Shown here in pieces: positions 1 to 64,000 of a DNA stretch of 64,000 nt. How positions within the stretch are numbered: position 1 is the stretch's first letter; every line of letters starts with the position of its first letter. The translations under genes were made by a program, and so were the position numbers. The stretch is taken from the sequence record PQ724393.1; one strand, given 5' to 3'. The notes below the pieces were generated by a model. The model made no database searches, was not told where the DNA came from, and saw nothing but the letters and a program-made list of their open reading frames with translations. The DNA is from a phage.

Positions 1-627
1 GGTATCCATCAGAGCTAAAGCTTGTTCGATAGTATTCAAGGTATCGTAAGCAATATCTTGATACTTTACAACTTCCGCATCATCTTTAGGTTTCCTATTA
101 GGTGACCAAATAACAGAAATAATAGCTTTTCCTTTATAACTATTTGTTTTAATCATGCAATTAGCCATCGGGTGAATAGTACGACAATCACCGGAAACTA
201 TAGTTTTAGAGGCCGCTTTGAGAATTAATGCAGAGTTAGCCTTGAATTCGGTAACCCAACGTTGCGGAAATAAACTACTAGGGTCCATACCTTTAATTTT
301 GATATAACCTTTTATGGTATCACCAAACCATTTGTAGCTAACAACACGGTTGGAACCTGGATGTTTCTCTTTGCCAAACTCTGAAAGGATGTCCTTATTG
401 ACCAGTCGCGAAAGCAGTCGAGAACCTTTAAATGTTTTAATGATATCATGAATGCACAAACGGCCTGCAATCTTTTCGATTTCAGATTTAAAATACAGTG
501 ACAAATCTTCATCAATTTGGTCTACCCATTTATTGATATTGGAAACTATCACCTCATACGGGGTTAATGGCGGTGTATTAGCAGTGATATACGTAGTAAA
601 AGCATTGATGTATTCGGTACGGGTCAT
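1..627 (-). CDS. hypothetical early protein, 5' portion only (gene runs off left edge)
   Basis: ATG at 627-625 preceded by GAGGAG; frame open to base 1; N-terminus MTRTEYINAF by manual translation; position matches T4 nrdC.x block. Confidence 0.5.
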   Translation of the reverse strand, partial: MTRTEYINAFTTYITANTPPLTPYEVIVSNINKWVDQIDEDLSLYFKSEIEKIAGRLCIHDIIKTFKGSRLLSRLVNKDILSEFGKEKHPGSNRVVSYKWFGDTIKGYIKIKGMDPSSLFPQRWVTEFKANSALILKAASKTIVSGDCRTIHPMANCMIKTNSYKGKAIISVIWSPNRKPKDDAEVVKYQDIAYDTLNTIEQALALMDT

Positions 628-655
628 GATATTCTCCTCAGTAGTTGATAAAAGG

Positions 656-685
656 ATTATACTCCATCCGTCCTTGGATGTAAAC
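656..685 (-). promoter_or_regulatory. sigma70-like promoter (GTTTAC-N18-TATAAT on minus strand)
   Basis: minus-strand reading GTTTACATCC...TATAAT upstream of the partial gene at 627. Confidence 0.45.
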
Positions 686-686
686 A

Positions 687-1580
687 TTATTTTAGAGCTA
701 ATAGTGCCGCGCGAAGCTTGTCACGTTGGGCTTCCATATTCTTGATGCTATTCAGAACGTCTTGAATACTCTTTTTCTCATCTTCAATCTGACCATTTAA
801 ACGGTGGATTGATTCCTGAATGCTATCTGCATAATAGGTCTCAATAGGTTTCATCGTAGGGTTAGTAACCACCAAAGAATTCTCGGGTTTAATTTTCCAA
901 TGATACGGTTCAGAATTGAATGGGCCTGGCACAGCGGTGGTTTTGAATTTGTCATAAGTAGCATACTGACCTACAGGCCCATATGACGCAGTGGAGATTC
1001 GACGTTCCATTTGTGGTTCCTTTTGTTGTGGTTGATAAGGGGCATAAGACAAAAGATATTCACGAGTTAGTTTAACATTAAAATACACTGCATCAGCCCG
1101 TCCAGAACAATCAGCATATTCATCTGTTGTAACCTTATATGATTCTACAGCCTTAATACGAGTCATTGCCTCTCTGAATAAGGTTTCGAATGCTTCACGA
1201 ATGGCCTTATTGCCTTTTGAGGTAGGACGGAAACGAACTTGAATACCGTCAGGCAGAATATTAATGACTAGGTTACGAGCCGTAAAATTAATATTCTTGA
1301 TATTAACAGGAACCGTAGAAATACGTCCTGCAGTAGCCAAGAGGTCTTTGATATTAGCTCGTAATGTTGCACCGAACAGGTGGGCCGGGCAACGGCAATA
1401 ATCGTTCAAAGAACTAATATAAGTCCCTTTACGTCCTACACCATAAGTATAATTACCATTACAAATATGACCAAAGTCTGCTAACCGGTCAATAGCGATA
1501 CGACGAGTAGTGTCATGGTCGTATATAGAGTATTCTTTACGTGTTTTAATGTTCATATTAAAGTCCAAATAATTTTTCAT
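687..1580 (-). CDS. hypothetical protein (297 aa)
   Basis: long ORF in tight minus-strand gene array; no recognisable motif. Confidence 0.6.
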   Translation of the reverse strand: MKNYLDFNMNIKTRKEYSIYDHDTTRRIAIDRLADFGHICNGNYTYGVGRKGTYISSLNDYCRCPAHLFGATLRANIKDLLATAGRISTVPVNIKNINFTARNLVINILPDGIQVRFRPTSKGNKAIREAFETLFREAMTRIKAVESYKVTTDEYADCSGRADAVYFNVKLTREYLLSYAPYQPQQKEPQMERRISTASYGPVGQYATYDKFKTTAVPGPFNSEPYHWKIKPENSLVVTNPTMKPIETYYADSIQESIHRLNGQIEDEKKSIQDVLNSIKNMEAQRDKLRAALLALK

Positions 1581-1758
1581 AGAGTTTAGCTAAAGGCCAA
1601 GTCACAATAGAAACTATTCCAAATAAAGCAAGCACTGGCCAAATAAAGGTAGCGAATACTGCTTCGCCACCTGAGCTAATTTCCATATGTTTGCGGCCAA
1701 TCAGAACAGTAATGAATCCTAATGCAAGGTACAGAAGAATAAAACCTGCGATTTCCAT
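1558..1758 (-). CDS. small hydrophobic protein (66 aa), probable membrane protein
   Basis: ORF with two hydrophobic stretches; overlaps neighbour by a few codons as is typical for T4 early genes. Confidence 0.4.
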   Translation of the reverse strand: MEIAGFILLYLALGFITVLIGRKHMEISSGGEAVFATFIWPVLALFGIVSIVTWPLAKLYEKLFGL

Positions 1759-1760
1759 AA

Positions 1761-2606
1761 TTAATCCTTAAGAAGATTTAGGATATCGATATATTTCTGG
1801 CGTTCAGCCTTAGCTTTGGCATTCAGACCAGAGAGTCGGAAAATCTCATCATCTTGTTGTTGAATTGTAACATTCAAGCAAGTAAGCAAATTGCTAAAAT
1901 ACTCGATTTGAGCTTGGTGTTTCTCATTGCTGCGCACCGGTACAGGTTCCGGTTTAGGAGCTTGTTCTGAAGGCTCTTCAGCCAGGTCTTTAATTTTATA
2001 AAGTTTAATACGCTGACCCACTCCAGTTTCGGCATCACCGAAACTAAGAACACCGTGCTGTTCTAATTCAGACAAGGCCAATCGGAGATGGAACTTCCAG
2101 TTGTCGTATTGACACCCACTGTAATGGGAAATAGTATACTCATTTTCATTTCTGGGGTGGTTAACAATACTAAAGATAATCCAATCACCTGAACCATTAG
2201 TCTTAAAGGTCATTTGTTTATCTTGACCTTTTGCAAGTCGAGCACCAAGAGCCAGTAGACGTCGTTGGTTGGCATGAAGGTCTTGAACAACTTCGTCAAA
2301 TGACATCGCCGGGATTAAACGACCATAGAGGTCGTAGCCTTTGTTATAATTTTTAAGAATAATTTTGGCATTAGCACGAGACAACATACCTGTTTTACGA
2401 AGAGTTTTCATGACTCGGTCTTCTAACGTAAACGAACCTTTAGTCTTGTCAAAGATTTTAGTGAAGTCATCTTTAACAGTACAAACGTTGAACTTGTCCC
2501 ACATCATATATAGAACCTTTTCAACTACTTCTTTAGAACTCGGAATACGACCAAATTTAACAACTTTTTTAACTTCAGAACGAATTTGATTAATTGCCTG
2601 TGACAT
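1761..2606 (-). CDS. hypothetical protein (281 aa)
   Basis: long ORF; GAGGAAAT RBS upstream of ATG at 2606. Confidence 0.6.
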   Translation of the reverse strand: MSQAINQIRSEVKKVVKFGRIPSSKEVVEKVLYMMWDKFNVCTVKDDFTKIFDKTKGSFTLEDRVMKTLRKTGMLSRANAKIILKNYNKGYDLYGRLIPAMSFDEVVQDLHANQRRLLALGARLAKGQDKQMTFKTNGSGDWIIFSIVNHPRNENEYTISHYSGCQYDNWKFHLRLALSELEQHGVLSFGDAETGVGQRIKLYKIKDLAEEPSEQAPKPEPVPVRSNEKHQAQIEYFSNLLTCLNVTIQQQDDEIFRLSGLNAKAKAERQKYIDILNLLKD

Positions 2607-2628
2607 AATAATTTCCTCAGTAAGTAAT

Positions 2629-2662
2629 TAAGAACCTAGAACCATTATACCATCCTTGGTAT
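2629..2662 (-). promoter_or_regulatory. promoter-like element with extended -10 (TGGTATAATGG on minus strand)
   Basis: plus-strand GAACCTAGAACCATTATACCAT; reverse complement gives TGnTATAAT; sits upstream of gene 1761..2606; a near-identical copy lies in the 18-19 intergenic region. Confidence 0.4.
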
Positions 2663-2669
2663 AAAGCGT

Positions 2670-3194
2670 TTATGCGAGAACCGTCTTTAAACGCTCTTCA
2701 AATTTCTGAAGCAGAGCTTGGCGTTCAGCTCGTTGTGATTTGTACTGCTCGATACGACCTGAAGTGAGGGCGTACTGTTCGTTTACTGATTCCCGCATGA
2801 ATTCAGGAATCTCTTTACAAGCTTTGATTTCGTCAAACTTATCAATAACAGCTTGTTGTTCAGCAATCAGATTATCGAAATAAGCGATATCAGATTTAAC
2901 GTTTGCCAGGTCGGATTCAGTAGGCATTAAACGTTTGTTACGTTCAGCTTGATAAGCTTGATTGGTTTCACGACTCCAGTGAAGAGTACGTTTTTTGTTA
3001 GTGTTTTTATAGAGCTCTACAATACCAACTGAATCGATGACTGCAATCCAGTTCCAACGGCTTTTGTAAATCTCTCCTCCAGATACGGTAATCTCATTAC
3101 CACAAGCAACATCGTTAAAGAACTTGCTTTGTTTTTCAGATTTGAAATTACCGTTGTTGAAATTAATCAGTGAAAAAATATCTTTAGCGTTCAT
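2670..3194 (-). CDS. hypothetical protein (174 aa)
   Basis: ORF with GGAGG RBS; preceded by the repeated promoter-hairpin element. Confidence 0.6.
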   Translation of the reverse strand: MNAKDIFSLINFNNGNFKSEKQSKFFNDVACGNEITVSGGEIYKSRWNWIAVIDSVGIVELYKNTNKKRTLHWSRETNQAYQAERNKRLMPTESDLANVKSDIAYFDNLIAEQQAVIDKFDEIKACKEIPEFMRESVNEQYALTSGRIEQYKSQRAERQALLQKFEERLKTVLA

Positions 3195-3202
3195 GATAAC
3201 CT

Positions 3203-3249
3203 CCAGTAGTTGATAGGTCTATAGTATCATTTCTACTGGAGATGTAAAC
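3203..3249 (-). promoter_or_regulatory. repeated promoter-hairpin element (GTTTAC-N17-TACTAT with flanking inverted repeat)
   Basis: core TTGATAGGTCTATAGTATCA on plus strand; inverted repeat CCAGTAG / CTACTGG encloses it; GTAAAC at 3244-3249. Confidence 0.5.
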
Positions 3250-3251
3250 AA

Positions 3252-3593
3252 CTAATAAAAACTTTTTTCACCTGCTTGCCCACTAAACCATGCGGATTGA
3301 GTGTTCTCTTTCCGTTGGTGTTTAATACGAATAAGGTATTCGTTCCTGATGGCGCAGAGTTCATCTCTGAAGTCGACTGCCAACTTAACCTGCTTACGGT
3401 CTAGATTTATTAAGGCCTGCGTCTTCGCGGCCAAGGCCAGTCTCTTGTAGTCTCCTTCTTCACAATCGGTTTTGTAAACCTTCTCGGCGAATTGGTGTTT
3501 AAATTCATTATCATAGTCTTCAATAGACTGTTTCATGGCATTAGAGTATTTCAACTCTGCTTTTATAAGGTCATAACTAAATTGTTCGAACAT
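3252..3593 (-). CDS. hypothetical protein (113 aa)
   Basis: ORF in array. Confidence 0.5.
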   Translation of the reverse strand: MFEQFSYDLIKAELKYSNAMKQSIEDYDNEFKHQFAEKVYKTDCEEGDYKRLALAAKTQALINLDRKQVKLAVDFRDELCAIRNEYLIRIKHQRKENTQSAWFSGQAGEKSFY

Positions 3594-3603
3594 AATTTCA
3601 CCT

Positions 3604-4584
3604 TTATTTCAGAAGTGTAACTTCAGCGATTTCGCTCCAGTCATTTTTATCGGTGGCAATGAAGTCCGCCAGATAAAGAGCCGTACGTAATGATACGTTA
3701 CGAAGACGAGATACATTGGCCTTCATCCAGGACAGTGCTTGATAAGTCTCAGCATCAGTCAGACCTCGATTTTGCAACATATCAGTGGAAAGGATAACGT
3801 CTTCAACACGAACCATAATCTCTTCGTTAGAGTGAACTCCGAGGTCTAAGTAAACTGAACGAGATACTAAAGCCTGGAGGTGTGGAGCAAGTTTAGTGCC
3901 ACGTTCTAATTCACGGTCAATATCAACGTTGGTGATGAACACGATGGTGCCTTCATATTCGAATTCTTTATCGATATTTTTATCATCGAGGTAAGAACTT
4001 GAAGTGCTCCAGCACACCTTACGTTTTTCACCGGTATCCAATGCCGCTTTTAACAGGTTCAGGATATCCATATCAGAGAATACATCGACATCATCGATAA
4101 GAAGAACACTATTAGGGCCGCGGTTATTCCAAAGCTGCTCGTAAAGACCGATTCCACTAATCTTTCCGTTGATTGATTTATATTCGATAGTTTCATTTTC
4201 GTGGGCATTCTGTAATGCTTTATCCAAAGAATACGTTTTACCAATACCTGCGGCACCAGAGATGATAAGGGAACGAATTTTACCATCGATGATTCCGTTA
4301 GTCATCATGTTCATTACTTTAAAACGTTTGTTGATGCGATGCTTCATTTCTTCAGCGGATTCAGTAACCATTGCAGGAGCTTCAGCACCTTCCATTTCAA
4401 CATCACATTTGAACACCCATATACCACGTTCAACACCATCAATCTGTACGAATACCTTACCATCACCGAGGTGAGCTTCGGATTCATGAATTTTGTTAGG
4501 GAACCAGGTTTTACCTGAACTCATGAACGTACCAGAGATTTCATTACCGCGATAGATACCTTTGTTGATTTTGATAGTTAACAT
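3604..4584 (-). CDS. P-loop NTPase (Walker A GAAGIGKT, Walker B VLLIDDVD), function unknown
   Basis: start moved to internal ATG at 4584 (GGAG RBS; the upstream part of the track ORF contains the promoter element); Walker motifs about 55 aa apart, AAA+-like spacing. Confidence 0.65.
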   Translation of the reverse strand: MLTIKINKGIYRGNEISGTFMSSGKTWFPNKIHESEAHLGDGKVFVQIDGVERGIWVFKCDVEMEGAEAPAMVTESAEEMKHRINKRFKVMNMMTNGIIDGKIRSLIISGAAGIGKTYSLDKALQNAHENETIEYKSINGKISGIGLYEQLWNNRGPNSVLLIDDVDVFSDMDILNLLKAALDTGEKRKVCWSTSSSYLDDKNIDKEFEYEGTIVFITNVDIDRELERGTKLAPHLQALVSRSVYLDLGVHSNEEIMVRVEDVILSTDMLQNRGLTDAETYQALSWMKANVSRLRNVSLRTALYLADFIATDKNDWSEIAEVTLLK

Positions 4585-4622
4585 TATATTCTCCGTTTCA
4601 CTCAGTAGATTTGATAGGTCCA

Positions 4623-4650
4623 TAATAACATGCTCTACGAGGTTGTAAAC
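4623..4650 (-). promoter_or_regulatory. sigma70-like promoter (GTTTAC-N16-TATTAT on minus strand)
   Basis: degenerate copy of the repeated element upstream of the ATPase gene. Confidence 0.45.
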
Positions 4651-4668
4651 ACTTTTTTGCACTAAACC

Positions 4669-4693
4669 CAAAAAAGGACCCCGAAGGGTCCTA
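4669..4693 (-). terminator. rho-independent terminator (minus strand)
   Basis: GGACCC-CGAA-GGGTCC hairpin followed by U-run on minus-strand RNA. Confidence 0.7.
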
Positions 4694-4915
4694 AATTGCG
4701 CTCCAATAATTATGGAAGCGGATATTATTGATAGCCCAGTTAATACAACGTCTTATCTGCTTAGTCGTAGGCTTGCATACGTACTTGAAATTGATTCTTC
4801 TACCGGTTTCTCTACAAACTACTTCAAGATACCAACGACAGGTTTTATGAGGTCTTCCATATGACAGGAAAACCTTGATTTCTTCTTTAACGGTAATAAG
4901 AGTTGTGGTTGTCAA
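4691..4915 (-). CDS. small Cys-containing ORF (74 aa), uncertain
   Basis: ORF between the NTase gene and the terminator; overlaps upstream gene end; four Cys residues. Confidence 0.3.
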   Translation of the reverse strand: MTTTTLITVKEEIKVFLSYGRPHKTCRWYLEVVCRETGRRINFKYVCKPTTKQIRRCINWAINNIRFHNYWSAI

Positions 4916-5897
4916 GATACACCTCTTCGACGAACTTGTCCCAGAACTTCATGTCCACCTTCGCAGGCATACCGTTCTTAGCAGCCCAGATGGCATTGGT
5001 TTCGACTTCGTCTACAATAGCTTCAAGTTCGGCCTGCACATCTTTAAAAGCATGTAACCCCTGTTTGATTTCAAGGATAAATGGCGCAGTACGTAAAGGG
5101 TATTGAAGGTCACCAGTTTGATAGATTTCCTTCAACTGGTATCCGGCCCTATAAGCATGACTCAGAGCTTTCCAGTCAATACCTTCATTGGCTTCTGCCT
5201 TACGAGCACGTTCACCATATTCGGCGTCAAGCTTATTCAGAGATTGCTTGAGCTCGATTAATGACAAAGTAGTCTGATATTTACGTCCGAGAACAGTATA
5301 GAACGTTTGTGGGCCTGTTTTCTCATGGTTATGGAATACCCATTCACAGAATTCGTTTTCAGGGAGCCGATGTTTGATATCTTCTACCTTAGTGCGACGA
5401 AGACGGTCCGGAATTCCTTCTTGATAATCAACCCATTGTTCAGGAATCTGGTTGACTATTGCCAATACACCACGCAGAGCAGCCAGTCGAGAACCTTTAA
5501 CACCATATTTGGAAGCTTGCTTGCGGACATACCCTAAATAGGCTTTCATGTTGGTTGTATAGAACCGTGAACGGTTGTCTTGGATAAATTTCCATACGTC
5601 AGGTAAATCGGATTTGACAACCAGGTCAGCCGGTGTGTGAATCATGTCCAGGGCAACGGTTTCGCCATCGGCTGCCAGTTTAAAGAAATATTTCAGACTA
5701 TAAAGTTCATGGTCAACATCATCTTTTGTATTTTTGGTAGCCGTGTTATTCGTGTTCAGGTTTGTATGGTTCATAGCCGTACCTAACAGAATATCACGCG
5801 GATGTGGAACAAAGATTTCTTTAAAATCGATATCAGATTCCGGAGTACTTGTTCCATAAAGGTGGGAGCCAAAATATCCCTTCATAACTGTTCTCAT
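4887..5897 (-). CDS. nucleotidyltransferase-fold protein (Pol-beta-like GS-x10-DxD motif near N-terminus), function unknown
   Basis: N-terminus GYFGSHLYGTSTPESDIDF matches [GS]-x9-13-DxD NTase signature; 336 aa. Confidence 0.6.
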   Translation of the reverse strand: MRTVMKGYFGSHLYGTSTPESDIDFKEIFVPHPRDILLGTAMNHTNLNTNNTATKNTKDDVDHELYSLKYFFKLAADGETVALDMIHTPADLVVKSDLPDVWKFIQDNRSRFYTTNMKAYLGYVRKQASKYGVKGSRLAALRGVLAIVNQIPEQWVDYQEGIPDRLRRTKVEDIKHRLPENEFCEWVFHNHEKTGPQTFYTVLGRKYQTTLSLIELKQSLNKLDAEYGERARKAEANEGIDWKALSHAYRAGYQLKEIYQTGDLQYPLRTAPFILEIKQGLHAFKDVQAELEAIVDEVETNAIWAAKNGMPAKVDMKFWDKFVEEVYLDNHNSYYR

Positions 5898-6700
5898 TAT
5901 TCACCTCTTTCATAGTCTTCAATAAATTGCATAATTAAACGTTGATAGTTGGATTTGGGATATCCTAATTTACTAATATAGGTTCCGAAAGCTCCACGCT
6001 TAGGCCTATTTAATTTAACCCATAAAGAATAAAGCAAATCATAATCTTGCCAATGTTTCCCTATTCTTTGCTTTGCTTTAGAAGCATCAGATTGCCTCTT
6101 TTTAGTCTCTGGATTATTTAGAGATTTCTTAACAGCATTCGAATGCCTTTCTCTAACATCAGGGCGTTTAAATGCTTCTTTAATAGCTTTAGAAATTTTC
6201 TCTTTAACTTCAGGACGGTTTTGAGCTTCTATTTGAGCCGCCGACATTTTATCTTTTATTTCTGGTAGACTCATAGTTATAGAACGTTTATTTCTATATT
6301 CTTCAGTCTTCCATATTTCTTTCATCGTATTTGAGTGAATTTCTGAAAATTTTTCTCTAACTAATTGATACCCTCTAGAAGTTAGTTTAAGATTTCTTCC
6401 TAAAGAATCCTCGCCAAAGTTATAAAATGACCACCAGGCATAAATTAATCCTGAAGAATCAGAATGAATTCTAGCTAGAAGCCAGTGTGCTATAAAATGT
6501 TCTCTAGCTGTCAACAGAACCAAATTATTAGGTTCATCACTCCCGCCAATACATGACGGGATTATATGATGGGACTCTGTATAAAAATTTAATTTGGATT
6601 TGTCTAATCCTCTAAGTTTACCTCTTTGGATTAGACTATCATAAAGCTTGGTATAATTCATTATGGATTTGTTTTGTCCTCGAAGTGGATTACAGGACAC
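5897..6700 (-). CDS. HNH homing endonuclease with NUMOD-like DNA-binding repeats (MobD-like)
   Basis: HHIIPSCIGGSDEPNNLVLLTAREHFIAHWLL HNH motif; repeated N-x-PE-x-K-x-K-x-SKA-x-K units; track start is GTG at 6700, an internal ATG near 6661 is an alternative. Confidence 0.8.
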   Translation of the reverse strand: MSCNPLRGQNKSIMNYTKLYDSLIQRGKLRGLDKSKLNFYTESHHIIPSCIGGSDEPNNLVLLTAREHFIAHWLLARIHSDSSGLIYAWWSFYNFGEDSLGRNLKLTSRGYQLVREKFSEIHSNTMKEIWKTEEYRNKRSITMSLPEIKDKMSAAQIEAQNRPEVKEKISKAIKEAFKRPDVRERHSNAVKKSLNNPETKKRQSDASKAKQRIGKHWQDYDLLYSLWVKLNRPKRGAFGTYISKLGYPKSNYQRLIMQFIEDYERGE

Positions 6701-7119
6701 ATCTTAGATTTACGAGCTTTAATGTATTGAATAACGATATTTTCTTTAGTTTCTCGGCCTTCACGCTCAGCTTGAATACGTTGCCATTCCTTTTCTTCTC
6801 TACGGGCATCATACCATGCGTGTAAATTCATCGCACCAAATGCCAAACCGATGGATAGTGCAATAATAAGAGCTATTACAATCAACCCTAAAACAAACCC
6901 TAGACTCAACAGAACAGGAGTACTTAATACAAAGAAATGCTCTAATACACCAGCTCCTGCAACAGTTAATCCAAAAAGCGTACTACCTGCAACAACAGCA
7001 CAAGCAAAACAAGCCCAAATCATTTTCCAGAAATATGCACATAAAGAGTGTGGTCGAGAATGGCTGTCATAAAAACGGTCGTGTAATTTAACGTGCCAAG
7101 AGTTTGAATTGATAATCAT
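6661..7119 (-). CDS. membrane protein (152 aa)
   Basis: ORF with two long hydrophobic helices. Confidence 0.5.
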   Translation of the reverse strand: MIINSNSWHVKLHDRFYDSHSRPHSLCAYFWKMIWACFACAVVAGSTLFGLTVAGAGVLEHFFVLSTPVLLSLGFVLGLIVIALIIALSIGLAFGAMNLHAWYDARREEKEWQRIQAEREGRETKENIVIQYIKARKSKMCPVIHFEDKTNP

Positions 7120-7129
7120 AATATTTTCC

Positions 7130-7690
7130 TTAAGAGTTCATAGTTGGGATAACAGAGTTCAGATAAGAGACTAAAGCCTTAAGCTCGTCCTTAGTAAATA
7201 CCACTTCATTTTCACCGTCATGTCTTTGGACAATGGACAACAAATCACGACCCTGATGTTGATACACGGATAATTCGGTATCATAATCCAGTTCTTCTTC
7301 ATCACCTTCAAATGTTTCACTAGAACGAATTACAGCATCTTGTCCAGGGACTTTCCATTCAACTTCTGGCTTGCATTCTTCCTGGAAGAGTTTGAAAATA
7401 CATTTAAAGAAATTACTAGAATCGCTAATGCTTAGGCATTCCGTATCAGTTTCGATATTAAACCCGTTGTCATGGTTATAAATCTGGGCCCACATATCAT
7501 CATTAATATCAAATACACCTCTAAAACTACCATTAAGATATTCGTGTTTGTCCAAAACCTTTAAATCGTAAAGTGGTTTGATATCTTGGATAGTCAGTAC
7601 GATTTTATCGTCTTCTTGTGAAAGCACAATTGCATTATCAACTACTTCAGCGGTCAGGTCACCAAACAGCCCAGATGTTTCAATAATCAT
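7130..7690 (-). CDS. hypothetical acidic protein (186 aa)
   Basis: ORF in array. Confidence 0.55.
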   Translation of the reverse strand: MIIETSGLFGDLTAEVVDNAIVLSQEDDKIVLTIQDIKPLYDLKVLDKHEYLNGSFRGVFDINDDMWAQIYNHDNGFNIETDTECLSISDSSNFFKCIFKLFQEECKPEVEWKVPGQDAVIRSSETFEGDEEELDYDTELSVYQHQGRDLLSIVQRHDGENEVVFTKDELKALVSYLNSVIPTMNS

Positions 7691-7700
7691 TTTCCGTTCC

Positions 7701-7883
7701 TCATTTCACATTTTGTTTAATAAAATTTAACAACTCTTTAAGAGCTTCATCTTCTTCTTTAGAAAGCCTGCTGCATTCACTAGCTGGGTAATCATTGCAA
7801 AACGCAGTTTCAAATCTAGCAACTGTACCTGCATAGGCCTCGATAAGCTCTTCAAGCTTTAAATGCTTTTCTTCGGTTTTCAT
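7701..7883 (-). CDS. hypothetical small protein (60 aa)
   Basis: short ORF tightly packed in array. Confidence 0.4.
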   Translation of the reverse strand: MKTEEKHLKLEELIEAYAGTVARFETAFCNDYPASECSRLSKEEDEALKELLNFIKQNVK

Positions 7884-7886
7884 AAA

Positions 7887-8153
7887 TCACCGGTTATGTT
7901 TTAAAATACTATAAAGCTCTTCGACCTGGCTCGCATTCAGACAAATCATATCATTTTCTTGTTGGAGCGTAATTCCACCTTTTTCTTCCCAATCTTTAAC
8001 AAAGATGTCATCGTCAGATTCTTCAACATCTGCCAAGAGGACAATAATACCGTCTTCAGAATTACCACTTGGGTCGTATAACATTACAGTTTCCTCGCTA
8101 ACCATGAAAAGAATAAACCAATTAAAACAGGCCCTATAAGCATTGTTAACCAA
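7887..8153 (-). CDS. hypothetical small protein (up to 88 aa; true start probably internal)
   Basis: short ORF in array. Confidence 0.4.
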   Translation of the reverse strand: MVNNAYRACFNWFILFMVSEETVMLYDPSGNSEDGIIVLLADVEESDDDIFVKDWEEKGGITLQQENDMICLNASQVEELYSILKHNR

Positions 8154-8203
8154 GCCCAGGGTTCTAAGTAATAAATCATCTCATACTCCTGTGCCATCAG
8201 CCA

Positions 8204-8386
8204 TTATGCTTTCAACTCATTAAGATACTCAACCAATGCAGCTTTAGAATTAGCCAAATCTCGTTTACACTGCTCTATTCCGGAATATGAATAGCCTTCA
8301 CAATATTCAACGGCCAGGTCATTGGATGCGTTTTCAATGTGCTGGGCGAGTTTAAGGATTTGTTCAATCTGTTCAGTAGTTAACAT
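8204..8386 (-). CDS. hypothetical small protein (60 aa)
   Basis: short ORF in array. Confidence 0.4.
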   Translation of the reverse strand: MLTTEQIEQILKLAQHIENASNDLAVEYCEGYSYSGIEQCKRDLANSKAALVEYLNELKA

Positions 8387-8390
8387 AATA

Positions 8391-8627
8391 TCACCAGTAT
8401 TTGTTGATAGTAGAAATTAATTCTTGGGCTTGGGTGGTTTTCAGTTTACATCCACAACCCTTTAATGTGTCTTTAAGGAGCCACGGTTCCTTGAGCTCGT
8501 CTTTTTCTAGGCGAATTCTATATCCTCGATAATCGGCAAAGATACTTCGGTCGTCGAATATCTTAATCTCAAGGATACGACCGTTGATTTCATATTCTAA
8601 TGAAACCGTAGTACTTGTAAGTTTCAC
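8391..8627 (-). CDS. hypothetical small protein (78 aa)
   Basis: short ORF downstream of promoter-like element; track start is GTG. Confidence 0.45.
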   Translation of the reverse strand: MKLTSTTVSLEYEINGRILEIKIFDDRSIFADYRGYRIRLEKDELKEPWLLKDTLKGCGCKLKTTQAQELISTINKYW

Positions 8628-8655
8628 ACCGTTCTCCTCATTAGTTGATAGGTCT

Positions 8656-8684
8656 ATAGTATCACGTTCCTAGAGGATGTAAAT
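8656..8684 (-). promoter_or_regulatory. repeated promoter-hairpin element (ATTTAC-N17-TACTAT)
   Basis: core TTGATAGGTCTATAGTATCA; GTAAAT at 8679-8684. Confidence 0.45.
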
Positions 8685-8693
8685 ACCTAAACG

Positions 8694-8720
8694 AAAAAAA
8701 GGTCCCACCGAAGTGAGACC
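8694..8720 (-). terminator. rho-independent terminator (minus strand)
   Basis: A-run then GGTCCCAC-CGAA-GTGAGACC hairpin on plus strand, i.e. hairpin plus U-run on minus RNA. Confidence 0.65.
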
Positions 8721-8725
8721 TTTGA

Positions 8726-9109
8726 TTATTCTAACGTTAACAAATATTTAGTCTGGTAAAAGACCCCAGTGATATCGTCCAAAGTCGACTGGATGGCCTT
8801 AGGAAGGGTATCATAGATTTTATCAGATGCTTTAAGAAGCTCGTCAAGGAAATCTACAGGGTCCTTAGGCAAGTCTGAAGCAGACGGTAATGATGCTTTA
8901 TATTCTTTGCCACTGAATCCAAGATATTGCTCACTAAATTGGTCCAGCGGTCCTTGAACTTCTACATAATAGAAGTCATACGCTTTGTGTCTTGCATAGC
9001 TTTTGGTTTCTAAATGGGCTGACTTAAAATAGGCTAAAGAAACCAGTAGCCAACCAATATAAGAATCCACTTCAGACCCTCGACCGGGTACGAAATCATT
9101 GAACTTCAT
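8726..9109 (-). CDS. hypothetical protein (127 aa), rI.-1 position
   Basis: ORF adjacent to rI-like gene; size matches T4 rI.-1 from memory. Confidence 0.5.
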   Translation of the reverse strand: MKFNDFVPGRGSEVDSYIGWLLVSLAYFKSAHLETKSYARHKAYDFYYVEVQGPLDQFSEQYLGFSGKEYKASLPSASDLPKDPVDFLDELLKASDKIYDTLPKAIQSTLDDITGVFYQTKYLLTLE

Positions 9110-9389
9110 CTTCCACCTTCATTAGTTTTGCATAACGCTCTCCGATGGCACGACCCTCAATTGAGCACGCTTCTATAGTCCGACAACTTGATATCTTCCA
9201 AGAAGCCGTAACATAGGCCCAATAGTCTTCGGAGGCCTTTATGCTAGGTCTACTCATTTGCGCATAAACAGGCATCGCACTACTAGCAAATGCATCCATC
9301 AATTTATCGTGAGTATTATTTGCTAGTGAAACTGTAGGGCTTAAACATCCCGCCATAAGGATACAAGCCGCTGTACGGAAAATATCCAT
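9096..9389 (-). CDS. RI-like periplasmic protein (putative lysis-inhibition regulator)
   Basis: 97 aa with N-terminal signal-like hydrophobic segment; C-terminal region resembles T4 RI as I recall it; located next to tk as in T4. Confidence 0.4.
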   Translation of the reverse strand: MDIFRTAACILMAGCLSPTVSLANNTHDKLMDAFASSAMPVYAQMSRPSIKASEDYWAYVTASWKISSCRTIEACSIEGRAIGERYAKLMKVEDEVQ

Positions 9390-9478
9390 ACAAAAGTCCT
9401 TTGTTGTTTTATACTATTTGCCTTTCGGCCTTAACCGATAGCGATTACCAAAAGCTAAAGCTCTACGGTTAGTATTAT

Positions 9479-9486
9479 TATTTATA
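9479..9486 (-). promoter_or_regulatory. late promoter TATAAATA (minus strand)
   Basis: TATTTATA on plus strand upstream of rI-like gene. Confidence 0.35.
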
Positions 9487-9760
9487 GCTTTTTAAGCTTA
9501 CGACAATAAGAATAGAACACGTCGTTAAAATTATGCTCAACCCAATTCCTCTGTATAGGCGAGGTAATGGAAAGCATATAATGGGCTTTAATTAAATCCA
9601 TCCCATTTTTATTAGGACATTCTTTATTATTAGCATTATACGTCGCCGCTACAACCTCTATCTCTCTTTTGTAAGCCACATCATCCATGATAGGCGAAAG
9701 AACAATATAAGAAATAGCCACAGCGAACGCTAGAATTAAAATCTTTGAATTTAGGTCCAT
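9482..9760 (-). CDS. membrane-anchored small protein (92 aa)
   Basis: ORF with N-terminal TM helix. Confidence 0.45.
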   Translation of the reverse strand: MDLNSKILILAFAVAISYIVLSPIMDDVAYKREIEVVAATYNANNKECPNKNGMDLIKAHYMLSITSPIQRNWVEHNFNDVFYSYCRKLKKL

Positions 9761-9767
9761 AGTACCC

Positions 9768-10340
9768 TCAACTCGTTATTTCTATCCAGTGCTTCCTGCA
9801 CAATGACACGTAAGAATCGTTGCCACCTATAGAAACTTGGGCTCCGTCCTTAATTGCGACACCATCTTGGACCCTAGCAGTCATAGTAGCTTTACGGCCG
9901 CAATGGCACACACCTTTGTACTCAACGAGCTTATCTGCTGTAGCGAGTAATTCAGCAGAGCCAGGAAACAGTTTACCCTGAAAATCAGTTCTTAGTCCAT
10001 AACACATAACTGGAACATTATAATTGTCTACTATCTTCGCCAGTTGTTTTATCTGTGCAGGTTCTAAGAACTGTGCTTCATCCACAAATACGCAGTGGAT
10101 ATCTTTTTGAGATTCAGCCCAACGATAGAACTCGTATAGGTCCATATCCGGAGTCACTGCATTAGCCTCTTGACTAATCCCTATACGAGACGAAATGGTA
10201 TGGCTTGATTCTCTATTGTCTATCGCAGGCTTTAAAAGGAGTACGCCCATACCACGTTCTTTGTAGTTATGAGCTGCCGTTAGCAATGAAGCTGTCTTAC
10301 CTGAGTTCATTGCCGCATAGTGAAACATCAAACTTGCCAT
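9768..10340 (-). CDS. tk: thymidine kinase
   Basis: MASLMFHYAAMNSGKTASLL P-loop and near-colinear match to T4 Tk as recalled; C-terminal CHCG...CRKH zinc motif. Confidence 0.9.
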   Translation of the reverse strand: MASLMFHYAAMNSGKTASLLTAAHNYKERGMGVLLLKPAIDNRESSHTISSRIGISQEANAVTPDMDLYEFYRWAESQKDIHCVFVDEAQFLEPAQIKQLAKIVDNYNVPVMCYGLRTDFQGKLFPGSAELLATADKLVEYKGVCHCGRKATMTARVQDGVAIKDGAQVSIGGNDSYVSLCRKHWIEITS

Positions 10341-10349
10341 ATCACCTTC

Positions 10350-10535
10350 TTATTCTGTAATACTTTCCAGATAATTTTCTAAATCGTCTGAAGCCTTATT
10401 AAGGGCTTCTAGCGCTTTATAATAGTCTTCACGGGAGTAATATTCTGTATGAAGTTCTTCGTCGTATTCGCTTTTAGCATCAACAACAGTTTCAATCATA
10501 TCCAGAATTTTATTTTTCTGTTCTTTAGTAATCAT
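10350..10535 (-). CDS. hypothetical small acidic protein (61 aa)
   Basis: short ORF; tk.x position. Confidence 0.4.
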   Translation of the reverse strand: MITKEQKNKILDMIETVVDAKSEYDEELHTEYYSREDYYKALEALNKASDDLENYLESITE

Positions 10536-10543
10536 AATATACC

Positions 10544-10729
10544 CTAAAGCGTATTCACATAAGCAATTAATTCGTTTTCTTTCTCATCAAATCTATTAGC
10601 AAATTCTTCCAGACGTTCGGCATCTATCGGGCCGTATTCATCGTAAAAAGCGTTTGCTTCGGTATGTTCATCCAAAAGCTCATGAATAAGCTCAAACAAT
10701 CTACTTTTCTGACTAATACTTAAACTCAT
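10544..10729 (-). CDS. hypothetical small acidic protein (61 aa)
   Basis: short ORF; tk.x position. Confidence 0.4.
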   Translation of the reverse strand: MSLSISQKSRLFELIHELLDEHTEANAFYDEYGPIDAERLEEFANRFDEKENELIAYVNTL

Positions 10730-10953
10730 TTAGGTTCACCATATCGCACAAATTTAGGATGTTCGCAATAACCGGAATGAAAACCTTCACCCTTATGATT
10801 AGAACATCCTTTATTAGAACAGTACCACCAGTAATCATATTCGCAATTCATTTCATCATTGCATAAAGCTGCGATTACCGGCCATTCACATTTTTCACAT
10901 TTAGCCGTTTTAAGAATTCTAGCTTGGCTCATAACCATTGCACCTTTAAGCAA
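10726..10953 (-). CDS. Cys-rich small protein (75 aa), probable zinc ribbon
   Basis: CEKCEW...CNDEMNC...CSNKGC pattern. Confidence 0.45.
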   Translation of the reverse strand: MLKGAMVMSQARILKTAKCEKCEWPVIAALCNDEMNCEYDYWWYCSNKGCSNHKGEGFHSGYCEHPKFVRYGEPK

Positions 10954-11141
10954 TATTCTTCTACATGCTGTTTACGTTTATTTTTATCTATAAAAGTATA
11001 TTCAACATATTCACCGATATACCATTTATCAGTGTTGTGTTGACTTTTTATAGGGCATTTAGTTACTCGGGTTTCGGTCCAGCGCCGAATAATTTCAGCT
11101 TTATTTTTAGGGTCAAACGGATGCGGGTAATGTGCTTTCAT
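10929..11141 (-). CDS. hypothetical small protein (70 aa)
   Basis: short ORF in array. Confidence 0.4.
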   Translation of the reverse strand: MKAHYPHPFDPKNKAEIIRRWTETRVTKCPIKSQHNTDKWYIGEYVEYTFIDKNKRKQHVEEYCLKVQWL

Positions 11142-11592
11142 AATCCACCACTATTAAATCAATATCAGGGGTAAACATGTCGATTAATTTAGAAACCTTT
11201 TCCCAATCACCGCCAGCAATACCACAACCGATGCGAGGAATATAAATTCTTGGTTTAAACAAAAGGGTTTCTGCTTGTAGATTTAATTCTATCATACAGT
11301 TTACTAAAGCACCGTAATCAAGATTAGGGCCGGGTTCGTATTGGGTGTATAAATTATAGCACATTGCAAATCCATTAGGCTTATGTTTAAAAACAATAGA
11401 CATATCGCCTAATTTATCACGAGAACCGTATTCAGTAGTGGTCTTATCAATTTCTAAGATTTTAGGATAGGCTCTTGCTAATTGACCGGCCACGCCTGAA
11501 CCCATAGTATGAAAACAGTTGCACCCATGTGCAATAATATTACCTTGGAGAAACAGGGCGACGATATCGCCCTTAATATAATCAATAATCAT
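11113..11592 (-). CDS. macro-domain-like protein (putative ADP-ribose binding or hydrolase)
   Basis: GDIVALFLQGNIIAHGCNCFHTMGSGVAGQL parallels macro-domain GDIT...NAAN...GGGV(A/D)GAI pattern; later IPRIGCGIAGG parallels the distal macro motif; judged by eye only. Confidence 0.45.
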   Translation of the reverse strand: MIIDYIKGDIVALFLQGNIIAHGCNCFHTMGSGVAGQLARAYPKILEIDKTTTEYGSRDKLGDMSIVFKHKPNGFAMCYNLYTQYEPGPNLDYGALVNCMIELNLQAETLLFKPRIYIPRIGCGIAGGDWEKVSKLIDMFTPDIDLIVVDYESTLPASV

Positions 11593-11945
11593 TTAGAGTT
11601 TAATCCTCGGTTGTAGGAGTCAACGAGTCTGTCTACCATAGACGCGCACATTTCTTTGTACTTTTTATCAGACGGAACACATTCAGTAACGTTTAGACGT
11701 TGCTCGTATCTTTTAGAAAGAGTTTTCTCTTTCATTCGGCGATGCTCGACGTCGTTCTGTCCATCTTTAAAAGCAGCTGTTATTTTTGAACTGAATTCAA
11801 TAACGCATTCAGTATTACTCGGATGACAATAATCTTTTGCTGTACGGGTGGCATACTCAACAATTGAATTATTTGTATCATCAACTTGTGACGCTAATAC
11901 TCCCGGAGCAATCAACATAAGCGCTATAGTCATCTGCTTAATCAT
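11589..11945 (-). CDS. secreted or periplasmic small protein (118 aa)
   Basis: N-terminal signal-peptide-like segment MIKQMTIALMLIAPGVLAS. Confidence 0.5.
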   Translation of the reverse strand: MIKQMTIALMLIAPGVLASQVDDTNNSIVEYATRTAKDYCHPSNTECVIEFSSKITAAFKDGQNDVEHRRMKEKTLSKRYEQRLNVTECVPSDKKYKEMCASMVDRLVDSYNRGLNSK

Positions 11946-12485
11946 TTAATACACCGCCTCAAACATCTTTTTAGATTTTAGATAATTGGCCTTTTCTAGA
12001 ACTTCAGAAGCATATTTACTGCCTGCTTTGACGTCCCAGCCCGCATTATAAGAAGCAATCGCTTTTCTCAGGTCACCTTTGTGAACATCAATCCAATAAG
12101 ACAGTTCAATGTAGGCCCAAGAGGCACTGTTCTGTCGTTTTTGGACCATACGAATTATTTCTTTGTCTGACATCTTCCAACCTACCTGTTGAACACGACT
12201 TCTTAACGTAGGCAAGTAATTTTGGAACATGCCATAAGCATGGTGCTTATCTTTATTTAAACCCTGATTAATTCCGGCGGATGATTCCTGCCATAGTAAT
12301 CCGGCCATGATATATCCTAATCCTTTTTGATTAGGGTTTTCTTTGAACTTTCCCGACTTTTGGTATTGTTCACCGAAAGCATACGCATAATGCAAATTGT
12401 CGAGTTGCTCACTGTTGAAAGTAGGCTCTACGCTATAGGCAGACATACTAACTGTCAATAGTAAAGTGGCTAATACTTTTTTCAT
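11946..12485 (-). CDS. secreted protein (179 aa), possible lytic-transglycosylase-like fold
   Basis: signal peptide MKKVLATLLLTVSMSAYS; weak resemblance to SLT motifs around LLWQESSAG. Confidence 0.4.
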   Translation of the reverse strand: MKKVLATLLLTVSMSAYSVEPTFNSEQLDNLHYAYAFGEQYQKSGKFKENPNQKGLGYIMAGLLWQESSAGINQGLNKDKHHAYGMFQNYLPTLRSRVQQVGWKMSDKEIIRMVQKRQNSASWAYIELSYWIDVHKGDLRKAIASYNAGWDVKAGSKYASEVLEKANYLKSKKMFEAVY

Positions 12486-12497
12486 GAGACCTCATTA

Positions 12498-12956
12498 TTA
12501 AAGATAGATTACTTTCGTGCTGGTTTTACCTTCTAAACGTTTAGAGTTAACAAATGCCATACGACATTTTAATGAATATCCTTTATCAGGATGTTTACGA
12601 TCTACGGTCATACCCAACCATAAGGTTTTATCAGTAATCTCGAGACGCAGCGGACGATACACTTTACCTGGGACAATTTCAGATTCTATGTCAGGAAGAG
12701 GCTCCTGGATTAAAAATTCATGGATTTCTTTAACATGGTTATGGAGTTGCTTGAATAAAGCAAAAACGTATTTTTCGTCAATTTCACGTTGGATAGCACG
12801 GTCCAACAAGTGATTAGAGTACTTAATAAAGAAAGCTGGGACCCCGCTCTTGATGGCGGCTTTTTTGATGGACGCGTTAAGTTCACGAAATTCGGTTTCG
12901 AACTGACGACGTAATTTGTTGCGGCGGATGAATACTTCTGAATTAATTTCTGACAT
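12498..12956 (-). CDS. regB: RegB sequence-specific endoribonuclease
   Basis: MSEINSEVFIRRNKLRR...LDRAIQREIDE closely matches T4 RegB as recalled; start set at ATG 12956 with GGAG RBS. Confidence 0.85.
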   Translation of the reverse strand: MSEINSEVFIRRNKLRRQFETEFRELNASIKKAAIKSGVPAFFIKYSNHLLDRAIQREIDEKYVFALFKQLHNHVKEIHEFLIQEPLPDIESEIVPGKVYRPLRLEITDKTLWLGMTVDRKHPDKGYSLKCRMAFVNSKRLEGKTSTKVIYL

Positions 12957-12967
12957 TTTGTAATCTC

Positions 12968-13013
12968 CTGTAGTTGATAGGTCTATAGTATCATGTCTAC
13001 AGGAGATGTAAAC
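12968..13013 (-). promoter_or_regulatory. repeated promoter-hairpin element with 11-bp stem masking the regB SD
   Basis: minus strand GTTTAC-ATCTCCTGTAG-loop with TACTAT-CTACAGGAGAT then 7 nt then ATG; identical copy upstream of denV. Confidence 0.55.
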
Positions 13014-13018
13014 TGCTT

Positions 13019-13297
13019 TTAGTATTTTTCCTCGGGTTGGAAAACAGAACGACAGGCCCACATGGATGCTTCTTTCAAGCGTTCGATTGCCGTACGAATC
13101 TGGGTAATGCGTTCATGAGCCTGGTCTAGTTCTTGTTCAGAAACCTCTTCGGCATCTAAGTTCATATAATAGGTAACATGTTCTTCTTCTAATGCTTTAA
13201 AGATTAAGCCTAATCGAACTTCAGCATCTTTAATGGCATTCACTTTACTGATTTTATCGTCGGTATGTGACTTGTAACCTTTGATATCTTCAATCAT
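13019..13297 (-). CDS. hypothetical small protein (92 aa), vs.x position
   Basis: short ORF. Confidence 0.45.
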   Translation of the reverse strand: MIEDIKGYKSHTDDKISKVNAIKDAEVRLGLIFKALEEEHVTYYMNLDAEEVSEQELDQAHERITQIRTAIERLKEASMWACRSVFQPEEKY

Positions 13298-13512
13298 TTC
13301 ACTTCCTCATCAGATGCAATATCATATTCTACAAAACGAAGGCCATCGTATCCACCACTAACAGAGATATACGTAGTCGGGTAAACAATTTCTTTACCAT
13401 TCCATTGACCGCCGTCCCAACATTCCATAAAGCCTTGTTCGCCCTGTTCGTGGAACCAGTCAACAAACATCTTCAGAGCTTCATCAGAGCCTTCAATTGT
13501 CAATTTAGACAT
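13294..13512 (-). CDS. hypothetical small protein (72 aa), vs.x position
   Basis: short ORF. Confidence 0.45.
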   Translation of the reverse strand: MSKLTIEGSDEALKMFVDWFHEQGEQGFMECWDGGQWNGKEIVYPTTYISVSGGYDGLRFVEYDIASDEEVK

Positions 13513-13801
13513 ATTTTTTCCAGTCAGAAATCATATGAATCTCTTGGTCATACGTCAAGAGACTGCGAGTAATAATACCCTTGCACGGCCCAGAGATGAA
13601 CTCGAGAGTGAAGTAAGGAACCTGTTTCATTAATCGGATGCTTGGGGCATGGCATCTAAAACGAGAGCCCTTAAAGGGCCCTGACATGAATACATATTCT
13701 AATGGATAGAAATAAGCATATTCGAAATTTGCAGTAAGGTCCTCTCTTCGAACCTTACGTGAGAAATAACAGAACTCAAAAAGTTCTTCATCAGTCATCA
13801 T
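13505..13801 (-). CDS. hypothetical small protein (98 aa), vs.x position
   Basis: short ORF. Confidence 0.45.
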   Translation of the reverse strand: MMTDEELFEFCYFSRKVRREDLTANFEYAYFYPLEYVFMSGPFKGSRFRCHAPSIRLMKQVPYFTLEFISGPCKGIITRSLLTYDQEIHMISDWKKYV

Positions 13802-14325
13802 TGCATTCCTATCACAAAGAACAGCGGCAGAGGTTTAGAACCCTGGCACATAAATTTGTTAATCATTACCTGGTAAGCTTCATAGAACTTATCCATCGAT
13901 GGAAGGCGCATTGGCTCTTCGATAATAATCAATAATCGAGTAACTGATAGACCACGATACTTATGGAAGTTATCTTCGTCTAAAAATGATCGCACGGTAT
14001 CATATACAATAAACCCAGGACCTTCTACTTGAAGATGTGGATGAGCCTTAGAAACCCTTTTTATTACATTACAGATTTCGCGTGACCGGTGCGAAGAACT
14101 CGACATAACAATCACATCATTACCCTTGGAAACCCAATCAGCTGCGAACTGGGCAAGGGCACTTGTTTTACCTGTTTGGCGTCCGCCGTCAAGTCGAAGA
14201 GTACCAAACTCTTGCATTCTTGAAGTAGGTTCGTACCAGGTGTATTGGTTTGAGTCTAATCGTTCAATGGCGCGTTCAGCGAAGGCGTGCATTAAGGTTA
14301 GATAAATGGGAGTTAAAAATTTCAT
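13798..14325 (-). CDS. small P-loop protein (175 aa; Walker A GGRQTGKTSA, Walker B-like LLIIIEE)
   Basis: motifs read from translation. Confidence 0.5.
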   Translation of the reverse strand: MKFLTPIYLTLMHAFAERAIERLDSNQYTWYEPTSRMQEFGTLRLDGGRQTGKTSALAQFAADWVSKGNDVIVMSSSSHRSREICNVIKRVSKAHPHLQVEGPGFIVYDTVRSFLDEDNFHKYRGLSVTRLLIIIEEPMRLPSMDKFYEAYQVMINKFMCQGSKPLPLFFVIGMQ

Positions 14326-14474
14326 AGTGGTCTCTTAGTTGTGGGGCCATTCCTTGGCACATAATTCATCCCTTTCTGCATTTACCCATTACCGCACTTG
14401 GGCTCGACCTTATTACAGGTTGGTGGGAGTCCCTCACGGAATTGTGAGGTCCAGGTTGCTCCCATTTTTAAAGA

Positions 14475-14834
14475 TTAAAGATGGTCGAGTGCCGGATTAT
14501 GAGGCTTTTCTGCTTTAGCAGTATTTTTGTGCCAATCCGATTTAGAAACACGAATTGCATCCGCACCGTAAGAGCTCTTAAGGAGGCCCTTTTTATTGTA
14601 AACACTTATAGAAGTAAGGGTGTCACCATTCCAAGTAGCATGGACGAAGTTGGATTTAGATTTAAGTTCTTTAGCCAGGCTCTGGTTGGTAGCCATAGAA
14701 GCAAAGTCTTTACCTGTAACTTTAAAAACTTCAGATGGGTTCAGCCCTTCTTTAGCCTTAGCCAATTGTTCAGGAGACATAGCTTCGTTAATGCGCTGAG
14801 TAGATTCAGTAATAAATTGTTGGTAAGTTTTCAT
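14475..14834 (-). CDS. internal-protein-like protein with capsid targeting sequence (MKTYQQFITE)
   Basis: N-terminal decapeptide matches T4 IP capsid-targeting sequence with E at the gp21 cleavage position. Confidence 0.6.
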   Translation of the reverse strand: MKTYQQFITESTQRINEAMSPEQLAKAKEGLNPSEVFKVTGKDFASMATNQSLAKELKSKSNFVHATWNGDTLTSISVYNKKGLLKSSYGADAIRVSKSDWHKNTAKAEKPHNPALDHL

Positions 14835-14858
14835 ATTATTCCTTAAGTTGATAGAAGT

Positions 14859-14888
14859 ATTCTACCACGGATTTAATTAAGCGTAAAT
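14859..14888 (-). promoter_or_regulatory. degenerate copy of repeated promoter element (ATTTAC-N18-TAGAAT)
   Basis: AGTTGATAGAAGTATTCTA resembles the repeat core; upstream of IP-like gene. Confidence 0.35.
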
Positions 14889-15293
14889 AGCCTTGCCATA
14901 GTGTTTGTACCAGGTAGGACGTTGTGCAATTTTTTCATCCAAACGGGTTTGTGAAATAGCGATAGAAGCTTCGTGAGGAGCATAATCACCACGGAATTCC
15001 TGAGGAATATCACTAATGTCCTGGACCGTAGTATCTTTGATATTAAAGCCACGTTTTAAACATTCGGCTATAAGCTCGATTTGACGCTTACGTAAAAATT
15101 CAAGCTTATCGTAAAAGAATGTAACATGGCCTGCGCCAAGGATAAAAGTAGGACTGATTTTGAAATCACGGACACGTTTACCATTAGCAACATGCTTACG
15201 AACTGCACCGAAAACACGTGGTAATTCACGATATTCAGCCATTAAGTGTTGGTCAGCCAATTCAGATACTAAGGTAAGGTTGATACGAGTCAT
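14877..15293 (-). CDS. denV: endonuclease V (pyrimidine dimer DNA glycosylase)
   Basis: 138 aa, [31 protein letters not shown]... essentially identical to T4 DenV as recalled. Confidence 0.95.
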
Positions 15294-15303
15294 TTTTAAT
15301 CTC

Positions 15304-15349
15304 CTGTAGTTGATAGGTCTATAGTATCATGTCTACAGGAGATGTAAAC
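15304..15349 (-). promoter_or_regulatory. repeated promoter-hairpin element with 11-bp stem masking the denV SD
   Basis: 46-bp identical to the regB copy; ATCTCCTGTAG / CTACAGGAGAT stem, GGAG in 3' arm. Confidence 0.55.
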
Positions 15350-15373
15350 AACTTTTATCAAGTATCGGCTTTA

Positions 15374-15970
15374 TTAATTACCACGGGCTGCATTAGCAAC
15401 GGCGTAAGCGTACTGAACATTAGCGTCTTTAAACGTACCTTTAGAGGTATCTATTTCTGCCTTAAAGCCACCTTTAGCCATAACATCAGCAAATTCTTTA
15501 CGGAAAGCCATTGCATCAAGACCTTTCCATGATGATTTGTGCTTGGCAAATTCAAGACCGGCGAAGTTGACAGCCTTAGCCAATTTATTATCAATAGTCC
15601 ATTTACCTGCTTTAGGTACAACTACCGGGCCTTTTTGTTTAGAGAACAGTTTTAAATTCCAGCGACGAAGGTCGCCGTCAGCTTTAACAAAAGCTGCGTC
15701 CAAGTTACTAGCAACAACATCCTGAATATGGCCAAATTTAAGCCCATCAGCTTCAATATTTAGGTCGTTACGCCAGCGAAGTCCTTCCCAGGCGAAAGCT
15801 TTAAAGTCAGAAGCTTTTGTAGCTAAATACCGTTCAATAGGAGCTGTTTTAGCGTCAAAACCATTTCCTGGGTTGTCAACGCCATTTCCTCGGTAGGTCC
15901 ACTCATCTTTATTAATGCCTTGGACCTTTCCTACAGAAGCTTCGGCGATAAATTCTTTATACGTTTTCAT
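15374..15970 (-). CDS. ipIII: internal protein III-like protein with capsid targeting sequence (MKTYKEFIAE)
   Basis: CTS decapeptide; 198 aa, basic; adjacent to e as ipIII is in T4. Confidence 0.65.
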   Translation of the reverse strand: MKTYKEFIAEASVGKVQGINKDEWTYRGNGVDNPGNGFDAKTAPIERYLATKASDFKAFAWEGLRWRNDLNIEADGLKFGHIQDVVASNLDAAFVKADGDLRRWNLKLFSKQKGPVVVPKAGKWTIDNKLAKAVNFAGLEFAKHKSSWKGLDAMAFRKEFADVMAKGGFKAEIDTSKGTFKDANVQYAYAVANAARGN

Positions 15971-16013
15971 ACGGGTTCCTTAAAGGTAAATATTTTAATT
16001 AGTCTGTTCAATT

Positions 16014-16042
16014 AACTGTAGATATACTATCACAATTCTAGG
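16014..16042 (-). promoter_or_regulatory. sigma70-like promoter (GTTTAC-N17-TAGTAT)
   Basis: upstream of ipIII-like gene. Confidence 0.45.
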
Positions 16043-16057
16043 AGATGTAAACTGCTT

Positions 16058-16546
16058 TTATCTATAAGCGGCCCAAGTACCTGTTTTAAATGTTGAAATC
16101 ACGCGCTTAGCACGGTTAGGGGTTTGCTTGTACCAACGAGATTGAGCCAGGTTAACTGCCGCATCGTTCCAACGTTTCTGTTGGAGCATACGTAAAGAGT
16201 TAGTGAACCCTGCTACACCTGCTTCACCCATTTGGAAGACCATGTTAATTAAAGCACAACGACGAACTTCATCGAGCACATCATAAACAGGTTTCAATTT
16301 AGGATTACGCAGAATAGCTCTACGAGCATTATCAACCGACCGGTTAAAGAGTTGTTCTGCTTCAGCCATAGTAATACGACCATTACAAACTCGACCCATA
16401 AGCTTATCAAGTTCAGCGCGGGCAACATCTTTAGATGGGTTCTTGGTAACTAACTGGCCAATACCAATAGTCCAATAACCTTCAGTGTCTTTATAAAGAT
16501 TTAAATCAAGACCTTCGTCTTGACGTAACATATCAAAAATATCCAT
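16058..16546 (-). CDS. e: lysozyme (endolysin, T4 e)
   Basis: 162 aa; [13 protein letters not shown]...[13 protein letters not shown]... matches T4 lysozyme with catalytic Glu11/Asp20 context. Confidence 0.92.
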
Positions 16547-16548
16547 AA

Positions 16549-16575
16549 TACCTCCTGAGTATAGGAGGTATTTAT
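16549..16575 (-). promoter_or_regulatory. late promoter TATAAATA plus SD-masking hairpin for gene e
   Basis: minus strand TATAAATA followed by CCUCCU-AUACUC-AGGAGG hairpin and then ATG; same arrangement as described for T4 e. Confidence 0.65.
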
Positions 16576-16576
16576 A

Positions 16577-17026
16577 TCAAAAGAGCGAATCTAAAACCTT
16601 AAACATCGACGGGCCCATGACATATTTCCATTGTGGACGTTTAATCAAGGCAAAAGCATCGAATTCAGGAATCGTACGACCATCAGGGAACGTATGGTAA
16701 GCTGTACATTTGCAATTCTTGAACTGCTCGTGTTCCACAGGCACTGTATATAAGAACAGATGTAGATTCTTATTGCTTGAATATTTGAACTCACCTAGGT
16801 CTTTCAGGAATGCAGGATCGTATGCCGTGAATCCAATCTCTTCTTCGGTTTCACGCATTGCGGCTTGAATAGGCTCTTCGCCTGGTTCTACATGACCTTT
16901 AGGAATGTCCCATTTATGACGCATGTTCTCTGGATTACGAGAGCCTGTTACACGACCCATAACTAGTTCTTTATCAACGGTCATGAACAAAATACCGGCA
17001 GATAGTTCTTTAACTTTCTTACTCAT
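16577..17026 (-). CDS. nudE: Nudix hydrolase
   Basis: Nudix box GHVEPGEEPIQAAMRETEEEIG; start set to internal ATG (MSKKVKEL) giving 150 aa. Confidence 0.8.
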   Translation of the reverse strand: MSKKVKELSAGILFMTVDKELVMGRVTGSRNPENMRHKWDIPKGHVEPGEEPIQAAMRETEEEIGFTAYDPAFLKDLGEFKYSSNKNLHLFLYTVPVEHEQFKNCKCTAYHTFPDGRTIPEFDAFALIKRPQWKYVMGPSMFKVLDSLF

Positions 17027-17255
17027 CGTCTCGTTCCCACGATTGTTTAAAGATATCTTGCATAATAATTTGAAGTCTATTTTCTGATGATGGACTTTCA
17101 CTATCAGACACTTGAAGCATATAGTCACCAATAGGACAGAACATATCCATATCGCTTTCTAAGTCTTCTTTGATTTTCTCTTCTGACGTTCCGGTATCAT
17201 AGGAATACAGATAAGAATCACATGACTCAGATTTAATATAAATTGCAATACTCAT
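17019..17255 (-). CDS. hypothetical small acidic protein (78 aa)
   Basis: ORF with ATGA overlap to upstream gene. Confidence 0.4.
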   Translation of the reverse strand: MSIAIYIKSESCDSYLYSYDTGTSEEKIKEDLESDMDMFCPIGDYMLQVSDSESPSSENRLQIIMQDIFKQSWERDDE

Positions 17256-17845
17256 TTACGGCATTCCTTAATAAACTCATTTAAATTATGTTTGTTTTTA
17301 CCTTCGTCGTAAAGACGTTGTTGACGACGTAAACGCCATGGCATTTCAATAGCCAAGCACCAAATACTTAAAGCAGCGCCAGCTGTGAAAAGATTCATTA
17401 ATCCGGCGCCAATAATAGTTCGTTCTAGCGCATCATTCCAGTTAGCATCGATTAAAAATGAACTCAACACTAACATTGGAAGTAAAGTAATAAAATACGC
17501 TACAACATATCGTCCGAACGTAAGCCATTCAGTATCGATGAGCTTAGCCTTTCCATCTTGGAGACAAATATACTTATCGTCAGTGCGGGTGATTTTCTTT
17601 ACCGGTTGCCAACCATTTACGATATAACCCATTCTGAACTCCTCAATTAAAAGCTGTTTCATTTCGGCAGTACAACCTGACCAATCTATTGTACTGGCTG
17701 AAATTCCTTCATCACAGTCATCGATATTTCGCCAGGACTTTTTAATAATCATATGTTCACCACTTGGGATAATAATTCCAGCATTTTCCGACCGACGGAT
17801 GAAGTTTGTATCAATACCCATACAACCAGGTTCATAAAGGGCCAT
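17252..17845 (-). CDS. membrane protein (197 aa)
   Basis: several TM segments in C-terminal half. Confidence 0.5.
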   Translation of the reverse strand: MALYEPGCMGIDTNFIRRSENAGIIIPSGEHMIIKKSWRNIDDCDEGISASTIDWSGCTAEMKQLLIEEFRMGYIVNGWQPVKKITRTDDKYICLQDGKAKLIDTEWLTFGRYVVAYFITLLPMLVLSSFLIDANWNDALERTIIGAGLMNLFTAGAALSIWCLAIEMPWRLRRQQRLYDEGKNKHNLNEFIKECRK

Positions 17846-18531
17846 TACCAGCCCTCCATAGGAAATTCCAGATATACTTGAGCATTAACGCGGATTTCAT
17901 TTGTAATCTTTTTAACACGGTCGGTATTACGAGACACACGACCAAACCAGCGCCACCCGTTACTTACTGCACGAGAACCTGTATGCCATGTTTGCCAATC
18001 AAACTGGAGTAACGTGCGGTCAGGAGCATCCCACTTGGTTAATTCATTGGACTCAATTTTTTCCAGAACTTCTTTATGCCACTGGCGATAGATAAGTTCG
18101 CCTTCAGGAATCTGACTGAACTGTGCAGTTCCGGTTGCAAAATGAGTAGGACACACATCAGCATTAACAAGACCAAGAATATGTTCAGAATGGTATCGAG
18201 GATTATCATAATCAGGTTGCCCTGCGGTAATAAAGTGTTGACCCACCGGAATATCTGGACGTGGTACATCATCATGGTGGAAGCCTGGAATTGCAGGGTA
18301 CCAGCCGGGCATTAACATGTGTACACGGGAATCAAATACGCATTCAACGGCTTTCCACTCATCAGGGAGATTAGTAATAAAGCTACGAGTAATAGGACCA
18401 CCATTTTGTGCAGCAAAATTCAAATCACAGTTAAAGAACATAGGCTCGTTTTTAATATCATCATTAGAAATATGACCTGCAAAACCACCTACTGCACGAG
18501 CTTTAGAATTAAAAGTTTTTGGACCGTTCAT
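17845..18531 (-). CDS. hypothetical protein with possible 2OG-Fe(II) oxygenase motifs
   Basis: GFHHDD (HxD), later WHTG (distal His) and GRVS (RxS); by eye only. Confidence 0.45.
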   Translation of the reverse strand: MNGPKTFNSKARAVGGFAGHISNDDIKNEPMFFNCDLNFAAQNGGPITRSFITNLPDEWKAVECVFDSRVHMLMPGWYPAIPGFHHDDVPRPDIPVGQHFITAGQPDYDNPRYHSEHILGLVNADVCPTHFATGTAQFSQIPEGELIYRQWHKEVLEKIESNELTKWDAPDRTLLQFDWQTWHTGSRAVSNGWRWFGRVSRNTDRVKKITNEIRVNAQVYLEFPMEGW

Positions 18532-18545
18532 AATATTTTCCTCAC

Positions 18546-18758
18546 TTACTTTTTGTTGAAAAAGTACATTTTACCTTTAGGAGATAAGGATACACGAAGG
18601 GCGTTACCAATACCAACTGAACATTTAACCAGGTCAGCAGATTTCAATTCACCAAATGCTTGACGAAGGTCTCCATCACGAGTGTTAACCATCAGGCATT
18701 TAGCACCAGCTGCACGAACTTCGTTTAACATGTTGATTGCTTGGTTAGAAAGTTTCAT
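18546..18758 (-). CDS. hypothetical small protein (about 70 aa)
   Basis: start moved to internal ATG downstream of the promoter element that lies inside the track ORF. Confidence 0.4.
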   Translation of the reverse strand: MKLSNQAINMLNEVRAAGAKCLMVNTRDGDLRQAFGELKSADLVKCSVGIGNALRVSLSPKGKMYFFNKK

Positions 18759-18795
18759 TTTATTCTCCATTTCACTCTGTTGTTTTGATAGGTCT

Positions 18796-18824
18796 ATAGT
18801 ATCACACCTATAGACCTTGTACAC
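18796..18824 (-). promoter_or_regulatory. repeated promoter-hairpin element (inverted repeat GGTCTATAG / CTATAGACC)
   Basis: core TTGATAGGTCTATAGTATCA; 9-bp inverted repeat. Confidence 0.45.
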
Positions 18825-18836
18825 TGTTTTGTGCAA

Positions 18837-19796
18837 TTATTTTTCGAAAGGACGAATTAAATGATGGTTATCTTGGAAACGCTTGATGTAGTCGTTTTCA
18901 CCTAAAGTCTTATACATATTCACTACAGCTTGGTAGTTTTCCCAGGCGTACTCGCGGAACCAACCTGAAGTGATTGAGGTACACACTTTCTCAAGAGCCA
19001 TATAAAAACTTAATGATGGTGAAATATTGAAGTCATTAGGAACCTGTGAACGTTCTAGTGCCAGGACACAAGTTTCTTCATATACACCAGCCAGTTTAAT
19101 AGCTTCGGGCAAAGCCTCGAACTTCTCACGAGAGGTCATGACTTCAGAACCTTCCTTCATATAAAAGGTATATGCAGGGCGTCCAGCCAATGCTACTGCT
19201 TCATGAATAGAGTCATGGTCCAGCGTATAAATGGTATCATTAAAGAACGATGATTTGTTTACGTCCAATTTAGGGTGAGAATAGCTCAACGTTTCTTTTT
19301 GACGTTGCAACATAATTTCCCGGAGTTCTTCGTTCAGGGTGATACCTTTATTACGAAGGTATTTGATGTGGGACATAGTTTTCAAGAAGAACGGATTATT
19401 CTTCAGGAAACGATGAGAGGTTTTGATAGCCAGACAGATATCAGGCGTTGCCCAATAGAAACCAGTAAGACGGTCCTTTTTAATATGATTTTCAGCATAT
19501 TTCAGGAGACGATAACTTGAAGTGAAATCTTCGTCTTGAAGCTCGCCAGTAATTTCTCGTACGTTAGTCAGAGCACGGACAATATAAGCTTCAAAATAGG
19601 TTTCTTTACCATTGTACATACATTTAAAGGCCTGGACATCAGGATTATCCACAGGAACATGAGCGCCGAACATCCGGGCTTTAAAGTGATTCCATGAGCC
19701 TTGGTCGGCAATGAAATCCCAATCAGAATTTTCGATATGCTTACTTTCAATCAGACCAGCGTGGTGCAGTGCACGAGAACCAATAACTAGCATCAT
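18837..19796 (-). CDS. hypothetical protein (319 aa)
   Basis: long ORF; N-terminus LVIGSRALHH...SDWDF loosely NTase-like but spacing atypical. Confidence 0.55.
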   Translation of the reverse strand: MMLVIGSRALHHAGLIESKHIENSDWDFIADQGSWNHFKARMFGAHVPVDNPDVQAFKCMYNGKETYFEAYIVRALTNVREITGELQDEDFTSSYRLLKYAENHIKKDRLTGFYWATPDICLAIKTSHRFLKNNPFFLKTMSHIKYLRNKGITLNEELREIMLQRQKETLSYSHPKLDVNKSSFFNDTIYTLDHDSIHEAVALAGRPAYTFYMKEGSEVMTSREKFEALPEAIKLAGVYEETCVLALERSQVPNDFNISPSLSFYMALEKVCTSITSGWFREYAWENYQAVVNMYKTLGENDYIKRFQDNHHLIRPFEK

Positions 19797-19998
19797 AATA
19801 TTTTCCTCATTAATAAAGACGAGTTACTTCATATTTACCCAGTTCAGATTTTTTTGCTTCAATACGCGTTGCGGCTAGATTAGCAGCCTCTAGTGAAGAA
19901 AATTGGACCACTTGGGAAGTATTCTGCCTTACGCCACCTTGTGGGTGAGTAACAAAAACAATAAGAACATTATACATAATATTTTCCTCAGAGTAAAC

Positions 19999-20238
19999 TT
20001 AAATTTCAGCAACGTAATCGTTATGCAATTCCCACATATCATCAGAATTATTCTTAATGATAGGAATTATCTCATTAGAGATTTCTTCTGCATAAGGGTC
20101 ATTGATACAGTGGGCATCTTCAAAACGAACACCGTAATCAGACTTCTTATAGGCAAAGCCATAAATCTTTTTAAACTTGGCACGACTAATTCGTACCGGC
20201 TCATCAGACTTATCAGACAATGGAGAGTAATACCACAT
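19999..20238 (-). CDS. hypothetical small protein (79 aa)
   Basis: short ORF. Confidence 0.4.
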   Translation of the reverse strand: MWYYSPLSDKSDEPVRISRAKFKKIYGFAYKKSDYGVRFEDAHCINDPYAEEISNEIIPIIKNNSDDMWELHNDYVAEI

Positions 20239-20281
20239 ATGTTCTCCTCATGTTTGTGTAGGGTAATAGTAACATGATTTT

Positions 20282-20626
20282 CTAGAGTTGTACATCACTT
20301 CTGCAATATTCTAAAAATAATTTATCGTTGTCTACGGTATCCCAACGACGCCAAGATGGGTTCCAGACCAAAGCGTTGTCACCACAATCATTGAGCTTAA
20401 AATGGTCGTAGTACATAGCTATATGTCTGGTTTCGTCACCAGAGAACCCTAGTATAGGCTCACCATGAGTATGATACATATGATGGTGCATTGAGAGGTC
20501 GCATTTGTAAAACATCTCACGTTTACCACGAATGAACAAGAAAGCTTGACCATTCATATAGAATTCTTTATCTGTTTTCAAAAGATATTTGAATACCGAA
20601 TCTTTATGCATAAGTCCTCCTACCAC
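20282..20626 (-). CDS. hypothetical protein (114 aa), His-rich segment
   Basis: ORF; MHHHMYHTHGE segment. Confidence 0.45.
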   Translation of the reverse strand: MVGGLMHKDSVFKYLLKTDKEFYMNGQAFLFIRGKREMFYKCDLSMHHHMYHTHGEPILGFSGDETRHIAMYYDHFKLNDCGDNALVWNPSWRRWDTVDNDKLFLEYCRSDVQL

Positions 20627-20641
20627 ATCCTTGTGGTTAAA

Positions 20642-20869
20642 TTATTTTCCTAACGAAACACGAGTAGGTTTTTTACCAAAATAGTCTTCATAAGACCCAT
20701 CTAAACGACCTGCTTTAGACCGACAATATGAATCGTACTTTTTGTAATAAGTCATCTCGGTATTATAACGCGGGTGTCTATCAGCCATAATAATACTTAA
20801 CGGCCAACCTTTGGCATAATCGCGAAGACCATTTATTTTACGAATGTATCTTTTCTTTAATTTTAGCAT
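20642..20869 (-). CDS. hypothetical small basic protein (75 aa)
   Basis: short ORF overlapping upstream stop. Confidence 0.4.
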   Translation of the reverse strand: MLKLKKRYIRKINGLRDYAKGWPLSIIMADRHPRYNTEMTYYKKYDSYCRSKAGRLDGSYEDYFGKKPTRVSLGK

Positions 20870-21087
20870 GAGCTCGGATACCAGATTTTACCATCAGAAC
20901 GAGCAACGAAGGTTCGGCCGGCTTCTTCGCCGTAACAAGAGCTATTCAGCCAATCTTCAAGACGAACTTCACCATCATAATCATCAAGCTCAACACCAAA
21001 ATCTTGTGCAGAAGCCATATCTTTTACTTTCTTATACAGCGCAGCCAGTTCAAGAGCAGCTTTTTCTAATTCATTAATATCAGACAT
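20863..21087 (-). CDS. tandem-family small protein 1 (C-terminus ...KIWYPSSC)
   Basis: member of five tandem paralogs with W-x-[SNP]-S-S..C C-terminus. Confidence 0.5.
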   Translation of the reverse strand: MSDINELEKAALELAALYKKVKDMASAQDFGVELDDYDGEVRLEDWLNSSCYGEEAGRTFVARSDGKIWYPSSC

Positions 21088-21096
21088 TTTATTTCC

Positions 21097-21327
21097 TTAG
21101 CAAGACATAGAGGAGTTAAACCAGAAACCCTGGCCATCATTGATACCGTAATCACTGCGAATCCAGTCATATTCTTCGTATTCTTCGCTAGAAGCCGGAA
21201 TATAACGCTGGAAACGGTCTGCGGCGTGTAAATTAAAAATTTCGCCGGTTTTATCGGCCAGCTGCTCACCTTCACAGATTAGTGCACGGATTTGGTCTTC
21301 GATTTCTTTAACAGTTTTAGAAGTCAT
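21097..21327 (-). CDS. tandem-family small protein 2 (C-terminus ...GFWFNSSMSC)
   Basis: 9-nt spacer to neighbour; conserved junction TGC-TAA-GGAA..ATG. Confidence 0.5.
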   Translation of the reverse strand: MTSKTVKEIEDQIRALICEGEQLADKTGEIFNLHAADRFQRYIPASSEEYEEYDWIRSDYGINDGQGFWFNSSMSC

Positions 21328-21336
21328 TTTATTACC

Positions 21337-21534
21337 TTAGCATTCGTAAGAGGAGGACACCCAAGAGGTACCACTAATTGTAATACAACCATTATAAAGC
21401 GTGATATGACGTTCCAGGTCACGAACACCGTCGATATAGATATCAGCTTCTTCGCGTTCTTCTTTACAAATCTGGATAACGTTTTCAATAGCTGCGGCTG
21501 CAGTACGGATTGCACAATCTAGTTCACGAGACAT
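21337..21534 (-). CDS. tandem-family small protein 3 (C-terminus ...TSWVSSSYEC)
   Basis: same family. Confidence 0.5.
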   Translation of the reverse strand: MSRELDCAIRTAAAAIENVIQICKEEREEADIYIDGVRDLERHITLYNGCITISGTSWVSSSYEC

Positions 21535-21543
21535 AATAATTCC

Positions 21544-21825
21544 TTAACATTCAGAAGAAGAGGATACCCATCCACCATTTTCTAGGCTGGTAGTGTAATC
21601 ATGTTGGTTTACAATAGCGTACTGAGCTTCACCGTATTCTTCCCAGTGGGCCAGGTCAGCTTTCAAGGCGCCAGGAGAATAATAGTCACCGCCCATACCG
21701 CGAGCAGGGTATATATTAAAATGAGTCTCATATTTGTTGGCAATTTCCTCGGCACGACGAATAGCTTTATGGATATCATTTACTGCAGCAGCCAGCTCTT
21801 TATTTTTACGGTAATCATTCATCAT
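21544..21825 (-). CDS. tandem-family small protein 4 (C-terminus ...GGWVSSSSEC)
   Basis: same family. Confidence 0.5.
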   Translation of the reverse strand: MMNDYRKNKELAAAVNDIHKAIRRAEEIANKYETHFNIYPARGMGGDYYSPGALKADLAHWEEYGEAQYAIVNQHDYTTSLENGGWVSSSSEC

Positions 21826-21834
21826 AGCGTTTCC

Positions 21835-22125
21835 TTAGCACATTGCCGAAGAGGAGACCCAAGCACCAACTGTAACGACGCCATTTTCAACTTCACCACC
21901 ATTGTTTTCAATTTCATCTTTAAACCACTGGGAGCATTCATAACCAACAGGGTAGTATGTACGTCCTGAGCCATAATCACCTGTTCCGAATTGAATACCG
22001 TACTTATCGGCAATAGCTTCACATTTGGATTCGATGGTATCCACTTTATTCAGAAGAGCATAGATAGCCTTTTCTGCAGATTTCTCGTCATTGTATTCAG
22101 GGATTTCAATTTCAATTTTATTCAT
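21835..22125 (-). CDS. tandem-family small protein 5 (C-terminus ...GAWVSSSAMC)
   Basis: same family. Confidence 0.5.
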   Translation of the reverse strand: MNKIEIEIPEYNDEKSAEKAIYALLNKVDTIESKCEAIADKYGIQFGTGDYGSGRTYYPVGYECSQWFKDEIENNGGEVENGVVTVGAWVSSSAMC

Positions 22126-22475
22126 GATTTACATTCCTTAATAAAGGTTTCAAGGTCATTACGTTTGGTTTGTTTTACATACTCATTATAATTAGCCATC
22201 TCTAAAGCATATCTCTTTTTACGTGGCTTGTTTATTTTATTAGTTTGGGCGATATCAAAGACCAATGGGATAAAGTATCCTATTAAAGCCGGAACCCAAA
22301 TCCATGCGAGGCTCATATCTTCAAACGGATGGCGAGGCATACCATTAATAATCCCGCCGACAAGAAATCCAATTATCCCTGCAACCATACTAGTAGCAAT
22401 GCCGAGGAATAATGAAATAGAGATATCGTAATCTGCTAATGCGTAACCAGGGTCGGTTTTACTAGGCTTATACAT
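22122..22475 (-). CDS. membrane protein (about 117 aa)
   Basis: start set to internal ATG (MYKPSK) overlapping upstream stop; two TM segments. Confidence 0.45.
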   Translation of the reverse strand: MYKPSKTDPGYALADYDISISLFLGIATSMVAGIIGFLVGGIINGMPRHPFEDMSLAWIWVPALIGYFIPLVFDIAQTNKINKPRKKRYALEMANYNEYVKQTKRNDLETFIKECKS

Positions 22476-23004
22476 TTTGGACCTCTTTGGCGTATTCGCG
22501 GCATTCAGCAATAAAACGATTAAGCTTACGTTGTTGTTTACGACTTTCTAATGTGTATTCGTTGGCTAAAATAATAAGCTCATCTTTATCGTAGTTTTTG
22601 ATATCCGAATAACTCGGGCGACGGTCGATCATTCCAAATACATCACCATTTTCTAAAGCTACATAGCATACTAAATGGTAATCATCGTCTGCCATATTAA
22701 GAAGCACACAATCAGCGCTCTCGTTTAAAGAATATACTGAATAACGTAGTCCGGCGAATTCCACTCGTTGAATAGCCAGATTTACGTCAATAATTTCCAA
22801 AGCATCTTCAAAAGAAAGGTCTTCAGCTAAAGCAAAAATAAAAGGTAATTTGGTAGTATCGCCACGGCTAGATGTTCTGCTTAAGAAATCGTTTGAATAG
22901 CCTAGGTCTTGGCGAATTCTATAAAGAACTGAATTGGTTTCATGGGAAAGACCGCTATTTTTAAACCAATCAATATTGGATATCAAATTATCATATAAGC
23001 TCAT
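22468..23004 (-). CDS. hypothetical protein (178 aa)
   Basis: ORF. Confidence 0.5.
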   Translation of the reverse strand: MSLYDNLISNIDWFKNSGLSHETNSVLYRIRQDLGYSNDFLSRTSSRGDTTKLPFIFALAEDLSFEDALEIIDVNLAIQRVEFAGLRYSVYSLNESADCVLLNMADDDYHLVCYVALENGDVFGMIDRRPSYSDIKNYDKDELIILANEYTLESRKQQRKLNRFIAECREYAKEVQNV

Positions 23005-23025
23005 AATATTCTCCTCTCCTCCAAA

Positions 23026-23043
23026 TAGGGAGACCGAAGTCTC
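23026..23043 (-). terminator. hairpin, possible weak terminator
   Basis: GGGAGAC-CGAA-GTCTCCC; weak U-run. Confidence 0.4.
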
Positions 23044-23052
23044 CCAGTAACA

Positions 23053-23646
23053 TTACTTAAGTGAATTAATGTAGTCTTCGATATCAGCAGAAGTCGTATC
23101 CATTCCAACTTGCGGGCCTTTAAACGTTTCTACACGAAGTAGGGTATCTTCAATATCAATCTTAGTCAATGCGGCGATTTCAACAACATCATCGGCAGTA
23201 GCAATACCCAGGGCAGCCATATTACGAGTTTCACGAATGTACTCAAGCTTAACCGCTAGTTCCTGGCGAGAGTCATCAAGTTCCTTGACCTTAAGCTTAA
23301 TTTCATTACGCATTTCAACATAATCATCGGCTTTCTTACGAAGTTGAGTAGCCGTACGACGATAAAGGAGGCCAAGTTTAGCATGCACCTGAACATCAGC
23401 ACCTTCTTTAATCAGTTTACGAATTTCACGTTCTTTAGAACTAGCCAGTTGGTCCTTTTCGTTAGCGAGTTCACGAATACGTTTTTCTTCATTCACGGAC
23501 TTAACATGAGCAGTCTGGAGTTCAGTGATTTTATCAATCAGAGTAGAAGCCGCTTTGGTGTATTGGTCTTCGATTGACAGGTTCTGAGACATTGCTGTAC
23601 CCAGTTTAGAACGGATGAATTCAACGATTTTCTTTAAAGTGTTCAT
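23053..23646 (-). CDS. coiled-coil protein (197 aa)
   Basis: heptad-rich, charged; no specific motif. Confidence 0.55.
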
Positions 23647-23689
23647 AGTATTTCCTTCAGTTGGTTAACGTTTTGTAATCCATGAGGAC

Positions 23690-23719
23690 ATTATACCCTG
23701 TCCTCTGAGGGATGTAAAC
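23690..23719 (-). promoter_or_regulatory. sigma70-like promoter (GTTTAC-N18-GTATAAT)
   Basis: minus strand GTTTACATCC...GTATAATG upstream of gene at 23646. Confidence 0.5.
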
Positions 23720-23721
23720 AT

Positions 23722-24120
23722 TTATTTCATTTTTGCGAGGCAAATTTCATTGGCTTCCCATTGAGCTTGCTTAATAATAGCTTTGGATACAGGAGCCCTT
23801 TGGCCATAAGTTTTTGACGTTGAGAGAACAATACATTTGTTTGCTTCATTATGCCAGCCCCATGATTTTTCGCCATGGGTGCCTTTAACTACAGCTGACA
23901 CCTCAACAGAGCAACCACCATCAGAAATCTTGGTTTCGACAATCCATTCATTTCTCTCAGCAGCTTCAAGTTCCAATCTAGTTTTTTCTTCATACATCGC
24001 GGCCCAATCAGTTTTTGCCAAGTTGAAAGTAAGAGCTTTCTCTAATTCTTTGGCATATTTTTGTTGTTCAGGTGTTAATGAATTATACAACTCTTGCATT
24101 TCTTTATCTTCGATATTCAT
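23722..24120 (-). CDS. hypothetical protein (132 aa)
   Basis: ORF with GAGGAG RBS. Confidence 0.5.
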   Translation of the reverse strand: MNIEDKEMQELYNSLTPEQQKYAKELEKALTFNLAKTDWAAMYEEKTRLELEAAERNEWIVETKISDGGCSVEVSAVVKGTHGEKSWGWHNEANKCIVLSTSKTYGQRAPVSKAIIKQAQWEANEICLAKMK

Positions 24121-24145
24121 TATGATCTCCTCAAATTATGGGCTC

Positions 24146-24175
24146 ATAATATCTTAATCATGGGCCCATGTAAAC
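24146..24175 (-). promoter_or_regulatory. sigma70-like promoter (GTTTAC-N18-TATTAT)
   Basis: upstream of 23722..24120. Confidence 0.45.
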
Positions 24176-24178
24176 GTT

Positions 24179-24457
24179 TTATTTCATATTATTGAAATAA
24201 TCTTCCGCATCAAAATCGTTATCATGATAAACTTTGGTAGACAATTTAACATAACCTTCGGCGGCGAACATATTAACCACAACCTTTACAGTATACCATT
24301 GTCCATCATCATTACCCATTACTGCATAGGTTTCAAATATGGGATGGTCATCACCGATAACTTTAATATCGTTAACTGTAGCACCAAATTCTTCAGGAAC
24401 GCATTTCATAAAGAAATTAAACAATTCACCATAATTATCCATTTTACTCTCCTTCAC
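24179..24457 (-). CDS. hypothetical small acidic protein (92 aa)
   Basis: ORF with GGAG RBS. Confidence 0.5.
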   Translation of the reverse strand: MKESKMDNYGELFNFFMKCVPEEFGATVNDIKVIGDDHPIFETYAVMGNDDGQWYTVKVVVNMFAAEGYVKLSTKVYHDNDFDAEDYFNNMK

Positions 24458-24477
24458 ACTGTTGTTTTGATAGGTCT

Positions 24478-24506
24478 ATAGTATCATGTTCTACGAAAGA
24501 GTAAAC
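24478..24506 (-). promoter_or_regulatory. repeated promoter-hairpin element (GTTTAC-N17-TACTAT)
   Basis: core TTGATAGGTCTATAGTATCA. Confidence 0.5.
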
Positions 24507-24530
24507 ATCTTTTTTAAACTTTTTAGAAAC

Positions 24531-24558
24531 AAAAAAGGCCCAACCTTTCGGAAGGGCC
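24531..24558 (-). terminator. rho-independent terminator (minus strand)
   Basis: A-run then GGCCC..TTCGG..GGGCC hairpin on plus strand. Confidence 0.6.
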
Positions 24559-24650
24559 TAGAATCAGTTCTTGTAGAACCGGAATGGGTTTATGTGGAAG
24601 GCTAACATAGCTTTTATTTTAAAAGTTTCATATATTTCTCTAAGTTAACC

Positions 24651-24670
24651 AAAAAAGCCCCAGACGGGGC
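24651..24670 (-). terminator. rho-independent terminator (minus strand)
   Basis: AAAAAA-GCCCC-AGA-CGGGGC immediately after IP-like gene stop. Confidence 0.7.
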
Positions 24671-24675
24671 TTTCG

Positions 24676-25140
24676 TTATTTGATTTGTTTAGCAGACCAG
24701 ATACGGTCTTTGATGATTTTCTGAATATCTTCAACATACTCTAAGTCGTGAGCATGCGGATTATCTTTGAAGCTATGTGCTCGTGCCAGTTTCTGGCCTT
24801 CTGTTTTGATTACTAAAAGCTCTTTAAGAATTGCTTCATACTTAGAAATGATTCCTTTAGCGATATTTTTTTCTTGAGCGGCTTTAGGGTCCGCTTTTGA
24901 CGCAGGTGCTTTACCTGTAGCTTTCTGGAACAATTCACCTGATGCAGCTAGGCTTTTAAAAACTCGGCTAACAGTATTAGCATTAGTAAAACCTTCGGCT
25001 TTAAAATCTTTAATAAAACGGAAACGTTCTTCATCAGAGGCGTCTTTGTAAGAATATTTACCTGCTTGAATTGCTGCAATCGCGGCGGCTTTTACATCTG
25101 AACTAGATTGTTCGGTCAAAAATTCATTGTAAGTTTTCAT
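24676..25140 (-). CDS. internal-protein-like protein with capsid targeting sequence (MKTYNEFLTE)
   Basis: CTS-like N-terminus; 154 aa, Lys/Ala-rich; located beside tRNA cluster, not at a canonical T4 ip locus. Confidence 0.6.
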   Translation of the reverse strand: MKTYNEFLTEQSSSDVKAAAIAAIQAGKYSYKDASDEERFRFIKDFKAEGFTNANTVSRVFKSLAASGELFQKATGKAPASKADPKAAQEKNIAKGIISKYEAILKELLVIKTEGQKLARAHSFKDNPHAHDLEYVEDIQKIIKDRIWSAKQIK

Positions 25141-25181
25141 TATTATTTCCTAAGTTAATTAACTTATCTATTTATTATGCC

Positions 25182-25209
25182 AAAAAGCCCCAACCTTTCG
25201 GAAGGGGCC
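25182..25209 (-). terminator. rho-independent terminator (minus strand)
   Basis: AAAAA-GCCCC..TTCGG..GGGGCC hairpin. Confidence 0.65.
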
Positions 25210-25589
25210 ATGCCTTGCGGTAACCTTGTCGGGGTTCCACCTGCTAGGCAAGTGTTTGTACGAAACGCCAGGATTCGAACCCGGTTATTAAGCAGTTGAC
25301 GCTACTCAATATTTTTAAAAGGCCATATCTCGACCATATCCGAACGTTCCGTCAAAAACGCTACTCGGCTTACGGCAAAGATATTTCCTCGAATCGATAA
25401 TTAGGTGCGCCGTTTCTGCTGTGATGTAAGGGGACATTAACAGATCGTAAAGATTTGTTAATGCCAGTCCTTACTCAGGGAACATCAGTCCGACGACTTA
25501 CCGGTAGCGACCCGGTTTCTTGTTTGTTGCGCCGGTGAATGCTGGTAATCAGTCTTCATACGACGGCTTGACTATATAATAGTCTTCAT

Positions 25590-25665
25590 TTGGTATCCCG
25601 CCCTGGGATCGAACCAGGACCGCAAACTTAGAAGGATCGTATGCTATCCATTACACCAGCGGGAC
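25590..25665 (-). tRNA. tRNA-Arg (anticodon UCU)
   Basis: minus strand GTCCCGCTGGTGTAATGGATAGCATACGATCCTTCTAAGTTTGCGGTCCTGGTTCGATCCCAGGGCGGGATACCA; cloverleaf foldable by eye, anticodon loop CTTCTAAG. Confidence 0.8.
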
Positions 25666-25670
25666 ATAGT

Positions 25671-25747
25671 TGGTGACCCGGACCAGATTTGAACTGGTAA
25701 CCTTTCCCTTATGAGGGGACTGCTGCTAACCATTGAGCTACAGGGCC
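25671..25747 (-). tRNA. tRNA with CAU anticodon (Ile-type as in T4, or Met)
   Basis: minus strand GGCCCTGTAGCTCAATGGTTAGCAGCAGTCCCCTCATAAGGGAAAGGTTACCAGTTCAAATCTGGTCCGGGTCACCA; anticodon loop CCTCATAAG. Confidence 0.75.
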
Positions 25748-25752
25748 TTAAT

Positions 25753-26019
25753 TTAAATTACAAATCCAGCAGGGGCATTATCATCTTTAGCCATGTGCTG
25801 AATTGTATGATAAGTCATTTCTTCAGGAGCAACCAGATAAGCCGCAACGTTAACTAGTGGAATTATTTTTGGTTTAGCGAACGTGCTATCAGAAATTGCC
25901 ATAAAGGGCTCGCCGTCGGTCTCAACTTCGCCAAATTGGCACTCGTAAGAAATAGAACAACGTTTGGTGGTGGTTGTCTTGGTTTTAGGGTCATAAAAAG
26001 CTAATTTTAATACTAACAT
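25753..26019 (-). CDS. hypothetical small protein (88 aa)
   Basis: ORF with GAGGT RBS. Confidence 0.45.
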   Translation of the reverse strand: MLVLKLAFYDPKTKTTTTKRCSISYECQFGEVETDGEPFMAISDSTFAKPKIIPLVNVAAYLVAPEEMTYHTIQHMAKDDNAPAGFVI

Positions 26020-26197
26020 AATACCTCAAATAAAATTAAGTAAAGTAAGTTTGATTAATAGACCTTGTCTATTATGAAAGGCTCTTTGAGGGAAGAACCT
26101 TTGGTAATAGAGGGTTACTTAATAATGTTAGAGTAATAATATCACATTACTCTTAAAGCATATTACTATTTTTAGGAATAGTCTGGTCAAATTTGAT

Positions 26198-26488
26198 TCA
26201 TTGTGGCCACATATTAATGTAATCAAGTTTAATAGAAGCAATCTTCAAAGGATTTTTAAAGATGTCGTATTCGACCAATCCATTTTCAGTTGCAGTATAA
26301 AAAGTAAAATTAACAGAATTATAACGATGACTGTTAACTTTGAGTTTAACGTCGCTTGAACTACGGCCAATATTAACCTGTTGAACATCAAGCACGGCAT
26401 CTTTGCCAAAGTTGCGAATCAGTAGCTCTGCTGCAACCTGGTCCGAATTATAGCCATTCTCTGGATTAGTAACTTTAACGTATAGCAT
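26198..26488 (-). CDS. hypothetical small protein (96 aa)
   Basis: ORF. Confidence 0.45.
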   Translation of the reverse strand: MLYVKVTNPENGYNSDQVAAELLIRNFGKDAVLDVQQVNIGRSSSDVKLKVNSHRYNSVNFTFYTATENGLVEYDIFKNPLKIASIKLDYINMWPQ

Positions 26489-26869
26489 TTAACCCTCGTC
26501 TACAATAGTGTGGGTATTGGCATTAACAATCTGCCACCAGTCAAAACGATTGGAACCATAACAAGGCTTATTCTCGTTTTCTTTAATGATATCGCGCAGT
26601 TCATCTTCAGTCGCTGCCTTTGCGATTAAGTCAGCATAACCGCCACGAGGATAATAGTTATCACCGGCAAAGAGCAAAAAGTTTGTTTTGATATTCTTGA
26701 ATTCTTCAAGAGTAATAACTGTTCCGCCAGGTTGAACAATATCTATATAACTATATCCTAATTTCTGTGCTTCATTTACCGCTTCGAGCAGGGTGTCGTG
26801 TGCCCACCCAATTTGGCAATCTGGTTTTTCAGATGGATTTGCTTGATAATCCGCATACACTTTATACAT
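26489..26869 (-). CDS. hypothetical protein (about 126 aa)
   Basis: start set to internal ATG (MYKVYADY); upstream part of track ORF overlaps next gene. Confidence 0.45.
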   Translation of the reverse strand: MYKVYADYQANPSEKPDCQIGWAHDTLLEAVNEAQKLGYSYIDIVQPGGTVITLEEFKNIKTNFLLFAGDNYYPRGGYADLIAKAATEDELRDIIKENENKPCYGSNRFDWWQIVNANTHTIVDEG

Positions 26870-26870
26870 T

Positions 26871-27068
26871 TTACTCACCTTTAGAGATTTTATCCATAAC
26901 GAAAGAAATTGAACCAATTAAGAATGCCACTACTAAAGAAATTATATTCTCGGAAGTTGAAAGCATATCGAGCATGAATCCTGCAAACATACTAAAGCCG
27001 AAAGCAGTAACAGCGGCCAGTGCAGTAACATTTCTAATTAATTCACAACGTTTCATTTTATTCTCCAA
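26871..27068 (-). CDS. small membrane protein (65 aa)
   Basis: two hydrophobic helices. Confidence 0.4.
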   Translation of the reverse strand: MENKMKRCELIRNVTALAAVTAFGFSMFAGFMLDMLSTSENIISLVVAFLIGSISFVMDKISKGE

Positions 27069-27092
27069 TCACTCATTTGTTTTGATAGGGCT

Positions 27093-27122
27093 ATAGTATC
27101 ACCACTAAAGCCCGTTGTAAAC
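27093..27122 (-). promoter_or_regulatory. repeated promoter-hairpin element (GTTTAC-N18-TACTAT; inverted repeat GGGCT / AGCCC)
   Basis: core TTGATAGGGCTATAGTATCA, one substitution compensated in the flanking repeat. Confidence 0.45.
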
Positions 27123-27124
27123 AC

Positions 27125-28071
<947 letters not shown>

Positions 28072-28079
<8 letters not shown>

Positions 28080-28833
28080 TTTTATTTCCTAATAATTTAT
28101 CAATAGTAGTGTATAGTTCAGAAAGAGTGCCGTTATTTTCAACAACAACGTCACCAGGTAAAATTGGTAGACCCGCTTCAGTGATGTGCGAGTCTTGTAC
28201 TTGACCGGTTTCAGCGCGAACTACATGAATAATCGTAGCACCCATCGCTCTGAGCGAATCAATTTCGTGTGTTTGACGAACATCAGGTACGACATAGTAT
28301 TTCGCATCAGAGTATATTTTATCAAAATAGTCTAAAGCGAACAACTTAACCCAATACATCTTATCAAATTGGTTAACAATAATATCAGTCCCAAGGGTCT
28401 GCATGAGACGACGTACTGACCAATTGTTATTTTTATTTATTACTTCAAACAGTTGGTCTTTTGTTTCTTCAGACAGATACTGGACCGGGGTAAGACCATA
28501 ATGATATGCGGTACGAACATCCATTCCTGGAATAGGAAGGATATTATTCAGTTTGACAATAGCATTTTCAAAGATATCAATCACATCATATGGTTTTAAA
28601 GGAAGGATTTCTTCACGGTCGTAACCGATACCTTCAAAACAGTTAAAATCGAGTTTAGGCATATAACTACGGTCGAATACAGGGTCATCAGAGATGTATT
28701 CATAGGCTTCAGCCAGATACTTTTTAATAGGACCTGCTAGCTGAAATTTTACCGAATCCATATTTTCGATTACATAGTTAGCAACGGTATCCTTACCGCT
28801 ACGTTTGATTCCTACAATTGATATTAGTTTCAT
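28072..28833 (-). CDS. 1: deoxynucleoside monophosphate kinase (gene 1)
   Basis: MKLISIVGIKRSGKDT P-loop; T4 gp1-like. Confidence 0.9.
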
Positions 28834-29360
28834 TATTTTCTCATAGATGGATGCATAGACATACGAGCCACACGTTGTTCGGCGTACGAATCAATTTGTG
28901 GACGACCTGTAACTATTGTACCATCTATTTCTACAGCAAACGATTTGAAGTTGAATGTTGCTGTAGCGATTATCGCAGGGTCAGAATCTTCTTTATACGA
29001 GTACTGGATTTCCGAGAGGTCAGAGGGCCAACCGCCGTAGTAATGAATGCTCATTACGATTTTCTGTTTGTTGTTATCAAGGATGTGGAGCGTAATTGCT
29101 TCAGGTAAGCCTTTAGGATGCCAGGCTTCTGAATCATGGGTTACGTAGTTGTTTAATGATAACATCCACTTATAAACGTCAAGCCATGATTTCAATTCTT
29201 TGTCCACAAGAAAGTTCACGACCAATGGGTCGAATTCTACAGTAGAACCTGGCAGCTTAGCACGATGTATGCCCTGGGTCGATCCTGGGACGTCTGAGAT
29301 CGGAATATGGATACCAGGTAGTGTTACATCTTGTACGTTCAATTTGAATGACTGTGTCAT
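28833..29360 (-). CDS. 3: tail completion and sheath stabiliser (gene 3)
   Basis: position between genes 2 and 1; start chosen at internal Met giving 175 aa (T4 gp3 is about 176 aa); alternative start at 29423. Confidence 0.65.
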   Translation of the reverse strand: MTQSFKLNVQDVTLPGIHIPISDVPGSTQGIHRAKLPGSTVEFDPLVVNFLVDKELKSWLDVYKWMLSLNNYVTHDSEAWHPKGLPEAITLHILDNNKQKIVMSIHYYGGWPSDLSEIQYSYKEDSDPAIIATATFNFKSFAVEIDGTIVTGRPQIDSYAEQRVARMSMHPSMRK

Positions 29361-29505
29361 TCCTGAGTCACTAACCTCTAAGATAAAGTTAGTGGTGTTA
29401 GTTTGGTTAAATAAACCGTTCATAAGGTTCCTATATTGCTTAAGTCCCGGACAGTGTATAATGGTCCTAGGTCTGTTCCATTCAATAACTGGCTGGGATA
29501 ATAGA

Positions 29506-30333
29506 TTATGAATTCTTCCATACTTTCTGAGCTGAGTAACGCTTACCTTTAGACATAAATTGCTGAAGTGGAAGCATGACCACATTAGCCCAATCAGCAG
29601 GTTTTATCTCTACTAAAGGGCCCTTGATATTTCCAGGGATATAAGCCTTAATCATCACGTCTGCACCAGCGAATCCTTTTACCTTACTCCAATCGATTTT
29701 TAATTTAGTCGAGTTAGTAATGGTAGGCGTACTCGCGTATTGCTTCAGCAATTCTTCCAGAAATTGTTGACGTGCTTTAGGTGGAATATAGTGTAAGTTC
29801 AGTCCGTACATTAAATTATGCTTACCTAACCCAAGATAAATGATTAAAGGATATTTGTCCCAGTATGGTAGGGTATCCTTGTGCTTGGCGTCATAGATAT
29901 AAGCATAAAGCTTACCAGGAGATGGTTTAGATACCTGGTGTCCACGAATTCCTTTCTTTAATGTTTCTGTAAACCATTTAGCTGATTTATTGTTTACAGC
30001 GGCGCCTTCGTTAGCAATCTTATCACGAATACTCTTTCTAAAACTATTCACCAAAATTAATTGACGTTCGGCTTTGGTTAATTTATTGCCAGGTTTATTC
30101 TGAAGTTTTTCAACCTGTACAGCAGTTTTAATTCGACTCGAGTATCGAGACATCGCAGATGTAAAGCTAGAATACTTAATGCCTTTATCTTCAGCGAATT
30201 TCTTAGCCGAGACACCTTTAGCCTTAGCCTTGGCATATTCAACGCCTAAAGTTATCCATTGTTGTTCTGAACGAGTAGGCTTGGAACCTTTTGTGGTTTC
30301 AGTAGCCTCATTGATGTAGGAAAATATACTCAT
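29506..30333 (-). CDS. 2: DNA end protector protein (gene 2)
   Basis: position and size (about 275 aa from MSIFSY start) as T4 gp2. Confidence 0.75.
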
Positions 30334-30779
30334 CCTTTCCATCCTAATTTTTTCAGTGAATGTTCGGTAATCAATCTAAAGGTGATACCCATTTTATCTG
30401 CTGTAGCTTTAGCTGCTTTCCACTTATCAGTATTAACAGACCAAGTATAGTGTTCGTTGATATATCTCTTTTTAGCAGCCGTAGTCATTTTAACAGGCAC
30501 CGCAGGAGCATGGGTTTCTTTAAAAGGTTTGACTTCAAAAAAGAATTGTTGGCCTGTATCAAATTTAACCCAGAAGTCCATAAAATATCGTCTTTTCTTT
30601 CCTTCGGCATTGCAAAAGTATGGGATAACCACCTCTTCTGAATTCCACTGGACTACATTAGGATGGTTGTCAAGCCAACGCATAAACCATGCTTCCCAAG
30701 AGGAACGATATTGGATTTTCTTCCAATCACCTTTATATTTTTGTAAGTTTGTAGGTTTAAATTTCCCTGAGTAAGCCAT
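30330..30779 (-). CDS. 4: head completion protein (gene 4)
   Basis: MAYSGKF...QYRSSWE...[10 protein letters not shown] matches T4 gp4. Confidence 0.88.
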
Positions 30780-30790
30780 AGTTGCCTCCT

Positions 30791-30798
30791 TATAAATA
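30791..30798 (+). promoter_or_regulatory. late promoter TATAAATA for gene 53
   Basis: exact TATAAATA 28 nt upstream of ATG. Confidence 0.7.
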
Positions 30799-30805
30799 TT
30801 AATAT

Positions 30806-30813
30806 TATTTATA
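30806..30813 (-). promoter_or_regulatory. late promoter TATAAATA for gene 4 (divergent)
   Basis: TATTTATA on plus strand. Confidence 0.65.
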
Positions 30814-30825
30814 CTCGGAGGCCCT

Positions 30826-31428
30826 ATGCTCTTCTCATTTTTCGATCCTATCGATTACGAATCAAAAACAGTCAAGCCGGATTCAGGCTCATTAACAAAT
30901 GCCGATGTACTGAGCGTGCCGATGACTGATATATTTAGAAATTATAAAGAATATTTTGATAAAGTGGCTAAAAACTATACACTAAAGACTTATTATATCA
31001 ACGGGGCCCCTCGTCCAGAAGAATTGGCTAATCAACTTTATGGTAATGTCCAATTATATTGGGTTTTATTGATGTGTAATAATATATACGACCCTTATTA
31101 CGGCTGGATTACAGGCCAAGAAGTTGCATATCAAGCGGCAATCCAAAGATATTCTACTGCAGGTGGCAATCAAGTTCTTTATCATGTTAATGAAAAGGGT
31201 GAGAAATTCTGGAATCTTGTTAATACTCCAGAAAACCCATATACTTGGTATGATAAAGGTGATACAGAAAAACGTTATCCTCAATATGAGGGCCCTTTGG
31301 CTGCAGTAGATATTTACGAGGATGCTATTCGTAAAAATGAATATAAGCGCGAAATAAAGATTGTGGACCCTAATGATATTGAGTCCTTTATTTCTGCCCT
31401 TATTCGCGAAATGGAGAAAGCCCTCTAA
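30826..31428 (+). CDS. 53: baseplate wedge protein gp53
   Basis: MLFSFFDPIDYE...; T4 gp53-like throughout. Confidence 0.9.
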   Translation: MLFSFFDPIDYESKTVKPDSGSLTNADVLSVPMTDIFRNYKEYFDKVAKNYTLKTYYINGAPRPEELANQLYGNVQLYWVLLMCNNIYDPYYGWITGQEVAYQAAIQRYSTAGGNQVLYHVNEKGEKFWNLVNTPENPYTWYDKGDTEKRYPQYEGPLAAVDIYEDAIRKNEYKREIKIVDPNDIESFISALIREMEKAL

Positions 31429-33215
31429 TGATTAACATGTCTGATAATGTAAGTTGGTTCGTCGGTGTAGTTGAAGACCGAATGGACCCGCTCAAACAAG
31501 GCCGAGTACGTGTACGCGTATGGGGTATGCATCCCTATGAAAAGGTACAAGGCCCTGTAAAAGGTCTTCGTACAGAAGATTTACCATGGATGTCGGTATT
31601 AATGCCTACATCTTCGGCCTCTGTTTCAGGTATACAAACCGCTATGACCGGTATGGTCCCAGGTACACAAGTTTATGGCCACTTTCTTGATAAGTGGAAA
31701 TTAAACGGACTTGTCCTCGGTACATACGGTTCTGCATCAAAACAAAAAGCAAACCCTAATGAAGGTTTTAGCGACCCAACAGGCCAATATCCACTTTATT
31801 TAGGTAACGATGCCGCTGCACTAAACCGAGGTGGTGAAGTTGGATATGATGCCACTTCTAACGTAATCCAGGATTCTAACCTAGATTTAGGTATTAATCC
31901 TGACGGTTTAGATTTAAGTCAAGTCAAGCCTGACGATAATCCTAATTTCACAATAGAAAACATGCTTCACCGTGATGAAGGGCTTCGACTGAAGGTATAT
32001 TGGGACACCGAAGGTTATCCTACTATCGGTATAGGTCACCTTATTACGCCACAACCTATTAGAGATATGAACCAAATAAACAAAATATTGTCTAAACAAA
32101 TAGGTCGAGAAGTTAAAGGTAACCCTGGCGCAATATCAATGGATGAGGCTTCTAAATTATTCCAAGAAGACCTTAAAAAAGTCCAAAGCGATATAGGTCG
32201 ACATAGTGTTGTGGGTCCGGTTTACAATAAAGAAAACCGTTCAAGACAAATGGCTCTTGAAAACATGGCTTTCCAAATGGGTTTAGGTGGGCTTGCTAAA
32301 TTCCGTGGTATGCTCAGTGCTATGCTAATAGGCGATTATAAAAAGGCATTTGAGGAAGCTCGTAATTCAGTGTGGTTCAACCAAACTAAGGGCCGTGCAT
32401 CAAGGGTATCAATGATTATCCTTACAGGTAACATGGAATCATACGGTATTATGGCCCCTAAAGAAAGGTCATTTAAAGGGCGTTCGTATAGAATGATTCA
32501 AACTTTTGCCGCACCTGCAAATTCAGACCCAGCCGACCCATGGACCCCAGAAGATACAAGGATTCTGTTTAAAGAGCCAGAATCAAGTTACAAGGGCGAA
32601 TATCCTTACGTGCAGACAATGCAAACTGAAGGTGGGCATATCCAAGAATTCGATAACACCCCAGGGCAAGAACGTTATCGTTTAATCCATCCTACAGGTA
32701 GTTATGAAGAAGTTGCTCCTGATGGCCGCAAAACTTCTAAGACGGTAGCCGATGGTTATTATATGACCCAAGGCGATTCTAATACTTATGTCGGCGGTAA
32801 TAATAAAGTCAACATAGGCGGTGATGAAACATATTATAATATGGCTAACGTTCGCCGTCAGACCGACGGAAACGAAAGCATTCATATTCGAGGGAATGAA
32901 ACCAAAACTGTAGAAGGTAATGGAACTCTGCTTGTTAAAGGAAATGTTAAAATAGTTATTATGGGTACTGCTGATATAACTGTTGAACAAGAAGCATATA
33001 TTACGGTTGAAAAAGATACAACAGTTAATGTCAACCAGAATGCAGATATAAGCGTTAAACAAAAGGCCACAATAAATGCTCAAAATATGGATGTAAATGT
33101 CGAACAAGATTTAAATTTTGCAGCGACGAACATTAATTTAAACGCATCAAATACTGTGCATATGGATGGCGGTTCATTAGCTAAAGTATCTGGTGGCAAC
33201 GTACAGGTCGGTTAA
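31428..33215 (+). CDS. 5: baseplate hub and tail-associated lysozyme gp5
   Basis: N-terminal OB domain, central T4-lysozyme-like domain (YWDTEGYPTIGIGHLI), C-terminal beta-helix repeats (VxGxxxxx). Confidence 0.95.
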   Translation: MINMSDNVSWFVGVVEDRMDPLKQGRVRVRVWGMHPYEKVQGPVKGLRTEDLPWMSVLMPTSSASVSGIQTAMTGMVPGTQVYGHFLDKWKLNGLVLGTYGSASKQKANPNEGFSDPTGQYPLYLGNDAAALNRGGEVGYDATSNVIQDSNLDLGINPDGLDLSQVKPDDNPNFTIENMLHRDEGLRLKVYWDTEGYPTIGIGHLITPQPIRDMNQINKILSKQIGREVKGNPGAISMDEASKLFQEDLKKVQSDIGRHSVVGPVYNKENRSRQMALENMAFQMGLGGLAKFRGMLSAMLIGDYKKAFEEARNSVWFNQTKGRASRVSMIILTGNMESYGIMAPKERSFKGRSYRMIQTFAAPANSDPADPWTPEDTRILFKEPESSYKGEYPYVQTMQTEGGHIQEFDNTPGQERYRLIHPTGSYEEVAPDGRKTSKTVADGYYMTQGDSNTYVGGNNKVNIGGDETYYNMANVRRQTDGNESIHIRGNETKTVEGNGTLLVKGNVKIVIMGTADITVEQEAYITVEKDTTVNVNQNADISVKQKATINAQNMDVNVEQDLNFAATNINLNASNTVHMDGGSLAKVSGGNVQVG

Positions 33216-33216
33216 T

Positions 33217-35280
33217 ATGAATTACTACGATAAAGTTGATGAAGTGGTAGGGACTGTAACAAGTCCCTGTGATGACGCAGTAGGACCTGGTGAATATCGC
33301 CGGGTTAAATGGGAATTATATAACCCAACAGGTGCTTTTATTCAACCCGGGAATGGCGTTGAATGGGATACCGAGATTATTCCACTAGCTACACATTTAT
33401 ACACACAAAATCCATTTGGTAATAAGTCCGAAACTTTTCCTGCACCTCCCCCGCCGGAAGATGGAACAAGTCAAGGTATCTGGTGTGCTAAACTCGGAAT
33501 ATTCTTTATTACGCAATTGGATTTAGAAAATTATGTAGAATCGATTGGTGCAACTCTTTTGCCCGGTAATGATTGGTACGGCGCTGATTTATCAAAATCT
33601 GTATTGTATAAAACATCTATTGAATATGATATGTATCGCATCGAAAACTGTGGCGGTGTATGGACGTCACAAGGCCCCAGAATGGACCCCAGGACGATGA
33701 TTGCAGTTACGGCTGATTATCATATGTATGTCAACTTTAACGGCCTTGGTGACTCCCGCAGGGCTTATTTGAAGTACTATGAGACAAAACCTTGTACTTA
33801 TGTTGGACTGGTATTAAATCTAGATGTTGATATGAGTATCCCAGGAACTCCGATTCCAGGACCAGTATCCATCGGGTCTTTACCACCAGAAATAACCGGG
33901 CGAGCCAGGGCAATAAGCTGTGTTCCTTTTACAGCGGAATTCCCTTACAACGGATTGACCAATGCGATTATGGCTTCATGGAATACATCTAGGAATTCAT
34001 TCAAATTATATTGGGATATGCTCCCTGGATGGCCATCATCTGGTGGAACCGATTGGGAAAAATTCTTCGATTCCGGTTATAGTAAGCTATCGGTCGCAAT
34101 GGAAGAGCTAGGCAACTCAGCTGTTGCTATGTGTCAATATGTTCAGCAAATGGCTTTTCTTGCATTTAAAGATGCCATATCACAGGTCTTGGATATTGTT
34201 GGTGGTGGGTGGGACTTACTTAAAAGCTTTTTACCCTCGATTACTATTATGGGCATGACTATTGACCTGGAAGACCTCTGCACTTCAGGTGATGGTGTAC
34301 AGAAATTAAAAGAAGCATGGAAAAACTTTAATTTAGAAGAAACCATCCAATCGATTTATTCTGCCATTGGGTCGGCATACGATTATTCGGTTGAACGCGT
34401 CAAGATGTATTCGCGTGACCTTATTGATGCAATTACAGACTTGTATGACTGGGCCTGGTCTCAATTGCTTATGGCTGGTGTTGCATTATCAAAACTGTGT
34501 GTAGACCTCGCTCAAATATGGAGTATGCCTCCTATAGTTCCGAACCCAGTTTGGAGCGTTATTACTGCGGTCAAGGAAATGATGAAGCAAGTTAAACCAC
34601 TGGACATGATAATGAGCGGTAACTTTCCAGGATTCACGGCATCAGATGTTTATCAAATGGTTATGGAAAAGGTAGACCAGAAAATAGACGAAGCTTATGC
34701 AATGATTGAGGCTCTTAAAACCCAGGCACTCAATCTGTGGAATGAGATTAAGCTCAAAAAGCAAGAAGTACAAAAACAAGCTATTGAATTTAAACAATAT
34801 CTTTCAGGAATGTACGAAAAAGTTACAGACGAGCTAACTGCTCAGAAGGAAGCCGCATTAGCACAAGCTGAAGCTGCACTTGAACTTTTAAAGAATAAAT
34901 ATAAACAGATTAAGAACTCTATTACCGAAAGTCAAACCTCCGTTTCTGATGTATTAGATATGGCTTTAGAAGAATTCAAAAAACTTCCTATTGTGGCTCA
35001 AATGGAAGAACTTCTCGGTATGCTCGGAGCTACTGTAGATGATATCATGGTTATATACGAGAACTCAGTAACTAAAGCAAAATCTTTATATCACGAATTT
35101 ACTGATGGTTCCAGGTCAATGAAAGACTTGTGCAAATCAATGTATAACCAAATATCAACATTATCCTTAAGTAAGGTGGTACAATGGATTAATAAGATGC
35201 TGGGAATATTCGGTTTAACGATTGCATTTCCATCCCTTTCCATTTGCATACCTTGTTTAGAATCTCCTACTAGGAATTAA
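33217..35280 (+). CDS. large hypothetical protein (687 aa) in the gene 5 to gene 6 interval
   Basis: ATG at 33217 directly after gp5 stop; C-terminal third strongly coiled-coil; hydrophobic extreme C-terminus; no PAAR motif. Confidence 0.75.
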   Translation: MNYYDKVDEVVGTVTSPCDDAVGPGEYRRVKWELYNPTGAFIQPGNGVEWDTEIIPLATHLYTQNPFGNKSETFPAPPPPEDGTSQGIWCAKLGIFFITQLDLENYVESIGATLLPGNDWYGADLSKSVLYKTSIEYDMYRIENCGGVWTSQGPRMDPRTMIAVTADYHMYVNFNGLGDSRRAYLKYYETKPCTYVGLVLNLDVDMSIPGTPIPGPVSIGSLPPEITGRARAISCVPFTAEFPYNGLTNAIMASWNTSRNSFKLYWDMLPGWPSSGGTDWEKFFDSGYSKLSVAMEELGNSAVAMCQYVQQMAFLAFKDAISQVLDIVGGGWDLLKSFLPSITIMGMTIDLEDLCTSGDGVQKLKEAWKNFNLEETIQSIYSAIGSAYDYSVERVKMYSRDLIDAITDLYDWAWSQLLMAGVALSKLCVDLAQIWSMPPIVPNPVWSVITAVKEMMKQVKPLDMIMSGNFPGFTASDVYQMVMEKVDQKIDEAYAMIEALKTQALNLWNEIKLKKQEVQKQAIEFKQYLSGMYEKVTDELTAQKEAALAQAEAALELLKNKYKQIKNSITESQTSVSDVLDMALEEFKKLPIVAQMEELLGMLGATVDDIMVIYENSVTKAKSLYHEFTDGSRSMKDLCKSMYNQISTLSLSKVVQWINKMLGIFGLTIAFPSLSICIPCLESPTRN

Positions 35281-35281
35281 A

Positions 35282-37240
35282 ATGGCTACTCCTACGAATT
35301 ACCAATTAACAAGAACCGTTAACGCTATCCCAAAAGTATTTGTGGGAGCTACGTTTGAAGAAATTAAAAAGAATATTATAGACTGGCTTTCTAGCCAGGA
35401 CGAATTTAAGGATTATGATTTCGTTGGTTCTCGAATGAATATCCTTATTGATATGCTTGCTTATAATACCCTTTATATGCAGCAATTTGCTAACACCGCT
35501 TTATACGAATCTTTTATAGGAACTGCAAACCTTCGTTCTTCGGTTGTCCAGGCTGCACAAGATAATGGATATCTTCCTAGTTCTAAATCCGCGGCAAAAA
35601 CTTCCGTAATGCTTACGTGTACTCAGGCTCTTAATGAAAAGAATATTCGTATTCCACGTGGTACTAAATTCTTGGCTTATGCTCGTGATACTTCAGCCGA
35701 TCCATATGCCTTTGTGACCACTGATAACGTTATTGCAGTGCGTGACGTTAATAACCAGTACTGGCCCATTGTTTCTCTGGCTCAAGGACGTATTATTCGT
35801 ACCGAACTTAAATACGACCCTAAAACTCCTATTCTTATTCGTGACCCGGATATTGATAGACAAGAAGTTAAACTTTATGTTGATGGGGCAGAATGGATTA
35901 ACTGGACCGATAAATCAATGGTTCACGCTGGTAGCACCTCGACAATTTACTATATGCGCGAAACCGTAGATGGTAATACCGAATTCTTCTTTGGTGAAGG
36001 TGAAGCCGAGAAATCTGTTGCAGGCGGAGTATTAGAAGCTAATTATATCGGCGGTCTAAAACCTGTTAAAGATTCTACCATTGTTATAGAATACCTTCGT
36101 ACAGACGGTGAAGTTGCAAACGGTGCAGTTGACTTCAGTTATGCTGACTCCTTGGCTTATATTACTGTAGAAAAAATTACTGAAAACTATAACGACGACC
36201 CTGATTATGTCGGTGCTGATGGTGGTGGTGACCCTGAAGATATCGAACGTATTCGTGAATTGGCCGTAGTTAAGCGTGAAGCGCAGATGCGTGCTGTAAC
36301 AGGAACCGACTATGATACATTCGTATCTGAACGTTTTGGCTCTATTGTACAAGCAGTACAAACCTTTACAGACCCAAATAAACCAGGTTATGCTTTTGTC
36401 ACCATTAAACCTAAATCAGGGCTATATTTGACAGCCGTCCAACGTGAAGACATCCAAGACTACCTAAAAGAATTTAACTTAGCCCCTATTACCGCTTCTG
36501 TTATTTCTCCTGATTATTTGTTCTTAAAGCATAAAATTAAGGTATCGTATGCCTTGAATAAATTACAGGAATCTGAACAGTGGCTGTCGGCTCAAATTCT
36601 TTCTCAGATAGACCGTTATTATATTAACGAAGTAGAAATTTTTAACCATGGATTCGCTAAGTCAAAAATGCTGACTTATATTGATAATGCTGACCATAGT
36701 ATTTTAGGCTCCTCTGCTACCGTAACAATGGTTCGTGAGGTATTGAACTTTTTCAAAACCCCTGAATCAGGTATTAAATACTATAATCAATACACTAACC
36801 GTTCTGTGGTTTCTAGTGAATTTGAGTTTGTCCCTACTATCGTTTCTGAAGACAGTCCTGCGTATAATGTCAGAATTGCCGCTACAGATAAAGACGAACG
36901 TGGTGATGGTAAAATGGTTATTGGTCCTTTCCGTCCAGGAGATGTAATTGAAAACCAATATATTAAACCATATACAGGAAATGACTTTGATAAAATGCCT
37001 GCTCCTGCAGACCAATCCGTTTATTACGTTATAGGTGAAATTGATTATTATTCAGATTTCATTTTCTGGGACATTGCGGCTATCGGTTTAACGTCCGATC
37101 GTTTTGAAGTTCAATCTATAGAACTTTATGCGGGACCTGACCAAGACAACATCTTTACAAAAGACGGTTCGTTAATCGTATTTGAAGATGACCTCCGCCC
37201 TCAATACACGACCATTGAATTAGAACCTATTACAATATAA
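35282..37240 (+). CDS. 6: baseplate wedge protein gp6
   Basis: colinear with T4 gp6 (MATPTNYQLTRT...). Confidence 0.9.
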   Translation: MATPTNYQLTRTVNAIPKVFVGATFEEIKKNIIDWLSSQDEFKDYDFVGSRMNILIDMLAYNTLYMQQFANTALYESFIGTANLRSSVVQAAQDNGYLPSSKSAAKTSVMLTCTQALNEKNIRIPRGTKFLAYARDTSADPYAFVTTDNVIAVRDVNNQYWPIVSLAQGRIIRTELKYDPKTPILIRDPDIDRQEVKLYVDGAEWINWTDKSMVHAGSTSTIYYMRETVDGNTEFFFGEGEAEKSVAGGVLEANYIGGLKPVKDSTIVIEYLRTDGEVANGAVDFSYADSLAYITVEKITENYNDDPDYVGADGGGDPEDIERIRELAVVKREAQMRAVTGTDYDTFVSERFGSIVQAVQTFTDPNKPGYAFVTIKPKSGLYLTAVQREDIQDYLKEFNLAPITASVISPDYLFLKHKIKVSYALNKLQESEQWLSAQILSQIDRYYINEVEIFNHGFAKSKMLTYIDNADHSILGSSATVTMVREVLNFFKTPESGIKYYNQYTNRSVVSSEFEFVPTIVSEDSPAYNVRIAATDKDERGDGKMVIGPFRPGDVIENQYIKPYTGNDFDKMPAPADQSVYYVIGEIDYYSDFIFWDIAAIGLTSDRFEVQSIELYAGPDQDNIFTKDGSLIVFEDDLRPQYTTIELEPITI

Positions 37241-37268
37241 GCCTCTTAGGAGGCTTTGAGGAGATTTA

Positions 37269-40200
37269 ATGTCTGTGCAAGCGCCTTCCGTTACTAGTTT
37301 GAGAATTGATAAACTCTCGGCTAACCATGTAAGTATTCTTTGGGATGACGTAGGCGCCAATTTCTATTATTTCGTAGAACTGGCCCAAACCAAGGATGCG
37401 GGTGAATCTATACCCGATGATAAGTTATTTTGGAGAAATTTAGGTTACACCCCGAACAATAACTGGTTCGAAGAAAGATTTATTTCTCCTAATTCGTTTT
37501 ATAAAATGCGTGTCGCTGTAGCTGCTCAAGGATTTGAACAATCTGAATGGGTTTATACAGAAGAATTCGAGACATTTTCTACTAACGCATATACCTTCGA
37601 GCATATGCGTGAATTTACTTTATCCAATAAATTCATTGAAGAAAAATTTACCAAAAATAACCAGAGTTACGTGGATTTTAATAGTGACGCTATTATGGCC
37701 TCTATGATGTCCGAAGATTTTACTTGGACTCCGGCATATTCACACCTTTCTTCAATTTCTAATTATGTATTAAAGGCTGACCGCTTCCATGAGATTCAAG
37801 GAAGTATCCAAGCTGTTTGTAAAGACCCTAATCGTTCCATTTTAATGGAGCTTGGTGGTGTACTTTACCTTTTAGAAAGATTCCAGAACACAGCTAAGGT
37901 ATCCAATGATAAGGCCCAGAACTGGCATTATATCCGTTTGTTTAATGACCGAGTAGGTAATCCAGTTTCACGTACGGCTCATTATCAAACAGACACCACA
38001 ACTTATGTTTTAGGTTATGACCGTATATTTTACGGACGTAAATCGAGCGATATCAGATGGTCTGCTGATGATGTACGTTTTAGCTCACAAGACGTGACAT
38101 TTGCTAAAATTGGTAGTGATATCGACCTTGATTTTGAAATTGAAATTTTTGGTTCTTATGCACGTTTGCCATTGGCTATTTCTACTATCGCAGAAGCTAT
38201 GTGTGCTTCGGATGATTTTATTTACGTTGCAGCCCGTGACAGAGTTTATAAAGCAAAAACTACTGATGCTCCTATTGACACCGACCCAGGTTCTCCTACT
38301 TACGGTGAAAAAATATTTGAAAGCGGATATTCGACCATAACCGGTAACCCTAAAGCAGTTTGTTATAAGTTAGACTCAATCCAAGGAAATACCTTTGCCT
38401 TAATTACAGGTGAAGTTAAAGAAGAAAGAATGGACCCTACTAAAGAAGAAAACGTGGTTGATTCTGAATCTAAAGGTGTTTATTGGTTGGATGCCGAAAC
38501 CGATACATGGACCAGAGTATTTGGTAACACTGAAGAAGAGAGACGTCGTATTGAGCACGGGTACACTAGCATGTCTACCGATGGCGAAGAAATATTCTTT
38601 AGCTCAAGTAACTTCAAATATGAAGTAGAAGTTGATAACGAATTACCTTTAGAATACCCTATTGTGGCCTCAGCGGTAAAATATGTTAAGGACGAACAGT
38701 GGATTCACGATAAACATTATCTGATGATGAGCTTTAGAGCTAACAGTAAGTCAGATTTTAAAGAATTCAAACCTGGTCGAATGGGCTATTATGCTGAACC
38801 ATTCTTTAGTTGGTCTAGACGCGACGGGACCCGTTCTTGGATTACCACAAGTAATCATGCAATGGTTGTTTATAACGATGCCTTATACCAGAAAATTATT
38901 GATTTAAACAGTGGTTCTTCTCCTGAACGTATTATTCGTGAAATTTGGGATAAAGGCTTTTGTACCGTAACATGTCCTAATATCGAATTCAATGGATTTA
39001 AAAAATACTCTTCAGGTATAATGATTCACAAATCATCAGGTGAATTGGTTGGATATTTCGAGTTCGACTACCGAGTTCGAGATGAAGTTAAAATAATTTG
39101 GAAGCCTAAAGAAATAATGTTTACGGCTGAACTCCAAAACCAAGAGCATGAAATTCCATGGACCCCTAAAGAGGAAACTGGTGAACAAGACCCTGATTTG
39201 CGTCCTTTATTGGTTAAAATGGTTCCCGATAGTTATTTGCTTCAAGATTCTAACTTTGAAAAATTCTGCGAATATTATCTCCAGTTTATTAGTGATGGCT
39301 CCGGTACCCATTATAATAATCTATTAAATCTTATTCGTAACCAATATCCTAGAGAAGAAGATGCATGGGAATACTTATGGTCTGAAATCTATAAACGCAA
39401 TATCTATTTGTCTAAAGAAAAACGCGACGAAGTAGTTCGTTTCTTCCAAGCAAGACAATCGGATTTCTGGTCTACAAAAGGTACCGAAGCTTCATATAAA
39501 TTCCTGTTTAAATTACTTTATAACGAAGATGTTGAAATTGACATCGAGTCCAAGAACTCGATTGAATATGATATCATCGTAGAATCTGACAATATCAGTG
39601 AAGATATCGTGGGCCAAACGATTTATACTCCTACAGGAAGAAGTAATGTTACTTATATAGAACGAAATTACAAAGAGGGTAAATTGCAATGGCGTTTAAC
39701 CATTCACAATCTTTTAGGCCGTTTTATAGTAGGACAAGAGATTAAATCTGAACGCACCTCATTTAAAGGTATGATAGTGCAGGGTGTACGCGGTAAAGAA
39801 TTGTTAAGTAACAATATCGATTATATTAACCGTAACCGTTCTTATTATGTTATGACTATTAAATCCAACCTCCCTACTTCTCGATACCGTAATGACGTGT
39901 TGAGATTTGTCCACCCTGTAGGATTTGGCTTTATAGGGATTACGTTGCTTTCTATGTTTGTTAACGTTGGTTTGACATTAAAGCACACGGAAACCATTAT
40001 TAATATACTTAAGAACTATAAGTGGGACTCAGGTCTTCCATCCGAGTGGTACGATAGAGTTGCTGTAATCGGATTTGATGGTAATATAGAAAGAGACCCT
40101 AGAACAGGACTTCCGGTTTATAACGTTGGGCCTAAAGCAGGCGAACCGTTCCCTATTCCTAATGATTATGATGCAGAAAATGATTTCTCTGTATTCCAAG

Positions 40201-40361
40201 GTCAATTACCTCATGAACGTATTAAAAAGCATAGTCCTTTATTTGACCAAAGTGCAGTAACATTTTCAAAATGGCGCGCTTTAGTTGACGATAGGCTTAA
40301 AGCTGATATTGGAAACCCTAGAGACCCGCAAGACCCAACTCAGGTAAAAATTGATGATTAA
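37269..40361 (+). CDS. 7: baseplate wedge initiator gp7
   Basis: 1030 aa, position and size as T4 gp7. Confidence 0.9.
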   Translation: MSVQAPSVTSLRIDKLSANHVSILWDDVGANFYYFVELAQTKDAGESIPDDKLFWRNLGYTPNNNWFEERFISPNSFYKMRVAVAAQGFEQSEWVYTEEFETFSTNAYTFEHMREFTLSNKFIEEKFTKNNQSYVDFNSDAIMASMMSEDFTWTPAYSHLSSISNYVLKADRFHEIQGSIQAVCKDPNRSILMELGGVLYLLERFQNTAKVSNDKAQNWHYIRLFNDRVGNPVSRTAHYQTDTTTYVLGYDRIFYGRKSSDIRWSADDVRFSSQDVTFAKIGSDIDLDFEIEIFGSYARLPLAISTIAEAMCASDDFIYVAARDRVYKAKTTDAPIDTDPGSPTYGEKIFESGYSTITGNPKAVCYKLDSIQGNTFALITGEVKEERMDPTKEENVVDSESKGVYWLDAETDTWTRVFGNTEEERRRIEHGYTSMSTDGEEIFFSSSNFKYEVEVDNELPLEYPIVASAVKYVKDEQWIHDKHYLMMSFRANSKSDFKEFKPGRMGYYAEPFFSWSRRDGTRSWITTSNHAMVVYNDALYQKIIDLNSGSSPERIIREIWDKGFCTVTCPNIEFNGFKKYSSGIMIHKSSGELVGYFEFDYRVRDEVKIIWKPKEIMFTAELQNQEHEIPWTPKEETGEQDPDLRPLLVKMVPDSYLLQDSNFEKFCEYYLQFISDGSGTHYNNLLNLIRNQYPREEDAWEYLWSEIYKRNIYLSKEKRDEVVRFFQARQSDFWSTKGTEASYKFLFKLLYNEDVEIDIESKNSIEYDIIVESDNISEDIVGQTIYTPTGRSNVTYIERNYKEGKLQWRLTIHNLLGRFIVGQEIKSERTSFKGMIVQGVRGKELLSNNIDYINRNRSYYVMTIKSNLPTSRYRNDVLRFVHPVGFGFIGITLLSMFVNVGLTLKHTETIINILKNYKWDSGLPSEWYDRVAVIGFDGNIERDPRTGLPVYNVGPKAGEPFPIPNDYDAENDFSVFQGQLPHERIKKHSPLFDQSAVTFSKWRALVDDRLKADIGNPRDPQDPTQVKIDD

Positions 40362-41358
40362 TTCAACAGTAATATATCGTTCTATTGTTACTTCTAAATT
40401 TAGAACGGAAAAGATGTACAACTTTTACAGAACAATCGGTGATGGTGAAGACCAGAACACGATGTATGTATCTTTCGGGAGAGCCCAACCATGGGCTCCT
40501 AACGAAAACGACCCAGGCTTTGCTCCACCTTATCCTGTAGATGATTCTGAGGGCGTAGAAGACGTCTGGACAAACATGATGGGTTGTGTTAAGGTTTATA
40601 AGAGTATGCTGGATTGTGTTGTTCCTCGCAAAGACTGGGGCGATACCTCTTATCCTAACCCTTTCACTTTCCAAATCGGTGAAATTGTAGTGGCTAACAG
40701 CCAACCTCAAAACCGTACTGATGTTGGTGCGGGTTGGATGGTTTATCGTTGTGTAGACGTGCCTGAATCAGGTGCATGTTCTATTTTGTCCCTTGATAAT
40801 AAAACCGAGTGTATTAAACTTGGCGGTAAATGGACTGCTAATGTTCCTTCAGTTAAAGCTCCAGCAGGACAAGGCGATACGGAAGGTATGGTAGACACCG
40901 GTGATGGTTACCTTTGGGAATACCTTTATGAGATTCCACCTGATGTAAGTATCAACCGTTGTACTAATGAATATATTGTAGTTCCATGGCCAGAAGAAAT
41001 TGCTGAAGACCCTGAACGTTGGGGATACGAAAACAACTTAACTTGGCAGCAAGACGATTATGGTTTAATTTATCGTATTAAAGGCAATACTATTCGTTTT
41101 AAAGCATTCTTAGATTCGGTTTACTTCCCTGAATTTAGTCTGCCTGGTAACAAAGGGTTTAGACAGCTTTCGATAATTTCTAACCCGTTAGAAGCTAAAG
41201 CTCACCCATCCGATCCGATCATTAAAGCCGAAAAAGAGTACTACGATGTTATAGACCTCTCCCACCATTCAGGTGAAATGATTTATATGGAAAACCGTCC
41301 TCCGGTTATTCGTTCCATGGACCAAACAGAAGAAATTAACATTATCTTCGAATTCTAA
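40354..41358 (+). CDS. 8: baseplate wedge protein gp8
   Basis: start at ATG 40354 (MINSTVIYR), matching T4 gp8 N-terminus. Confidence 0.9.
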   Translation: MINSTVIYRSIVTSKFRTEKMYNFYRTIGDGEDQNTMYVSFGRAQPWAPNENDPGFAPPYPVDDSEGVEDVWTNMMGCVKVYKSMLDCVVPRKDWGDTSYPNPFTFQIGEIVVANSQPQNRTDVGAGWMVYRCVDVPESGACSILSLDNKTECIKLGGKWTANVPSVKAPAGQGDTEGMVDTGDGYLWEYLYEIPPDVSINRCTNEYIVVPWPEEIAEDPERWGYENNLTWQQDDYGLIYRIKGNTIRFKAFLDSVYFPEFSLPGNKGFRQLSIISNPLEAKAHPSDPIIKAEKEYYDVIDLSHHSGEMIYMENRPPVIRSMDQTEEINIIFEF

Positions 41359-41361
41359 TAA

Positions 41362-41375
41362 GGGCCGCAAGGCCC
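41362..41375 (+). terminator. hairpin after gene 8 (weak terminator)
   Basis: GGGCC-GCAA-GGCCC followed by TTT. Confidence 0.45.
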
Positions 41376-41384
41376 TTTCGGGGG

Positions 41385-41392
41385 TATAAATA
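41385..41392 (+). promoter_or_regulatory. late promoter TATAAATA for gene 9
   Basis: exact match upstream of ATG 41419. Confidence 0.65.
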
Positions 41393-41418
41393 CAGTATAT
41401 CAATAATGAGGCATACCT

Positions 41419-42279
41419 ATGATTAAGCAAACTGGTAAGTTACTAATTGACGTCGGTGAGATTGGTAATGCTAGCACCGGCGACATTCTTTATGACGGTG
41501 GCGTTAAACTGAACACCGACTTAAACAACATCTATAATACTTTTGGTGACCAACGTAAAACAGCCCTTACGGGTGAAACCACCGGTCAAAAATTACATGC
41601 CACTGGATACTATCAAAAATTCGGCGATACCGACCAAGCGGGTTCTGTTGATTTAGGCTCTTTGGTGGATGTCGATGCTTCTACCGGTTCTATAGTTTTA
41701 ACAACCGTAAAAGGAGCTGTAGGTGAAGGTATTGAAATAATTAACTCTAATGGAAGTATTTCAGCTACTAACTATCTTGAAATCCGTATATTGGATTCGT
41801 TTTTGAACCATCCTACATCGGCCTTAAGAATAGTAACTCCTTATACTCGAGTTCTTTTATGGTGTGTAAGCGATATAAACGGTATAGCTGTATGGGATTA
41901 TTCTATTGAGAGCATGTTTGGTGACAAACGAGTACCATTAAATAGAACATATAACATTTCCAACGTACCTAGAGATATACCGGTGGTTTATTCAGGTCAA
42001 TATTCTTTAGTTAAGCTTTTGGTTACGGCAGTAAATGCCAATGAAACCGTTTATAAAGCTTCTGAATATCTTTTGTTTATGGATAACCAAGCTAAAAAAA
42101 TATATTCCACGGAATATGCTGTTATCCGTCGTGGACAAGCCACTGATGAAGACGAAATTTACAATCTCGATTTTAAATTTGATGCATCCAACTATATAGT
42201 GGCTACGGCATCATCTGAAACCCCTATGAGATTAGCAATTAAAGTCGTAGATACCCAAACTATTGGAGTCCCAGTATAA
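41419..42279 (+). CDS. 9: baseplate wedge tail fiber connector gp9
   Basis: size and position as T4 gp9. Confidence 0.85.
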   Translation: MIKQTGKLLIDVGEIGNASTGDILYDGGVKLNTDLNNIYNTFGDQRKTALTGETTGQKLHATGYYQKFGDTDQAGSVDLGSLVDVDASTGSIVLTTVKGAVGEGIEIINSNGSISATNYLEIRILDSFLNHPTSALRIVTPYTRVLLWCVSDINGIAVWDYSIESMFGDKRVPLNRTYNISNVPRDIPVVYSGQYSLVKLLVTAVNANETVYKASEYLLFMDNQAKKIYSTEYAVIRRGQATDEDEIYNLDFKFDASNYIVATASSETPMRLAIKVVDTQTIGVPV

Positions 42280-44090
42280 TGAAACAAGAATTAAAAATCG
42301 GCCAGGCCGTTGATGATGGCTCCGGAGATTACCTGCGCGCAGGTGGTCTAAAAATCAATAATAACTTTAATGAGTTATACTATCAATTAGGTGACGGAGA
42401 TAATCCTCACGCTGCTGGTGCCTGGAAACAATATTCTACTGCAGACGGTCCTTTACTTAATGCTGTTATGGGTCATAGCTATACATTGAATACCCAAGGT
42501 GGAAGGATTAACGTTCAACTTCCTAAAGGCACTCCATCAGAATATAACTTTGTAATTCGTTTACGTGACGTTTATTCTTCTTGGCAAGCTAACCCTGTGA
42601 CTATTATACCAGCCCCAGGTGATACAATTAAAGGTTCCGCTGTACAGGTTGAAATAGCTCGTAATTTTGCCGACCTTGAACTTGTTTACTGTGCCCCGGG
42701 ACGTTGGGAATATGTTGAGAACAAGCAAGTTAACCGTATTCCAAATAACGACCTCGCTACTGTAGCAACTAAACAGTTTATTGCTACTGAAGGTCAAACT
42801 GATTTCTTGGATATTTTCCCAGGCCTAACCTATAATATTTCAAGTCTTAGCGTTATCCAACGTGGTAACACCTTGTTCTACGGGGTGAATGATATATTTG
42901 ATGAAGCTACTTCTGAGTTTGGTAGCCCAGGTACAAACCCAGGCGAATTGGTTGAATTGAACGGTAAAGATATCCGTTTGAAATATCCTTGTGAAGCCGG
43001 CGATACGGTAATTATTAAATCGTATAACGATGGATTGGCCCAATGGCGCAGTTCTTATAATCGTCGTGATATTACTATTTTAGATACGACCCTTACCCAT
43101 GAAACCACAGTTAACGGTTCTAAAGTAGTATTAGACCTTTCTACCGTACAGACTATTACATCAGCAGAATTAAATGTTTCTCCTACAAGCCCTATTAACC
43201 CTAATGCTTGTCAGGTAATGCTTAATAGTACTTTATTGCACCAAGCTGGTACTGCCGGATTCCCTGCTTTCTATTGTGAAGGTGTTGATACGGATGATGC
43301 AGGCCTTTGTGCAGATTCAGGTGGTGTATGGACCCAATCTAAATCCGATTATATTTTGAATATTGCAGATGACGATAAAATCGAGTCATTTGAATTTGGA
43401 CGTAAACTGGAACATGGTGATATCCTTACTGTAATTTGGTATAACAATGATATTGGTACCACTATGACTATTGATGAGATTTTAGATACCACAAATGATA
43501 TCTATATTTCTCAAGGTCCTTCAGTATCTTTAACCGGTCGGGTTCGTATTACTGATGTGGATAATCCATTTTCTCCTAACTTTGAACCTGTAGCAGAATC
43601 TGAAGTTTCTATTAATACGGCAGCAGTGATGTTTGATTTGTTCCACCCTATTGGAACGATTTATGAGAACACCGTGAACCCTAATAACCCTGCAACTTAT
43701 ATGGGTATGGGTAGTTGGAAAAGACTGTCTGATAGTTTCCTTGTAGGTTGGTCTCCGGACGCCGATTCATTGTTCAATGCGAACAATAACGATTTAGATT
43801 CTGGCGGTGCTCCTAAATCTACTGCAGGTGGTACGGGTGGTTCTCATAATATTTCCATTAAATATGAAAACGTTCCTGAACTTAATACAGATGACAAGGT
43901 ATTAGTTGCCGATGATAACGGCCCTATTGTTATTGGCGGATGTTTGGTAGACCCGGATGCCCAAGGCCCGGCTTATACAAAATATCGTGAAGATAAAGCT
44001 ACGATAAACAAACAGCAATCTACAACGCCTATTCCTATTGGCACTTTGCCTCCATATACAACCGTTTATCGCTGGGTGAGGATTGCGTAA
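42279..44090 (+). CDS. 10: baseplate wedge and short tail fiber attachment protein gp10
   Basis: size and position as T4 gp10. Confidence 0.85.
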   Translation: MKQELKIGQAVDDGSGDYLRAGGLKINNNFNELYYQLGDGDNPHAAGAWKQYSTADGPLLNAVMGHSYTLNTQGGRINVQLPKGTPSEYNFVIRLRDVYSSWQANPVTIIPAPGDTIKGSAVQVEIARNFADLELVYCAPGRWEYVENKQVNRIPNNDLATVATKQFIATEGQTDFLDIFPGLTYNISSLSVIQRGNTLFYGVNDIFDEATSEFGSPGTNPGELVELNGKDIRLKYPCEAGDTVIIKSYNDGLAQWRSSYNRRDITILDTTLTHETTVNGSKVVLDLSTVQTITSAELNVSPTSPINPNACQVMLNSTLLHQAGTAGFPAFYCEGVDTDDAGLCADSGGVWTQSKSDYILNIADDDKIESFEFGRKLEHGDILTVIWYNNDIGTTMTIDEILDTTNDIYISQGPSVSLTGRVRITDVDNPFSPNFEPVAESEVSINTAAVMFDLFHPIGTIYENTVNPNNPATYMGMGSWKRLSDSFLVGWSPDADSLFNANNNDLDSGGAPKSTAGGTGGSHNISIKYENVPELNTDDKVLVADDNGPIVIGGCLVDPDAQGPAYTKYREDKATINKQQSTTPIPIGTLPPYTTVYRWVRIA

Positions 44091-44755
44091 TGACTTTAAC
44101 AGAAATGAAAAGCGGGTTAAAATCCCGCCTTGCCGACTTTTTAGAATTTTCTTTTACAACTAATCAACCTGCCGCAGTGGCAGGTCAACGCCCTATTGGT
44201 GGTCCATCGGCAAACCAAACCCAAAAAGGTGTTTATTACCCTACGGTCCAAAGTGCTATTGATGATATTGCTTTCCGTGCAGAACTTCCTGTCAATGCAG
44301 TGGTAACTACTACTGAAAACAGGGCACCTGGCTTTATTCAACAATCAGATAAATTAACTTTCTCCGGCTCCATTTCTTCTGGTGGCGAATTAGGCGATAC
44401 GGTTATTATTAAGGTATTCGGTTTGCCTGTTGAAGTTATTGTGGGTGATTCTTCGGTCCTGGTTGCTTCTAAAGTTAACGATGCTTTTATAAGCGCTATT
44501 GCCGATAGTTATATTTTGGCAGAAACGTCTATCGACCCTCTAGACCAGTCTACTTTAAACATTAAATATAACGACTACCAAAACCATATTTTTGAGCCAT
44601 TTAAACAAGCAGGATGCACCATTTCTCAGACTATAGTTCAACAGCCTCGCGCAGGTTATGGATACTGGGAATATTTAGGTTCTACTACAGAATCTATGAC
44701 AGGTGGAACCGTAAATGGAACAACAACCTTATATCACTATAAGCGAGTAAGTTAA
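44090..44755 (+). CDS. 11: baseplate wedge protein gp11
   Basis: size and position as T4 gp11. Confidence 0.85.
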   Translation: MTLTEMKSGLKSRLADFLEFSFTTNQPAAVAGQRPIGGPSANQTQKGVYYPTVQSAIDDIAFRAELPVNAVVTTTENRAPGFIQQSDKLTFSGSISSGGELGDTVIIKVFGLPVEVIVGDSSVLVASKVNDAFISAIADSYILAETSIDPLDQSTLNIKYNDYQNHIFEPFKQAGCTISQTIVQQPRAGYGYWEYLGSTTESMTGGTVNGTTTLYHYKRVS

Positions 44756-46287
44756 TGTCTACAAATACACTAAAACACATAAGTGATAAATCAGAATTTA
44801 AAACATTCGACCCTACCGGGTCGAATTTTGACCCCTCTATTACTAATGTCCAGGATGCATTGGCGTCTATTTCCGCTATAGGTGTTACAGGTAATATACC
44901 TTCGGCTTCTGAAACAGAACAGGGTATTATTAGATTAGCGACCCAACAAGAAGTTATTGATGGCACCGATACTTTCTCTGCAGTAACTCCGGCCACTTTA
45001 AAAGGCCGTTTAGATATTCCTACTCAAGCAACAGAAACTTATGTAGGTATCACCCGTTATGCCACTAATGGTGAAGCCATTGCTGGAACAGAAACCCAGG
45101 CTGCAATCGTAGCATCGTCTTTGAAAGCTACTATAGATTATACATTCACCAATCGTTTAGCCACAGAGAACACTACAGGCGTACTCAAGATTTCAACCCT
45201 GCCGGCCGCTCTAGCAGGTACAGATGATACGACGGCAATGACACCGCTGAAAACCGCCCAGGCAATTGGCGCTGCTACATCGGCATTACCGACTTATGCC
45301 AGTGCTACTCAAACTACTGAAGGTATTGTTAGAATCGCAACAAATGCTGAAGTGGCAAATGGCACATTGACTAATGGTGTGGCAATTTCTCCTTCTGGGT
45401 TAAAATCTTTAACTTCTACCCAAGGACGGGCAGGTATTATTAGATTAGCCACTCCACAAGAAGCTTCTGCTGGCAGTGATTCTAATATAGCTTTATCTCC
45501 TTCAACTCTTCTTTCTCGTACTGGTACTACCGGAAGAGTGGGCGTTGTTAAATTAACAACTACGGTCGGTTCTGGTGATGGAAGCACTGCATTGGCATAT
45601 AATGCTAACGTTATTTCTACCACAGGCGGCACCATTAATGGTACTTTAAACGTTAACGGTACTTTACGTCGCAATGGGCGCGATGTTGTTACTATCGACC
45701 AATTAAAAGATTCTGTCCCTATCGGTACTATTGTTATGTGGGGTGGCCAGATTAATAATATCCCTGCAGGTTGGGCCGTTTGTGATGGCGGTAACTCTGG
45801 TGAACAAGGATTCCGAAATGTAGTTGGTAGTAAATGGGGTTCAACTGGAGCACGTCCTGACTTCCGTGGATTATATCCTAGAGGTGCAAACCAGACTAAC
45901 GACGGTGGATTAAGAGAATGGGATGCCAACGTTAGAATTAGAGATGCCAAAGGTAATGATGCCAAAGGTAAACCTAAATTAGGCGTGGGTTGCGGTTCAT
46001 ATGGCCATGGTACTGTACAAGCCCAGCAGCTTCGTTTCCATAAACACGCTGGTGGTTTTGGCGAACACGACAACGCAGGTGCATTTGGTAATACCGTTCG
46101 TTCCAACTTTGCCGGTACTCGTAAAGGGCTGGACTGGGATAACCGTTCCTACTTTACAAACGAAGGATATGAAATTGACGGTTCTGGTTCACGAGATTCA
46201 AGAACTACTCTAAACAGTGAAGGGTTGGTTGGTAACGAAAACCGTCCTTGGACTATGTCCATCCTATTCATTATTAAAGTTGCTTAA
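44755..46287 (+). CDS. 12: short tail fiber protein gp12
   Basis: repetitive N-terminal fibre region; size and position as T4 gp12. Confidence 0.85.
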   Translation: MSTNTLKHISDKSEFKTFDPTGSNFDPSITNVQDALASISAIGVTGNIPSASETEQGIIRLATQQEVIDGTDTFSAVTPATLKGRLDIPTQATETYVGITRYATNGEAIAGTETQAAIVASSLKATIDYTFTNRLATENTTGVLKISTLPAALAGTDDTTAMTPLKTAQAIGAATSALPTYASATQTTEGIVRIATNAEVANGTLTNGVAISPSGLKSLTSTQGRAGIIRLATPQEASAGSDSNIALSPSTLLSRTGTTGRVGVVKLTTTVGSGDGSTALAYNANVISTTGGTINGTLNVNGTLRRNGRDVVTIDQLKDSVPIGTIVMWGGQINNIPAGWAVCDGGNSGEQGFRNVVGSKWGSTGARPDFRGLYPRGANQTNDGGLREWDANVRIRDAKGNDAKGKPKLGVGCGSYGHGTVQAQQLRFHKHAGGFGEHDNAGAFGNTVRSNFAGTRKGLDWDNRSYFTNEGYEIDGSGSRDSRTTLNSEGLVGNENRPWTMSILFIIKVA

Positions 46288-46296
46288 GGAAATAAA

Positions 46297-47841
46297 ATGA
46301 TTGACAAACTGAGTATTAAAGAACTTCCGTTTGTCGATGGTGTACCCGATGCATCCCAAGAGCGTATCCGTTGGATACGCAATGGAGAATGTATTGAAGG
46401 AGCCACGACTAAATACGGTCACGACGGTAATTTGAATGCCCCTGCTTTAGGAGTACAAACCAACGTAGTTAGATTAGAAGAAAACAGTATAGCTTCTAAA
46501 GACAAAATTAACGAGCTTGTGGATAACGTTAATTTGATTAATGAAGCCCTAGATATTTCTACTGATACGGGTGTTATTCAGCAAATTGAAAAGAACCGAG
46601 TTGATATACTGGCTGTGGATGCAAAGGCTTCCGAAACTAAACAAGAATTAGGTGATTTAACCGTTAATTTTAATTTTTTAGAAGAAGATGTAGGTTATTA
46701 CGACCCGTCTTTAGATGGCCCATATCTCACTGTCAGAGAAAATATAAATCTTCTTAAATCTGAAATTGGTCATTATGCGAACCAGGATATAAACAGCCAA
46801 CCGCTTCCTCCAGGTGAAACTTCTGAAGCCACCGGCATGAAACGACGCATTATGGATAATACCAGTGCTATTGTCGACCATTCACAACGTATAGATACCC
46901 TTGAAAAGAATTACGAAGATTCCGATGTAGGGCAGCTCGGGCTTAAGATTAACGAAATTCGTGAAGAACTAGGTCCTCATATCGATACCGTAGGTAAACA
47001 ACCAACGTATACCAGGATTTCTACTCTTGAAACTGCTGCTGTAAGCTTTAACGAATCAATAGATTCTATCAAAACCAGTATAGGTTTTAATAAAGGCCCT
47101 ATTGATACAAGAGTAACCACGCTGGAAACTAAAACTTCCACTTTAGAAAACACTGTTAATAACGGTTTGACCCCTAGAGTTACTGCAGTGGAAACCGCTA
47201 TCGGCGAGGCAGGTACCCCTACTTCTATTAATGGTAGATTAGGTGGCTTACGTACTGATGTTAATGAACTAAAAACTATAGTAGGTGCCAGTTCGTCTGA
47301 AGGGCTTCGTTTCCAGGTTTCTGATATTGACCGTAAAATTGGCGCCGATGTAAGTCCGGCTGCAGGAACAATTAATAAACGTTTGAATGACCTTACGACT
47401 CAAGGTAATACTTCGGCCTCAACTATTCAGGATTTACAGGCTGAAATTGGTAATAACCAAACCGGTATTAAAGGTTCTATTCTTAAAATTACCAACCAAA
47501 TTGAAGGAACAAACCCTAACGGTAGCACTGTAGAAGAACGAGGGTTAATAAACTCTGTTAAAGGCCTTGAAGCTCAAATGCCTACTAAATTGGGCGATGC
47601 CCCTGCTGATGGTAAATTGTACGGGCGTAAAGATGCTGCATGGGCTGAAATCCTTGGCACTACAGAAATTGATACGGTCAAAGCTTCTTTATTGGAGGCT
47701 GAAGGTAAAATCACTGCACTAGAAACTGAGTTGGCTAAACGCCCTCCTGTTGCTCCTGCGGCTGATGGACTCCCGTATGTTCTGGTTGATAACGCATGGG
47801 TGCTATTGTCAGATTTTGTGACTTTAAACCCGGCACCATAA
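46297..47841 (+). CDS. wac: fibritin (whisker, wac)
   Basis: long coiled-coil with C-terminal foldon-like GLPYVLVDNAWVLLSDF. Confidence 0.85.
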   Translation: MIDKLSIKELPFVDGVPDASQERIRWIRNGECIEGATTKYGHDGNLNAPALGVQTNVVRLEENSIASKDKINELVDNVNLINEALDISTDTGVIQQIEKNRVDILAVDAKASETKQELGDLTVNFNFLEEDVGYYDPSLDGPYLTVRENINLLKSEIGHYANQDINSQPLPPGETSEATGMKRRIMDNTSAIVDHSQRIDTLEKNYEDSDVGQLGLKINEIREELGPHIDTVGKQPTYTRISTLETAAVSFNESIDSIKTSIGFNKGPIDTRVTTLETKTSTLENTVNNGLTPRVTAVETAIGEAGTPTSINGRLGGLRTDVNELKTIVGASSSEGLRFQVSDIDRKIGADVSPAAGTINKRLNDLTTQGNTSASTIQDLQAEIGNNQTGIKGSILKITNQIEGTNPNGSTVEERGLINSVKGLEAQMPTKLGDAPADGKLYGRKDAAWAEILGTTEIDTVKASLLEAEGKITALETELAKRPPVAPAADGLPYVLVDNAWVLLSDFVTLNPAP

Positions 47842-47846
47842 TAAAA

Positions 47847-47864
47847 GGGCTTCGGCCCTTTTTT
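47847..47864 (+). terminator. rho-independent terminator after wac
   Basis: GGGC-TTCG-GCCC then TTTTTT. Confidence 0.75.
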
Positions 47865-47866
47865 GC

Positions 47867-47874
47867 TATAAATA
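47867..47874 (+). promoter_or_regulatory. late promoter TATAAATA for gene 13
   Basis: exact match. Confidence 0.65.
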
Positions 47875-47895
47875 CGGTTATTAGAGGAATAAAAC

Positions 47896-48828
47896 ATGGC
47901 AAGCGAATCATTTAACCCTAAGCAACTCAAGGACGCTATTCTGCGCCGCCTGGGTGCACCGATTACAAATATTGAAGTAACTACAGACCAAGTATACGAT
48001 TGCATCCAGCGCGCTCTAGAGCTCTACGGTGAATACCATTATAACGGGTATAACAAAGGTTATCAGGCTTTTTATATCGGCCATGACGATGAAGAAAAAT
48101 TCCGTAATGGTGTATTTGACCTTAAAGGCCGTAATATATTTGCGGTGACACAAATTTTGAGAACCAATGTAGGTTCTTTAACATCTATGGATGGGCAAGC
48201 AACTTATCCATGGTTTACTGATTTTGTATTAGGCTTAGCTGGTATTAATGGTGGGCTTGGGTCTTCATGTAACAGTTTTGGACCTAATGCCTTCGGCGCC
48301 GACCTTGGTTATTTTACCCAACTAATGCAATATCGTTCTATGATGCAGGACCTTTTGGTTCCACTACCTGATTATTGGTATAACGATGCCACTGAACAGT
48401 TGAAGGTAATGGGTAACTTTGTTAAAGGCGATTTTATTGTAATCGAAGTTTATACTCGTTCTTTTAATGGAGTCGATTCTATGGTAGGAAACACCGTAGG
48501 CTATGGTTATGCTTCGGCTTGTGGTGAAAACGAATGGAGCCCAGGTGCTATTTGGGATAACCCGGCGCGTCGTATTTCCGGTATGCGTGTAGGCGAGGAC
48601 CTTGGTCTTCAAGACGGTGCATATAATAACCGTTGGGTTAAAGATTATGCCACGGCATTGGTTAAAGAAGTCAATGGCAATATTCTAGCCAAACACCAAG
48701 GCATGCAACTTGCAGGTGGAACCACCGTAGATGGTATTCGATTGATTGAAGAAGCTCGTTTAGAAAAAGAACGACTTCGCGAAGAATTGGATTTGCTCGA
48801 CCCACCAACACCTATTTTAATTGGATAA
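47896..48828 (+). CDS. 13: neck protein gp13
   Basis: size and position as T4 gp13. Confidence 0.85.
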
Positions 48829-48830
48829 TT

Positions 48831-49604
48831 ATGGCTACTTTCGATTCGAGTTTATTCGCTAAGCTAGAAGATAATACTGGCTATGCTAACACGAACGAAA
48901 CTGAAATAATGAACCCTTTCGTCAACTTTTATCGCCATGAGAATACCCAAACCTTGGCTGATGCTTTAGTTGCTGAGTCTATTCAGATGCGTGGTATTGA
49001 GCTTTATTATATACCACGTGAATATGTTAAACCGGACCAGCTATTTGGCGAAGACCTTCAGAACAAATTTACTAAAGCCTGGAAGTTTGCAGGTTATTTG
49101 GATTCCTTTGAAGGTTATTCCGGTGACAATACTTATTTCAGTAAGTTCGGTATGATGGTTAATGATGAAGTAACAATCACAATTAACCCTAACCTTTTTA
49201 AACATCAATGCAATGGCACTGAACCTGTTTCAGGCGATTTGATTTATTTCCCAATGGATAATAGCTTATTTGAAATTAACTGGGTTCAACCTTATGACCC
49301 ATTCTATCAAGTGGGTGCTAACGTCCAGCGTCGAATCACTGCTACCAAGTTCATTTACAATGGTGAAGAACTTCGTCCTGAATTACAGAGAAATGAAGGT
49401 ATTAATATTCCTGAATTTAGTGAGCTTGATTTAATGCCTATTAAGAATATCGACGGATTGGCTGACGTCTCCGACATTCAATATGAAGAGGTCAATGAGA
49501 TTAATTCTGAAGCGGCGGAATTCGTACATCCTTATGTTGTGATTAATGGACGAGGAGAGGATGCTCCTCCTACAGCATTTGATGATGCTTTTTTAGATGA
49601 TTAA
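48831..49604 (+). CDS. 14: neck protein gp14
   Basis: size and position as T4 gp14. Confidence 0.85.
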
Positions 49605-49642
49605 ATAATACATGGCGCATGGTGCGCCATTTAGGAGGTTTG

Positions 49643-50505
49643 ATGTTTGGACATTGGTATAATAGTTCGCTACGTCGCTATATTGTTTTGATGGGTGATT
49701 TATTTTCCCATGTTCAAGTAGCACGTCAAAGAGAAGATACAGGACTTAAATTTATTAAGGTTCCTATTACATATGCTTCTAAAGAAAGATTTATGGCTAA
49801 CTTAGGTAAATGGACGGCAGTACAGAATATTCCAAACCCTAATATGACAGCTAAAGAACGGGCCGAACAAAAAGCTAAAGTGGAAACAGTTCTTCCGCGT
49901 ATGAACCTCCAAATGGTTGATATGCTTTACAACTCACAATATAAAACGGCCCTTCAAAACAGAACACAAATTCAATTTGAGAATGGCGACCCACGTAAGC
50001 GTGTCAGCCAATATTCTCCTACTCCGGTTAAAATGATTTTCGAACTGGGTATTTACACTAGAACCCAAGATGATATGTTCCAAATTGTAGAACAGATTAT
50101 GCCTTATTTCCAACCTCACTTCAATACAACTATCACTGAACTCTATACAAACGAAATTAAATTTGACCGTGATATCCGTATTGTGTTCCAATCTATAGCA
50201 ATGGATGAACAATTAGAAGGTGATACCACTTCTAGACGTCGCTTAGAGTGGTCTATGATGTTTGAGGTTAATGGTTGGTTATATCCTCCTGTGAAGGAAA
50301 TGGAAGGCGAAATTAAAACCATTTATCTTGATTTCTTTGCCAACTCAAAGGAACTCGCTCCTGAAGGTAATTTCGAATCGGTTGATAGCGAAGTGGTTCC
50401 TAGAGGTGTAGAAGAAAAAGAATGGGATGGAAGTTCTGTTCAAACATATTCACAAGATATTCCAGTGCCTGTCGAGCCAGCGCCTCCAGCACCAAGGAGA
50501 AACCC

Positions 50506-50509
<4 letters not shown>
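49643..50509 (+). CDS. 15: tail sheath stabiliser and completion protein gp15
   Basis: start at internal ATG (MFGHWYNSS) matching T4 gp15 N-terminus. Confidence 0.85.
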
Positions 50510-52819
<2,310 letters not shown>

Positions 52820-52848
52820 ACAATAAAGCATAACCAAGAGGATTCAAA

Positions 52849-54831
52849 ATGTCTTTATTATCACCGGGCATTGAGCTCAAAGAAACGTCCGTACAGAGTA
52901 CTGTCGTTCGTAACGCAACGGGTCGTGCAGCGCTGGTTGGTAAATTCCAGTGGGGCCCTGCTTTCCAGGTAACTCAAATTACTAACGAAGTTGAACTGGT
53001 GGATTTGTTTGGAGGTCCTAACAACGAAGTGGCAGATTATTTTATGTCTGGTATGAACTTCCTCCAATATGGTAACGACCTTCGTACTGTTCGTGTTGTT
53101 AACCGTGAATTCGCTAAAAACGCATCTCCTGTTGCAGGCAATATCGAAACCACTATTACTACGGCTGGTTCTAACTATGCAGTAGGCGATAAAATTAATA
53201 TCAAGCACAACCAAACTGTTGTTGAATCTGAAGGTCGTGTGACTTCTGTAGATACGGATGGTAAAATTCTTTCCGTGTTTATCCCATCAGCAAAAATTAT
53301 TGCTTATGCACGTTCTTTAAACCAGTATCCTACCCTGGGCCCGGCTTGGACGGCTGAAGTTACTTCCGCTTCTTCTGGTGTTTCCGGTACTATTACCGTA
53401 GGTAAAATTGTTACGGATTCAGGTATTCTTTTAACTGAAGCAGAGAACAGTGAAGAAGCTATTACTTCCCTGGAATTCCAAGCATCTCTTAAGAAATTTG
53501 CTATGCCAGGCGTAGTTGCTCTTTATCCAGGCGAAATTGGTTCCACCTTAGAAGTAGAAATCGTTTCCAAAGCCGCTTATGATGTTGGTTCTTCTAAAAT
53601 GCTGGATATTTATCCGGGCGGTGGTTCTCGTGCTTCTATTGCCAAGGCGGTATTTAATTACGGGCCACAAACAGATGACCAATACGCGATTATTGTTCGT
53701 CGTGATGGCGCTATCGTAGAATCTGTCGTACTTTCTACCAAAGAAGGTGAAAAAGACGTTTACGGTAATAACATTTATCTTGACGACTATTTCGCTAAAG
53801 GTACTTCTAACTATATTTTTGCTACCTCTTTGAACTGGCCTAAAGGCTTCAGCGGTATCATTAATCTGATGGGTGGTGTATCTGCTAACGATAAGGTTAC
53901 TGCGAGTGATTTGATGCAGGGTTGGGATTTGTTCGCCGACCGTGAAGCACTCCATATTAACCTTTTGATTGCCGGGGCCGTTGCCGGTGAAGGTGATGAA
54001 GTTGCTTCTACCGTCCAGAAACACGTTGTTAGTATTGCTGATGAACGTCAGGATTGCTTAGCATTTATTTCTCCTCCTAAAGGACTGTTGGTTAACGTTC
54101 CATTGACTCGTGCAGTAGATAATCTTATCGACTGGCGTACCGGTGCAGGTACTTTCGATACCAACAACATGAACATTAGCACCACTTATGCTGCTATTGA
54201 CGGTAACTATAAATATCAGTATGACAAATATAATGACGTAAACCGTTGGGTGCCTCTGGCCGCTGATATGGCTGGTTTGTGTGCGCGTACAGATGATGTT
54301 TCTCAGCCTTGGATGTCTCCGGCCGGTTATAACCGTGGTCAGATTCTTAACGTTCTGAAATTGGCAATTGAACCTCGTCAAGCTCAACGCGACCGCATGT
54401 ACCAAGAAGCTATTAACCCGGTTGTTGGTTTTGCTGGTGGCGATGGTTTCGTATTGTTTGGTGATAAGACTGCAACTAAAGTTCCATCTCCGATGGACCA
54501 TATTAACGTTCGCCGTCTGTTCAATATGCTTAAGAAAAATATCGGTGATGCCTCTAAATATAAACTGTTTGAATTGAACGATAACTTCACTCGTTCAAGC
54601 TTCCGTATGGAAGTTTCTCAGTACTTAGATGGTATTAAGGCACTTGGTGGGATTTATGAAGGACGTGTGGTTTGTGATACTACAGTGAACACCCCTGCGG
54701 TTATAGACCGTAATGAGTTTATTGCTAATATCTACGTTAAACCTTCTCGTTCTATTAACTACATCACGTTGAACTTCGTTGCAACGAGCACTGGTGCTGA
54801 TTTTGATGAATTGATTGGACCTTTAGTATAA
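52849..54831 (+). CDS. 18: tail sheath protein gp18
   Basis: 660 aa, colinear with T4 gp18. Confidence 0.95.
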   Translation: MSLLSPGIELKETSVQSTVVRNATGRAALVGKFQWGPAFQVTQITNEVELVDLFGGPNNEVADYFMSGMNFLQYGNDLRTVRVVNREFAKNASPVAGNIETTITTAGSNYAVGDKINIKHNQTVVESEGRVTSVDTDGKILSVFIPSAKIIAYARSLNQYPTLGPAWTAEVTSASSGVSGTITVGKIVTDSGILLTEAENSEEAITSLEFQASLKKFAMPGVVALYPGEIGSTLEVEIVSKAAYDVGSSKMLDIYPGGGSRASIAKAVFNYGPQTDDQYAIIVRRDGAIVESVVLSTKEGEKDVYGNNIYLDDYFAKGTSNYIFATSLNWPKGFSGIINLMGGVSANDKVTASDLMQGWDLFADREALHINLLIAGAVAGEGDEVASTVQKHVVSIADERQDCLAFISPPKGLLVNVPLTRAVDNLIDWRTGAGTFDTNNMNISTTYAAIDGNYKYQYDKYNDVNRWVPLAADMAGLCARTDDVSQPWMSPAGYNRGQILNVLKLAIEPRQAQRDRMYQEAINPVVGFAGGDGFVLFGDKTATKVPSPMDHINVRRLFNMLKKNIGDASKYKLFELNDNFTRSSFRMEVSQYLDGIKALGGIYEGRVVCDTTVNTPAVIDRNEFIANIYVKPSRSINYITLNFVATSTGADFDELIGPLV

Positions 54832-54849
54832 TCTATTATCCCAGGCTGT

Positions 54850-54920
54850 AATATAAAGAACCTAAAACCATTATACCATGAGTTTGGTTACAGCGTACAT
54901 CACGTAGAATTGCGCCTGGG
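54850..54920. other. structured intergenic element: 8-bp inverted repeat (TCCCAGGC / GCCTGGGA) enclosing a TGGTATAATGG promoter-like motif on the minus strand
   Basis: read directly; shares a 24-bp block with the element at 2629-2662. Confidence 0.4.
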
Positions 54921-54956
54921 ATTGATTAACTATCAGGAATATGATTTATCAACTGT

Positions 54957-54964
54957 TATAAATA
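54957..54964 (+). promoter_or_regulatory. late promoter TATAAATA for gene 19
   Basis: exact match; followed by GTTCCTGG-TGTG-TCCAGGAAC hairpin. Confidence 0.65.
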
Positions 54965-55016
54965 AATTAATCAGAATGTTCCTGGTGTGTCCAGGAACTG
55001 GCTTATGAGGCATCCC

Positions 55017-55508
55017 ATGGAGTTGACAGATATCACTCGTGCATTTGAATCAGGTGACTTTGCACGCCCTAACCTTTTCGAAGTGGAAATTCCATTTCTC
55101 GGTAAAAACTTTAGCTTTAAATGTAAAGCAGCACCTATGCCGGCAGGCATTGTAGAAAAAGTACCGGTTGGCTACATGAACCGTAAAATTAACGTAGCTG
55201 GTGACCGTACGTTTGATGATTGGACAATTACCATTTATAACGATGATGCACATGACACCCGTCAAGCAATTGTCGATTGGCAGAATCTCTGTCATGGTAT
55301 GACCAATGAAATTACCGGTGCAGCACCTGCAGAATATAAGAAACAAGCAGTAGTTCGCCAGTTCCATCGTGACGGCAAGACTGTGACCAAAGAAGTTACA
55401 ATTTACGGCTTATGGCCTACTAACGTTGGTGAAGTCCAGATGGATTGGGACAGCAACAACGAGGTAGAAACTTTCGAATCTACGTTCGCTATCGATTGGT
55501 GGGAATGA
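55017..55508 (+). CDS. 19: tail tube protein gp19
   Basis: start at internal ATG (MELTDITRAFESGDFARPNLF) matching T4 gp19. Confidence 0.93.
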   Translation: MELTDITRAFESGDFARPNLFEVEIPFLGKNFSFKCKAAPMPAGIVEKVPVGYMNRKINVAGDRTFDDWTITIYNDDAHDTRQAIVDWQNLCHGMTNEITGAAPAEYKKQAVVRQFHRDGKTVTKEVTIYGLWPTNVGEVQMDWDSNNEVETFESTFAIDWWE

Positions 55509-55509
55509 G

Positions 55510-55517
55510 TATAAATA
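55510..55517 (+). promoter_or_regulatory. late promoter TATAAATA for gene 20
   Basis: exact match; followed by GGAGC-TTCG-GCTCC hairpin in 5' UTR. Confidence 0.6.
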
Positions 55518-55565
55518 GAATTATCAAGGAGCTTCGGCTCCTTATCCCATTCATCGGAGACTCTA

Positions 55566-57140
55566 ATGGCAAACTTTAATACAATATTAAGTTTTCTTAA
55601 GCCTTGGGCTAAAGAAGATGAACAAGAATATAAGCAACAAATTAATAACAATTTAGAGTCTGTCACCGCACCTAAGCTTGATGATGGCGCTCGCGAAATT
55701 GAGACACAAGAGCAAAATATTCCTTATAATGCTCTTATGCAACAGATGTTTGGTAGTAATGAGCCTGAAGTTAAAAATACCAGGGAACTTATTGATACCT
55801 ACCGTAATTTAATGAACAACTATGAAGTCGACAACGCTGTACAGGAAATTGTGTCTGACGCTATTGTCTATGAGGATGATAAAGAAGTAGTTGCATTGAA
55901 TTTAGACGGGACAGAATTTAGTCAAGCAATTAAAGATAAAATCTTGGCCGAATTCAGTGAAGTTTTAAACCTTTTAAATTTCCAACGTAAAGGCACTGAC
56001 CATTTCCAACGCTGGTATGTAGACTCAAGAATTTTCTTTCATAAAATTATAAACCCTAAAAAAATGAAAGATGGCGTACAAGAGCTTCGTCGCTTAGACC
56101 CACGCCAAGTCCAGTATATTCGTGAAATCGTTACACGTATGGAAGATGGTGTTAAAGTTGTAGACGGATATCGCGAGTTTTTCGTTTATGATACAGGCCA
56201 TGAAAGTTATTGCGCTGATGGACGCATTTATTCGGCCGGGACTAAAGTTAAAATTCCTCGTGCTGCTGTGGTTTATGCACATTCCGGATTATTAGATTGT
56301 TGTGGTAAAAACATCATTGGCTATTTGCAACGTGCTATTAAGCCTGCAAACCAGCTTAAATTGATGGAAGACGCAATGGTCATCTACCGTATTACCCGTG
56401 CTCCTGACCGTCGTGTGTTTTATATAGATACAGGTAATATGCCTTCACGTAAGGCTGCAGCACAAATGCAACATATCATGAACACGATGAAAAACCGTGT
56501 TGTGTATGATGCTTCGACAGGTAAAATTAAAAACCAACAACACAATATGTCCATGACTGAAGACTATTGGTTGCAACGTCGTGATGGTAAAGCGGTAACA
56601 GAAGTTGATACAATGCCAGGTGCTACTGGTATGAGTGATATGGATGACGTTCTTTATTTCCGCACAGCACTTTATCGTGCGCTGCGTGTTCCTGAATCAC
56701 GTATCCCTAGCGAGTCTAATTCTGGTGTTATGTTTGATGCCGGTACAGCAATCACTCGTGACGAATTAAAATTCTCTAAATGGATTCGTCAACTACAAAA
56801 CAAATTTGAAGAAATTTTCCTAGACCCTTTAAAAACAAACCTCATTCTTAAAAAGATTATTACAGAAGATGAGTGGGAAAAGGAAATAAATAATATTAAA
56901 GTTACGTTTAACCGTGATAGCTATTTCAGTGAAATGAAAGATGCTGAAATCATGGAACGCAGAATCAATATGCTAACGATGGCTGAACCATTTATTGGTA
57001 AGTATATTTCACATCAAACGGCTATGAAAGATTTCCTCCAAATGACCGACGAAGAAATTAATCAAGAAGCTAAGCAAATTGAAGAAGAGTCTAAAGAGGC
57101 TCGTTTCCAAAACCCAGATGAAGAAGAAGAGGATTTCTAA
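55566..57140 (+). CDS. 20: portal vertex protein gp20
   Basis: 524 aa, as T4 gp20. Confidence 0.95.
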
Positions 57141-57385
57141 TGGAAGATTTAATCGAAGCTATTAAATCAAACGACCTCGTAGCAGTTCGTAAAGCAGCAG
57201 CCCCGCTTATCGAATCTCGAGTAACCGCTTTGATTGAAGCCCGTAAAGCAGAAATTGCTCGCTCCGTTATGATTGAAGGCGAAGAAGCTGACGAAGATGA
57301 CGAAGACGACGAAAAATCCGATAAAGCAGATAAGAAAGACAAAAAAGAATCTGACGATGCGGATGATGACGAGGACGACGAATAA
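57140..57385 (+). CDS. 67: prohead core protein gp67
   Basis: 81 aa with acidic C-terminus, as T4 gp67. Confidence 0.85.
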
Positions 57386-57813
57386 TGTTCCTTATCCCTG
57401 ATGATTACGAATTAACTCTAGAAAGTGTAGAGGCCAAAATTCCAGAAGCACAGGGACGTTTTGCTGCTCTTTCTGAAGCGCTCGAGAAAAGCGATATAAA
57501 TAATCTTGTAGAGAACATGATTGCTGAAGGCGATATCGAATGTGCTATCGCTCTTGGTTCTTTAAATGAATCAATGGCTCTTAACGAATTTATCGTTAAA
57601 CACGTTTCCTCTAAAGGTGAGCTTACTCGTACTAAAGATATTAAAACCCGTCAACGTAACGCATTCCAAACGACAGGGTTATCTAAAGCAAAACGCCGTC
57701 AGATTGCTCGTAAAGCATCTAAAACCAAACGTGCTAATCCATCTACTCAAGTGCGTGCTGAACGTAAGCGTAAGAAAGCCCGTTCTAAACGTAAAGCTTT
57801 TGGACTTAACTAA
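57385..57813 (+). CDS. 68: prohead core protein gp68
   Basis: 142 aa, basic C-terminus, as T4 gp68. Confidence 0.85.
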
Positions 57814-58448
57814 TGAAACCTGAATTGCTCATCGAACATTGGGGACAACCAGGTGAAATTATCGATGGGGTTCCTATGTTGGAATCTCATGATGGAAAAA
57901 ATTCTGGGCTTGCTCCCGGCCTTTATATAGAAGGCATTTTCATGCAAGCAGAGGTAGTTAACCGTAATAAACGCCTTTACCCAAAACCTATTTTGGAAAA
58001 AGCCGTTGCCGATTATATGGCTGAACAGGTTGCTACTAAACAAGCTTTAGGAGAATTAAACCATCCACCTCGTGCTAACGTTGACCCTATGCAAGCTGCT
58101 ATCATTATTGAAGATATGTGGTGGAAAGGTAATGATGTTTATGGACGTGCACGTATCATCGAAGGTGACCATGGCCCGGGTGATAAACTAGCCGCAAATA
58201 TTCGAGCGGGTTGGGTTCCTGGTGTTAGTTCTCGTGGTCTTGGTTCTTTAACCGAAACCAATAAAGGATATAAGCGTGTAAACGAAGGTTATAAATTAAC
58301 CGTCGGTGTTGATGCAGTATGGGGACCATCTGCTCCTGATGCTTATGTAACTCCAAAGCAAATTACAGAATCACAAACGGTAGAAACCGATACCAGTGCC
58401 GATGACGCCTTTATGGCTCTCGCAGAGGCCATGAAAAAAGCGTTATAA
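57813..58448 (+). CDS. 21: prohead core scaffold protease gp21
   Basis: 211 aa; closely matches T4 gp21. Confidence 0.95.
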   Translation: MKPELLIEHWGQPGEIIDGVPMLESHDGKNSGLAPGLYIEGIFMQAEVVNRNKRLYPKPILEKAVADYMAEQVATKQALGELNHPPRANVDPMQAAIIIEDMWWKGNDVYGRARIIEGDHGPGDKLAANIRAGWVPGVSSRGLGSLTETNKGYKRVNEGYKLTVGVDAVWGPSAPDAYVTPKQITESQTVETDTSADDAFMALAEAMKKAL

Positions 58449-58452
58449 ATAT
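58445..58452 (+). promoter_or_regulatory. late promoter TATAAATA for gene 22
   Basis: exact match. Confidence 0.6.
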
Positions 58453-58478
58453 TATTATCTAAACAACAGGACTACAAA

Positions 58479-59294
58479 ATGCTTAAAGAACAACTGATCG
58501 CCGAAGCACAGAATATTGATGCTTCCGTTGCTCTTGACAGTATTTTCGAATCAGTTAATATTTCTCCGGAAGCAAAAGAAACTTTCGGCACTGTATTCGA
58601 AGCTACCGTCAAGCAACACGCCGTAAAACTGGCTGAATCTCACATCGCTAAAATCGCTGAAAAAGCGGAAGAAGAAGTCGAGAAAAATAAAGAAGAAGCT
58701 GAAGAAAAAGCCGATAAGAAAATCCAAGAAGCTGCCGGTCGTTTCCTTGACCACGTTGCTAAAGAATGGATGGCTGAAAACCAGCTGGCTGTTGATAAAG
58801 GTATTAAAGCCGAACTGTTCGAATCCATGTTGATGGGTATGAAAGAACTGTTTGTTGAACACAATGTGGTTGTTCCAGAAGAAGCAGTAGATGTTGTTGC
58901 TGAAATGGAAGAAGAACTCCAAGAGCAGAAAGATGAAACCGCTCGTCTGTTCGAAGAAGTTGGTAAGCGCGATGCGTATATTAATTACGTACAGCGTGAA
59001 GTTGCTGTTACGGAAGCAACTAAAGACCTGACTGAATCTCAAAAAGAAAAAGTTAGTTCTCTGGTAGAAGGCATGGATTATTCCGATGCATTCGGTAAAA
59101 AAATTGGCGCTATTGTTGAAATGGTTAAAGGTCAGTCTGACGTTGAAAACCCAATCACTGAAGCCGCTATAAATAAAAATGTAGACGATGCTGCGGCACT
59201 GAATTACATTTCAGAAGCAGTTGAAGAAAAAGGCGCTAAGCCTACCCTGTCCTTCGCGGACCTGTCTGCAATCGCAGCATCACGAATTTCTTAA
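58479..59294 (+). CDS. 22: prohead core scaffold protein gp22
   Basis: 271 aa, Glu/Ala-rich helical, as T4 gp22. Confidence 0.9.
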   Translation: MLKEQLIAEAQNIDASVALDSIFESVNISPEAKETFGTVFEATVKQHAVKLAESHIAKIAEKAEEEVEKNKEEAEEKADKKIQEAAGRFLDHVAKEWMAENQLAVDKGIKAELFESMLMGMKELFVEHNVVVPEEAVDVVAEMEEELQEQKDETARLFEEVGKRDAYINYVQREVAVTEATKDLTESQKEKVSSLVEGMDYSDAFGKKIGAIVEMVKGQSDVENPITEAAINKNVDDAAALNYISEAVEEKGAKPTLSFADLSAIAASRIS

Positions 59295-59315
59295 TTTAAT
59301 AAGGTTATACAACAC

Positions 59316-60875
59316 ATGAAAAAGAATGCATTAGTTCAAAAATGGTCCGCTCTGCTGGAAAACGAAGCCCTTCCTGAAATCGTGGGTGCTTCTAAACAAG
59401 CTATCATCGCTAAAATTTTCGAAAACCAGGAACAAGACATCCTGACTGCTCCGGAATACCGTGATGAAAAAATCTCTGAAGCATTTGGTTCTTTCCTGAC
59501 CGAAGCTGAAATTGGTGGTGACCACGGTTATGATGCTACCAATATCGCAGCTGGCCAGACTTCTGGTGCTGTAACTCAGATTGGGCCGGCAGTAATGGGT
59601 ATGGTTCGTCGTGCTATTCCTCATCTGATTGCTTTTGATATTTGTGGTGTTCAGCCTCTGAATAACCCTACCGGCCAGGTATTTGCCCTTCGTGCAGTTT
59701 ACGGTAAAGACCCTATCGCTGCTGGCGCTAAAGAAGCTTTCCATCCGATGTATTCTCCGGACGCTATGTTCTCTGGTCAGGGTGCTGCTAAATCTTTCGA
59801 AGCACTGGCCGCAAGCAAAGTTCTGGAAGTTGGTAAAATTTATTCCCACTTCTTCGAAGCTACCGGTGCTGCACACTTCCAGGCTGTTGAAGCTGTAACC
59901 GTTGATGCTGCTGCTACCGATGCCGCTAAACTGGATGCTGCTGTTACCGCTTTGATTGAAGCTGGTAAGTTGGCTGAATTGGCTGAAGGTATGGCTACTT
60001 CTATCGCTGAACTTCAGGAAGGCTTTAACGGTTCTCAGGATAACCCATGGAACGAAATGGGCTTCCGCATCGACAAACAAGTTATCGAAGCTAAATCCCG
60101 TCAGCTGAAAGCAAGCTACTCTATCGAACTGGCACAGGACCTTCGTGCAGTACACGGTATGGATGCAGATGCTGAACTGTCCGGTATCCTTGCTACCGAA
60201 ATTATGCTCGAAATCAACCGTGAAGTTATCGATTGGATTAACTACTCTGCACAGGTTGGTAAATCTGGTATGACCAACACCGTTGGCGCTAAAGCTGGTG
60301 TGTTTGACTTCCAGGACCCGATTGATATCCGTGGTGCTCGTTGGGCCGGTGAGAGCTTTAAAGCCCTTCTGTTCCAGATTGATAAAGAAGCAGCCGAAAT
60401 CGCTCGTCAGACCGGTCGTGGTGCTGGTAACTTCATCATCGCTTCCCGTAACGTAGTTAACGTACTGGCTGCAGTTGATACTTCTGTAAGTTATGCAGCT
60501 CAAGGTCTGGGTCAGGGTTTCAACGTTGACACAACCAAAGCAGTATTTGCCGGTGTTCTTGGTGGTAAATATCGTGTTTACATCGACCAGTATGCTCGTT
60601 CCGATTACTTCACCATCGGTTATAAAGGTTCCAACGAAATGGACGCAGGTATCTACTATGCTCCGTACGTTGCACTGACTCCGCTGCGTGGTTCCGATCC
60701 GAAGAACTTCCAACCGGTAATGGGCTTCAAAACTCGTTACGGTATCGGTATTAACCCGTTCGCTGACCCAGCTGCTCAGGCGCCTACCAAACGTATTCAG
60801 AATGGTATGCCTGACATCGTTAACAGCCTCGGTCTGAATGGTTACTTCCGTCGGGTTTATGTCAAAGGAATTTGA
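59316..60875 (+). CDS. 23: major capsid protein gp23
   Basis: 519 aa; very high similarity to T4 gp23 along whole length as recalled. Confidence 0.97.
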   Translation: MKKNALVQKWSALLENEALPEIVGASKQAIIAKIFENQEQDILTAPEYRDEKISEAFGSFLTEAEIGGDHGYDATNIAAGQTSGAVTQIGPAVMGMVRRAIPHLIAFDICGVQPLNNPTGQVFALRAVYGKDPIAAGAKEAFHPMYSPDAMFSGQGAAKSFEALAASKVLEVGKIYSHFFEATGAAHFQAVEAVTVDAAATDAAKLDAAVTALIEAGKLAELAEGMATSIAELQEGFNGSQDNPWNEMGFRIDKQVIEAKSRQLKASYSIELAQDLRAVHGMDADAELSGILATEIMLEINREVIDWINYSAQVGKSGMTNTVGAKAGVFDFQDPIDIRGARWAGESFKALLFQIDKEAAEIARQTGRGAGNFIIASRNVVNVLAAVDTSVSYAAQGLGQGFNVDTTKAVFAGVLGGKYRVYIDQYARSDYFTIGYKGSNEMDAGIYYAPYVALTPLRGSDPKNFQPVMGFKTRYGIGINPFADPAAQAPTKRIQNGMPDIVNSLGLNGYFRRVYVKGI

Positions 60876-60906
60876 TAACATAAGTTATTAATTCTTAAAA
60901 TTATTT

Positions 60907-60924
60907 GGGAGACTTCGGTCTCCC
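60907..60924 (+). terminator. hairpin terminator after gene 23 (possibly bidirectional)
   Basis: GGGAGAC-TTCG-GTCTCCC followed by T-rich tract. Confidence 0.6.
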
Positions 60925-60939
60925 ATTCTTGTTTCTATA

Positions 60940-61206
60940 CTATGCAATCTTAACACGACGGTTGATGATATCACGGAAGTCAATACGATTTTCTTGGATT
61001 TTCAGCCAGTTACCAGATTTGTCTTTGGTATGGGTAGAGTATTCACCGTTCCACCAGAAGTCGGTAGCATAAGCCATGGCTTCGTATTTCTTAACTAGTG
61101 CATTCACTGCATTACCGTTAGGATTGGAACCATATTTTTCTACCAGGGCTTTGATGTCTTTATCAAGAGCGGAAAGAGTAGTACGAATAAAGTTTAACTT
61201 GTTCAT
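60940..61206 (-). CDS. hypothetical small protein (about 88 aa) between genes 23 and 24
   Basis: start at ATG 61206 with GAGGAG RBS; driven by copy of repeated promoter element; no GIY-YIG or HNH motif. Confidence 0.5.
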   Translation of the reverse strand: MNKLNFIRTTLSALDKDIKALVEKYGSNPNGNAVNALVKKYEAMAYATDFWWNGEYSTHTKDKSGNWLKIQENRIDFRDIINRRVKIA

Positions 61207-61235
61207 TTTTAATCTCCTCATGTTTTGATAGGTCT

Positions 61236-61265
61236 ATAGTAACATGTGATAACCTTGCTGTAAAC
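61236..61265 (-). promoter_or_regulatory. repeated promoter-hairpin element (GTTTAC-N18-TACTAT)
   Basis: core TTGATAGGTCTATAGTAACA, only copy in the late region. Confidence 0.5.
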
Positions 61266-61271
61266 AACTTT

Positions 61272-61279
61272 TATAAATA
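61272..61279 (+). promoter_or_regulatory. late promoter TATAAATA for gene 24
   Basis: exact match. Confidence 0.65.
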
Positions 61280-61307
61280 AACATATACCCTCAATAAGGA
61301 AAGCGCA

Positions 61308-62591
61308 ATGGCAAAGATTAACGAATTACTGCGCGAGTCAACAACTACTTCTAGCAACTCATTGGGTCGCCCTAATCTTGTTGCTTTGACCCGTGCTACA
61401 ACCAAATTGATTTACCGTGATATTATTGCTGAACAACGTACTAGCCAGCCTATTGCTGCATTGTATGGTGTCAAATATCTTACTCCTGATAATGAATTTA
61501 GCTTCCAAACTGGTGCCGTTTATGGTGGTGAAGTTGGTTCTAAAGACCGTGAAACTATCCCGGAACTCACAGATAAGGCCCAGGCTATTGCCAAGGGTGA
61601 ATATTTCAAGTATCAGAACATAGTTTATAAGGCTCTTCAAGCAAGCCCACTCGCATCCACTAGCGCTACAGAATTGGCTGATGCCCTTCAAGAAGGTTTG
61701 GTGTCATTAACATGTCGTCTGGTTCCTGATGCGGCTCACACAGAGAAATTCGAAGCAGGTGATGTTGAAATTAGTAATGCAGTATTCCAGGTTAATAAAT
61801 GGAACGCACCTGTTAAGTCTCGTAAACTTAAGACCGCTTTGACTGTAGAACTAGCCCAAGACATGGAATCCAATGGCTTCGACGCCCCTGCATTCTTAGA
61901 AGACCTCCTGGCTACAGTAATGGCTGATGAGATTAATAAAGACGTTCTGCAGTCTCTAATAACCGTATCTAAACGCTATAAAGTTACCGGTGTATCTGAT
62001 AATGGTATCATGGATTTGACTTATGATAGCGCTCCAGAATCTGCACGTAAACTTTATGAAATTGTTTGTGAGATGAATTCTGAAATCCAGAAAACTACTT
62101 CTTATTCTGGTACGTTTGTTGTGGCTTCAAGTCGTGTAGCTGCAATGCTTGCGGGTTCAGGCTGGTTAAAACATAAACCTGAAGATAATAATTGGCTCCC
62201 AGAAACTGCCTATGGTTATTTGCTGAATGGATTACCTCTGTTCTGTGACGTTAACAGCCCATTGGATTATGTTATCGTCGGTGTTAAAGAGAACTATGGT
62301 GGTAATGAAGTCGTCGGTTCTATTTTCTACGCCCCATACACAGAAGGCCTGGATTTAGATGACCCGGAACACGTCGGTGCTTATAAGGTTATTGTTGACC
62401 CGGATTCATTACAGCCTTCTATTTCTCTGATGGTTCGTTATGCGCTGTCCGCTAACCCGTACACCGTAGCTAAAGACGATAAAGAAGCTCGTGTTATCGA
62501 TGCAACCAATATGGATTTAATGGCTGGTCAGAGTAATATGTCCTATCTGCTCGGTGTTAAACTTCCAGCAATTATTTACGAGGCTGATTAA
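61308..62591 (+). CDS. 24: head vertex protein gp24
   Basis: 427 aa; closely matches T4 gp24 as recalled. Confidence 0.95.
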   Translation: MAKINELLRESTTTSSNSLGRPNLVALTRATTKLIYRDIIAEQRTSQPIAALYGVKYLTPDNEFSFQTGAVYGGEVGSKDRETIPELTDKAQAIAKGEYFKYQNIVYKALQASPLASTSATELADALQEGLVSLTCRLVPDAAHTEKFEAGDVEISNAVFQVNKWNAPVKSRKLKTALTVELAQDMESNGFDAPAFLEDLLATVMADEINKDVLQSLITVSKRYKVTGVSDNGIMDLTYDSAPESARKLYEIVCEMNSEIQKTTSYSGTFVVASSRVAAMLAGSGWLKHKPEDNNWLPETAYGYLLNGLPLFCDVNSPLDYVIVGVKENYGGNEVVGSIFYAPYTEGLDLDDPEHVGAYKVIVDPDSLQPSISLMVRYALSANPYTVAKDDKEARVIDATNMDLMAGQSNMSYLLGVKLPAIIYEAD

Positions 62592-63871
62592 TGTCTAAGA
62601 TTATAGACCTAATTAAAGAATCCACATTGACGGCTGCCAACTCGGTTGGCCGTCCTGCTCTTCTTTCATACACCCAAGCAACTAATAAACGAATCTTTAA
62701 AGCCCTAGTTGCTGAACAAAAAACAAGCCAACCTGTTGCTGCTCTGTACGGGGTTCGTGTACTTAACCCTGATGACAAAATGACTTATCTTGGTGGCGCT
62801 ACATTTGCAGGCCAGATTGGTATGTCGGAACGTGAAAATATTCCTGAATTTACCGATTCGTCTACAGCTTATGCAGCCGGCGATATGTTCCAGTTTGAAA
62901 GTGTAGTGTTTAAAGTTCTAGAAGCATCTCCTTTCGCCGGAACCACGGAAACCGACCTTGGTGAAGTTATTTCTGAAGCAGTGGCAGCCGGGCATATTCG
63001 TATGGTATCAGATGCTGCTATTACTTCTAAATTTGAACAAGGCCATCCCGAAATTGCTGAAGCAGGCTTCCGTATTGACAAATGGCAATCTGAGGTTAAA
63101 TCACGTAAACTGAAAACTTCGTTGACAGTCGAATTAGCCCAAGACCTAGAATCAAACGGATTTAATGCTCCTAATTTCGTTGAAAATCTGCTAGGCATTC
63201 AAATGGCAGAAGAAATTAATAAGGACGTATTACAGTCATTAATTACGGTGAGTTCTCGTTTTAAAGTCCAAGGTGTTTCCGAAAAGGGTGTATTGGACCT
63301 TACTAACCCACGTTACGATAATGCCCAGGACCGTGCTCGTACATTATATTATTACATGTGTGAGATGAACTCTGCCGTCCAACGTCAAACTTCTTTCGCC
63401 GGGACTTATGCAGTAGCTAGTTCTCGTTGTGCTGCTATTCTCGCCGCTTCCGGTTGGGTTGAGAAAAAGGAAGACCAAGACGAACTGGCTTACGGTATAT
63501 TAAAAAATGGCCTGCCTCTTTATGCCGATATGAATAGTCCGTGTGATTATGTTATTGTTGGCGTAAATGCTCAGATGGGTGAAGGACAGACGGTCGCATC
63601 TTTATATTATGCGCCTTATACGGAAGGTTTGAATGTGGTTGACGAAGAAGGTGATACTTCGGTAGGTGAATTTAAGGTTATTGTTGACCCGGAAAGCTTG
63701 CAACCTACAGTAGCATTGCTTGCTCGTTATGCATTGACGGCAAACCCTTATACCGTCGCTAAGGACGATAAAGAAGCCCGCATTATTGATGGTTCTGATA
63801 TGGACAAAATGGCTAATCAAAGTCAATTGAGTTCTTATCTCGGTGTAAAATTACCACCTTTAGAAAAATAA
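62591..63871 (+). CDS. second head vertex protein, divergent gp24 paralog
   Basis: 426 aa; alignable to the first copy along its full length with shared blocks (KSRKLKT..TVELAQD, INKDVLQSLITVS, YAPYTEGL, YTVAKDDKEAR); TAATG overlap. Confidence 0.85.
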   Translation: MSKIIDLIKESTLTAANSVGRPALLSYTQATNKRIFKALVAEQKTSQPVAALYGVRVLNPDDKMTYLGGATFAGQIGMSERENIPEFTDSSTAYAAGDMFQFESVVFKVLEASPFAGTTETDLGEVISEAVAAGHIRMVSDAAITSKFEQGHPEIAEAGFRIDKWQSEVKSRKLKTSLTVELAQDLESNGFNAPNFVENLLGIQMAEEINKDVLQSLITVSSRFKVQGVSEKGVLDLTNPRYDNAQDRARTLYYYMCEMNSAVQRQTSFAGTYAVASSRCAAILAASGWVEKKEDQDELAYGILKNGLPLYADMNSPCDYVIVGVNAQMGEGQTVASLYYAPYTEGLNVVDEEGDTSVGEFKVIVDPESLQPTVALLARYALTANPYTVAKDDKEARIIDGSDMDKMANQSQLSSYLGVKLPPLEK

Positions 63872-63873
63872 AA

Positions 63874-63889
63874 GGGACCGTAAGGTCCC
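63874..63889. terminator. hairpin terminator, likely bidirectional
   Basis: GGGACC-GTAA-GGTCCC followed by T-run on plus and A-run context on minus. Confidence 0.6.
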
Positions 63890-63897
63890 TTTATCAT

Positions 63898-64000
63898 TTA
63901 TTTGGATACTAGTTCAATCCATACTGCTCGTAAGGTATCTTTTACGCACTCAACGAGCTGCTTTTTAACTTCAACAGGATTTTCGGCATCAGTTAATTCT
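63898..64000 (-). CDS. hypothetical protein, 3' end only (gene continues beyond right edge)
   Basis: open minus-strand frame ending at TAA 63900-63898 (...RAVWIELVSK); T4 has rnlB/hoc in this position. Confidence 0.4.
   Translation of the reverse strand, partial: ELTDAENPVEVKKQLVECVKDTLRAVWIELVSK

Follow-up and report, generated by a model that had tools for sequence, protein, structure and literature searches.

The phage of record PQ724393.1 is a T-even phage of the JS98 type, and its interval between nudE and the tRNA genes is the hyperplastic e-to-tRNA region, with 19 genes transcribed leftward. As a whole the region is ordinary and already known as a site of variable accessory genes in T4-like coliphages of the JS98 type; what is new is an undescribed, phage-wide gene pair that consists of a nucleotidyltransferase-like enzyme and small partner proteins with a Trp-x-Ser-Ser-x-x-Cys tail. 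We consider the description of the region and the linkage of the pair, taken jointly, to be very probable, a judgement that covers the linkage and leaves chemical mechanism aside.

Gene content of the region

The window, i.e. the whole stretch of 64,000 nucleotides that was analysed, belongs to the genus Dhakavirus. The fDHCT2 record, in which 20 hypothetical proteins are annotated under the match, is 98.4% identical to the window; the same block is carried by JS98, IME08 and about 50 other records, and 51 records cover at least 80% of it. Between nudE and the gene before the tRNAs, 19 minus-strand ORFs occupy 7.4 kb, compared with seven genes and 3.1 kb in the e.2-e.8 interval of T4, and the block is thus much larger than its T4 equivalent, as the preliminary description had stated.

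16577-17026: nudE, flank of the block
17019..17255, minus: g01, 78-aa acidic protein (pI 4.1), RB69 ORF130c type; phrog_2900, E 3e-37; present in Dhakavirus and Mosigvirus
17252..17752, minus: g02, e.2 homologue (40% identity to T4 e.2), 2-TM membrane protein, tail LNEFIKECRK; from TM segments and the T4 match; the ORF extends to 17845, but homology begins at M32 and the match to phrog_2203 'membrane protein' at residue 32
17845..18531, minus: g03, Fe(II)/2-oxoglutarate dioxygenase-like protein, 228 aa
18546..18758, minus: g04, small basic protein; phrog_6001; start (M27) placed by the common 5' cassette; absent in loci L013, L015 and L016
18837..19796, minus: g05, Pol-beta-type nucleotidyltransferase-like protein, DUF7277 and DUF7275, 319 aa
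19810..19977, minus: g06, 55-aa protein; phrog_20278; in JS98, not IME08
19999..20238, minus: g07, 79-aa acidic protein, RB69 ORF135c type; phrog_3723; 42% identity in Mosigvirus and Kanagawavirus
20282..20611, minus: g08, 109-aa protein; phrog_9796 from residue 6
20642..20869, minus: g09, 75-aa basic protein; phrog_7065; start overlaps g10 stop
20863..21087, minus: g10, tandem family, tail WYPSSC; phrog_899 (E 4e-10) and alignment
21097..21327, minus: g11, tandem family, tail WFNSSMSC; phrog_899; a variable allele, 50-81% identity among Dhakavirus-like loci
21337..21534, minus: g12, short divergent family member, tail WVSSSYEC; phrog_4882; only N-terminal helix and tail in common with the other members
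21544..21825, minus: g13, tandem family, tail WVSSSSEC; phrog_899, E 6e-20
21835..22125, minus: g14, tandem family, tail WVSSSAMC; phrog_899, E 9e-24
22122..22475, minus: g15, e.3 homologue, 2-TM membrane protein, tail LETFIKECKS; T4 e.3 (E 1e-9), phrog_2330, TM segments
22468..23004, minus: g16, soluble acidic 178-aa protein in the e.5 slot, tail LNRFIAECRE; phrog_8788
23053..23646, minus: g17, e.6 homologue, 197 aa, charged helical (coiled-coil-like); 74% identity to T4 e.6
23722..24120, minus: g18, 132-aa protein in the e.7 slot; phrog_8232
24179..24442, minus: g19, e.8 homologue, 87 aa; the listed ORF matches T4 e.8 from its residue 6 on, at 85% identity

A PHROG family was matched by each of the 19 genes, which can therefore not be called mostly orphan, as they had been, and g03, g05 and the tandem family each belong to large families. 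Two of the genes, g03 and g05, look like enzymes, one of which has the tandem family as its partner. For the suggested anti-host role, searches of the block genes with PADLOC and NCBIfam gave no match. The membrane proteins that had been noted are g02 and g15, with two TM segments each. The coiled-coil protein would be g17, a putative assignment from its sequence and from Pfam, which gives weak coiled-coil matches only (APG6_N, E 0.03); homologues of g17 reach an Aeromonas phage (53%), and no solved relative of it was found. Several ORFs are shorter than 80 aa and a promoter-like motif overlaps g06, as might be expected if many small ORFs were not genes and the block were partly non-coding spacer. 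The likelihood of this is negligible, however, given that PHROG matches with an E value of 4e-10 or lower cover practically the full length of every ORF, that the ORFs share one strand and have a ribosome-binding site or a stop-start overlap at their junctions, and that amino-acid identity is kept across genera.

Comparison with T4

The block shares with the T4 interval its strand and its flanks, with e and nudE on one side and rnaC/rnaD and tRNA-Arg on the other. Clear T4 counterparts are limited to four genes, g02 (e.2), g15 (e.3), g17 (e.6) and g19 (e.8), which excludes one-to-one orthology with e.2-e.8. In the e.5 slot, g16 has the tail motif alone in common with e.5, and g18 is unrelated to e.7, without a match there or elsewhere in the T4 genome. 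T4 lacks g01 and g03-g14, and a whole-genome search found no homologues of g03, g05 or the tandem family anywhere in T4; conversely, T4 has an additional e.3 paralogue, e.4, and its e.2 looks frameshift-split.

Mosigvirus, Kanagawavirus and one Klebsiella T4-like phage also have the order nudE-g01-e.2-g03-x-g05-...-family-e.3-e.5-e.6, and most Tevenvirinae have in common a backbone of e.2 (membrane), g03, g05, the W..SS..C family, e.3 (membrane), the e.5-slot protein and e.6. By contrast, the window has e.8 in common with T4, and none was found in the loci of Mosigvirus, Kanagawavirus or the Klebsiella phage. The block had been read as a recent, lineage-specific expansion of T4 e.2-e.8 through orphan-gene accretion and tandem duplication, and some of its genes behave accordingly: among the loci compared, g04, g08 and g09 were found in Dhakavirus-like loci only and are missing from some of those, no more than three of nine such loci have g06, and the family has five copies in the window versus three in Mosigvirus. 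On the other hand, g01, g03, g05, g07 and the family are common to other genera in the same order at 42-93% identity, g05 and the family are found far outside the T4-likes, and no gene of the block is an orphan. A recent expansion is thus unlikely and, as far as the backbone is concerned, largely refuted; the block is indeed larger than that of T4, but since the long layout recurs in other genera it is better described as reduced in T4 than as expanded here. Parsimony over few genera suggests that T4's short e.2-e.8 is a reduced derivative and not the ancestral state.

Plasticity among close relatives

Phages of the JS98/IME08/RB69 type have essentially identical genes in the same order, with hypothetical proteins annotated as 'similar to RB69 ORF130c-139c'. 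The window phage differs from them in the TM half of e.2, in its g11 and g15 alleles and in its g20 cassette, which is of the Mosigvirus type. Among Dhakavirus-like loci g04, g06, g07, g08, g09 and g12 are present or absent, which excludes identical gene content across all Dhakaviruses, and alleles are swapped at g02 (TM half), g11, g15 and g20; the proposed hyperplastic behaviour is thereby borne out. Interspersed in the backbone are cassettes (g01, g04, g06-g09, g18 and g20) that differ from one close relative to the next, and the g11 and g15 alleles of Dhakavirus-like loci are 45-94% identical. DNA-level breakpoints map to 17296-17602, the TM half of g02, which has no DNA-level homology to JS98/IME08, and to 24524-24663, just outside the block:

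24676..25140, minus: g20, candidate internal head protein; Mosigvirus-swapped cassette

The DNA at 24663-25525 is 93.9% identical to moha, and the g20 protein shows 95% identity to the Mosigvirus allele moha_41 versus 25% to the JS98/IME08 gene of that slot. Its N-terminal residues, MKTYNEFLTE, are similar to those with which the IpIII-like protein of the window begins, and it has a weak match to phrog_7857 'internal virion protein'.

Promoters and terminators

The promoters and terminators of the block are pattern matches. A generic sigma-70/terminator scan was at chance level (32 sites versus 28 expected, and 6 versus 6.2 expected), but matches to the T4-type early motif TTTACW-N17-TAYWAT exceed expectation (6 versus 0.23 expected), half of them lying inside the block on the coding strand. 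Two further early-promoter-like cassettes lie upstream of g04 and g19, and the coding strand has four stable hairpins, three of which are followed by a run of 5-6 U.

18796..18824, minus: early-promoter-like cassette GTGTACA ... TACTAT upstream of g04; from alignment with the g19 upstream region
19969..19997, minus: early-promoter motif TTTACT-N17-TATAAT overlapping the g06 start; motif match, -10 element inside g06
22185..22209, minus: MotA-type middle-promoter-like site TGCTTTA-N12-TATAAT, 60 nt upstream of g14; pattern match only
23028..23045, minus: hairpin GGGAGAC-UUCG-GUCUCCC after e.6; -13.2 kcal/mol, z -2.1, weak U tract
23690..23718, minus: early promoter motif TTTACA-N17-TATAAT upstream of e.6; motif match
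24146..24174, minus: early promoter motif TTTACA-N17-TATTAT upstream of g18; motif match
24478..24506, minus: early-promoter-like cassette GTTTACT-N16-TACTAT upstream of e.8 (g19); read from the sequence
24531..24559, minus: terminator hairpin GGCCC-UU-CC-GAAA-GG-UU-GGGCC, then U6; -18.1 kcal/mol, z -3.1
24651..24673, minus: terminator hairpin, then U6, after g20; -15.4 kcal/mol, z -3.1
25182..25209, minus: second copy of the GAAA-loop terminator hairpin, downstream of the rnaC homologue; z only -1.2

These elements concentrate in the tRNA-proximal third, with the promoter-like sites at g04 and g06 as the two exceptions. The view that genes of the block are separated by their own promoters and terminators consequently holds for several junctions, where early motifs and hairpins are found, but neither for the generic scan nor for g07-g15, a tightly packed stretch whose junctions hold a ribosome-binding site or a stop-start overlap and nothing else.

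Promoter/terminator cassettes (PeSL) are known from T4-like hyperplastic regions (Comeau, Arbiol and Krisch, PMC4122927; also Arbiol et al. 2010, PMC2839356). The present region resembles those regions (PMC4122927) in lying between conserved blocks, in its small early genes of unknown function, in gene content that varies among close relatives, in TTTACW-N17-TAYWAT promoters and stem-loops at junctions, and in repeated cassettes at swap boundaries; it differs in that only about one-third of the junctions carry such elements and the middle of the block is without them. The g04 cassette shares its 5' leader with g19, and DNA similar to it precedes e.8 in JS98/IME08 and occurs at two sites in T4. 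The terminator at 24531..24559 is likewise a repeated element, with a 31-nt exact repeat in JS98 and IME08, and lies at the edge of the swapped g20 cassette. Repeated promoter/leader and terminator sequences thus sit at the g04, g19 and g20 boundaries, and cassettes may move by recombination at these sequences, as in the PeSL model of Arbiol and Comeau, although here such recombination is deduced from breakpoints.

A dioxygenase-like protein

Homologues of g03 (more than 1300 90%-identity clusters) occur at 68-93% identity in T4-likes of many genera, and one UniRef name among its relatives reads 'phytanoyl-CoA dioxygenase family'. The predicted model (pLDDT 88) has the double-stranded beta-helix fold of PhyH-like Fe(II)/2-oxoglutarate dioxygenases such as WelO5, EvdO2 and proline hydroxylases, and Fe/2OG oxygenases make up almost all of its top Foldseek matches in the PDB (probability 0.9-0.98, E ~2e-3). 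The invariant residues H85 H86 D87 D88, H183, R194, R198 and S200 provide the H-x-D ... H ... R-x-S pattern of these enzymes, with the putative HxD in a lower-confidence loop of the model. In contrast to these enzymes, g03 has no Pfam or PDB sequence match, and TM-scores reach only 0.3-0.4. From the Foldseek matches and the motif spacing, g03 is probably an Fe/2OG dioxygenase.

A nucleotidyltransferase-like enzyme and its partner family

With more than 2000 90%-identity clusters and a predicted Pol-beta nucleotidyltransferase fold, whose best structural match is MenT1, followed by TglT/MenT3 and MenT4, g05 is probably a conserved and active Pol-beta-type nucleotidyltransferase. The five-gene tandem family that had been recognised in the block, g10-g14, is confirmed by its tail: W.{1,2}SS.{0,3}C$ is found in exactly these five of the 389 window ORFs. 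The family comprises at least 309 50%-identity clusters with the tail W-x-S-S-x-x-C.

Across very different phage lineages g05 is preceded on its strand by one to six genes that encode small acidic proteins with the end W-x-S-S-x(0-3)-C-COOH, and in phages of Otagovirus, Phapecoctavirus and Tulanevirus the gene immediately upstream of it belongs to the family. Of 80 diverse phage loci from IMG/VR, 69 have a family gene upstream of the g05 homologue, with 135 family ORFs upstream on the same strand, one downstream and none on the opposite strand; many of these loci are related, so that the counts overstate independence. Sixteen of 21 g05 clusters have a family gene, and in four of the other five the upstream ORFs end in the same kind of tail (W, Ser-Ser, terminal Cys) that the HMM missed. 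The reciprocal search, from the family to g05, succeeded at all ten informative loci. Because g10-g14 thus represent a partner family that precedes g05 across lineages, we infer that the two work together.

Coupling is not strict, as four inserted, unrelated genes separate g05 from the family in the window, and one g05 cluster (L068, L069, L072 and L083) has no family-like ORF. Both observations would suit a linkage that reflects nothing but common ancestry of a transcription unit, with no direct functional interaction. This is very unlikely, in view of the reciprocal search and of an order and strand that persist amid different neighbouring genes in Otagovirus, Phapecoctavirus, Tulanevirus, Tevenvirinae and contigs >350 kb.

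The W..SS..C proteins could also be inhibitors or regulators of g05 and not its substrates, in the way that MenA1, a short protein antitoxin (PMC10435456), blocks the tRNA nucleotidyltransferase MenT1; g05 would then act like MenT and extend host tRNAs at their 3' ends. In keeping with this, the bi-lobed nucleotidyltransferase-plus-helical-domain architecture of the MenAT/AbiE toxin-antitoxin pairs (DUF1814) is the best fold match for g05, and the small partner gene shares the strand of g05 and immediately precedes it, in some cases by no more than 4-60 nt. Yet g05 showed no sequence membership when tested against DUF1814/AbiEii, and the module is phage-restricted: among 185,579 bacterial and archaeal species, with one genome each, it was found on only five contigs, all from MAGs. 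The partner family is moreover unrelated to those of MenAT/AbiE, up to six divergent copies per enzyme would be unusual for an antitoxin, the invariant reactive residues of the C-terminal tail (Ser-Ser, terminal Cys) suit a substrate better, and there is no general linkage to tRNA genes, which lie near the module in five of 51 loci. We regard this reading as rather improbable.

In GlnD-PII and in MNT-HEPN AMPylation, a nucleotidyltransferase of the Pol-beta fold modifies a small protein partner that is encoded adjacent to it, the acceptor being a Tyr in a loop or motif; the candidate acceptor here differs in being a C-terminal Ser-Ser/Cys tail. Overall, the conserved gene order suggests that g05 and the W-x-S-S-x-x-C proteins act together as a pair, in which, more tentatively, the invariant tail may be the acceptor nucleotidylylated by g05.

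A Dhakavirus copy of a known plastic region

As a region, the block at 17019-24457 is already known and ordinary, namely another copy of the published Dhakavirus hyperplastic region; its one item worth follow-up is a module made of the nucleotidyltransferase-like gene g05 and the five small tandem genes g10-g14 (the W..SS..C family). The block is 98.4% identical at the DNA level to Escherichia phage fDHCT2 over its full length and 90-95% identical to about 50 JS98/IME08-type phages (genus Dhakavirus, family Straboviridae), so published genomes already contain the block, its genes being labelled there as hypothetical proteins 'similar to RB69 ORF130c-139c'. T4-like denV, an IpIII-like gene, e and nudE flank it on one side, rnaC/rnaD and two tRNAs on the other, and these conserved flanks share 92-98% identity with the relatives and T4. 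From nudE (16577-17026) up to 24457 there are 19 minus-strand ORFs, g01-g19, with g20 following before the tRNAs; the starts of five ORFs were corrected by homology to family profiles and T4.

ORFs with starts corrected by homology
g02: 17252-17752, minus strand
g04: 18546-18758, minus strand
g08: 20282-20611, minus strand
g15: 22122-22475, minus strand
g19: 24179-24442, minus strand

A preliminary description of the block is largely correct in its descriptive part, since the ORF count, the membrane proteins, g17 and the tandem paralogues all check out. The interval is enlarged, as it had said (19 genes in 7.4 kb, versus seven genes in 3.1 kb from nudE to e.8 in T4); g02 and g15 each carry two hydrophobic segments, in line with the membrane proteins it listed; the five-gene tandem family corresponds to the paralogues g10-g14; and the coiled-coil protein has a candidate in g17, the e.6 homologue, for which the Pfam coiled-coil matches are weak. 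The genes are not 'mostly orphan', however: all 19 proteins fall into PHROG families, mostly over their full length, and the homologues form more than 1300 clusters for g03 and more than 2000 for g05 (90% identity) and at least 309 for the tandem family (50% identity). Pfam matches g05 to DUF7277 and DUF7275, and the Pfam, NCBIfam and PADLOC family libraries give no match to the block beyond these two; PDB sequence searches with g03, g05, e.6, e.8 and the tandem-family profile returned no meaningful match.

Comparison with T4

BLASTP of the window proteins against T4 e.2-e.8 gives a clear match for only four of the 19 genes. One-to-one orthology, the outcome that would have refuted the preliminary description, is thereby excluded, and the block is not a copy of T4 e.2-e.8.

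Block genes and their T4 counterparts
g02: e.2, 40% identity, N-terminal part
g15: e.3, 22% identity, E 1e-9
g16: e.5, short C-terminal motif only
g17: e.6, 74% identity
g18: e.7, no match
g19: e.8, 85% identity

There is no counterpart of g01 or g03-g14 among T4 e.2-e.8, the g03, g05 and tandem-family profiles have no match in the six-frame translation of the whole T4 genome, and the tandem-family tail motif ends no ORF in that genome. T4 nrdC.3, suspected to be a g05 homologue on account of its size and of a neighbouring thioredoxin gene (the arrangement in Aeromonas phage AS-gz), was discarded after an HMM search of the whole T4 genome gave no match.

The stretch annotated as intergenic between e.2 and nudE in T4 (NC_000866, 67475-67633) encodes, in another frame, IEMPWRLRRQQKIFDEKKYAQNLNNFITECRKLK, which matches the g02 C-terminal tail (window 17252-17400) at 55% identity. 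Since this out-of-frame stretch resembles the g02 tail, T4 e.2, annotated at 102 aa, looks like the frameshift-split remnant of a longer protein with two transmembrane segments. After a basic stretch, g02 (about 17252-17290), g15 (about 22122-22160) and g16 (about 22480-22530) all carry the tail motif [LM]-x-x-F-[IV]-x-[ED]-C-[RK], which T4 shares in the e.2 remnant, e.3 and e.5 and, in a variant form, in e.4; the motif may serve as a shared interaction tail connecting the two membrane proteins with the soluble e.5-slot protein.

The longer gene order recurs outside the genus. The series nudE, g01, e.2, g03, a variable gene, g05, a few small genes, three to five family genes, an e.3-like gene, the e.5 slot and e.6 is also found in Mosigvirus (phage moha), Kanagawavirus (Edwardsiella phage PEi26) and a Klebsiella T4-like phage, with identities to the window genes of 78-89% for g03 and 72-75% for g05, and a comparable 62-72% for e.6. 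The region is therefore not specifically enlarged in this phage, contrary to the preliminary description, and the simplest reading, by parsimony over few genera, is that the subfamily started out with the long layout and that Tequatrovirus lost the middle. T4 is thus a poor reference for the nudE-tRNA interval, the long layout being the common one, and giving 'e.x' names to the genes of relatives obscures two conserved genes, one oxygenase-like and one nucleotidyltransferase-like.

Candidate promoters, stem-loops and plasticity

A generic scan for sigma-70 promoters and terminators yields chance-level counts. The T4/PST-type early promoter consensus TTTACW-N17-TAYWAT (PMC4122927), by comparison, occurs six times in the window versus 0.23 expected, and three of these matches fall within the block, all on its coding strand.

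Candidate regulatory elements in and beside the block
18796-18824, minus strand: promoter-like cassette upstream of g04, from alignment with the g19 cassette
19969-19997, minus strand: perfect early promoter motif, TTTACT-N17-TATAAT, with its -10 element within the first g06 codons
22185-22209, minus strand: MotA-type site, TGCTTTA-N12-TATAAT, 60 nt upstream of g14
23028-23045, minus strand: stable hairpin after e.6, weak U tract
23690-23718, minus strand: early promoter motif, TTTACW-N17-TAYWAT match
24146-24174, minus strand: early promoter motif, TTTACW-N17-TAYWAT match
24478-24506, minus strand: promoter-like site with a 16-nt spacer upstream of g19, read from the sequence
24531-24559, minus strand: stable GAAA-loop hairpin upstream of g19, then a run of 5-6 U
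24651-24673, minus strand: stable hairpin after g20, then a run of 5-6 U
Downstream of the rnaC homologue: stable hairpin, then a run of 5-6 U

The cassettes of g19 and g04 are nearly identical in -10 element, leader and ribosome-binding site, and further copies of this type are found elsewhere in JS98, IME08 and T4; the GAAA-loop hairpin is a repeat at the boundary of the swapped g20 cassette. The perfect motif at 19969-19997 overlaps g06, a gene present in only some Dhakaviruses, and could be either the g05 promoter or the remnant of a cassette insertion. From g07 to g15, only ribosome-binding sites or overlapping stop and start codons separate the genes. The proposal that several genes have their own promoters and terminators is thus partly right, since such elements sit in the tRNA-proximal third and at g04 and g06, and does not extend to g07 to g15.

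Nine Dhakavirus-like IMG/VR loci were compared for gene content.

Variation among nine Dhakavirus-like loci
g03, g05, g10, g13, g14: constant
g04: missing from three of nine
g06: found in only three of nine
g07, g08: missing from two of nine
g09: missing from four of nine
g12: missing from one of nine
g11: identity 50-81%
g15: identity 45-94%

Replaced alleles are seen for g02, g11, g15 and g20, and the DNA alignment breaks in two places: at 17296-17602, where the half of g02 that encodes the transmembrane segments is without similarity to JS98 or IME08, and at 24663-25525, where g20 and its upstream region are 93.9% identical to Mosigvirus sequence and the JS98/IME08 gene in the same slot shares only 25% protein identity with g20. 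PeSL-type promoter/stem-loop cassettes lie near indel or swap junctions (g04, g19, g20), although not at every junction, and recombination at these repeats, as the PeSL model has it, is inferred. Variable T4-like regions of this kind have been termed hyperplastic (PMC4122927). Conserved flanks, gene content that varies among close relatives and PeSL-type elements at some junctions support that term here; of the earlier interpretation, the hyperplastic character and the lack of one-to-one correspondence with T4 stand, and the orphan genes and the expansion specific to this phage do not. The block is an example of how T4-like genomes are known to be built, with a core and a plastic periphery.

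On the tRNA side, the first residues of g20 (24676-25140, minus strand), MKTYNEFLTEQ, resemble those of the IpIII-like protein in the window, MKTYKEFIAEA, whose annotation in T4 and JS98 is internal head protein; together with a weak PHROG match to 'internal virion protein', this suggests that g20 is probably a packaged internal protein, its allele being of the Mosigvirus rather than the Dhakavirus type. The rnaC/rnaD homologues, corresponding to T4 small stable RNAs, lie at about 25260-25398 and 25405-25523 (minus strand), within a stretch (25177-25526) that is 91.8% identical to T4; Rfam detects only the two tRNAs and has no family for these homologues. The tRNA at 25671-25747 (minus strand), called Met(cat) by ARAGORN, is 98.7% identical to the T4 tRNA-Ile with a CAU anticodon, an anticodon that is read as Ile after lysidine modification. 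It and tRNA-Arg(UCU) are the only phage tRNAs, versus eight in T4, and there is no segB.

A nucleotidyltransferase-like gene and its tandem partners

The Pol-beta signature of g05 (G6-S7, D25-x-D27, E69) is invariant in a 35-sequence alignment and kept by 76-79 of another 80 homologues from diverse phages, and many invariant polar residues lie in the helical domain at its C-terminus. The predicted structure (pLDDT 91.7) contains the NTase alpha/beta fold, and Foldseek relates it to MenT1 with probability 1.0; by sequence, g05 is not a member of DUF1814/AbiEii, has only DUF7277 and DUF7275 in Pfam and has no PADLOC match. Homologues occur in 734 phage records (tblastn), including phages of Acinetobacter, Pseudomonas, Vibrio, Stenotrophomonas, Streptomyces and Gordonia.

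Among the 389 window ORFs (stop-to-stop, at least 50 aa), the tail W.{1,2}SS.{0,3}C$ is found in exactly five, g10-g14. An exhaustive profile search collects 309 clusters of the family, mostly of 70-110 aa with a few up to 175 aa, and in nearly all of the 150 clusters listed the match runs to the protein end or to one or two residues before it. In the consensus, an N-terminal helix (AE.IAD.yG) is followed by a hairpin (xFxF...YGMGGTYYP), then by a variable acidic linker and, closing the protein, by the tail EG-W-x-S-S-S-x-x-C with its invariant W, S, S and terminal C. Four of the members, g10, g11, g13 and g14, belong to phrog_899, and g12 is a short variant (phrog_4882) that retains helix and tail; the family has no Pfam entry and no solved relative. 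Four of the five genes (20866-22125, minus strand) end in TG(C/T) TAA GG, so that the final Cys codon and stop double as the Shine-Dalgarno sequence of the next gene (TAAGGA/TAAGGT); the exception, g10, ends in ...TCATGCTAA, which encloses the g09 start codon. The terminal Cys is still invariant in distant homologues without this overlap. A RiPP or lanthipeptide precursor array of a known type is not supported, as none of the 20 proteins has a Pfam domain of the modifying enzymes known for such arrays (LanB/C/M/KC, LanD, radical SAM and others).

The two components keep company across phages. Aeromonas phage AS-gz (Tulanevirus), Pseudomonas phage phiPsa347 (Otagovirus) and Escherichia phage Schickermooser (Phapecoctavirus) differ in the surroundings of the pair, and all three have family genes directly upstream of the g05 homologue. 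Of 80 IMG/VR loci selected only by their g05 homologue, 69 carry one or more family ORFs within 4 kb, and the family ORFs are distributed 135 upstream on the same strand, one downstream and none on the opposite strand. The family covers 16 of 21 g05 clusters (60% identity), and four of the other five have upstream ORFs, missed by the HMM, with a tail of this type (W followed by Ser-Ser and a final Cys). Reciprocally, in 13 loci found solely by a degenerate DNA pattern for YGMGGTYYP, a g05 homologue lies directly downstream in all ten informative cases, the other three being cut at that end. As order and strand are kept across contexts, it is strongly supported by these comparative data that g05 and the family act together.

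Family copies number from one to six per locus. The largest array seen, in an IMG/VR contig (3300046477_000062, 2362-5364), has six paralogues around one g05 homologue and holds the sole copy found downstream of the enzyme. In AS-gz (5515-10788) the family genes and g05 lie between nrdD and thioredoxin/glutaredoxin genes; an e.6 homologue is located 1.3 kb beyond them, and e.6 may travel with the module.

A scan of bacteria and archaea, one genome from each of 185,579 species, gave only five contigs with the module, all of them from MAGs; the pair therefore looks phage-specific, and a presence in bacterial genomes in the style of toxin-antitoxin or defence systems was not borne out. No paper in the library searched names DUF7277 or DUF7275, either Pfam accession or either of the PHROG identifiers looked up.

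The oxygenase-like gene g03 shows striking conservation among phages of Escherichia, Klebsiella, Serratia, Erwinia, Citrobacter and Aeromonas, with 68-93% identity to the best 120 of its more than 1300 clusters, and one source names its type 'phytanoyl-CoA dioxygenase family protein'. Its invariant residues include H85 H86 D87 D88, H183, R194, R198 and S200, in a spacing plausible for an HxD...H...RxS oxygenase; they are candidates for the iron triad and the basic residue that binds 2OG, with the putative HxD in a loop of pLDDT 61-85. Nearly all top Foldseek matches of its AlphaFold model (pLDDT 88) are Fe/2OG oxygenases (WelO5, EvdO2, proline hydroxylases, HalD, GriE) at probability 0.9-0.98, but with E of about 2e-3 and TM-scores of 0.3-0.4, and g03 has neither a Pfam match nor a PDB sequence match. 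The assignment as oxygenase-like is made with moderate confidence from model and alignment. Enterobacterial and some Aeromonas T4-like phages are the only ones in which g03 goes with g05, so the function of g03 is probably separate from the pair.

What the pair may do

The reading favoured here, still tentatively, is that the family tail serves as the acceptor substrate for nucleotidylylation by g05; it is suggested by the invariant reactive residues of the tail, the multiple divergent paralogues per enzyme and the conserved second domain of g05. The main rival, which appears unlikely, draws on MenA1, a short upstream partner that blocks the tRNA nucleotidyltransferase MenT1 (PMC10435456): by analogy, the small proteins would restrain a g05 that acts on tRNA. 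The module here is near the phage tRNAs, but this says little, as it is tRNA-adjacent in only five of 51 loci, and a general proximity to tRNA genes, which would have hinted at a tRNA substrate, does not hold.

If the tail is the acceptor, a broader and rather doubtful proposal sees g05 together with the W-x-S-S-x-x-C proteins as a phage-specific system for modifying proteins or peptides, in which the tail would be covalently modified and the paralogues would be host-directed effectors. The modification could be Ser nucleotidylylation, possibly then elimination and attack by the terminal Cys, a RiPP-like chemistry, and the one to six divergent paralogues would constitute a panel of modified effectors against host targets.

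The tight linkage of DUF7277/DUF7275 proteins with the family spans many phage lineages, and the block provides a concrete two-component system in a tractable coliphage. If the proposal were true, the pair would represent a new enzyme-substrate class across T4-like, jumbo and other lytic phages, so far masked by two Pfam DUFs and a PHROG without a name.

Follow-up and report, generated by a model that had tools for sequence, protein, structure and literature searches.

The window analysed here, a 64,000-nucleotide stretch of phage DNA (PQ724393.1), carries on its minus strand, at 17845..18531, a 228-aa coding sequence for a predicted Fe(II)/2-oxoglutarate (2OG)-dependent oxygenase, an assignment that draws on the open reading frame (ORF), a match to PHROG 1843, codon bias, an AlphaFold2 (AF2) model and fold matches. 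As read on the sequence, the gene begins with an ATG at 18529-18531 (minus strand). A Shine-Dalgarno GAGG (18540..18543, minus strand) stands 8 nt 5′ of this codon, just past the TAA stop (18546-18548, minus strand) of a small gene upstream. At the other end, the oxygenase stop overlaps the ATG of the downstream gene in a TAATG (17843..17847, minus strand). The downstream gene (17252..17845, minus strand) is e.2-like and encodes a 197-aa membrane protein, as judged from PHROG 2203 ("membrane protein"); e.2 is the annotation given to the membrane-protein gene downstream of the oxygenase in phage Bp7. The same adjacency recurs in Stenotrophomonas phage SBP5phi2, and another gene occupies that place in Citrobacter phage Ursula.

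The co-oriented block runs from lysozyme e (16058..16546) through the NUDIX gene nudE (16577..17026), a 78-aa ORF, the e.2-like gene, the oxygenase and the small ORF to a 319-aa protein (18837..19796, minus strand; PHROG 2141) with DUF7277 at residues 2-101 and DUF7275 at residues 120-305. Given the GAGG directly after the upstream stop and the TAATG overlap, the oxygenase gene is part of a tightly packed co-oriented block, and the overlap suggests that it is co-transcribed and translationally coupled with the e.2-like gene. The block is the counterpart of the non-essential e-to-tRNA accessory region of T4. Upstream of it lie adjacent tRNA-Arg(tct) and tRNA-Met(cat) genes (25591..25747, minus strand), a pair corresponding to the tRNA cluster region of T4.

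Comparison with five relatives of equal length placed 147:99:497 substitutions on codon positions 1:2:3 of the minus-strand frame. This third-position bias indicates that purifying selection acts on the oxygenase frame and not on any antisense ORF that overlaps the region. The stretch under study matches Escherichia phage fDHCT2 at 100% identity and WG01 at 98%; both are T4-like coliphages in which the gene is labelled "hypothetical protein".

That label is attached to the gene in nearly all deposited genomes, and the family is large. Of 50,697 phage records searched with tblastn, 472 contain the protein, at 70-93% identity in non-T4 T-even relatives infecting Escherichia, Shigella, Klebsiella, Citrobacter, Enterobacter, Serratia, Erwinia and Aeromonas, and at ~30% identity in Mycobacterium and Gordonia phages, Bacillus phage G and others. 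A HMMER scan of 1.84 billion representatives yielded 615 clusters (50% identity level) at E <= 1e-3. Only 24 loci were found in prokaryotes when one genome per species was searched across 185,579 species, and the family is thus essentially phage-borne. The syntenic e-to-tRNA region of T4 itself, including e.5 and e.6, gave no tblastn match, and the best E value with the family profile there was 0.11. Family members show no informative domain fusions, only tandem duplications. In two of these, P0137 (418 aa) and P0193 (444 aa), the N-terminal copy keeps the HxD, the distal His and the Arg, and the C-terminal copy lacks the HxD, which may hint at a family that works as a dimer, one half of each of these fusions being a pseudo-enzyme.

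Several records depart from this picture in their annotation or assembly. A few recent GenBank entries, annotated on the basis of structure, name homologues "2OG-Fe(II) oxygenase" or "phytanoyl-CoA dioxygenase", and one UniRef cluster is called "Phytanoyl-CoA dioxygenase family protein". The 196-aa homologue of Escherichia phage vB_EcoM_005 (P0084) is named "tail sheath monomer" in GenBank and UniRef, an evident mis-annotation. In Aeromonas phage 65 (GU459069.1, 182773-183458), tblastn recovers the homologue in three pieces, which are annotated as two or three hypothetical proteins and represented in BFVD by E5DSD9 (143 aa) and E5DSE0 (86 aa); either the copy is frameshifted or pseudogenised, or the sequence contains errors. 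Near-identical copies of the T4-like gene also occur in bacterial assemblies, namely on a 453-bp contig (L007) of Dyella japonica DSM 16301 and on Klebsiella "genome" contigs of 108-113 kb (P0056, P0060, P0062 and P0108). Such copies probably represent contaminating phage or lytic phage assembled along with the bacterium, and not genes of the chromosome.

An earlier note on this DNA had read the ORF as a possible 2OG-Fe(II) oxygenase from an FHHDD cluster, a later WHTG and a GRVS. Checking the codons on the sequence located all three in the 17845-18531 ORF, as F84-H85-H86-D87-D88, W182-H183-T184-G185 and G197-R198-V199-S200 of the 228-aa protein, and their near-invariance exceeds chance. We measured conservation in an alignment of 116 diverse homologues with 31-87% identity to the query and a mean column identity of 23%. 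Motif residues are among its few near-invariant columns, and only H85 (codon 18277-18279, minus strand) and R194 (codon 17950-17952, minus strand) are fully invariant, each at 116/116. D87 (codon 18271-18273, minus strand) is conserved in 114/116 sequences; H86 and D88 are variable, so the operative iron-ligand motif is H85-x-D87. H183 (codon 17983-17985, minus strand; 115/116), the predicted distal iron-binding His, is placed on strand 182-185 and completes with H85 and D87 an HxD/E...H triad at the canonical strand positions. Other conserved polar residues are E29, D67, R69, H71, R91, Q105, H117, R214 and Y220.

The same note had assigned 2OG binding to the RxS motif, and this part can be refined. 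R198-V199-S200 (codons 17932..17940, minus strand; R198 at 17938-17940 and S200 at 17932-17934, both minus strand) is well conserved, with R198 in 115/116 and S/T200 in 112/116 homologues, but the canonical arginine, to judge from the alignments, is more likely R194, which the note had not listed. R194 follows H183 by 11 residues on the last core strand (192-201), where a basic residue about 10 positions after the distal His is characteristic of the superfamily, and is the probable binder of the 2OG C5 carboxylate. Human PHYH (H264/R275) and E. coli TauD (H255/R266) have the same +11 His-to-Arg spacing. Since R194, F196, R198 and S200 alternate along the modelled beta-strand, they point to the same side; on this shared strand face, R198 and S200 possibly provide a second contact to 2OG or to the substrate.

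Sequence libraries placed the family in no named group. The query and the 116 family members had no significant match in Pfam or NCBIfam, and none of them matched PADLOC. A full-length match to PHROG 1843 (E 5e-94) bears the label "unknown function". No curated 2OG-oxygenase family gave a significant profile match. PF05721 (PhyH) did not match the query, its best value among the members being E 0.068 (1/116), and AraC_binding, a cupin family, matched three members weakly. Searches of PDB sequences by phmmer and hmmsearch returned nothing significant; the family profile, run against all PDB sequences, picked out only the lysine halogenase BesD (E 1.3), in an alignment that pairs H183 with the distal-His segment "TLHR" and R194 with the next Arg. 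In hhalign, the family aligned with E. coli YbiX, a PF13640 enzyme, at E 0.02-0.03 and a probability of ~2%, a borderline value because the YbiX profile was shallow (the homologues among the matches listed were all >=80% identical); TauD gave no match. The YbiX register pairs GFH85-H-D87 with GFH96-V-D98, R91 with R102, H183 with the His of "SSLHC" and GWR194 with "GVR". Each of the BesD and YbiX alignments is weak, yet they are consistent with each other and with the predicted structure, and both set R194, not R198, at the canonical 2OG-arginine position. Full-text literature searches found no paper on the oxygenase family.

AF2 run on the family alignment returned a model with a pLDDT of 95.4 and a pTM of 0.91. 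It contains eight core strands that carry the motif residues on the expected strands (65-73, 116-122, 129-138, 165-168, 173-178, 182-185 and 192-201, together with irregular beta-bridges at ~77-85), a helix at 147-160 and, at lower confidence, a loop at 88-115. Both the model and its fold matches show the double-stranded beta-helix (DSBH, or jelly-roll) core of the superfamily, which was the structural check proposed by the earlier note. All 50 matches listed by Foldseek against the PDB are Fe/2OG oxygenases or halogenases, among them HygX, EvdO2, H11, GriE, ColD, SadA and HalB; every top structural match is a 2OG oxygenase, and none is a germin, an AraC-type cupin or a sugar isomerase. A fold search of BFVD matched uncharacterised viral proteins only. 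The level of the structural matches (TM 0.3-0.4, identity 8-16%) is that of a shared fold, which marks the family as a divergent lineage outside any characterised subfamily. By the model, its nearest relatives in fold are PhyH-like and P4H-like enzymes. Together, motif conservation, the AF2 fold and the YbiX/BesD register support the 2OG-Fe(II) oxygenase reading, and on sequence and model we predict that the protein is very probably an active Fe(II)/2OG oxygenase.

We hold it likely that the gene encodes a soluble, single-domain Fe(II)/2OG oxygenase of a phage-borne family outside Pfam and NCBIfam, with a small anionic host metabolite as the best guess for its substrate. In such an enzyme, H85, D87 and H183 would hold Fe(II) at the mouth of the double-stranded beta-helix, and 2OG would chelate the iron with its C5 carboxylate anchored by R194, possibly aided by R198 and S/T200. 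The 2OG would then be decarboxylated with O2 to give succinate and CO2, and the resulting Fe(IV)=O species would oxidise a substrate, most likely by hydroxylation. This substrate would be bound under the 88-115 loop by E29, D67, R69, H71, R91, Q105, H117, R214 and Y220. The gene would act from an early, non-essential accessory region between e and the tRNA genes, co-transcribed with its neighbours. Our best guess is that the substrate is not phage DNA but a small, anionic metabolite that any host would supply. Three points lead us there: the closest structures belong to small-molecule oxygenases of the PhyH-like kind, Arg and His abound in the predicted pocket, and the family has members in phages of actinobacteria as well as of Gram-negative and Gram-positive hosts.

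A serious rival to the small-metabolite substrate is a protein or RNA target. The protein would here be an active Fe(II)/2OG oxygenase all the same, working on a macromolecule either by hydroxylating a translation or ribosomal protein of the host or by AlkB-like repair or modification of RNA, tRNA or DNA. PPHD, for instance, acts on EF-Tu, and YcfD acts on L16. The small-molecule guess rests on the best-scoring subfamilies, whose score margins are small: PhyH-like structures score 8.2-9.0, P4H-like structures 8.0-8.6 and AlkB-like structures 6.7-7.5. We regard a macromolecular target as possible and as the less probable choice.

Gene neighbourhoods bear on a further reading, in which the family is a phage counter-defence or host-takeover enzyme tied to NAD+, ADP-ribose or nucleotide metabolism that oxidises a nucleotide-derived metabolite or immune signal. 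We clustered the ORFs around 111 homologues from 42 lineages (single linkage, 65% identity) and found no conserved operon partner, the top neighbour cluster, of replication genes, occurring in 6/42 lineages. Counted by lineage, a T7-like DNA polymerase was present in 6, a primase-helicase in 5, DnaB in 4, a metallophosphoesterase in 5, NAMPT in 5, an NMNAT-NUDIX protein in 4 and RtcB in 2. NAMPT lay within six genes of the oxygenase in those 5/42 lineages, directly adjacent in two, and at least one NAD-salvage or NUDIX gene (NAMPT, NMNAT-NUDIX or nudE) did so in 7/42. Loci beside NAD-salvage genes are L082, L106, L084, L081, L030 and L005, the last from Bacillus phage G (3163-8660), where the oxygenase gene is flanked by a NUDIX hydrolase on one side and PncA/PncB/KptA/NadD-type genes on the other. 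NARP2 (Nampt + Nmnat) is reported in ~1.1% of phage genomes (bioRxiv 10.1101/2024.02.11.579819). Against this baseline, NAMPT in 5/42 lineages has a binomial P of ~1e-4, which weakens to 0.008-0.03 if such genes are carried by large phages at 3-5%. In the 64-kb window, nudE lies three genes from the oxygenase, and no NAMPT, NMNAT or NARP gene is present. Papers on NARP, including the one just cited, mention no oxygenase.

The adjacency to NAD-salvage genes could reflect a functional link or shared placement in islands of anti-defence and auxiliary metabolic genes, and we treat it as a lead, not as a conclusion. To our knowledge, oxidation of such a metabolite or signal is a chemistry that has been described for no phage anti-defence protein, and we consider this role improbable. 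A different neighbour, the DUF7277/DUF7275 gene, stands beside or near the oxygenase in 21/47 T4-like loci and is absent from its vicinity in other lineages. In our reading, the N-terminus of its product, "VIGSRAL...SDWDFI", bears a putative likeness to the GS...DxD motif of minimal nucleotidyltransferases; a search of PDB sequences with this protein gave no match.

Quite improbable, in our view, is a protein of DSBH or cupin fold that does not use 2OG, whether a 2OG-independent oxidase or isomerase, a metal- or ligand-sequestering protein or a pseudo-enzyme. Cupin-fold proteins with His/Asp metal sites do many other chemistries, a significant sequence match to any 2OG family is absent, and the AraC_binding matches, weak as they are, point the same way. 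The second copies of P0137 and P0193, having lost the HxD, further show that the scaffold can persist without catalysis. However, the combination of an HxD...H triad, an Arg at +11 and an RxS/T, each conserved to at least 96%, is a signature of 2OG oxygenases and not a cupin metal motif, and the top structural matches are without exception 2OG oxygenases. Chance motif likeness in an unrelated protein, or a spurious ORF, might be argued from the commonness of short HxD and RxS strings and the missing Pfam match, but is refuted, to the point of being negligible, by the third-codon-position bias, the 472 phage records and 615 representatives at 50% identity, the near-invariance of exactly the motif residues and the confident DSBH model with only oxygenases as structural neighbours.

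Within the Fe(II)/2OG oxygenase reading that we prefer, PhyH, TET/JBP and halogenase are not labels that the protein should carry, and AlkB is probably unsuitable too. Fe/2OG halogenases such as SyrB2, BesD and WelO5 would be expected to have HxG/A, but D87 is kept in 114/116 homologues. As no PF05721 match exceeded the gathering threshold, the protein is PhyH-like by fold only and is not to be entered as a member of the PhyH family. A TET/JBP-type 5-methylpyrimidine dioxygenase (5mYOX) was rejected as well: the Tet_JBP Pfam match is absent, such enzymes are not among the structural matches listed, and methyltransferase, glycosyltransferase and ParB genes are not conserved neighbours across the 42 lineages. 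The arabinosyl-5-hydroxycytosine pathway of RB69-like phages was likewise set aside, as it uses a ThyA homologue and other genes, not the gene described here, and the paper describing it mentions no oxygenase.

The result is an improved annotation, not a new principle, and the enzyme class is ordinary. The gene belongs to a large, conserved and nearly phage-exclusive family in well-studied enterobacterial relatives of the T-even phages that has no function assigned in Pfam, NCBIfam or PHROGs. Its complete predicted Fe/2OG active site offers a testable handle on an accessory gene of therapeutic-type coliphages. Were the enzyme to act on a host metabolite, on a component of translation or on an immune signal, it would represent a new host-takeover chemistry.

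Compared with members of the PhyH-like clade (EasH, H11 proline hydroxylase, EctD, AsqJ, AndA, HygX/EvdO2, GriE and KanJ), the phage protein has 8-14% identity, is shorter than a typical PhyH and has conserved positions of its own, namely E29, D67, R91, Q105-P106, H117, R198, R214, Y220 and a C-terminal GW. From enzymes of the P4H/PKHD type (PF13640), including E. coli YbiX/PiuC, PHD2 and the viral collagen P4H of PBCV-1, it differs in its N-terminal region and its 88-115 insert, and it has no PF13640 match. Phage-encoded TET/JBP-type 5mYOX enzymes are likewise Fe(II)/2OG dioxygenases of jelly-roll fold, with ParB partners (PMC13229309), and belong to a different family. A parallel in setting comes from T4-like cyanophages, whose accessory genes include 2OG-Fe(II) oxygenase and PhyH-domain proteins of putative function (Sullivan et al. 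2010, PMC3037559), with proposed roles in DNA repair or in the conversion of 2OG to succinate (PMC3037559). Because these phages have long been known to carry several 2OG oxygenases (PMC3037559), the class is not new to phage biology. The cyanophage enzymes share with the present family the superfamily and a place among T4-like accessory genes; they form a different sequence family. Matches to cyanophage proteins in BFVD were weak (E 6e-3 to 2e-2), and the ten host genera most frequent in the tblastn results include no cyanophage host. Unlike the cyanophage oxygenases, the family described here belongs to enterobacterial, Aeromonas, actinobacterial and Bacillus phages, and thereby extends the 2OG oxygenases known from cyanophages to phages of enteric bacteria, Aeromonas, actinobacteria and Bacillus.

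What the first reader, a model, noticed from the sequence alone, without database searches (positions are those of the whole stretch)
20863..22125. Five tandem small paralogs with a conserved extreme C-terminus (G-x-W-[VFY]-[SNP]-S-S-x-x-C-stop) and conserved 9-nt junctions
Consecutive minus-strand ORFs of 74, 76, 65, 93 and 96 aa have dissimilar bodies but all end in W-x-x-S-S-x-x-C (WYPSSC, WFNSSMSC, WVSSSYEC, WVSSSSEC, WVSSSAMC). Each stop is followed by GG[AT]A and then 5 nt to the next ATG. At the RNA level the Ser codons are UCCUCU-like and can pair with the downstream UAAGGA Shine-Dalgarno. The conservation could therefore reflect a translational-coupling hairpin, a shared protein C-terminal tag (for example a targeting or modification signal ending in Cys), or both. 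I do not recognise this as a described T4 family.
Basis: seen in the sequence. Interest (0 to 1): 0.6.

Follow-up and report, generated by a model that had tools for sequence, protein, structure and literature searches.

The report
Cys-ended phage mini-proteins beside putative nucleotidyltransferase
Five neighbouring small genes of a T4-like phage belong to a widespread, unstudied family of acidic mini-proteins that all end in Trp-x-Ser-Ser-x-x-Cys, and this family almost always sits just upstream of a putative nucleotidyltransferase gene, which suggests an undescribed two-part phage module.

Summary
Five consecutive minus-strand genes (96, 93, 65, 76 and 74 aa) all end in W-x-x-S-S-(x-x)-C-stop.

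The conservation acts on the protein, not the RNA. Across 70 family genes, the invariant Ser positions use all six Ser codons. The junctions fold no better than shuffled sequence. The TAAGGA-N6-ATG junction is a generic stop-plus-Shine-Dalgarno arrangement that also occurs five times elsewhere in the window.

The genes belong to a large, uncharacterised family found only in phage sequences (PHROG 899/4882). It has at least 238 clusters at 50% identity. Members are acidic, and the consensus is helix–ADEHGLEF–YGMGGTYYP–variable insert–GGWVSSSxxC-COOH. No Pfam, NCBIfam, PDB or literature match was found.

The new finding is gene linkage. The family lies on the same strand within 3 kb, usually directly upstream, of a DUF7277–DUF7275 protein (window 18837–19796). 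This holds in 75 of 80 independent viral loci and across unrelated phage lineages. T4 has neither gene. The partner's N-terminus carries a GS…DxD…E pattern typical of polymerase-β-type nucleotidyltransferases, but profile tests did not confirm that assignment.

Best reading: the mini-proteins are partners, either substrates or adaptors, of this enzyme, and the Ser-Ser…Cys tail is the interface. Function is untested.

The parts
21835..22125 (-). Paralog 1, 96 aa, ends GAWVSSSAMC. Its start ATG overlaps the stop of the upstream membrane-protein gene (ATGA).
   Evidence: phrog_899 E 9e-24. Family HMM E 5.6e-23.
21544..21825 (-). Paralog 2, 93 aa, ends GGWVSSSSEC. The terminal Cys is its only Cys.
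   Evidence: phrog_899 E 6e-20. AlphaFold2 pLDDT 86: helix 9-32, strands 35-37, 46-49 and 84-88 (the WVSSS strand), with a floppy last 3 residues.
21337..21534 (-). Paralog 3, 65 aa, ends TSWVSSSYEC. It is divergent: it lacks the YGMGG segment and shares only the C-terminal module and an N-terminal helix. It is absent from some close relatives.
   Evidence: phrog_4882 E 2e-36. hhalign aligns only the last 9 residues, probability 77%. The AF2 model is poor, pLDDT 66.7. The gene is missing in WG01 and IME540.
21097..21327 (-). Paralog 4, 76 aa, ends GFWFNSSMSC. It is the most variable slot among close relatives.
   Evidence: phrog_899 E 5e-15. Family HMM E 1.1e-18. pN 0.175 against 0.03-0.06 for the other four genes.
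20863..21087 (-). Paralog 5, 74 aa, ends KIWYPSSC. It carries a second, internal copy of the motif (DWLNSSCYGEE, residues 45-55). Its stop overlaps the next gene's ATG (ATGCTAA).
   Evidence: phrog_899 E 4e-10. hhalign against the family: 91.7% probability over 60 columns..
21088..21096 (-). One of four 9-nt intergenic spacers (GGAAATAAA). The others are at 21328-21336, 21535-21543 and 21826-21834. In each, a TAA stop runs directly into a GGA/GGT Shine-Dalgarno sequence.
   Evidence: The same TAAGGW-N6-ATG junction occurs 5 times elsewhere in the window, including an identical copy at 46285-46299.
18837..19796 (-). Conserved partner gene, 319 aa, with DUF7277 (N-terminal; hhIGS...SDWD...E pattern) and DUF7275 (C-terminal) domains. 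It is a putative nucleotidyltransferase.
   Evidence: Pfam DUF7275 E 3.5e-77 and DUF7277 E 1.8e-26. phrog_2141. Invariant D25 and D27, near-invariant G6, S7, A9 and E69. Linked to the small family in 75 of 80 viral loci and.
19810..20869 (-). Four small unrelated ORFs (75, 109-114, 79 and 55 aa) that lie between the array and the partner gene in this phage lineage.
   Evidence: PHROGs 7065, 9796, 3723 and 20278, all of unknown function. In many other phages the small gene abuts the partner directly.
23690..23718 (-). Strong sigma-70-type promoter-like site (TTTACA-17-TATAAT, 11 of 12 matches), upstream on the same strand. No minus-strand terminator-like site was found in the scanned region (19500-25500), which covers the stretch down to the array.
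   Evidence: This is a consensus match only, so an early transcription class is inferred, not shown.

Best explanation
SHOWN:
- The five genes are tandem paralogs of a large family of small acidic cytoplasmic proteins found only in phage sequences. One of the five, the 65-aa gene, is a divergent or partial member.
- In the confident AlphaFold2 model of the 93-aa paralog, the core is an N-terminal helix packed against a three-stranded sheet. W-x-S-S-S forms the last strand, and the final x-x-Cys-COOH is a flexible tail. The 'dissimilar bodies' are a hypervariable insert between strands 2 and 3.
- The C-terminal motif is conserved at the amino-acid level.
- The uniform 9-nt junctions are the ordinary T4-type stop-plus-Shine-Dalgarno packing.
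- The family is tightly linked, on the same strand and nearly always immediately upstream, to one gene: a DUF7277-DUF7275 protein. This holds in unrelated phage lineages.

INFERRED:
- The mini-proteins and the DUF7277-DUF7275 protein work together as a module.
- The partner's N-terminal domain has the hG-S-x(10-19)-D-x-D ... E pattern of polymerase-beta-superfamily nucleotidyltransferases, so it is probably an NMP-transferring enzyme.
- The invariant Ser-Ser...Cys-COOH tail is the element that docks into the enzyme or is modified by it.
- The variable insert gives each paralog a different specificity. On this view the paralogs act as interchangeable adaptors or substrates, most plausibly in early host takeover or counter-defence.
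For: - Motif and paralogy.
- Family breadth: 238 representatives at E<=1e-3 in a search of 1.84 billion proteins. 177 of 185 fetched sequences end in Cys, and 5 more have Cys as the penultimate residue.
- Family properties: W-to-C-terminus spacing is fixed at 7 residues in 157 of 169. The terminal Cys is the only Cys in 80 of 169. Median pI is 4.45.
- Protein-level selection: all six Ser codons, both Cys codons and all three stops occur, with variable junctions. Pooled pN/pS is 0.08 in the tail against 0.25 in the bodies.
- Fold: pLDDT 86, with WVSSS as strand 84-88.
- Phage restriction: the back-translated YGMGGTYYP pattern has 0 hits in 185,579 bacterial and archaeal genomes and 13 hits in viral contigs, including 185-389 kb phages.
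- Linkage from the small-protein side: a DUF7275 gene lies downstream in nearly every locus with enough DNA.
- Linkage from the partner side: 75 of 80 IMG/VR loci carry 1-6 family members on the same strand within 3 kb, and 74 of them carry members upstream only.
- Linkage across lineages: also seen in Phapecoctavirus ESCO13, Otagovirus M5.1, Acinetobacter Lazarusvirus AM101, Stenotrophomonas phage Mendera and the Erwinia jumbo phage Kaldavass.
- Co-absence: T4 lacks both genes genome-wide.
- Partner motif: invariant D25 and D27, near-invariant G6, S7, A9 and E69.
- Independent annotation: GenBank annotators call homologues '(putative) nucleotidyltransferase'.
Against: - No experiment or structure links the two proteins. 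Gene adjacency in phages can also reflect co-inheritance of a cassette.
- In this window, four unrelated ORFs (about 1 kb) separate the array from the partner.
- Five of 80 partner loci lack a detectable member. Distant homologues that match only the DUF7275 C-terminal part or match weakly, in Vibrio, Streptomyces and Gordonia phages, have none nearby.
- No profile method available confirmed the nucleotidyltransferase assignment. These were all negative: a lenient Pfam scan of 39 members, a PDB profile search, NCBIfam, and hhalign against AadA, KNTase and the NrdC.11 family.
- The roles proposed for the Ser-Ser and Cys residues are pure inference.
- A copy number of 1-6 is unusual for a fixed enzyme subunit.
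Confidence: 0.5

Rival explanations
1. RNA-level constraint. The UCCUCU Ser codons pair with the downstream UAAGGA Shine-Dalgarno sequence to form a translational-coupling hairpin, and this is why the gene ends look alike.
For: - In this window, four of five tails use TCC TCT-type codons followed by TAAGGA/T.
- A 4-bp UCCU/AGGA pairing appears in the minimum-free-energy folds of two junctions.
- Among close relatives, synonymous diversity in the last 8 codons is low for the 96- and 76-aa genes, ranking 6 of 89 and 4 of 69 sliding windows.
Against: - None of the five junctions folds better than shuffles (z +0.27 to +1.39).
- The other three genes have ordinary or high tail pS, ranking 24 of 86, 38 of 58 and 52 of 67.
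- Family-wide, the invariant Ser positions use TCC, TCT, TCA, TCG, AGC and AGT.
- The motif persists with TAATG overlaps, TGA or TAG stops, and long spacers.
- The junction is generic in this genome.
- No Rfam match was found.
Confidence: 0.03
2. Autonomous binders. The mini-proteins act alone as early host-takeover or anti-defence inhibitors. The variable insert recognises targets, and the C-terminal Cys acts as a metal or active-site ligand or as an oligomerisation point. On this view, linkage to DUF7275 is only cassette co-inheritance.
For: - The proteins are small and acidic (median pI 4.45), tandemly amplified, and carry a hypervariable insert.
- They lie in the hyperplastic e-to-tRNA early region, downstream of an early-type promoter-like site.
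- Copy number varies between close relatives.
- Many members carry a second internal W-x-x-S-S-C motif, which could supply a second thiol.
Against: - Linkage to one specific gene survives across phage lineages that share little else. These are Tevenvirinae, Twarogvirinae, Phapecoctavirus, Otagovirus, Menderavirus and jumbo phages. It is mostly direct adjacency.
- No match to any PADLOC, Pfam or PDB family was found to indicate a target.
Confidence: 0.25
3. Covalent substrates or precursors. The tandem genes are substrate proteins, analogous to RiPP precursors or to HepT in MntA-HepT systems. Their Ser-Ser or terminal Cys is covalently nucleotidylylated, or otherwise modified, by the adjacent enzyme.
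For: - Multiple tandem, hypervariable genes with one short invariant terminal motif sit directly upstream of a single enzyme-like gene. This is the typical layout of precursor-plus-modifier clusters.
- The tail is flexible in the model (last 3 residues pLDDT 43).
- Polymerase-beta-type nucleotidyltransferases transfer NMP to hydroxyl groups. This rests on established knowledge of GlnE, GlnD and MntA.
Against: - The 93-aa paralog, the only one confidently modelled, is a folded domain and not a leader-core peptide.
- No dehydratase, cyclase, LanD-type decarboxylase, radical-SAM enzyme or protease gene is conserved nearby.
- The nucleotidyltransferase fold of the partner is unconfirmed.
Confidence: 0.15
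4. Artefact. The ORFs are not real genes, or the motif is a chance or low-complexity coincidence.
For: One spurious 35-aa ORF elsewhere in the window (31083-31190, + strand) also matches the loose motif.
Against: - Five adjacent ORFs each have a Shine-Dalgarno sequence and ATG start, and all are annotated in relatives.
- Purifying selection is evident (pN/pS 0.08-0.25).
- HMM matches to hundreds of homologues exist.
- There are 0 motif matches among 3229 T4 ORFs.
Confidence: 0.01

Closest known systems
PHROG families 899 and 4882 (also pVOG VOG2412-2415 and VOG3790): catalogued phage protein clusters of unknown function
   Same: Four of the five proteins match phrog_899 (E 4e-10 to 9e-24) and the fifth matches phrog_4882 (E 2e-36). 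The dhaeg genome record carries the pVOG labels. These clusters are the same family.
   Different: The clusters carry no function, motif description or context. I found no mention in the searchable literature of the C-terminal W-x-S-S-x-x-C-COOH signature, the split of the array across two PHROGs, or the linkage to DUF7277-DUF7275.
Phage minimal nucleotidyltransferases of the NrdC.11 / PF10127 type, reported to make competitor cyclic dinucleotides against TIR-STING (Ho et al., bioRxiv 10.1101/2022.06.09.495361)
   Same: The partner protein has a similar N-terminal catalytic-looking pattern: GS-x-A-h ... SDWD, against their GS-x-AY[GAN]T-x4-SDxD. The catalytic mutant they used was SDWD to AAWA. 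Both are phage accessory genes in early regions.
   Different: There is no detectable profile similarity (hhalign probability below 1%). The C-terminal domain differs (DUF7275). The spacing between GS and DxD is longer in the T4-like members. The NrdC.11 type is present in T4, and in the Dhakavirus relatives it occurs alongside the partner gene. No obligate small-protein neighbour is described for the NrdC.11 type.
MNT-HEPN (MntA-HepT) two-gene modules, in which a minimal nucleotidyltransferase AMPylates its small partner protein (recalled knowledge, not tested here)
   Same: Both are two-gene modules pairing a small protein with a polymerase-beta-type nucleotidyltransferase-like enzyme, and in both the obvious hypothesis is covalent nucleotidylylation of the partner.
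   Different: - Here the small gene comes first and is amplified 1-6 times.
- The mini-protein in the AF2 model is a helix packed against a three-stranded sheet, with no Rx4-6H motif recognised by inspection of the family consensus.
- An R-x6-H-like stretch in DUF7275 is not conserved, for example in this window it reads RFLKNNPF.
- The acceptor would be Ser or Cys rather than Tyr.
- The setting is a lytic phage, not a toxin-antitoxin locus.
Polymorphic internal proteins of T-even phages (IPI, IPII, IPIII, Ip10 and others)
   Same: Both are tandem, fast-evolving small proteins in the same genome neighbourhood (near e and denV). In both, a short invariant terminal peptide is attached to dissimilar bodies.
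   Different: Internal proteins share an N-terminal capsid-targeting sequence that is cleaved by the prohead protease. Here the conserved element is C-terminal and is part of the fold. The five N-termini are unrelated to each other (MNKIEIEI, MMNDYRKN, MSRELDCA, MTSKTVKE, MSDINELE), and none matches the N-terminal capsid-targeting sequence as I recall it (not tested). Packaging into the capsid was not tested.
Carrier proteins with a C-terminal cysteine 'swinging arm' (SoxY GGCGG-COOH; DsrC/TusE): an analogy from recalled knowledge
   Same: Both are small proteins whose functional group is an invariant Cys at or next to the free C-terminus on a flexible tail.
   Different: There is no sequence or fold similarity. 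No sulfur-relay genes lie nearby. The neighbouring enzyme looks like a nucleotidyltransferase, not a sulfurtransferase.

Membership tests
W-x-S-S-x-x-C mini-protein family (PHROG 899/4882) | Significant profile match over the whole protein | tested here: met
   The 96-, 93- and 76-aa proteins match at E 1e-18 to 1e-23. The 74-aa protein gives phrog_899 E 4e-10 and hhalign 91.7%. The 65-aa protein aligns only at the tail, so its membership is partial.
W-x-S-S-x-x-C mini-protein family (PHROG 899/4882) | W-x-[SPA]-S-S-(x-x)-C at the extreme C-terminus | tested here: met
   All five have it. 177 of 185 fetched family members end in Cys. The spacing is fixed in 157 of 169.
W-x-S-S-x-x-C mini-protein family (PHROG 899/4882) | Same-strand neighbourhood with a DUF7277-DUF7275 gene | tested here: met
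   The partner is at 18837-19796, about 1 kb downstream on the same strand. The same arrangement holds in 75 of 80 viral loci.
Translational-coupling or SD-sequestering RNA hairpin | Structure more stable than shuffled sequence at each junction | tested here: not met
   z-scores are +0.38, +1.39, +0.71, +0.72 and +0.27.
Translational-coupling or SD-sequestering RNA hairpin | Synonymous sites of the pairing codons conserved | tested here: not met
   All six Ser codons are used family-wide. Among close relatives the tail is a low-pS outlier in only 2 of 5 genes.
Polymerase-beta-superfamily nucleotidyltransferase (for the partner protein) | hG[GS]-x(9-13)-D-h-[DE]-h motif plus a third downstream carboxylate | tested here: met
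   Alignment of 39 homologues shows near-invariant G6, S7 and A9, invariant D25 and D27, and near-invariant E69. The GS-to-D gap is about 10-13 residues in short members and 17 in this window's protein. This rests on inspection of a pattern only.
Polymerase-beta-superfamily nucleotidyltransferase (for the partner protein) | Profile or fold similarity to established nucleotidyltransferases | tested here: inconclusive
   Negative results came from Pfam at E<=10 on 39 members, a PDB profile search, NCBIfam, and hhalign against AadA, KNTase and NrdC.11. Some GenBank records call homologues 'nucleotidyltransferase'.
RiPP precursors or AviCys-type C-terminal Cys peptides | Conserved neighbouring maturases (dehydratase, LanD-type decarboxylase, radical-SAM enzyme, protease or exporter) | tested here: not met
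   None appear among annotated or Pfam-scanned neighbours in the window and in diverse loci.
T-even internal proteins | Conserved N-terminal capsid-targeting sequence with a prohead-protease cleavage site | tested here: not met
   The five N-termini are unrelated to each other. Comparison with the [10 protein letters not shown]-type signal rests on recalled knowledge.
Phd/YefM-type antitoxin fold | Significant structural similarity | tested here: inconclusive

The most novel reading that the evidence does not exclude
The mini-proteins are covalent acceptors, or protein primers, for the adjacent nucleotidyltransferase-like enzyme. Their invariant Ser-Ser/Cys-COOH tail becomes nucleotidylylated, or extended with nucleotides. 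This would give a phage-made set of protein-nucleotide conjugates, and the hypervariable inserts would aim them at different host or defence targets. That would be a previously undescribed class of phage effector module.
Probability: 0.12. Interest if true: 0.85.

Novelty: new variant of a known kind. Interest (0 to 1): 0.55.

Why it matters
T4-like and jumbo phages carry hundreds of small early genes of unknown function, and very few come with a testable handle. This family offers three:
- A chemically suggestive invariant tail: Trp, then Ser-Ser, then a free C-terminal Cys that is often the only Cys in the protein.
- A hypervariable insert and tandem amplification, which are typical of arms-race genes.
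- A nearly obligatory enzyme-like neighbour.

If the pair is a working module, it would assign roles to two domains of unknown function (DUF7277 and DUF7275) and to two PHROGs that occur in hundreds of therapeutic-type coliphages and in Klebsiella, Acinetobacter, Aeromonas and Pseudomonas phages. It could also reveal a new way in which phages use protein nucleotidylylation or adaptor swapping.

It also matters for annotation. Several GenBank records label these mini-genes 'tail completion protein', 'major capsid protein' or 'prohead scaffold', and I found nothing that supports those labels.

Tried and rejected
**Mini-proteins: no informative match**
- Pfam, NCBIfam and PADLOC scans found nothing.
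- A PDB sequence-profile search returned only designed helical bundles matching the N-terminal helix.
- Literature searches for motif strings, PHROG, DUF and ORF names found nothing relevant.

**Searches that failed or were uninformative**
- The search for related loci with the 100-sequence family alignment failed because no stretch was conserved enough. I replaced it with a back-translated YGMGGTYYP pattern.
- The AlphaFold2 model of the 65-aa paralog was poor (pLDDT 66.7).
- Longer family members showed no informative N-terminal domains.
- Four metagenomic context look-ups mostly returned short contigs. One of them revealed the DUF7275 neighbour.

**Readings considered and rejected**
- RNA hairpin.
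- A T4 homologue: six-frame HMM scans of the whole T4 genome were negative. T4 tk.1 gave a weak hit at E 0.006-0.07, judged to reflect helix similarity only.
- Zinc finger or intramolecular disulfide: half of the family has a single Cys.
- Internal-protein capsid tag: the N-termini are unrelated.

**Partner protein**
- Attempts to confirm the nucleotidyltransferase fold by Pfam (lenient scan), PDB profile, NCBIfam and hhalign were all negative or inconclusive.
Full report
**1. What the window is.** Region 20600-22600 is 96.7% identical to Escherichia phage fDHCT2. It is 86-95% identical to JS98-type phages of genus Dhakavirus and to Shigella phage SP18. In annotated relatives the five ORFs lie on the early-gene strand in the variable stretch between e.2-like and e.4-like genes, close to e, denV, Ip10 and the tRNA cluster. 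All are labelled hypothetical. A strong sigma-70-type promoter-like site (TTTACA-17-TATAAT) sits upstream on the same strand at 23718-23690, and no minus-strand terminator-like site was found in the scanned region. Nolan et al. 2006 (PMC1524935) described such ORFs, absent from T4, as clustered among early genes and probably co-expressed with them.

The five minus-strand ORFs have the stated coordinates and lengths, and they end in AWVSSSAMC, GWVSSSSEC, SWVSSSYEC, FWFNSSMSC and IWYPSSC. Four junctions read TAA-GG[AT]-N6-ATG. In the fifth, the next gene's ATG overlaps the Cys and stop codons.
- Of 1265 stop-to-stop ORFs of at least 25 aa in the window, 6 match a loose form of the motif. Five are these adjacent genes, and one is a 35-aa spurious ORF.
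- T4 has 0 matches among 3229 such ORFs.

**3. RNA or protein constraint?** I collected 70 distinct family genes from the window and from more than 20 related loci.
- The two invariant Ser positions use all six Ser codons: TCC 27, AGC 17, TCA 11, TCT 10, AGT 4 and TCG 1 at the first position, and TCT 35, TCA 14, TCC 7, AGC 6, AGT 5 and TCG 3 at the second.
- Cys uses TGC 54 times and TGT 16 times. Stops are TAA 63, TGA 4 and TAG 3.
- The sequence after the stop ranges from TAAGGA-type junctions to TAATG overlaps and long spacers.
- The five junction RNAs fold no better than dinucleotide shuffles, with z-scores of +0.27 to +1.39.
- TAAGGW-N6-ATG occurs 9 times in the window against 1.67 expected. 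Five of those are outside the array, and one (46285-46299) is identical to an array junction. The junction is therefore the phage's general stop-plus-Shine-Dalgarno packing.
- Rfam finds nothing in the region.

There is one caveat. Among nine close Dhakavirus orthologue sets, pooled synonymous diversity is lower in the last 8 codons than in the gene bodies (0.17 against 0.30). Sliding-window ranks are 6 of 89, 24 of 86, 38 of 58, 4 of 69 and 52 of 67. Other long runs without synonymous change exist in the same genes, which looks like a recombination mosaic. The signal is therefore inconsistent across the five genes and disappears at larger evolutionary distance. Purifying selection on the protein is clear, with pN/pS of 0.08 in the tail and 0.25 in the bodies.

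**4. What the proteins are.** Four of the five hit phrog_899 and the 65-aa protein hits phrog_4882. Both PHROGs have unknown function. Pfam, NCBIfam and PADLOC give nothing.

A profile built from 39 close relatives, searched against 1.84 billion representatives, found 238 clusters at E<=1e-3. Nearly all matches end exactly at the protein's C-terminus.
- 177 of 185 fetched sequences end in Cys, and 5 more have Cys as the penultimate residue.
- The consensus is M...A.EIADEHGLEFSF..AYGMGGTYYP-(variable, acidic, often with extra W-x-S-S repeats)-GGWVSSSxxC.
- The W-to-C-terminus spacing is 7 in 157 of 169.
- The terminal Cys is the only Cys in 80 of 169, which rules out an intramolecular disulfide or zinc site as the general explanation.
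- Median pI is 4.45.

AlphaFold2 models the 93-aa paralog confidently (pLDDT 86). It has a helix at 9-32 and strands at 35-37, 46-49 and 84-88. The last strand is WVSSS. A helical insert lies between strands 2 and 3, and the last three residues are floppy. The 'dissimilar bodies' are therefore mainly this insert.

The family appears confined to phages. The back-translated YGMGGTYYP pattern has 0 hits in one genome from each of 185,579 bacterial and archaeal species, and 13 hits in viral contigs, including phages of 185-389 kb. Tandem pairs and triples are common elsewhere too. The whole T4 genome lacks the family.

**5. The new lead: a conserved neighbour.** One metagenomic locus showed a DUF7277+DUF7275 protein directly after the small gene. 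The window encodes the same protein at 18837-19796 on the same strand, with DUF7275 at E 3.5e-77 and DUF7277 at E 1.8e-26.
- A homologue lies downstream on the same strand in almost every locus that was fetched through the small family and has enough DNA. It often abuts the small gene directly.
- In the reverse test, I fetched 80 IMG/VR loci through the partner protein alone. Of these, 75 carry 1-6 family members on the same strand within 3 kb, and 74 of them carry members upstream only. The exceptions are one T4-like contig and one small clade.
- The pairing recurs in lineages with otherwise different genomes: Phapecoctavirus ESCO13 (three members directly upstream), Pseudomonas Otagovirus M5.1, Acinetobacter Lazarusvirus AM101, Stenotrophomonas phage Mendera (members downstream) and the Erwinia jumbo phage Kaldavass.
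- Distant homologues in Vibrio, Streptomyces and Gordonia phages that match only the DUF7275 C-terminal part, or match weakly, have no member nearby.
- T4 lacks both genes.

**6. What the partner may be.** It is phrog_2141, of unknown function, with no PDB or NCBIfam match. It occurs in 734 phage records. An alignment of 39 homologues shows an N-terminal hhIGS-x(10-19)-D-x-D with a later conserved Glu. D25 and D27 are invariant, and G6, S7, A9 and E69 are nearly so. This is the signature pattern of polymerase-beta-superfamily nucleotidyltransferases. The C-terminal domain is highly conserved, with invariant K125, H128, R165, H194, D195, H198, E240, E241, R249 and C272.

Some GenBank annotators call homologues '(putative) nucleotidyltransferase'. 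I could not confirm the fold.

Ho et al. studied phage nucleotidyltransferases that make competitor cyclic dinucleotides (bioRxiv 10.1101/2022.06.09.495361). Those enzymes have the NrdC.11-type motif and form a different family, which T4 and the Dhakaviruses also encode.

**7. Interpretation.**
- Shown: the motif is a protein feature. It comprises the last strand of a small fold plus a free Cys tail, in a large, tandemly amplified, acidic family restricted to phages and genetically coupled to one enzyme-like gene.
- Inferred: the two act together. The Ser-Ser...Cys tail is the docking or acceptor element, and the variable insert diversifies specificity.
- Open: whether the mini-proteins are substrates, adaptors or regulators, and whether the module serves host takeover or counter-defence.
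- Rivals: autonomous binders with coincidental linkage; covalent precursor-like substrates; the RNA hairpin, which is essentially excluded.

**8. Novelty and score.** The protein clusters are catalogued but uncharacterised. I found no description in the searchable literature of the C-terminal signature or of the linkage to DUF7277-DUF7275. I rate this a new variant of a known kind, namely a small-protein-plus-nucleotidyltransferase-like module in a phage accessory region. Interest is moderate to good. The finding is not yet mechanistically surprising, but it is specific and directly testable.

Noticed in passing
window 18837-19796 (-): A 319-aa DUF7277+DUF7275 protein with a nucleotidyltransferase-like GS...DxD...E pattern. 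It is the near-obligatory same-strand neighbour of the mini-protein family across many phage lineages.
   Followed up: yes
window 31083-31190 (+): A 35-aa stop-to-stop ORF ending CRWQSSSLSC also matches the loose motif. It is probably a chance match on the other strand and shows no family HMM hit.
   Followed up: partly
window 46285-46299 (+): The junction TAAGGAAATAAAATG is identical to the one at 21085-21099. It is one of five TAAGGW-N6-ATG junctions outside the array, which shows that the 9-nt spacer is a genome-wide habit.
   Followed up: partly
L021 (JS98 NC_010105.1) 799-1017 (-): The RefSeq record of the type phage JS98 leaves the fourth paralog unannotated, although it matches the family HMM at E 4e-16.
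   Followed up: partly
L022, L025, L026 (vB_EcoM_005, ABTNLsp5, IME540): Several GenBank records label these mini-genes or their partner 'tail completion protein', 'major capsid protein' or 'prohead assembly scaffold protein'. Nothing I found supports these labels, and they look like transferred mis-annotations.
   Followed up: partly
L024 (WG01) and L026 (IME540) compared with window 21337-21534: Copy number differs among close relatives. The 65-aa gene is missing, and the 93-aa gene is followed directly by the 76-aa-type gene through the same TAAGGAAATAAAATG junction. This suggests deletion or unequal exchange between the repeated tail and junction sequences.
   Followed up: partly
window 21835-22125 and 21544-21825 (orthologue comparison): Long runs with no synonymous differences alternate with highly diverged runs among Dhakavirus orthologues (second half of the 96-aa gene, middle of the 93-aa gene). 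This is a recombination-mosaic pattern.
   Followed up: no
window 20935-20967 (-), residues 45-55 of the 74-aa protein: An internal second copy of the motif, DWLNSSCYGEE, recurs as W-x-x-S-S-C-Y-G-E-E in many distant family members. Some members carry three W-x-S-S-x-C repeats, for example P0161.
   Followed up: partly
L039 6436-7446 (T4 nrdC.11): T4 and the Dhakaviruses encode a separate PF10127 nucleotidyltransferase, NrdC.11, with motif GS-x-LYGT-x4-SDVD. Many records mislabel it 'thioredoxin'. It is unrelated by profile comparison to the DUF7277 partner.
   Followed up: partly
L037 (Stenotrophomonas phage Mendera) 3706-4252: Here the family members lie downstream of the DUF7275 gene rather than upstream. 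This was the only reversed order among the annotated phage loci examined individually.
   Followed up: no
L031 (ESCO13), L034 (phi-ST2), L032 (M5.1), L033 (AM101): The DUF7275 neighbourhood often also holds Sir2-family, DprA-like, DNA methyltransferase, MazG-like pyrophosphatase or ADP-ribosyltransferase genes. This is consistent with an accessory or counter-defence region.
   Followed up: no

Follow-up and report, generated by a model that had tools for sequence, protein, structure and literature searches.

Orthologs of T4 rnaD and rnaC very probably occupy an unannotated non-coding tract in the tRNA island of a Dhakavirus-type coliphage

The 380-bp tract at positions 25210-25589 of the analysed stretch of phage DNA (64,000 nucleotides; hereafter the window) very probably contains the genes for two stable non-coding RNAs, the orthologs of T4 rnaD (species 2 RNA) and rnaC (species 1 RNA), preceded by a lineage-specific module of 66 nt. 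The original prediction, made from the sequence, had proposed either a decayed tRNA or a stable small RNA comparable to species 1 and 2 of T4. The second proposal was understated, as the tract is orthologous to both genes. Because copies of T4 rnaD and rnaC sit there, the tract is an unannotated known feature, not a decayed tRNA.

The source phage is a T4-like coliphage of the Dhakavirus type. Together with its flanks, the tract shares 99.8% identity with Escherichia phage fDHCT2; with the Dhakavirus-type phages KIT01, QL01, and WG01, the figure is 94-98%. After tRNA-Arg, the minus strand of the window is collinear with the T4 reference (NC_000866; rnaD, 71053-71171; rnaC, 70908-71046), with rnaD and then rnaC in the same order and position. 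The minus strand reads tRNA-Ile, tRNA-Arg, the insert, rnaD, rnaC, a trailer hairpin, and a terminator, with spacers of 1-6 nt (Table 1). In addition to the two RNA genes, the trailer and terminator are conserved, with 70 of 79 nucleotides identical to T4.

Table 1 Features of the tRNA island and the adjoining tract (window coordinates)
Feature	Position	Strand	Basis or detail
tRNA-Ile, CAU anticodon	25671..25747	-	ARAGORN (calls Met); Rfam tRNA model, 50.9 bits; 73/74 vs T4 tRNA-Ile
tRNA-Arg(UCU), CCA encoded	25591..25665	-	ARAGORN, Arg-TCT; Rfam, 48.8 bits; 75/75 vs T4 tRNA-Arg
Insert relative to T4	25521..25586	-	Gap in T4 alignment, between tRNA-Arg (+AAUG) and rnaD core
Insert hairpin 1, GACUAU-UAU-AUAGUC	25570-25584	-	Fold
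Insert hairpin 2, GCCGUCG...CGGCGC	25529-25567	-	Fold
rnaD core (T4 species 2 RNA ortholog)	25404..25520	-	105/118 vs T4; RNAalifold; covariance model R2
rnaD-rnaC spacer UAAUUA, 6 nt, A/U-rich	25398..25403	-	T4 alignment (AAAUUA in T4)
rnaC (T4 species 1 RNA ortholog)	25259..25397	-	136/139 vs T4; MFE, RNAalifold, pair counts, covariance model
rnaC acceptor 5' strand	25390-25396	-	CGAUUCG
rnaC arm 2	25320-25389	-	
rnaC linker	25312-25319	-	
rnaC arm 3	25286-25311	-	
rnaC T-arm, 5-bp/7-nt	25268-25284	-	GGTTCGAATCC at 25271-25281
rnaC acceptor 3' strand	25261-25267	-	CGUUUCG
rnaC 3' tail	U at 25260, then ACA	-	
3' trailer with hairpin (~25211-25250)	25210..25258	-	Conserved vs T4; kept in JS98 and UPEC07
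Intrinsic terminator GGCCCCUUCC-GAAA-GGUUGGGGCU, then U-run	25181..25209	-	Sequence, fold, T4 X03016 homology

The tract is found in ~810 phage records. Few of these name the RNAs: the matching sequence is labelled rnaC/rnaD in the GenBank records of RB7, RB33, RB68, and Kha5h, and species 1/species 2 RNA in the T4 record X03016. In many T4-like genomes in GenBank, rnaC/rnaD are either overlaid by one to three CDSs labelled 'hypothetical protein' or left without annotation, and one record labels the rnaC locus 'tRNA-OTHER'. No Rfam 15 family matches rnaC or rnaD, and none matches the related modules, even when short tracts are searched at E<=10. The flanking ORFs match only PHROGs of unknown function, with no Pfam domain.

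Over the 64-kb window, ARAGORN detects two tRNAs in total, each encoded by the minus strand; the Rfam tRNA model concurs. This agrees with the original prediction that only an Arg-UCU and a CAU-anticodon tRNA are intact. Judged by its sequence, the CAU-anticodon tRNA is the ortholog of T4 tRNA-Ile. The T4 annotation lists eight tRNAs, as had been stated; the other six have no counterpart anywhere in the window. The homing-endonuclease gene segB separates tRNA-Ile from tRNA-Arg in T4, whereas in the window segB is absent and the two tRNAs are 5 nt apart (25666-25670). The check for additional intact tRNAs in the tract, proposed at the outset, finds none with ARAGORN; ARAGORN and Rfam together report no additional tRNA or tmRNA there, and no Rfam tmRNA match is obtained at E<=10.

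The tract had also been taken to be non-coding, and this holds. Stop codons are present in all six frames of 25210-25589, and the longest ORF is 40 aa. The ORFs of 27-40 aa in the tract, and the hypothetical proteins that several records annotate over the match, would fit a tract that encodes small proteins. Such a coding role is extremely improbable, however, because substitutions track base-pairing and not codon patterns, and because, among homologs, indel lengths are not multiples of three and whole modules are deleted. In accordance, experiments in T4 identify RNAs, not proteins, as the products of the locus (PMC9697503, PMC3014915).

The T4 rnaC RNA (~140 nt) is 136/139 identical to the window copy, has the same predicted fold, and is likewise the last gene before the operon terminator. 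The window RNA, known here from sequence, differs from it by three substitutions only, one of which turns a G-C pair of the T-stem into G.U. To describe the fold, we use 16 distinct rnaC sequences from at least five genera, drawn from Tequatrovirus, Mosigvirus, Dhakavirus, Tegunavirus (phiR1-RT), Kanagawavirus (CIP9), Karamvirus (fGh-Ecl01), Citrobacter phage Ursula, Klebsiella phages, and IMG/VR contigs. RNAalifold folds the 16 homologs into a four-way junction. When nt 1 is set at position 25397 of the window, the consensus acceptor stem pairs nt 2-8 with nt 131-137. Arm 2 starts with an invariant AGG/CCU helix that closes an irregular hairpin of ~70 nt, the end loop of which is UUUG(A/G)CG. 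The following linker of 8 nt has an invariant AAAAU inside. Arm 3 is a 10-bp stem with a 6-nt CNNCAA loop, and a single unpaired nucleotide separates it from the T-arm, CCGGG-UUCGAAU-CCUGG.

The pairing pattern of the alignment supports this fold. Paired cells make up 94.7% of the total, compared with 38-52% when the partners are slid by 1-3 columns, and 20 of the 38 pairs show compensatory changes, compared with 2-7 in the slid controls; none of 500 shuffles matches the observed values. Covariation is present in every arm. In particular, eight sequences have G-C instead of A-U at acceptor pair 4/135 (alignment columns 4/138). The window rnaC alone, as a single-sequence MFE prediction, adopts the same architecture with a z-score of -3.73. 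The rnaC covariance model (R1) scores 160 bits on the window and finds one full copy per locus, at 125-165 bits; its weak global matches are genuine tRNAs only. A strict rnaC pattern of 28 specified bases is present in viral and metagenome contigs and has no match in the bacterial and archaeal representative genomes. With its homology to T4, its position in the operon, and a conserved acceptor/T-arm unit joined to two long arms, rnaC is, as modelled from the alignment, a bona fide tRNA-like four-way junction.

The likeness to tRNA lies in the acceptor stem and the T-arm. As in tRNA, the 7-bp acceptor stem abuts a 5-bp T-stem with a UUCGAAU loop, the stem is followed by one unpaired nucleotide and NCA (CCA in some phages), and the gene is located in a tRNA operon. 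The minus-strand motif GGTTCGAATCC, on which the original prediction was based, does occur once in the window, as the T-loop motif of rnaC; ~0.03 matches to an exact 11-mer are expected by chance in 128 kb. The same prediction had found no matching acceptor or anticodon stem. The acceptor stem exists: 25261-25267 pairs with 25390-25396, and compensatory changes are seen in other phages. What stands is the lack of an anticodon arm with a 7-nt loop. The 5' strand of the acceptor stem, overlooked earlier, is 123 nt upstream, and two of the seven positions in the window are U.U mismatches. The stem of phiR1-RT is perfect (CAGUCCG/CGGACUG). The nucleotides after the unpaired, discriminator-like U are ACA in the window, UCA in phiR1-RT, and an encoded CCA in Klebsiella phages kv_tblp8 and KP21072. 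Unlike a tRNA, rnaC has neither an anticodon arm nor a normal D-arm, is 139 nt long, begins its acceptor stem with a C-G pair plus an extra 5' U, and is seen by neither ARAGORN nor the Rfam tRNA model. Because the ~70-nt irregular arm and the 10-bp CNNCAA arm replace the D and anticodon arms, rnaC cannot decode.

Three further observations concern the ends and the linker of rnaC. The first nucleotide (window 25397) is U in most sequences, where it faces nt 138 (window 25260) as U.U; in locus L013, CIP9, and KP21072 it is A, so that a pair with U138 could extend the stem to 8 bp, as the -1:73 pair does in tRNA-His. The annotated 3' end in T4 is inconsistent, as rnaC is 137 nt long according to X03016 but 139 nt according to NC_000866. 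We rejected the idea that the linker sequence CUUUUAA imitates the anticodon loop of tRNA-Lys, since conservation across genera is lacking at its four variable positions.

The acceptor/T-arm unit of rnaC places it next to several known RNAs. The tRNA-like domain of tmRNA, the tRNA-like structures at the 3' ends of plant viruses, and YrlA are acceptor/T-arm mimics fused to non-tRNA structure, and their tRNA-like domains imply handling by tRNA enzymes without decoding. rnaC is not a tmRNA: the ARAGORN tmRNA search is negative, rnaC has no tag ORF or pseudoknots, and its four-way junction is closed, whereas tmRNA has an open P2 helix.

Could the tract nevertheless be the debris of one or more tRNA genes, drifting neutrally in a shrinking tRNA cluster? 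A T-arm with the canonical GGTTCGAATCC motif is present, the surrounding island retains two of the eight T4 tRNAs, and rnaC modules come and go like tRNA genes, being deleted in JS98 and replaced in UPEC07. However, the window rnaC is 98% identical to the T4 copy and is recognisable across at least five genera, and T4 itself has the full tRNA set plus the same two RNAs. Arms that are foreign to tRNA are kept by many compensatory substitutions, which are not expected under neutral decay. In addition, ARAGORN and the Rfam tRNA model detect no tRNA remnant. The covariation in every arm of an RNA conserved in ~810 phage records thus largely refutes the decayed-tRNA part of the original prediction, which we consider very unlikely.

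The second RNA, rnaD, is the counterpart of the ~120-nt T4 rnaD, with which its core shares 105 of 118 positions, the hairpin-plus-long-hairpin fold, and the location between tRNA-Arg and rnaC. The RNAalifold consensus and covariance model R2, both derived from 13 T4-type sequences, give a hairpin (A)CCGG-GUCGCUA-CCGG(U), which reads ACCGG-GUCGCUA-CCGGU in the window; AA and a long irregular hairpin with the closing stem GUCGUCG/CGGCG(C)AC follow. Our reading of the sequences locates a conserved CCC/C internal loop in the long hairpin, flanked by U-A and G-C pairs. The helix below this loop varies from UGUU/AGCA to GAAU/AUUC or UAAAU/AUUUA, and the apex of the long hairpin in the window is a different sequence variant from that of T4. 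rnaD is without acceptor/T-arm geometry. In the alignment, which is fitted to the model so that the counts are biased toward structure, 92.9% of the rnaD cells are paired and compensatory change is seen at 21 pairs; the slid controls give 31-45% and 5-9 pairs. Model R2 scores 149 bits on the window core and 20-36 bits on divergent relatives in CIP9 and in contigs of the Enterobacter/Klebsiella type. We also considered that the CGCUAC of the rnaD hairpin loop might kiss the GUAGCG of rnaC, and rejected this because phages with only one of the two RNAs do not conserve the interaction.

In five loci (L020, L026, L027, L030, and L041), the rnaD-like domain has a conserved extension upstream on the sense strand, (GAGGGACCAAG...)GCCC(A/G)GAUGGAUGCGCAC. 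In these loci, the extended RNA probably exceeds T4 rnaD in length by far. A resemblance of the extended Enterobacter/Klebsiella tracts to the CR-I/CR-V regions of RNase P RNA or to group I intron cores was considered and rejected, as no covariance-model match supports it.

The one real difference between the tract and T4 is the 66-nt insert. The original prediction overlooked that one discrete insert accounts for the length by which the tract exceeds its T4 counterpart. In T4, rnaD starts 1 nt after the CCA of tRNA-Arg; in the window, the insert lies between the two, and the rnaD core is intact. If the insert is retained in the product, mature rnaD may begin at 25589. The insert is laid out like a miniature rnaD: a first hairpin is followed by AA and by a stem with the closing motif G(C/U)CGUC(G/C)/(C/G)GGCGC. 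Its fold has a z-score of -3.31 and is better than those of 198 of 200 shuffles.

We consider two readings of the insert, a mini rnaD-like module, the third small-RNA module of the tract, and a functionless recombination scar. The fold favours the module, as does the repetition of the family layout and of both closing-stem motifs: the pattern AAG[CT]CGTC[GC]..[CG]GGCGCA occurs in the window only in the insert and in rnaD, with 0.005 occurrences expected per 64 kb for a pattern that was defined after the insert had been seen. On the side of the scar, the insert is restricted to 27 phage records, all at least 98.7% identical, and it contains no covariation information because these records are nearly identical. 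The idea that it is a plain sequence duplicate of rnaD is rejected, as the similarity of the two is not significant by Smith-Waterman comparison with shuffles (p ~0.1), and covariance model R2 reports no match at the insert. Its junctions are T4-like on the left (CCA-AAUG) and JS98-like on the right (AACA-AGAAACC), which fits a recombination of two arrangements. Since motif and fold resemble rnaD, yet alignment and covariance model do not, the two readings are about equally likely.

The trailer hairpin downstream of rnaC has a fold z-score of -1.87, which is weak by itself. The terminator that follows is homologous to the X03016 feature 'pot. stem-loop structure; pot. terminator', and a consensus scanner overlooked it because of its internal U.U mismatches. 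A near-identical terminator hairpin, GGCCC(C)UUCCGAAAGGUUGGG(G)CC plus U-run, occurs twice on the minus strand, at 25182-25209 and ~24531-24559, ~650 bp apart. The second copy follows the next gene downstream of rnaC, and the same repeat is present in fDHCT2, KIT01, and JS98. Neither a late promoter (TATAAATA) nor a sigma-70 promoter is found inside the tract or the insert. The spacers of 1-6 nt, the lack of an internal promoter-like site, and the terminator point to a single polycistronic minus-strand transcript, which would contain all elements and end at 25181-25209. This agrees with T4, where the RNAs belong to a single tRNA precursor of ~1.75 kb that terminates after species I (PMC2330249).

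In other phages, the modules of this region are found in different combinations. JS98 retains rnaD and the trailer/terminator, and its rnaC is precisely deleted (locus 701-906). In UPEC07, rnaC is replaced by ~500 bp with an unrelated 131-aa ORF, and rnaD, trailer, and terminator are in place (locus 701-1386); the ORF has no Pfam match and matches only PHROGs of unknown function. Conversely, CIP9, phiR1-RT, Ursula, and fGh-Ecl01 lack a T4-type rnaD but have rnaC. rnaC usually starts 6-7 A/U-rich nucleotides after a tRNA ending in CCA or after rnaD. In Mosigvirus JS09, rnaD and rnaC directly follow a CDS, with no upstream tRNA. Each of the modules is thus gained, lost, or miniaturised independently of the others.

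T4-like phages of the Kanagawavirus, Karamvirus, and Klebsiella types have one more conserved non-coding element, ~120-146 nt long, immediately upstream of tRNA-Met(CAT). Its sequence is GGCAGUC(C/U)A(G/A)AGAGA...UACUCU(C/U)U(G/A)GACCCGGA; it occupies 477-622 of the CIP9 locus (L002) and is also present in L019, L020, L022, L026-L028, L030, L032, L040, and L041. RNAalifold predicts 33 pairs, nine of them with compensatory changes. The element contains a UGUUCCC motif like that of rnaD and matches no Rfam family; neither the window nor T4 has it.

A minihelix made of acceptor stem and T-arm, followed by an NCA tail, is the minimal substrate for the 5' cut by RNase P, for 3'-end trimming, and for CCA repair. 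Because rnaC has such a minihelix and a U-NCA end, it may be excised like a tRNA: RNase P would cut its 5' end, and the tRNA 3'-end enzymes and CCA repair would act on the tail. The same RNase P cut would free the 3' end of rnaD. Two details of the window copy speak against this scheme, the two U.U mismatches in the acceptor stem and the tail UACA, which is not NCCA.

These features raise the question of whether rnaC and rnaD, structured as they are, act only in cis, as processing or stability elements of the tRNA operon (an RNase P entry site, a protective 3' structure) with no partner in trans. The usual position of rnaC 6-7 nt after a CCA end or rnaD would agree with this, as would the retention of trailer and terminator where rnaC is lost and the ~50 years that have passed without a function being found for either RNA (PMC9697503, PMC3014915). 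We regard a purely cis-acting role as unlikely. The minihelix would suffice as a processing site, yet the distant loops and the linker are invariant across genera (UAAAAAU, CNNCAA, and UUUG(A/G)CG); the invariance of these sequences so far from the minihelix argues for a specific partner of rnaC. In JS09, moreover, the two RNAs have no tRNA upstream. In T4, both accumulate as stable species (PMC9697503). Finally, phage BW1 acquired a convergent SNP in rnaD during adaptation to a semi-permissive host (PMC12685909), which hints at a host-dependent role in trans.

In T4, RNAC and RNAD are real late transcripts, detected by northern blot and RNA-seq, and their function is unknown (PMC9697503, PMC3014915). 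We found no paper that assigns a function to either. As a hypothesis, rnaC may be a non-decoding tRNA mimic that engages a tRNA-recognising factor of host or phage, and rnaD an independent hairpin RNA with the conserved CCC/C internal loop as a putative binding site. A broader proposal, which we offer as speculation with a rather low chance of being correct, is that rnaC, rnaD, the 66-nt mini-module, and the Kanagawavirus/Karamvirus-type modules form a family of mobile structured-RNA cassettes in tRNA islands, in which rnaC, processed like a tRNA and perhaps CCA-tailed, would be a non-decoding decoy or adaptor for a host factor that targets tRNA, e.g. a defence nuclease.

The tract is of a kind already known, the T4 species 1 and 2 RNAs, left unannotated here and in hundreds of GenBank records; the two RNAs have been without an assigned function since the 1970s and without an Rfam family. 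New here are the strong structural selection on rnaC and rnaD across several genera, the tRNA-like junction of rnaC, and the independent gain, loss, and miniaturisation of the modules. These results do not themselves reveal the function; they provide a structural framework and mutational targets for experiments. If the decoy or adaptor role is true, it would account for the host-dependent selection on rnaC and rnaD.
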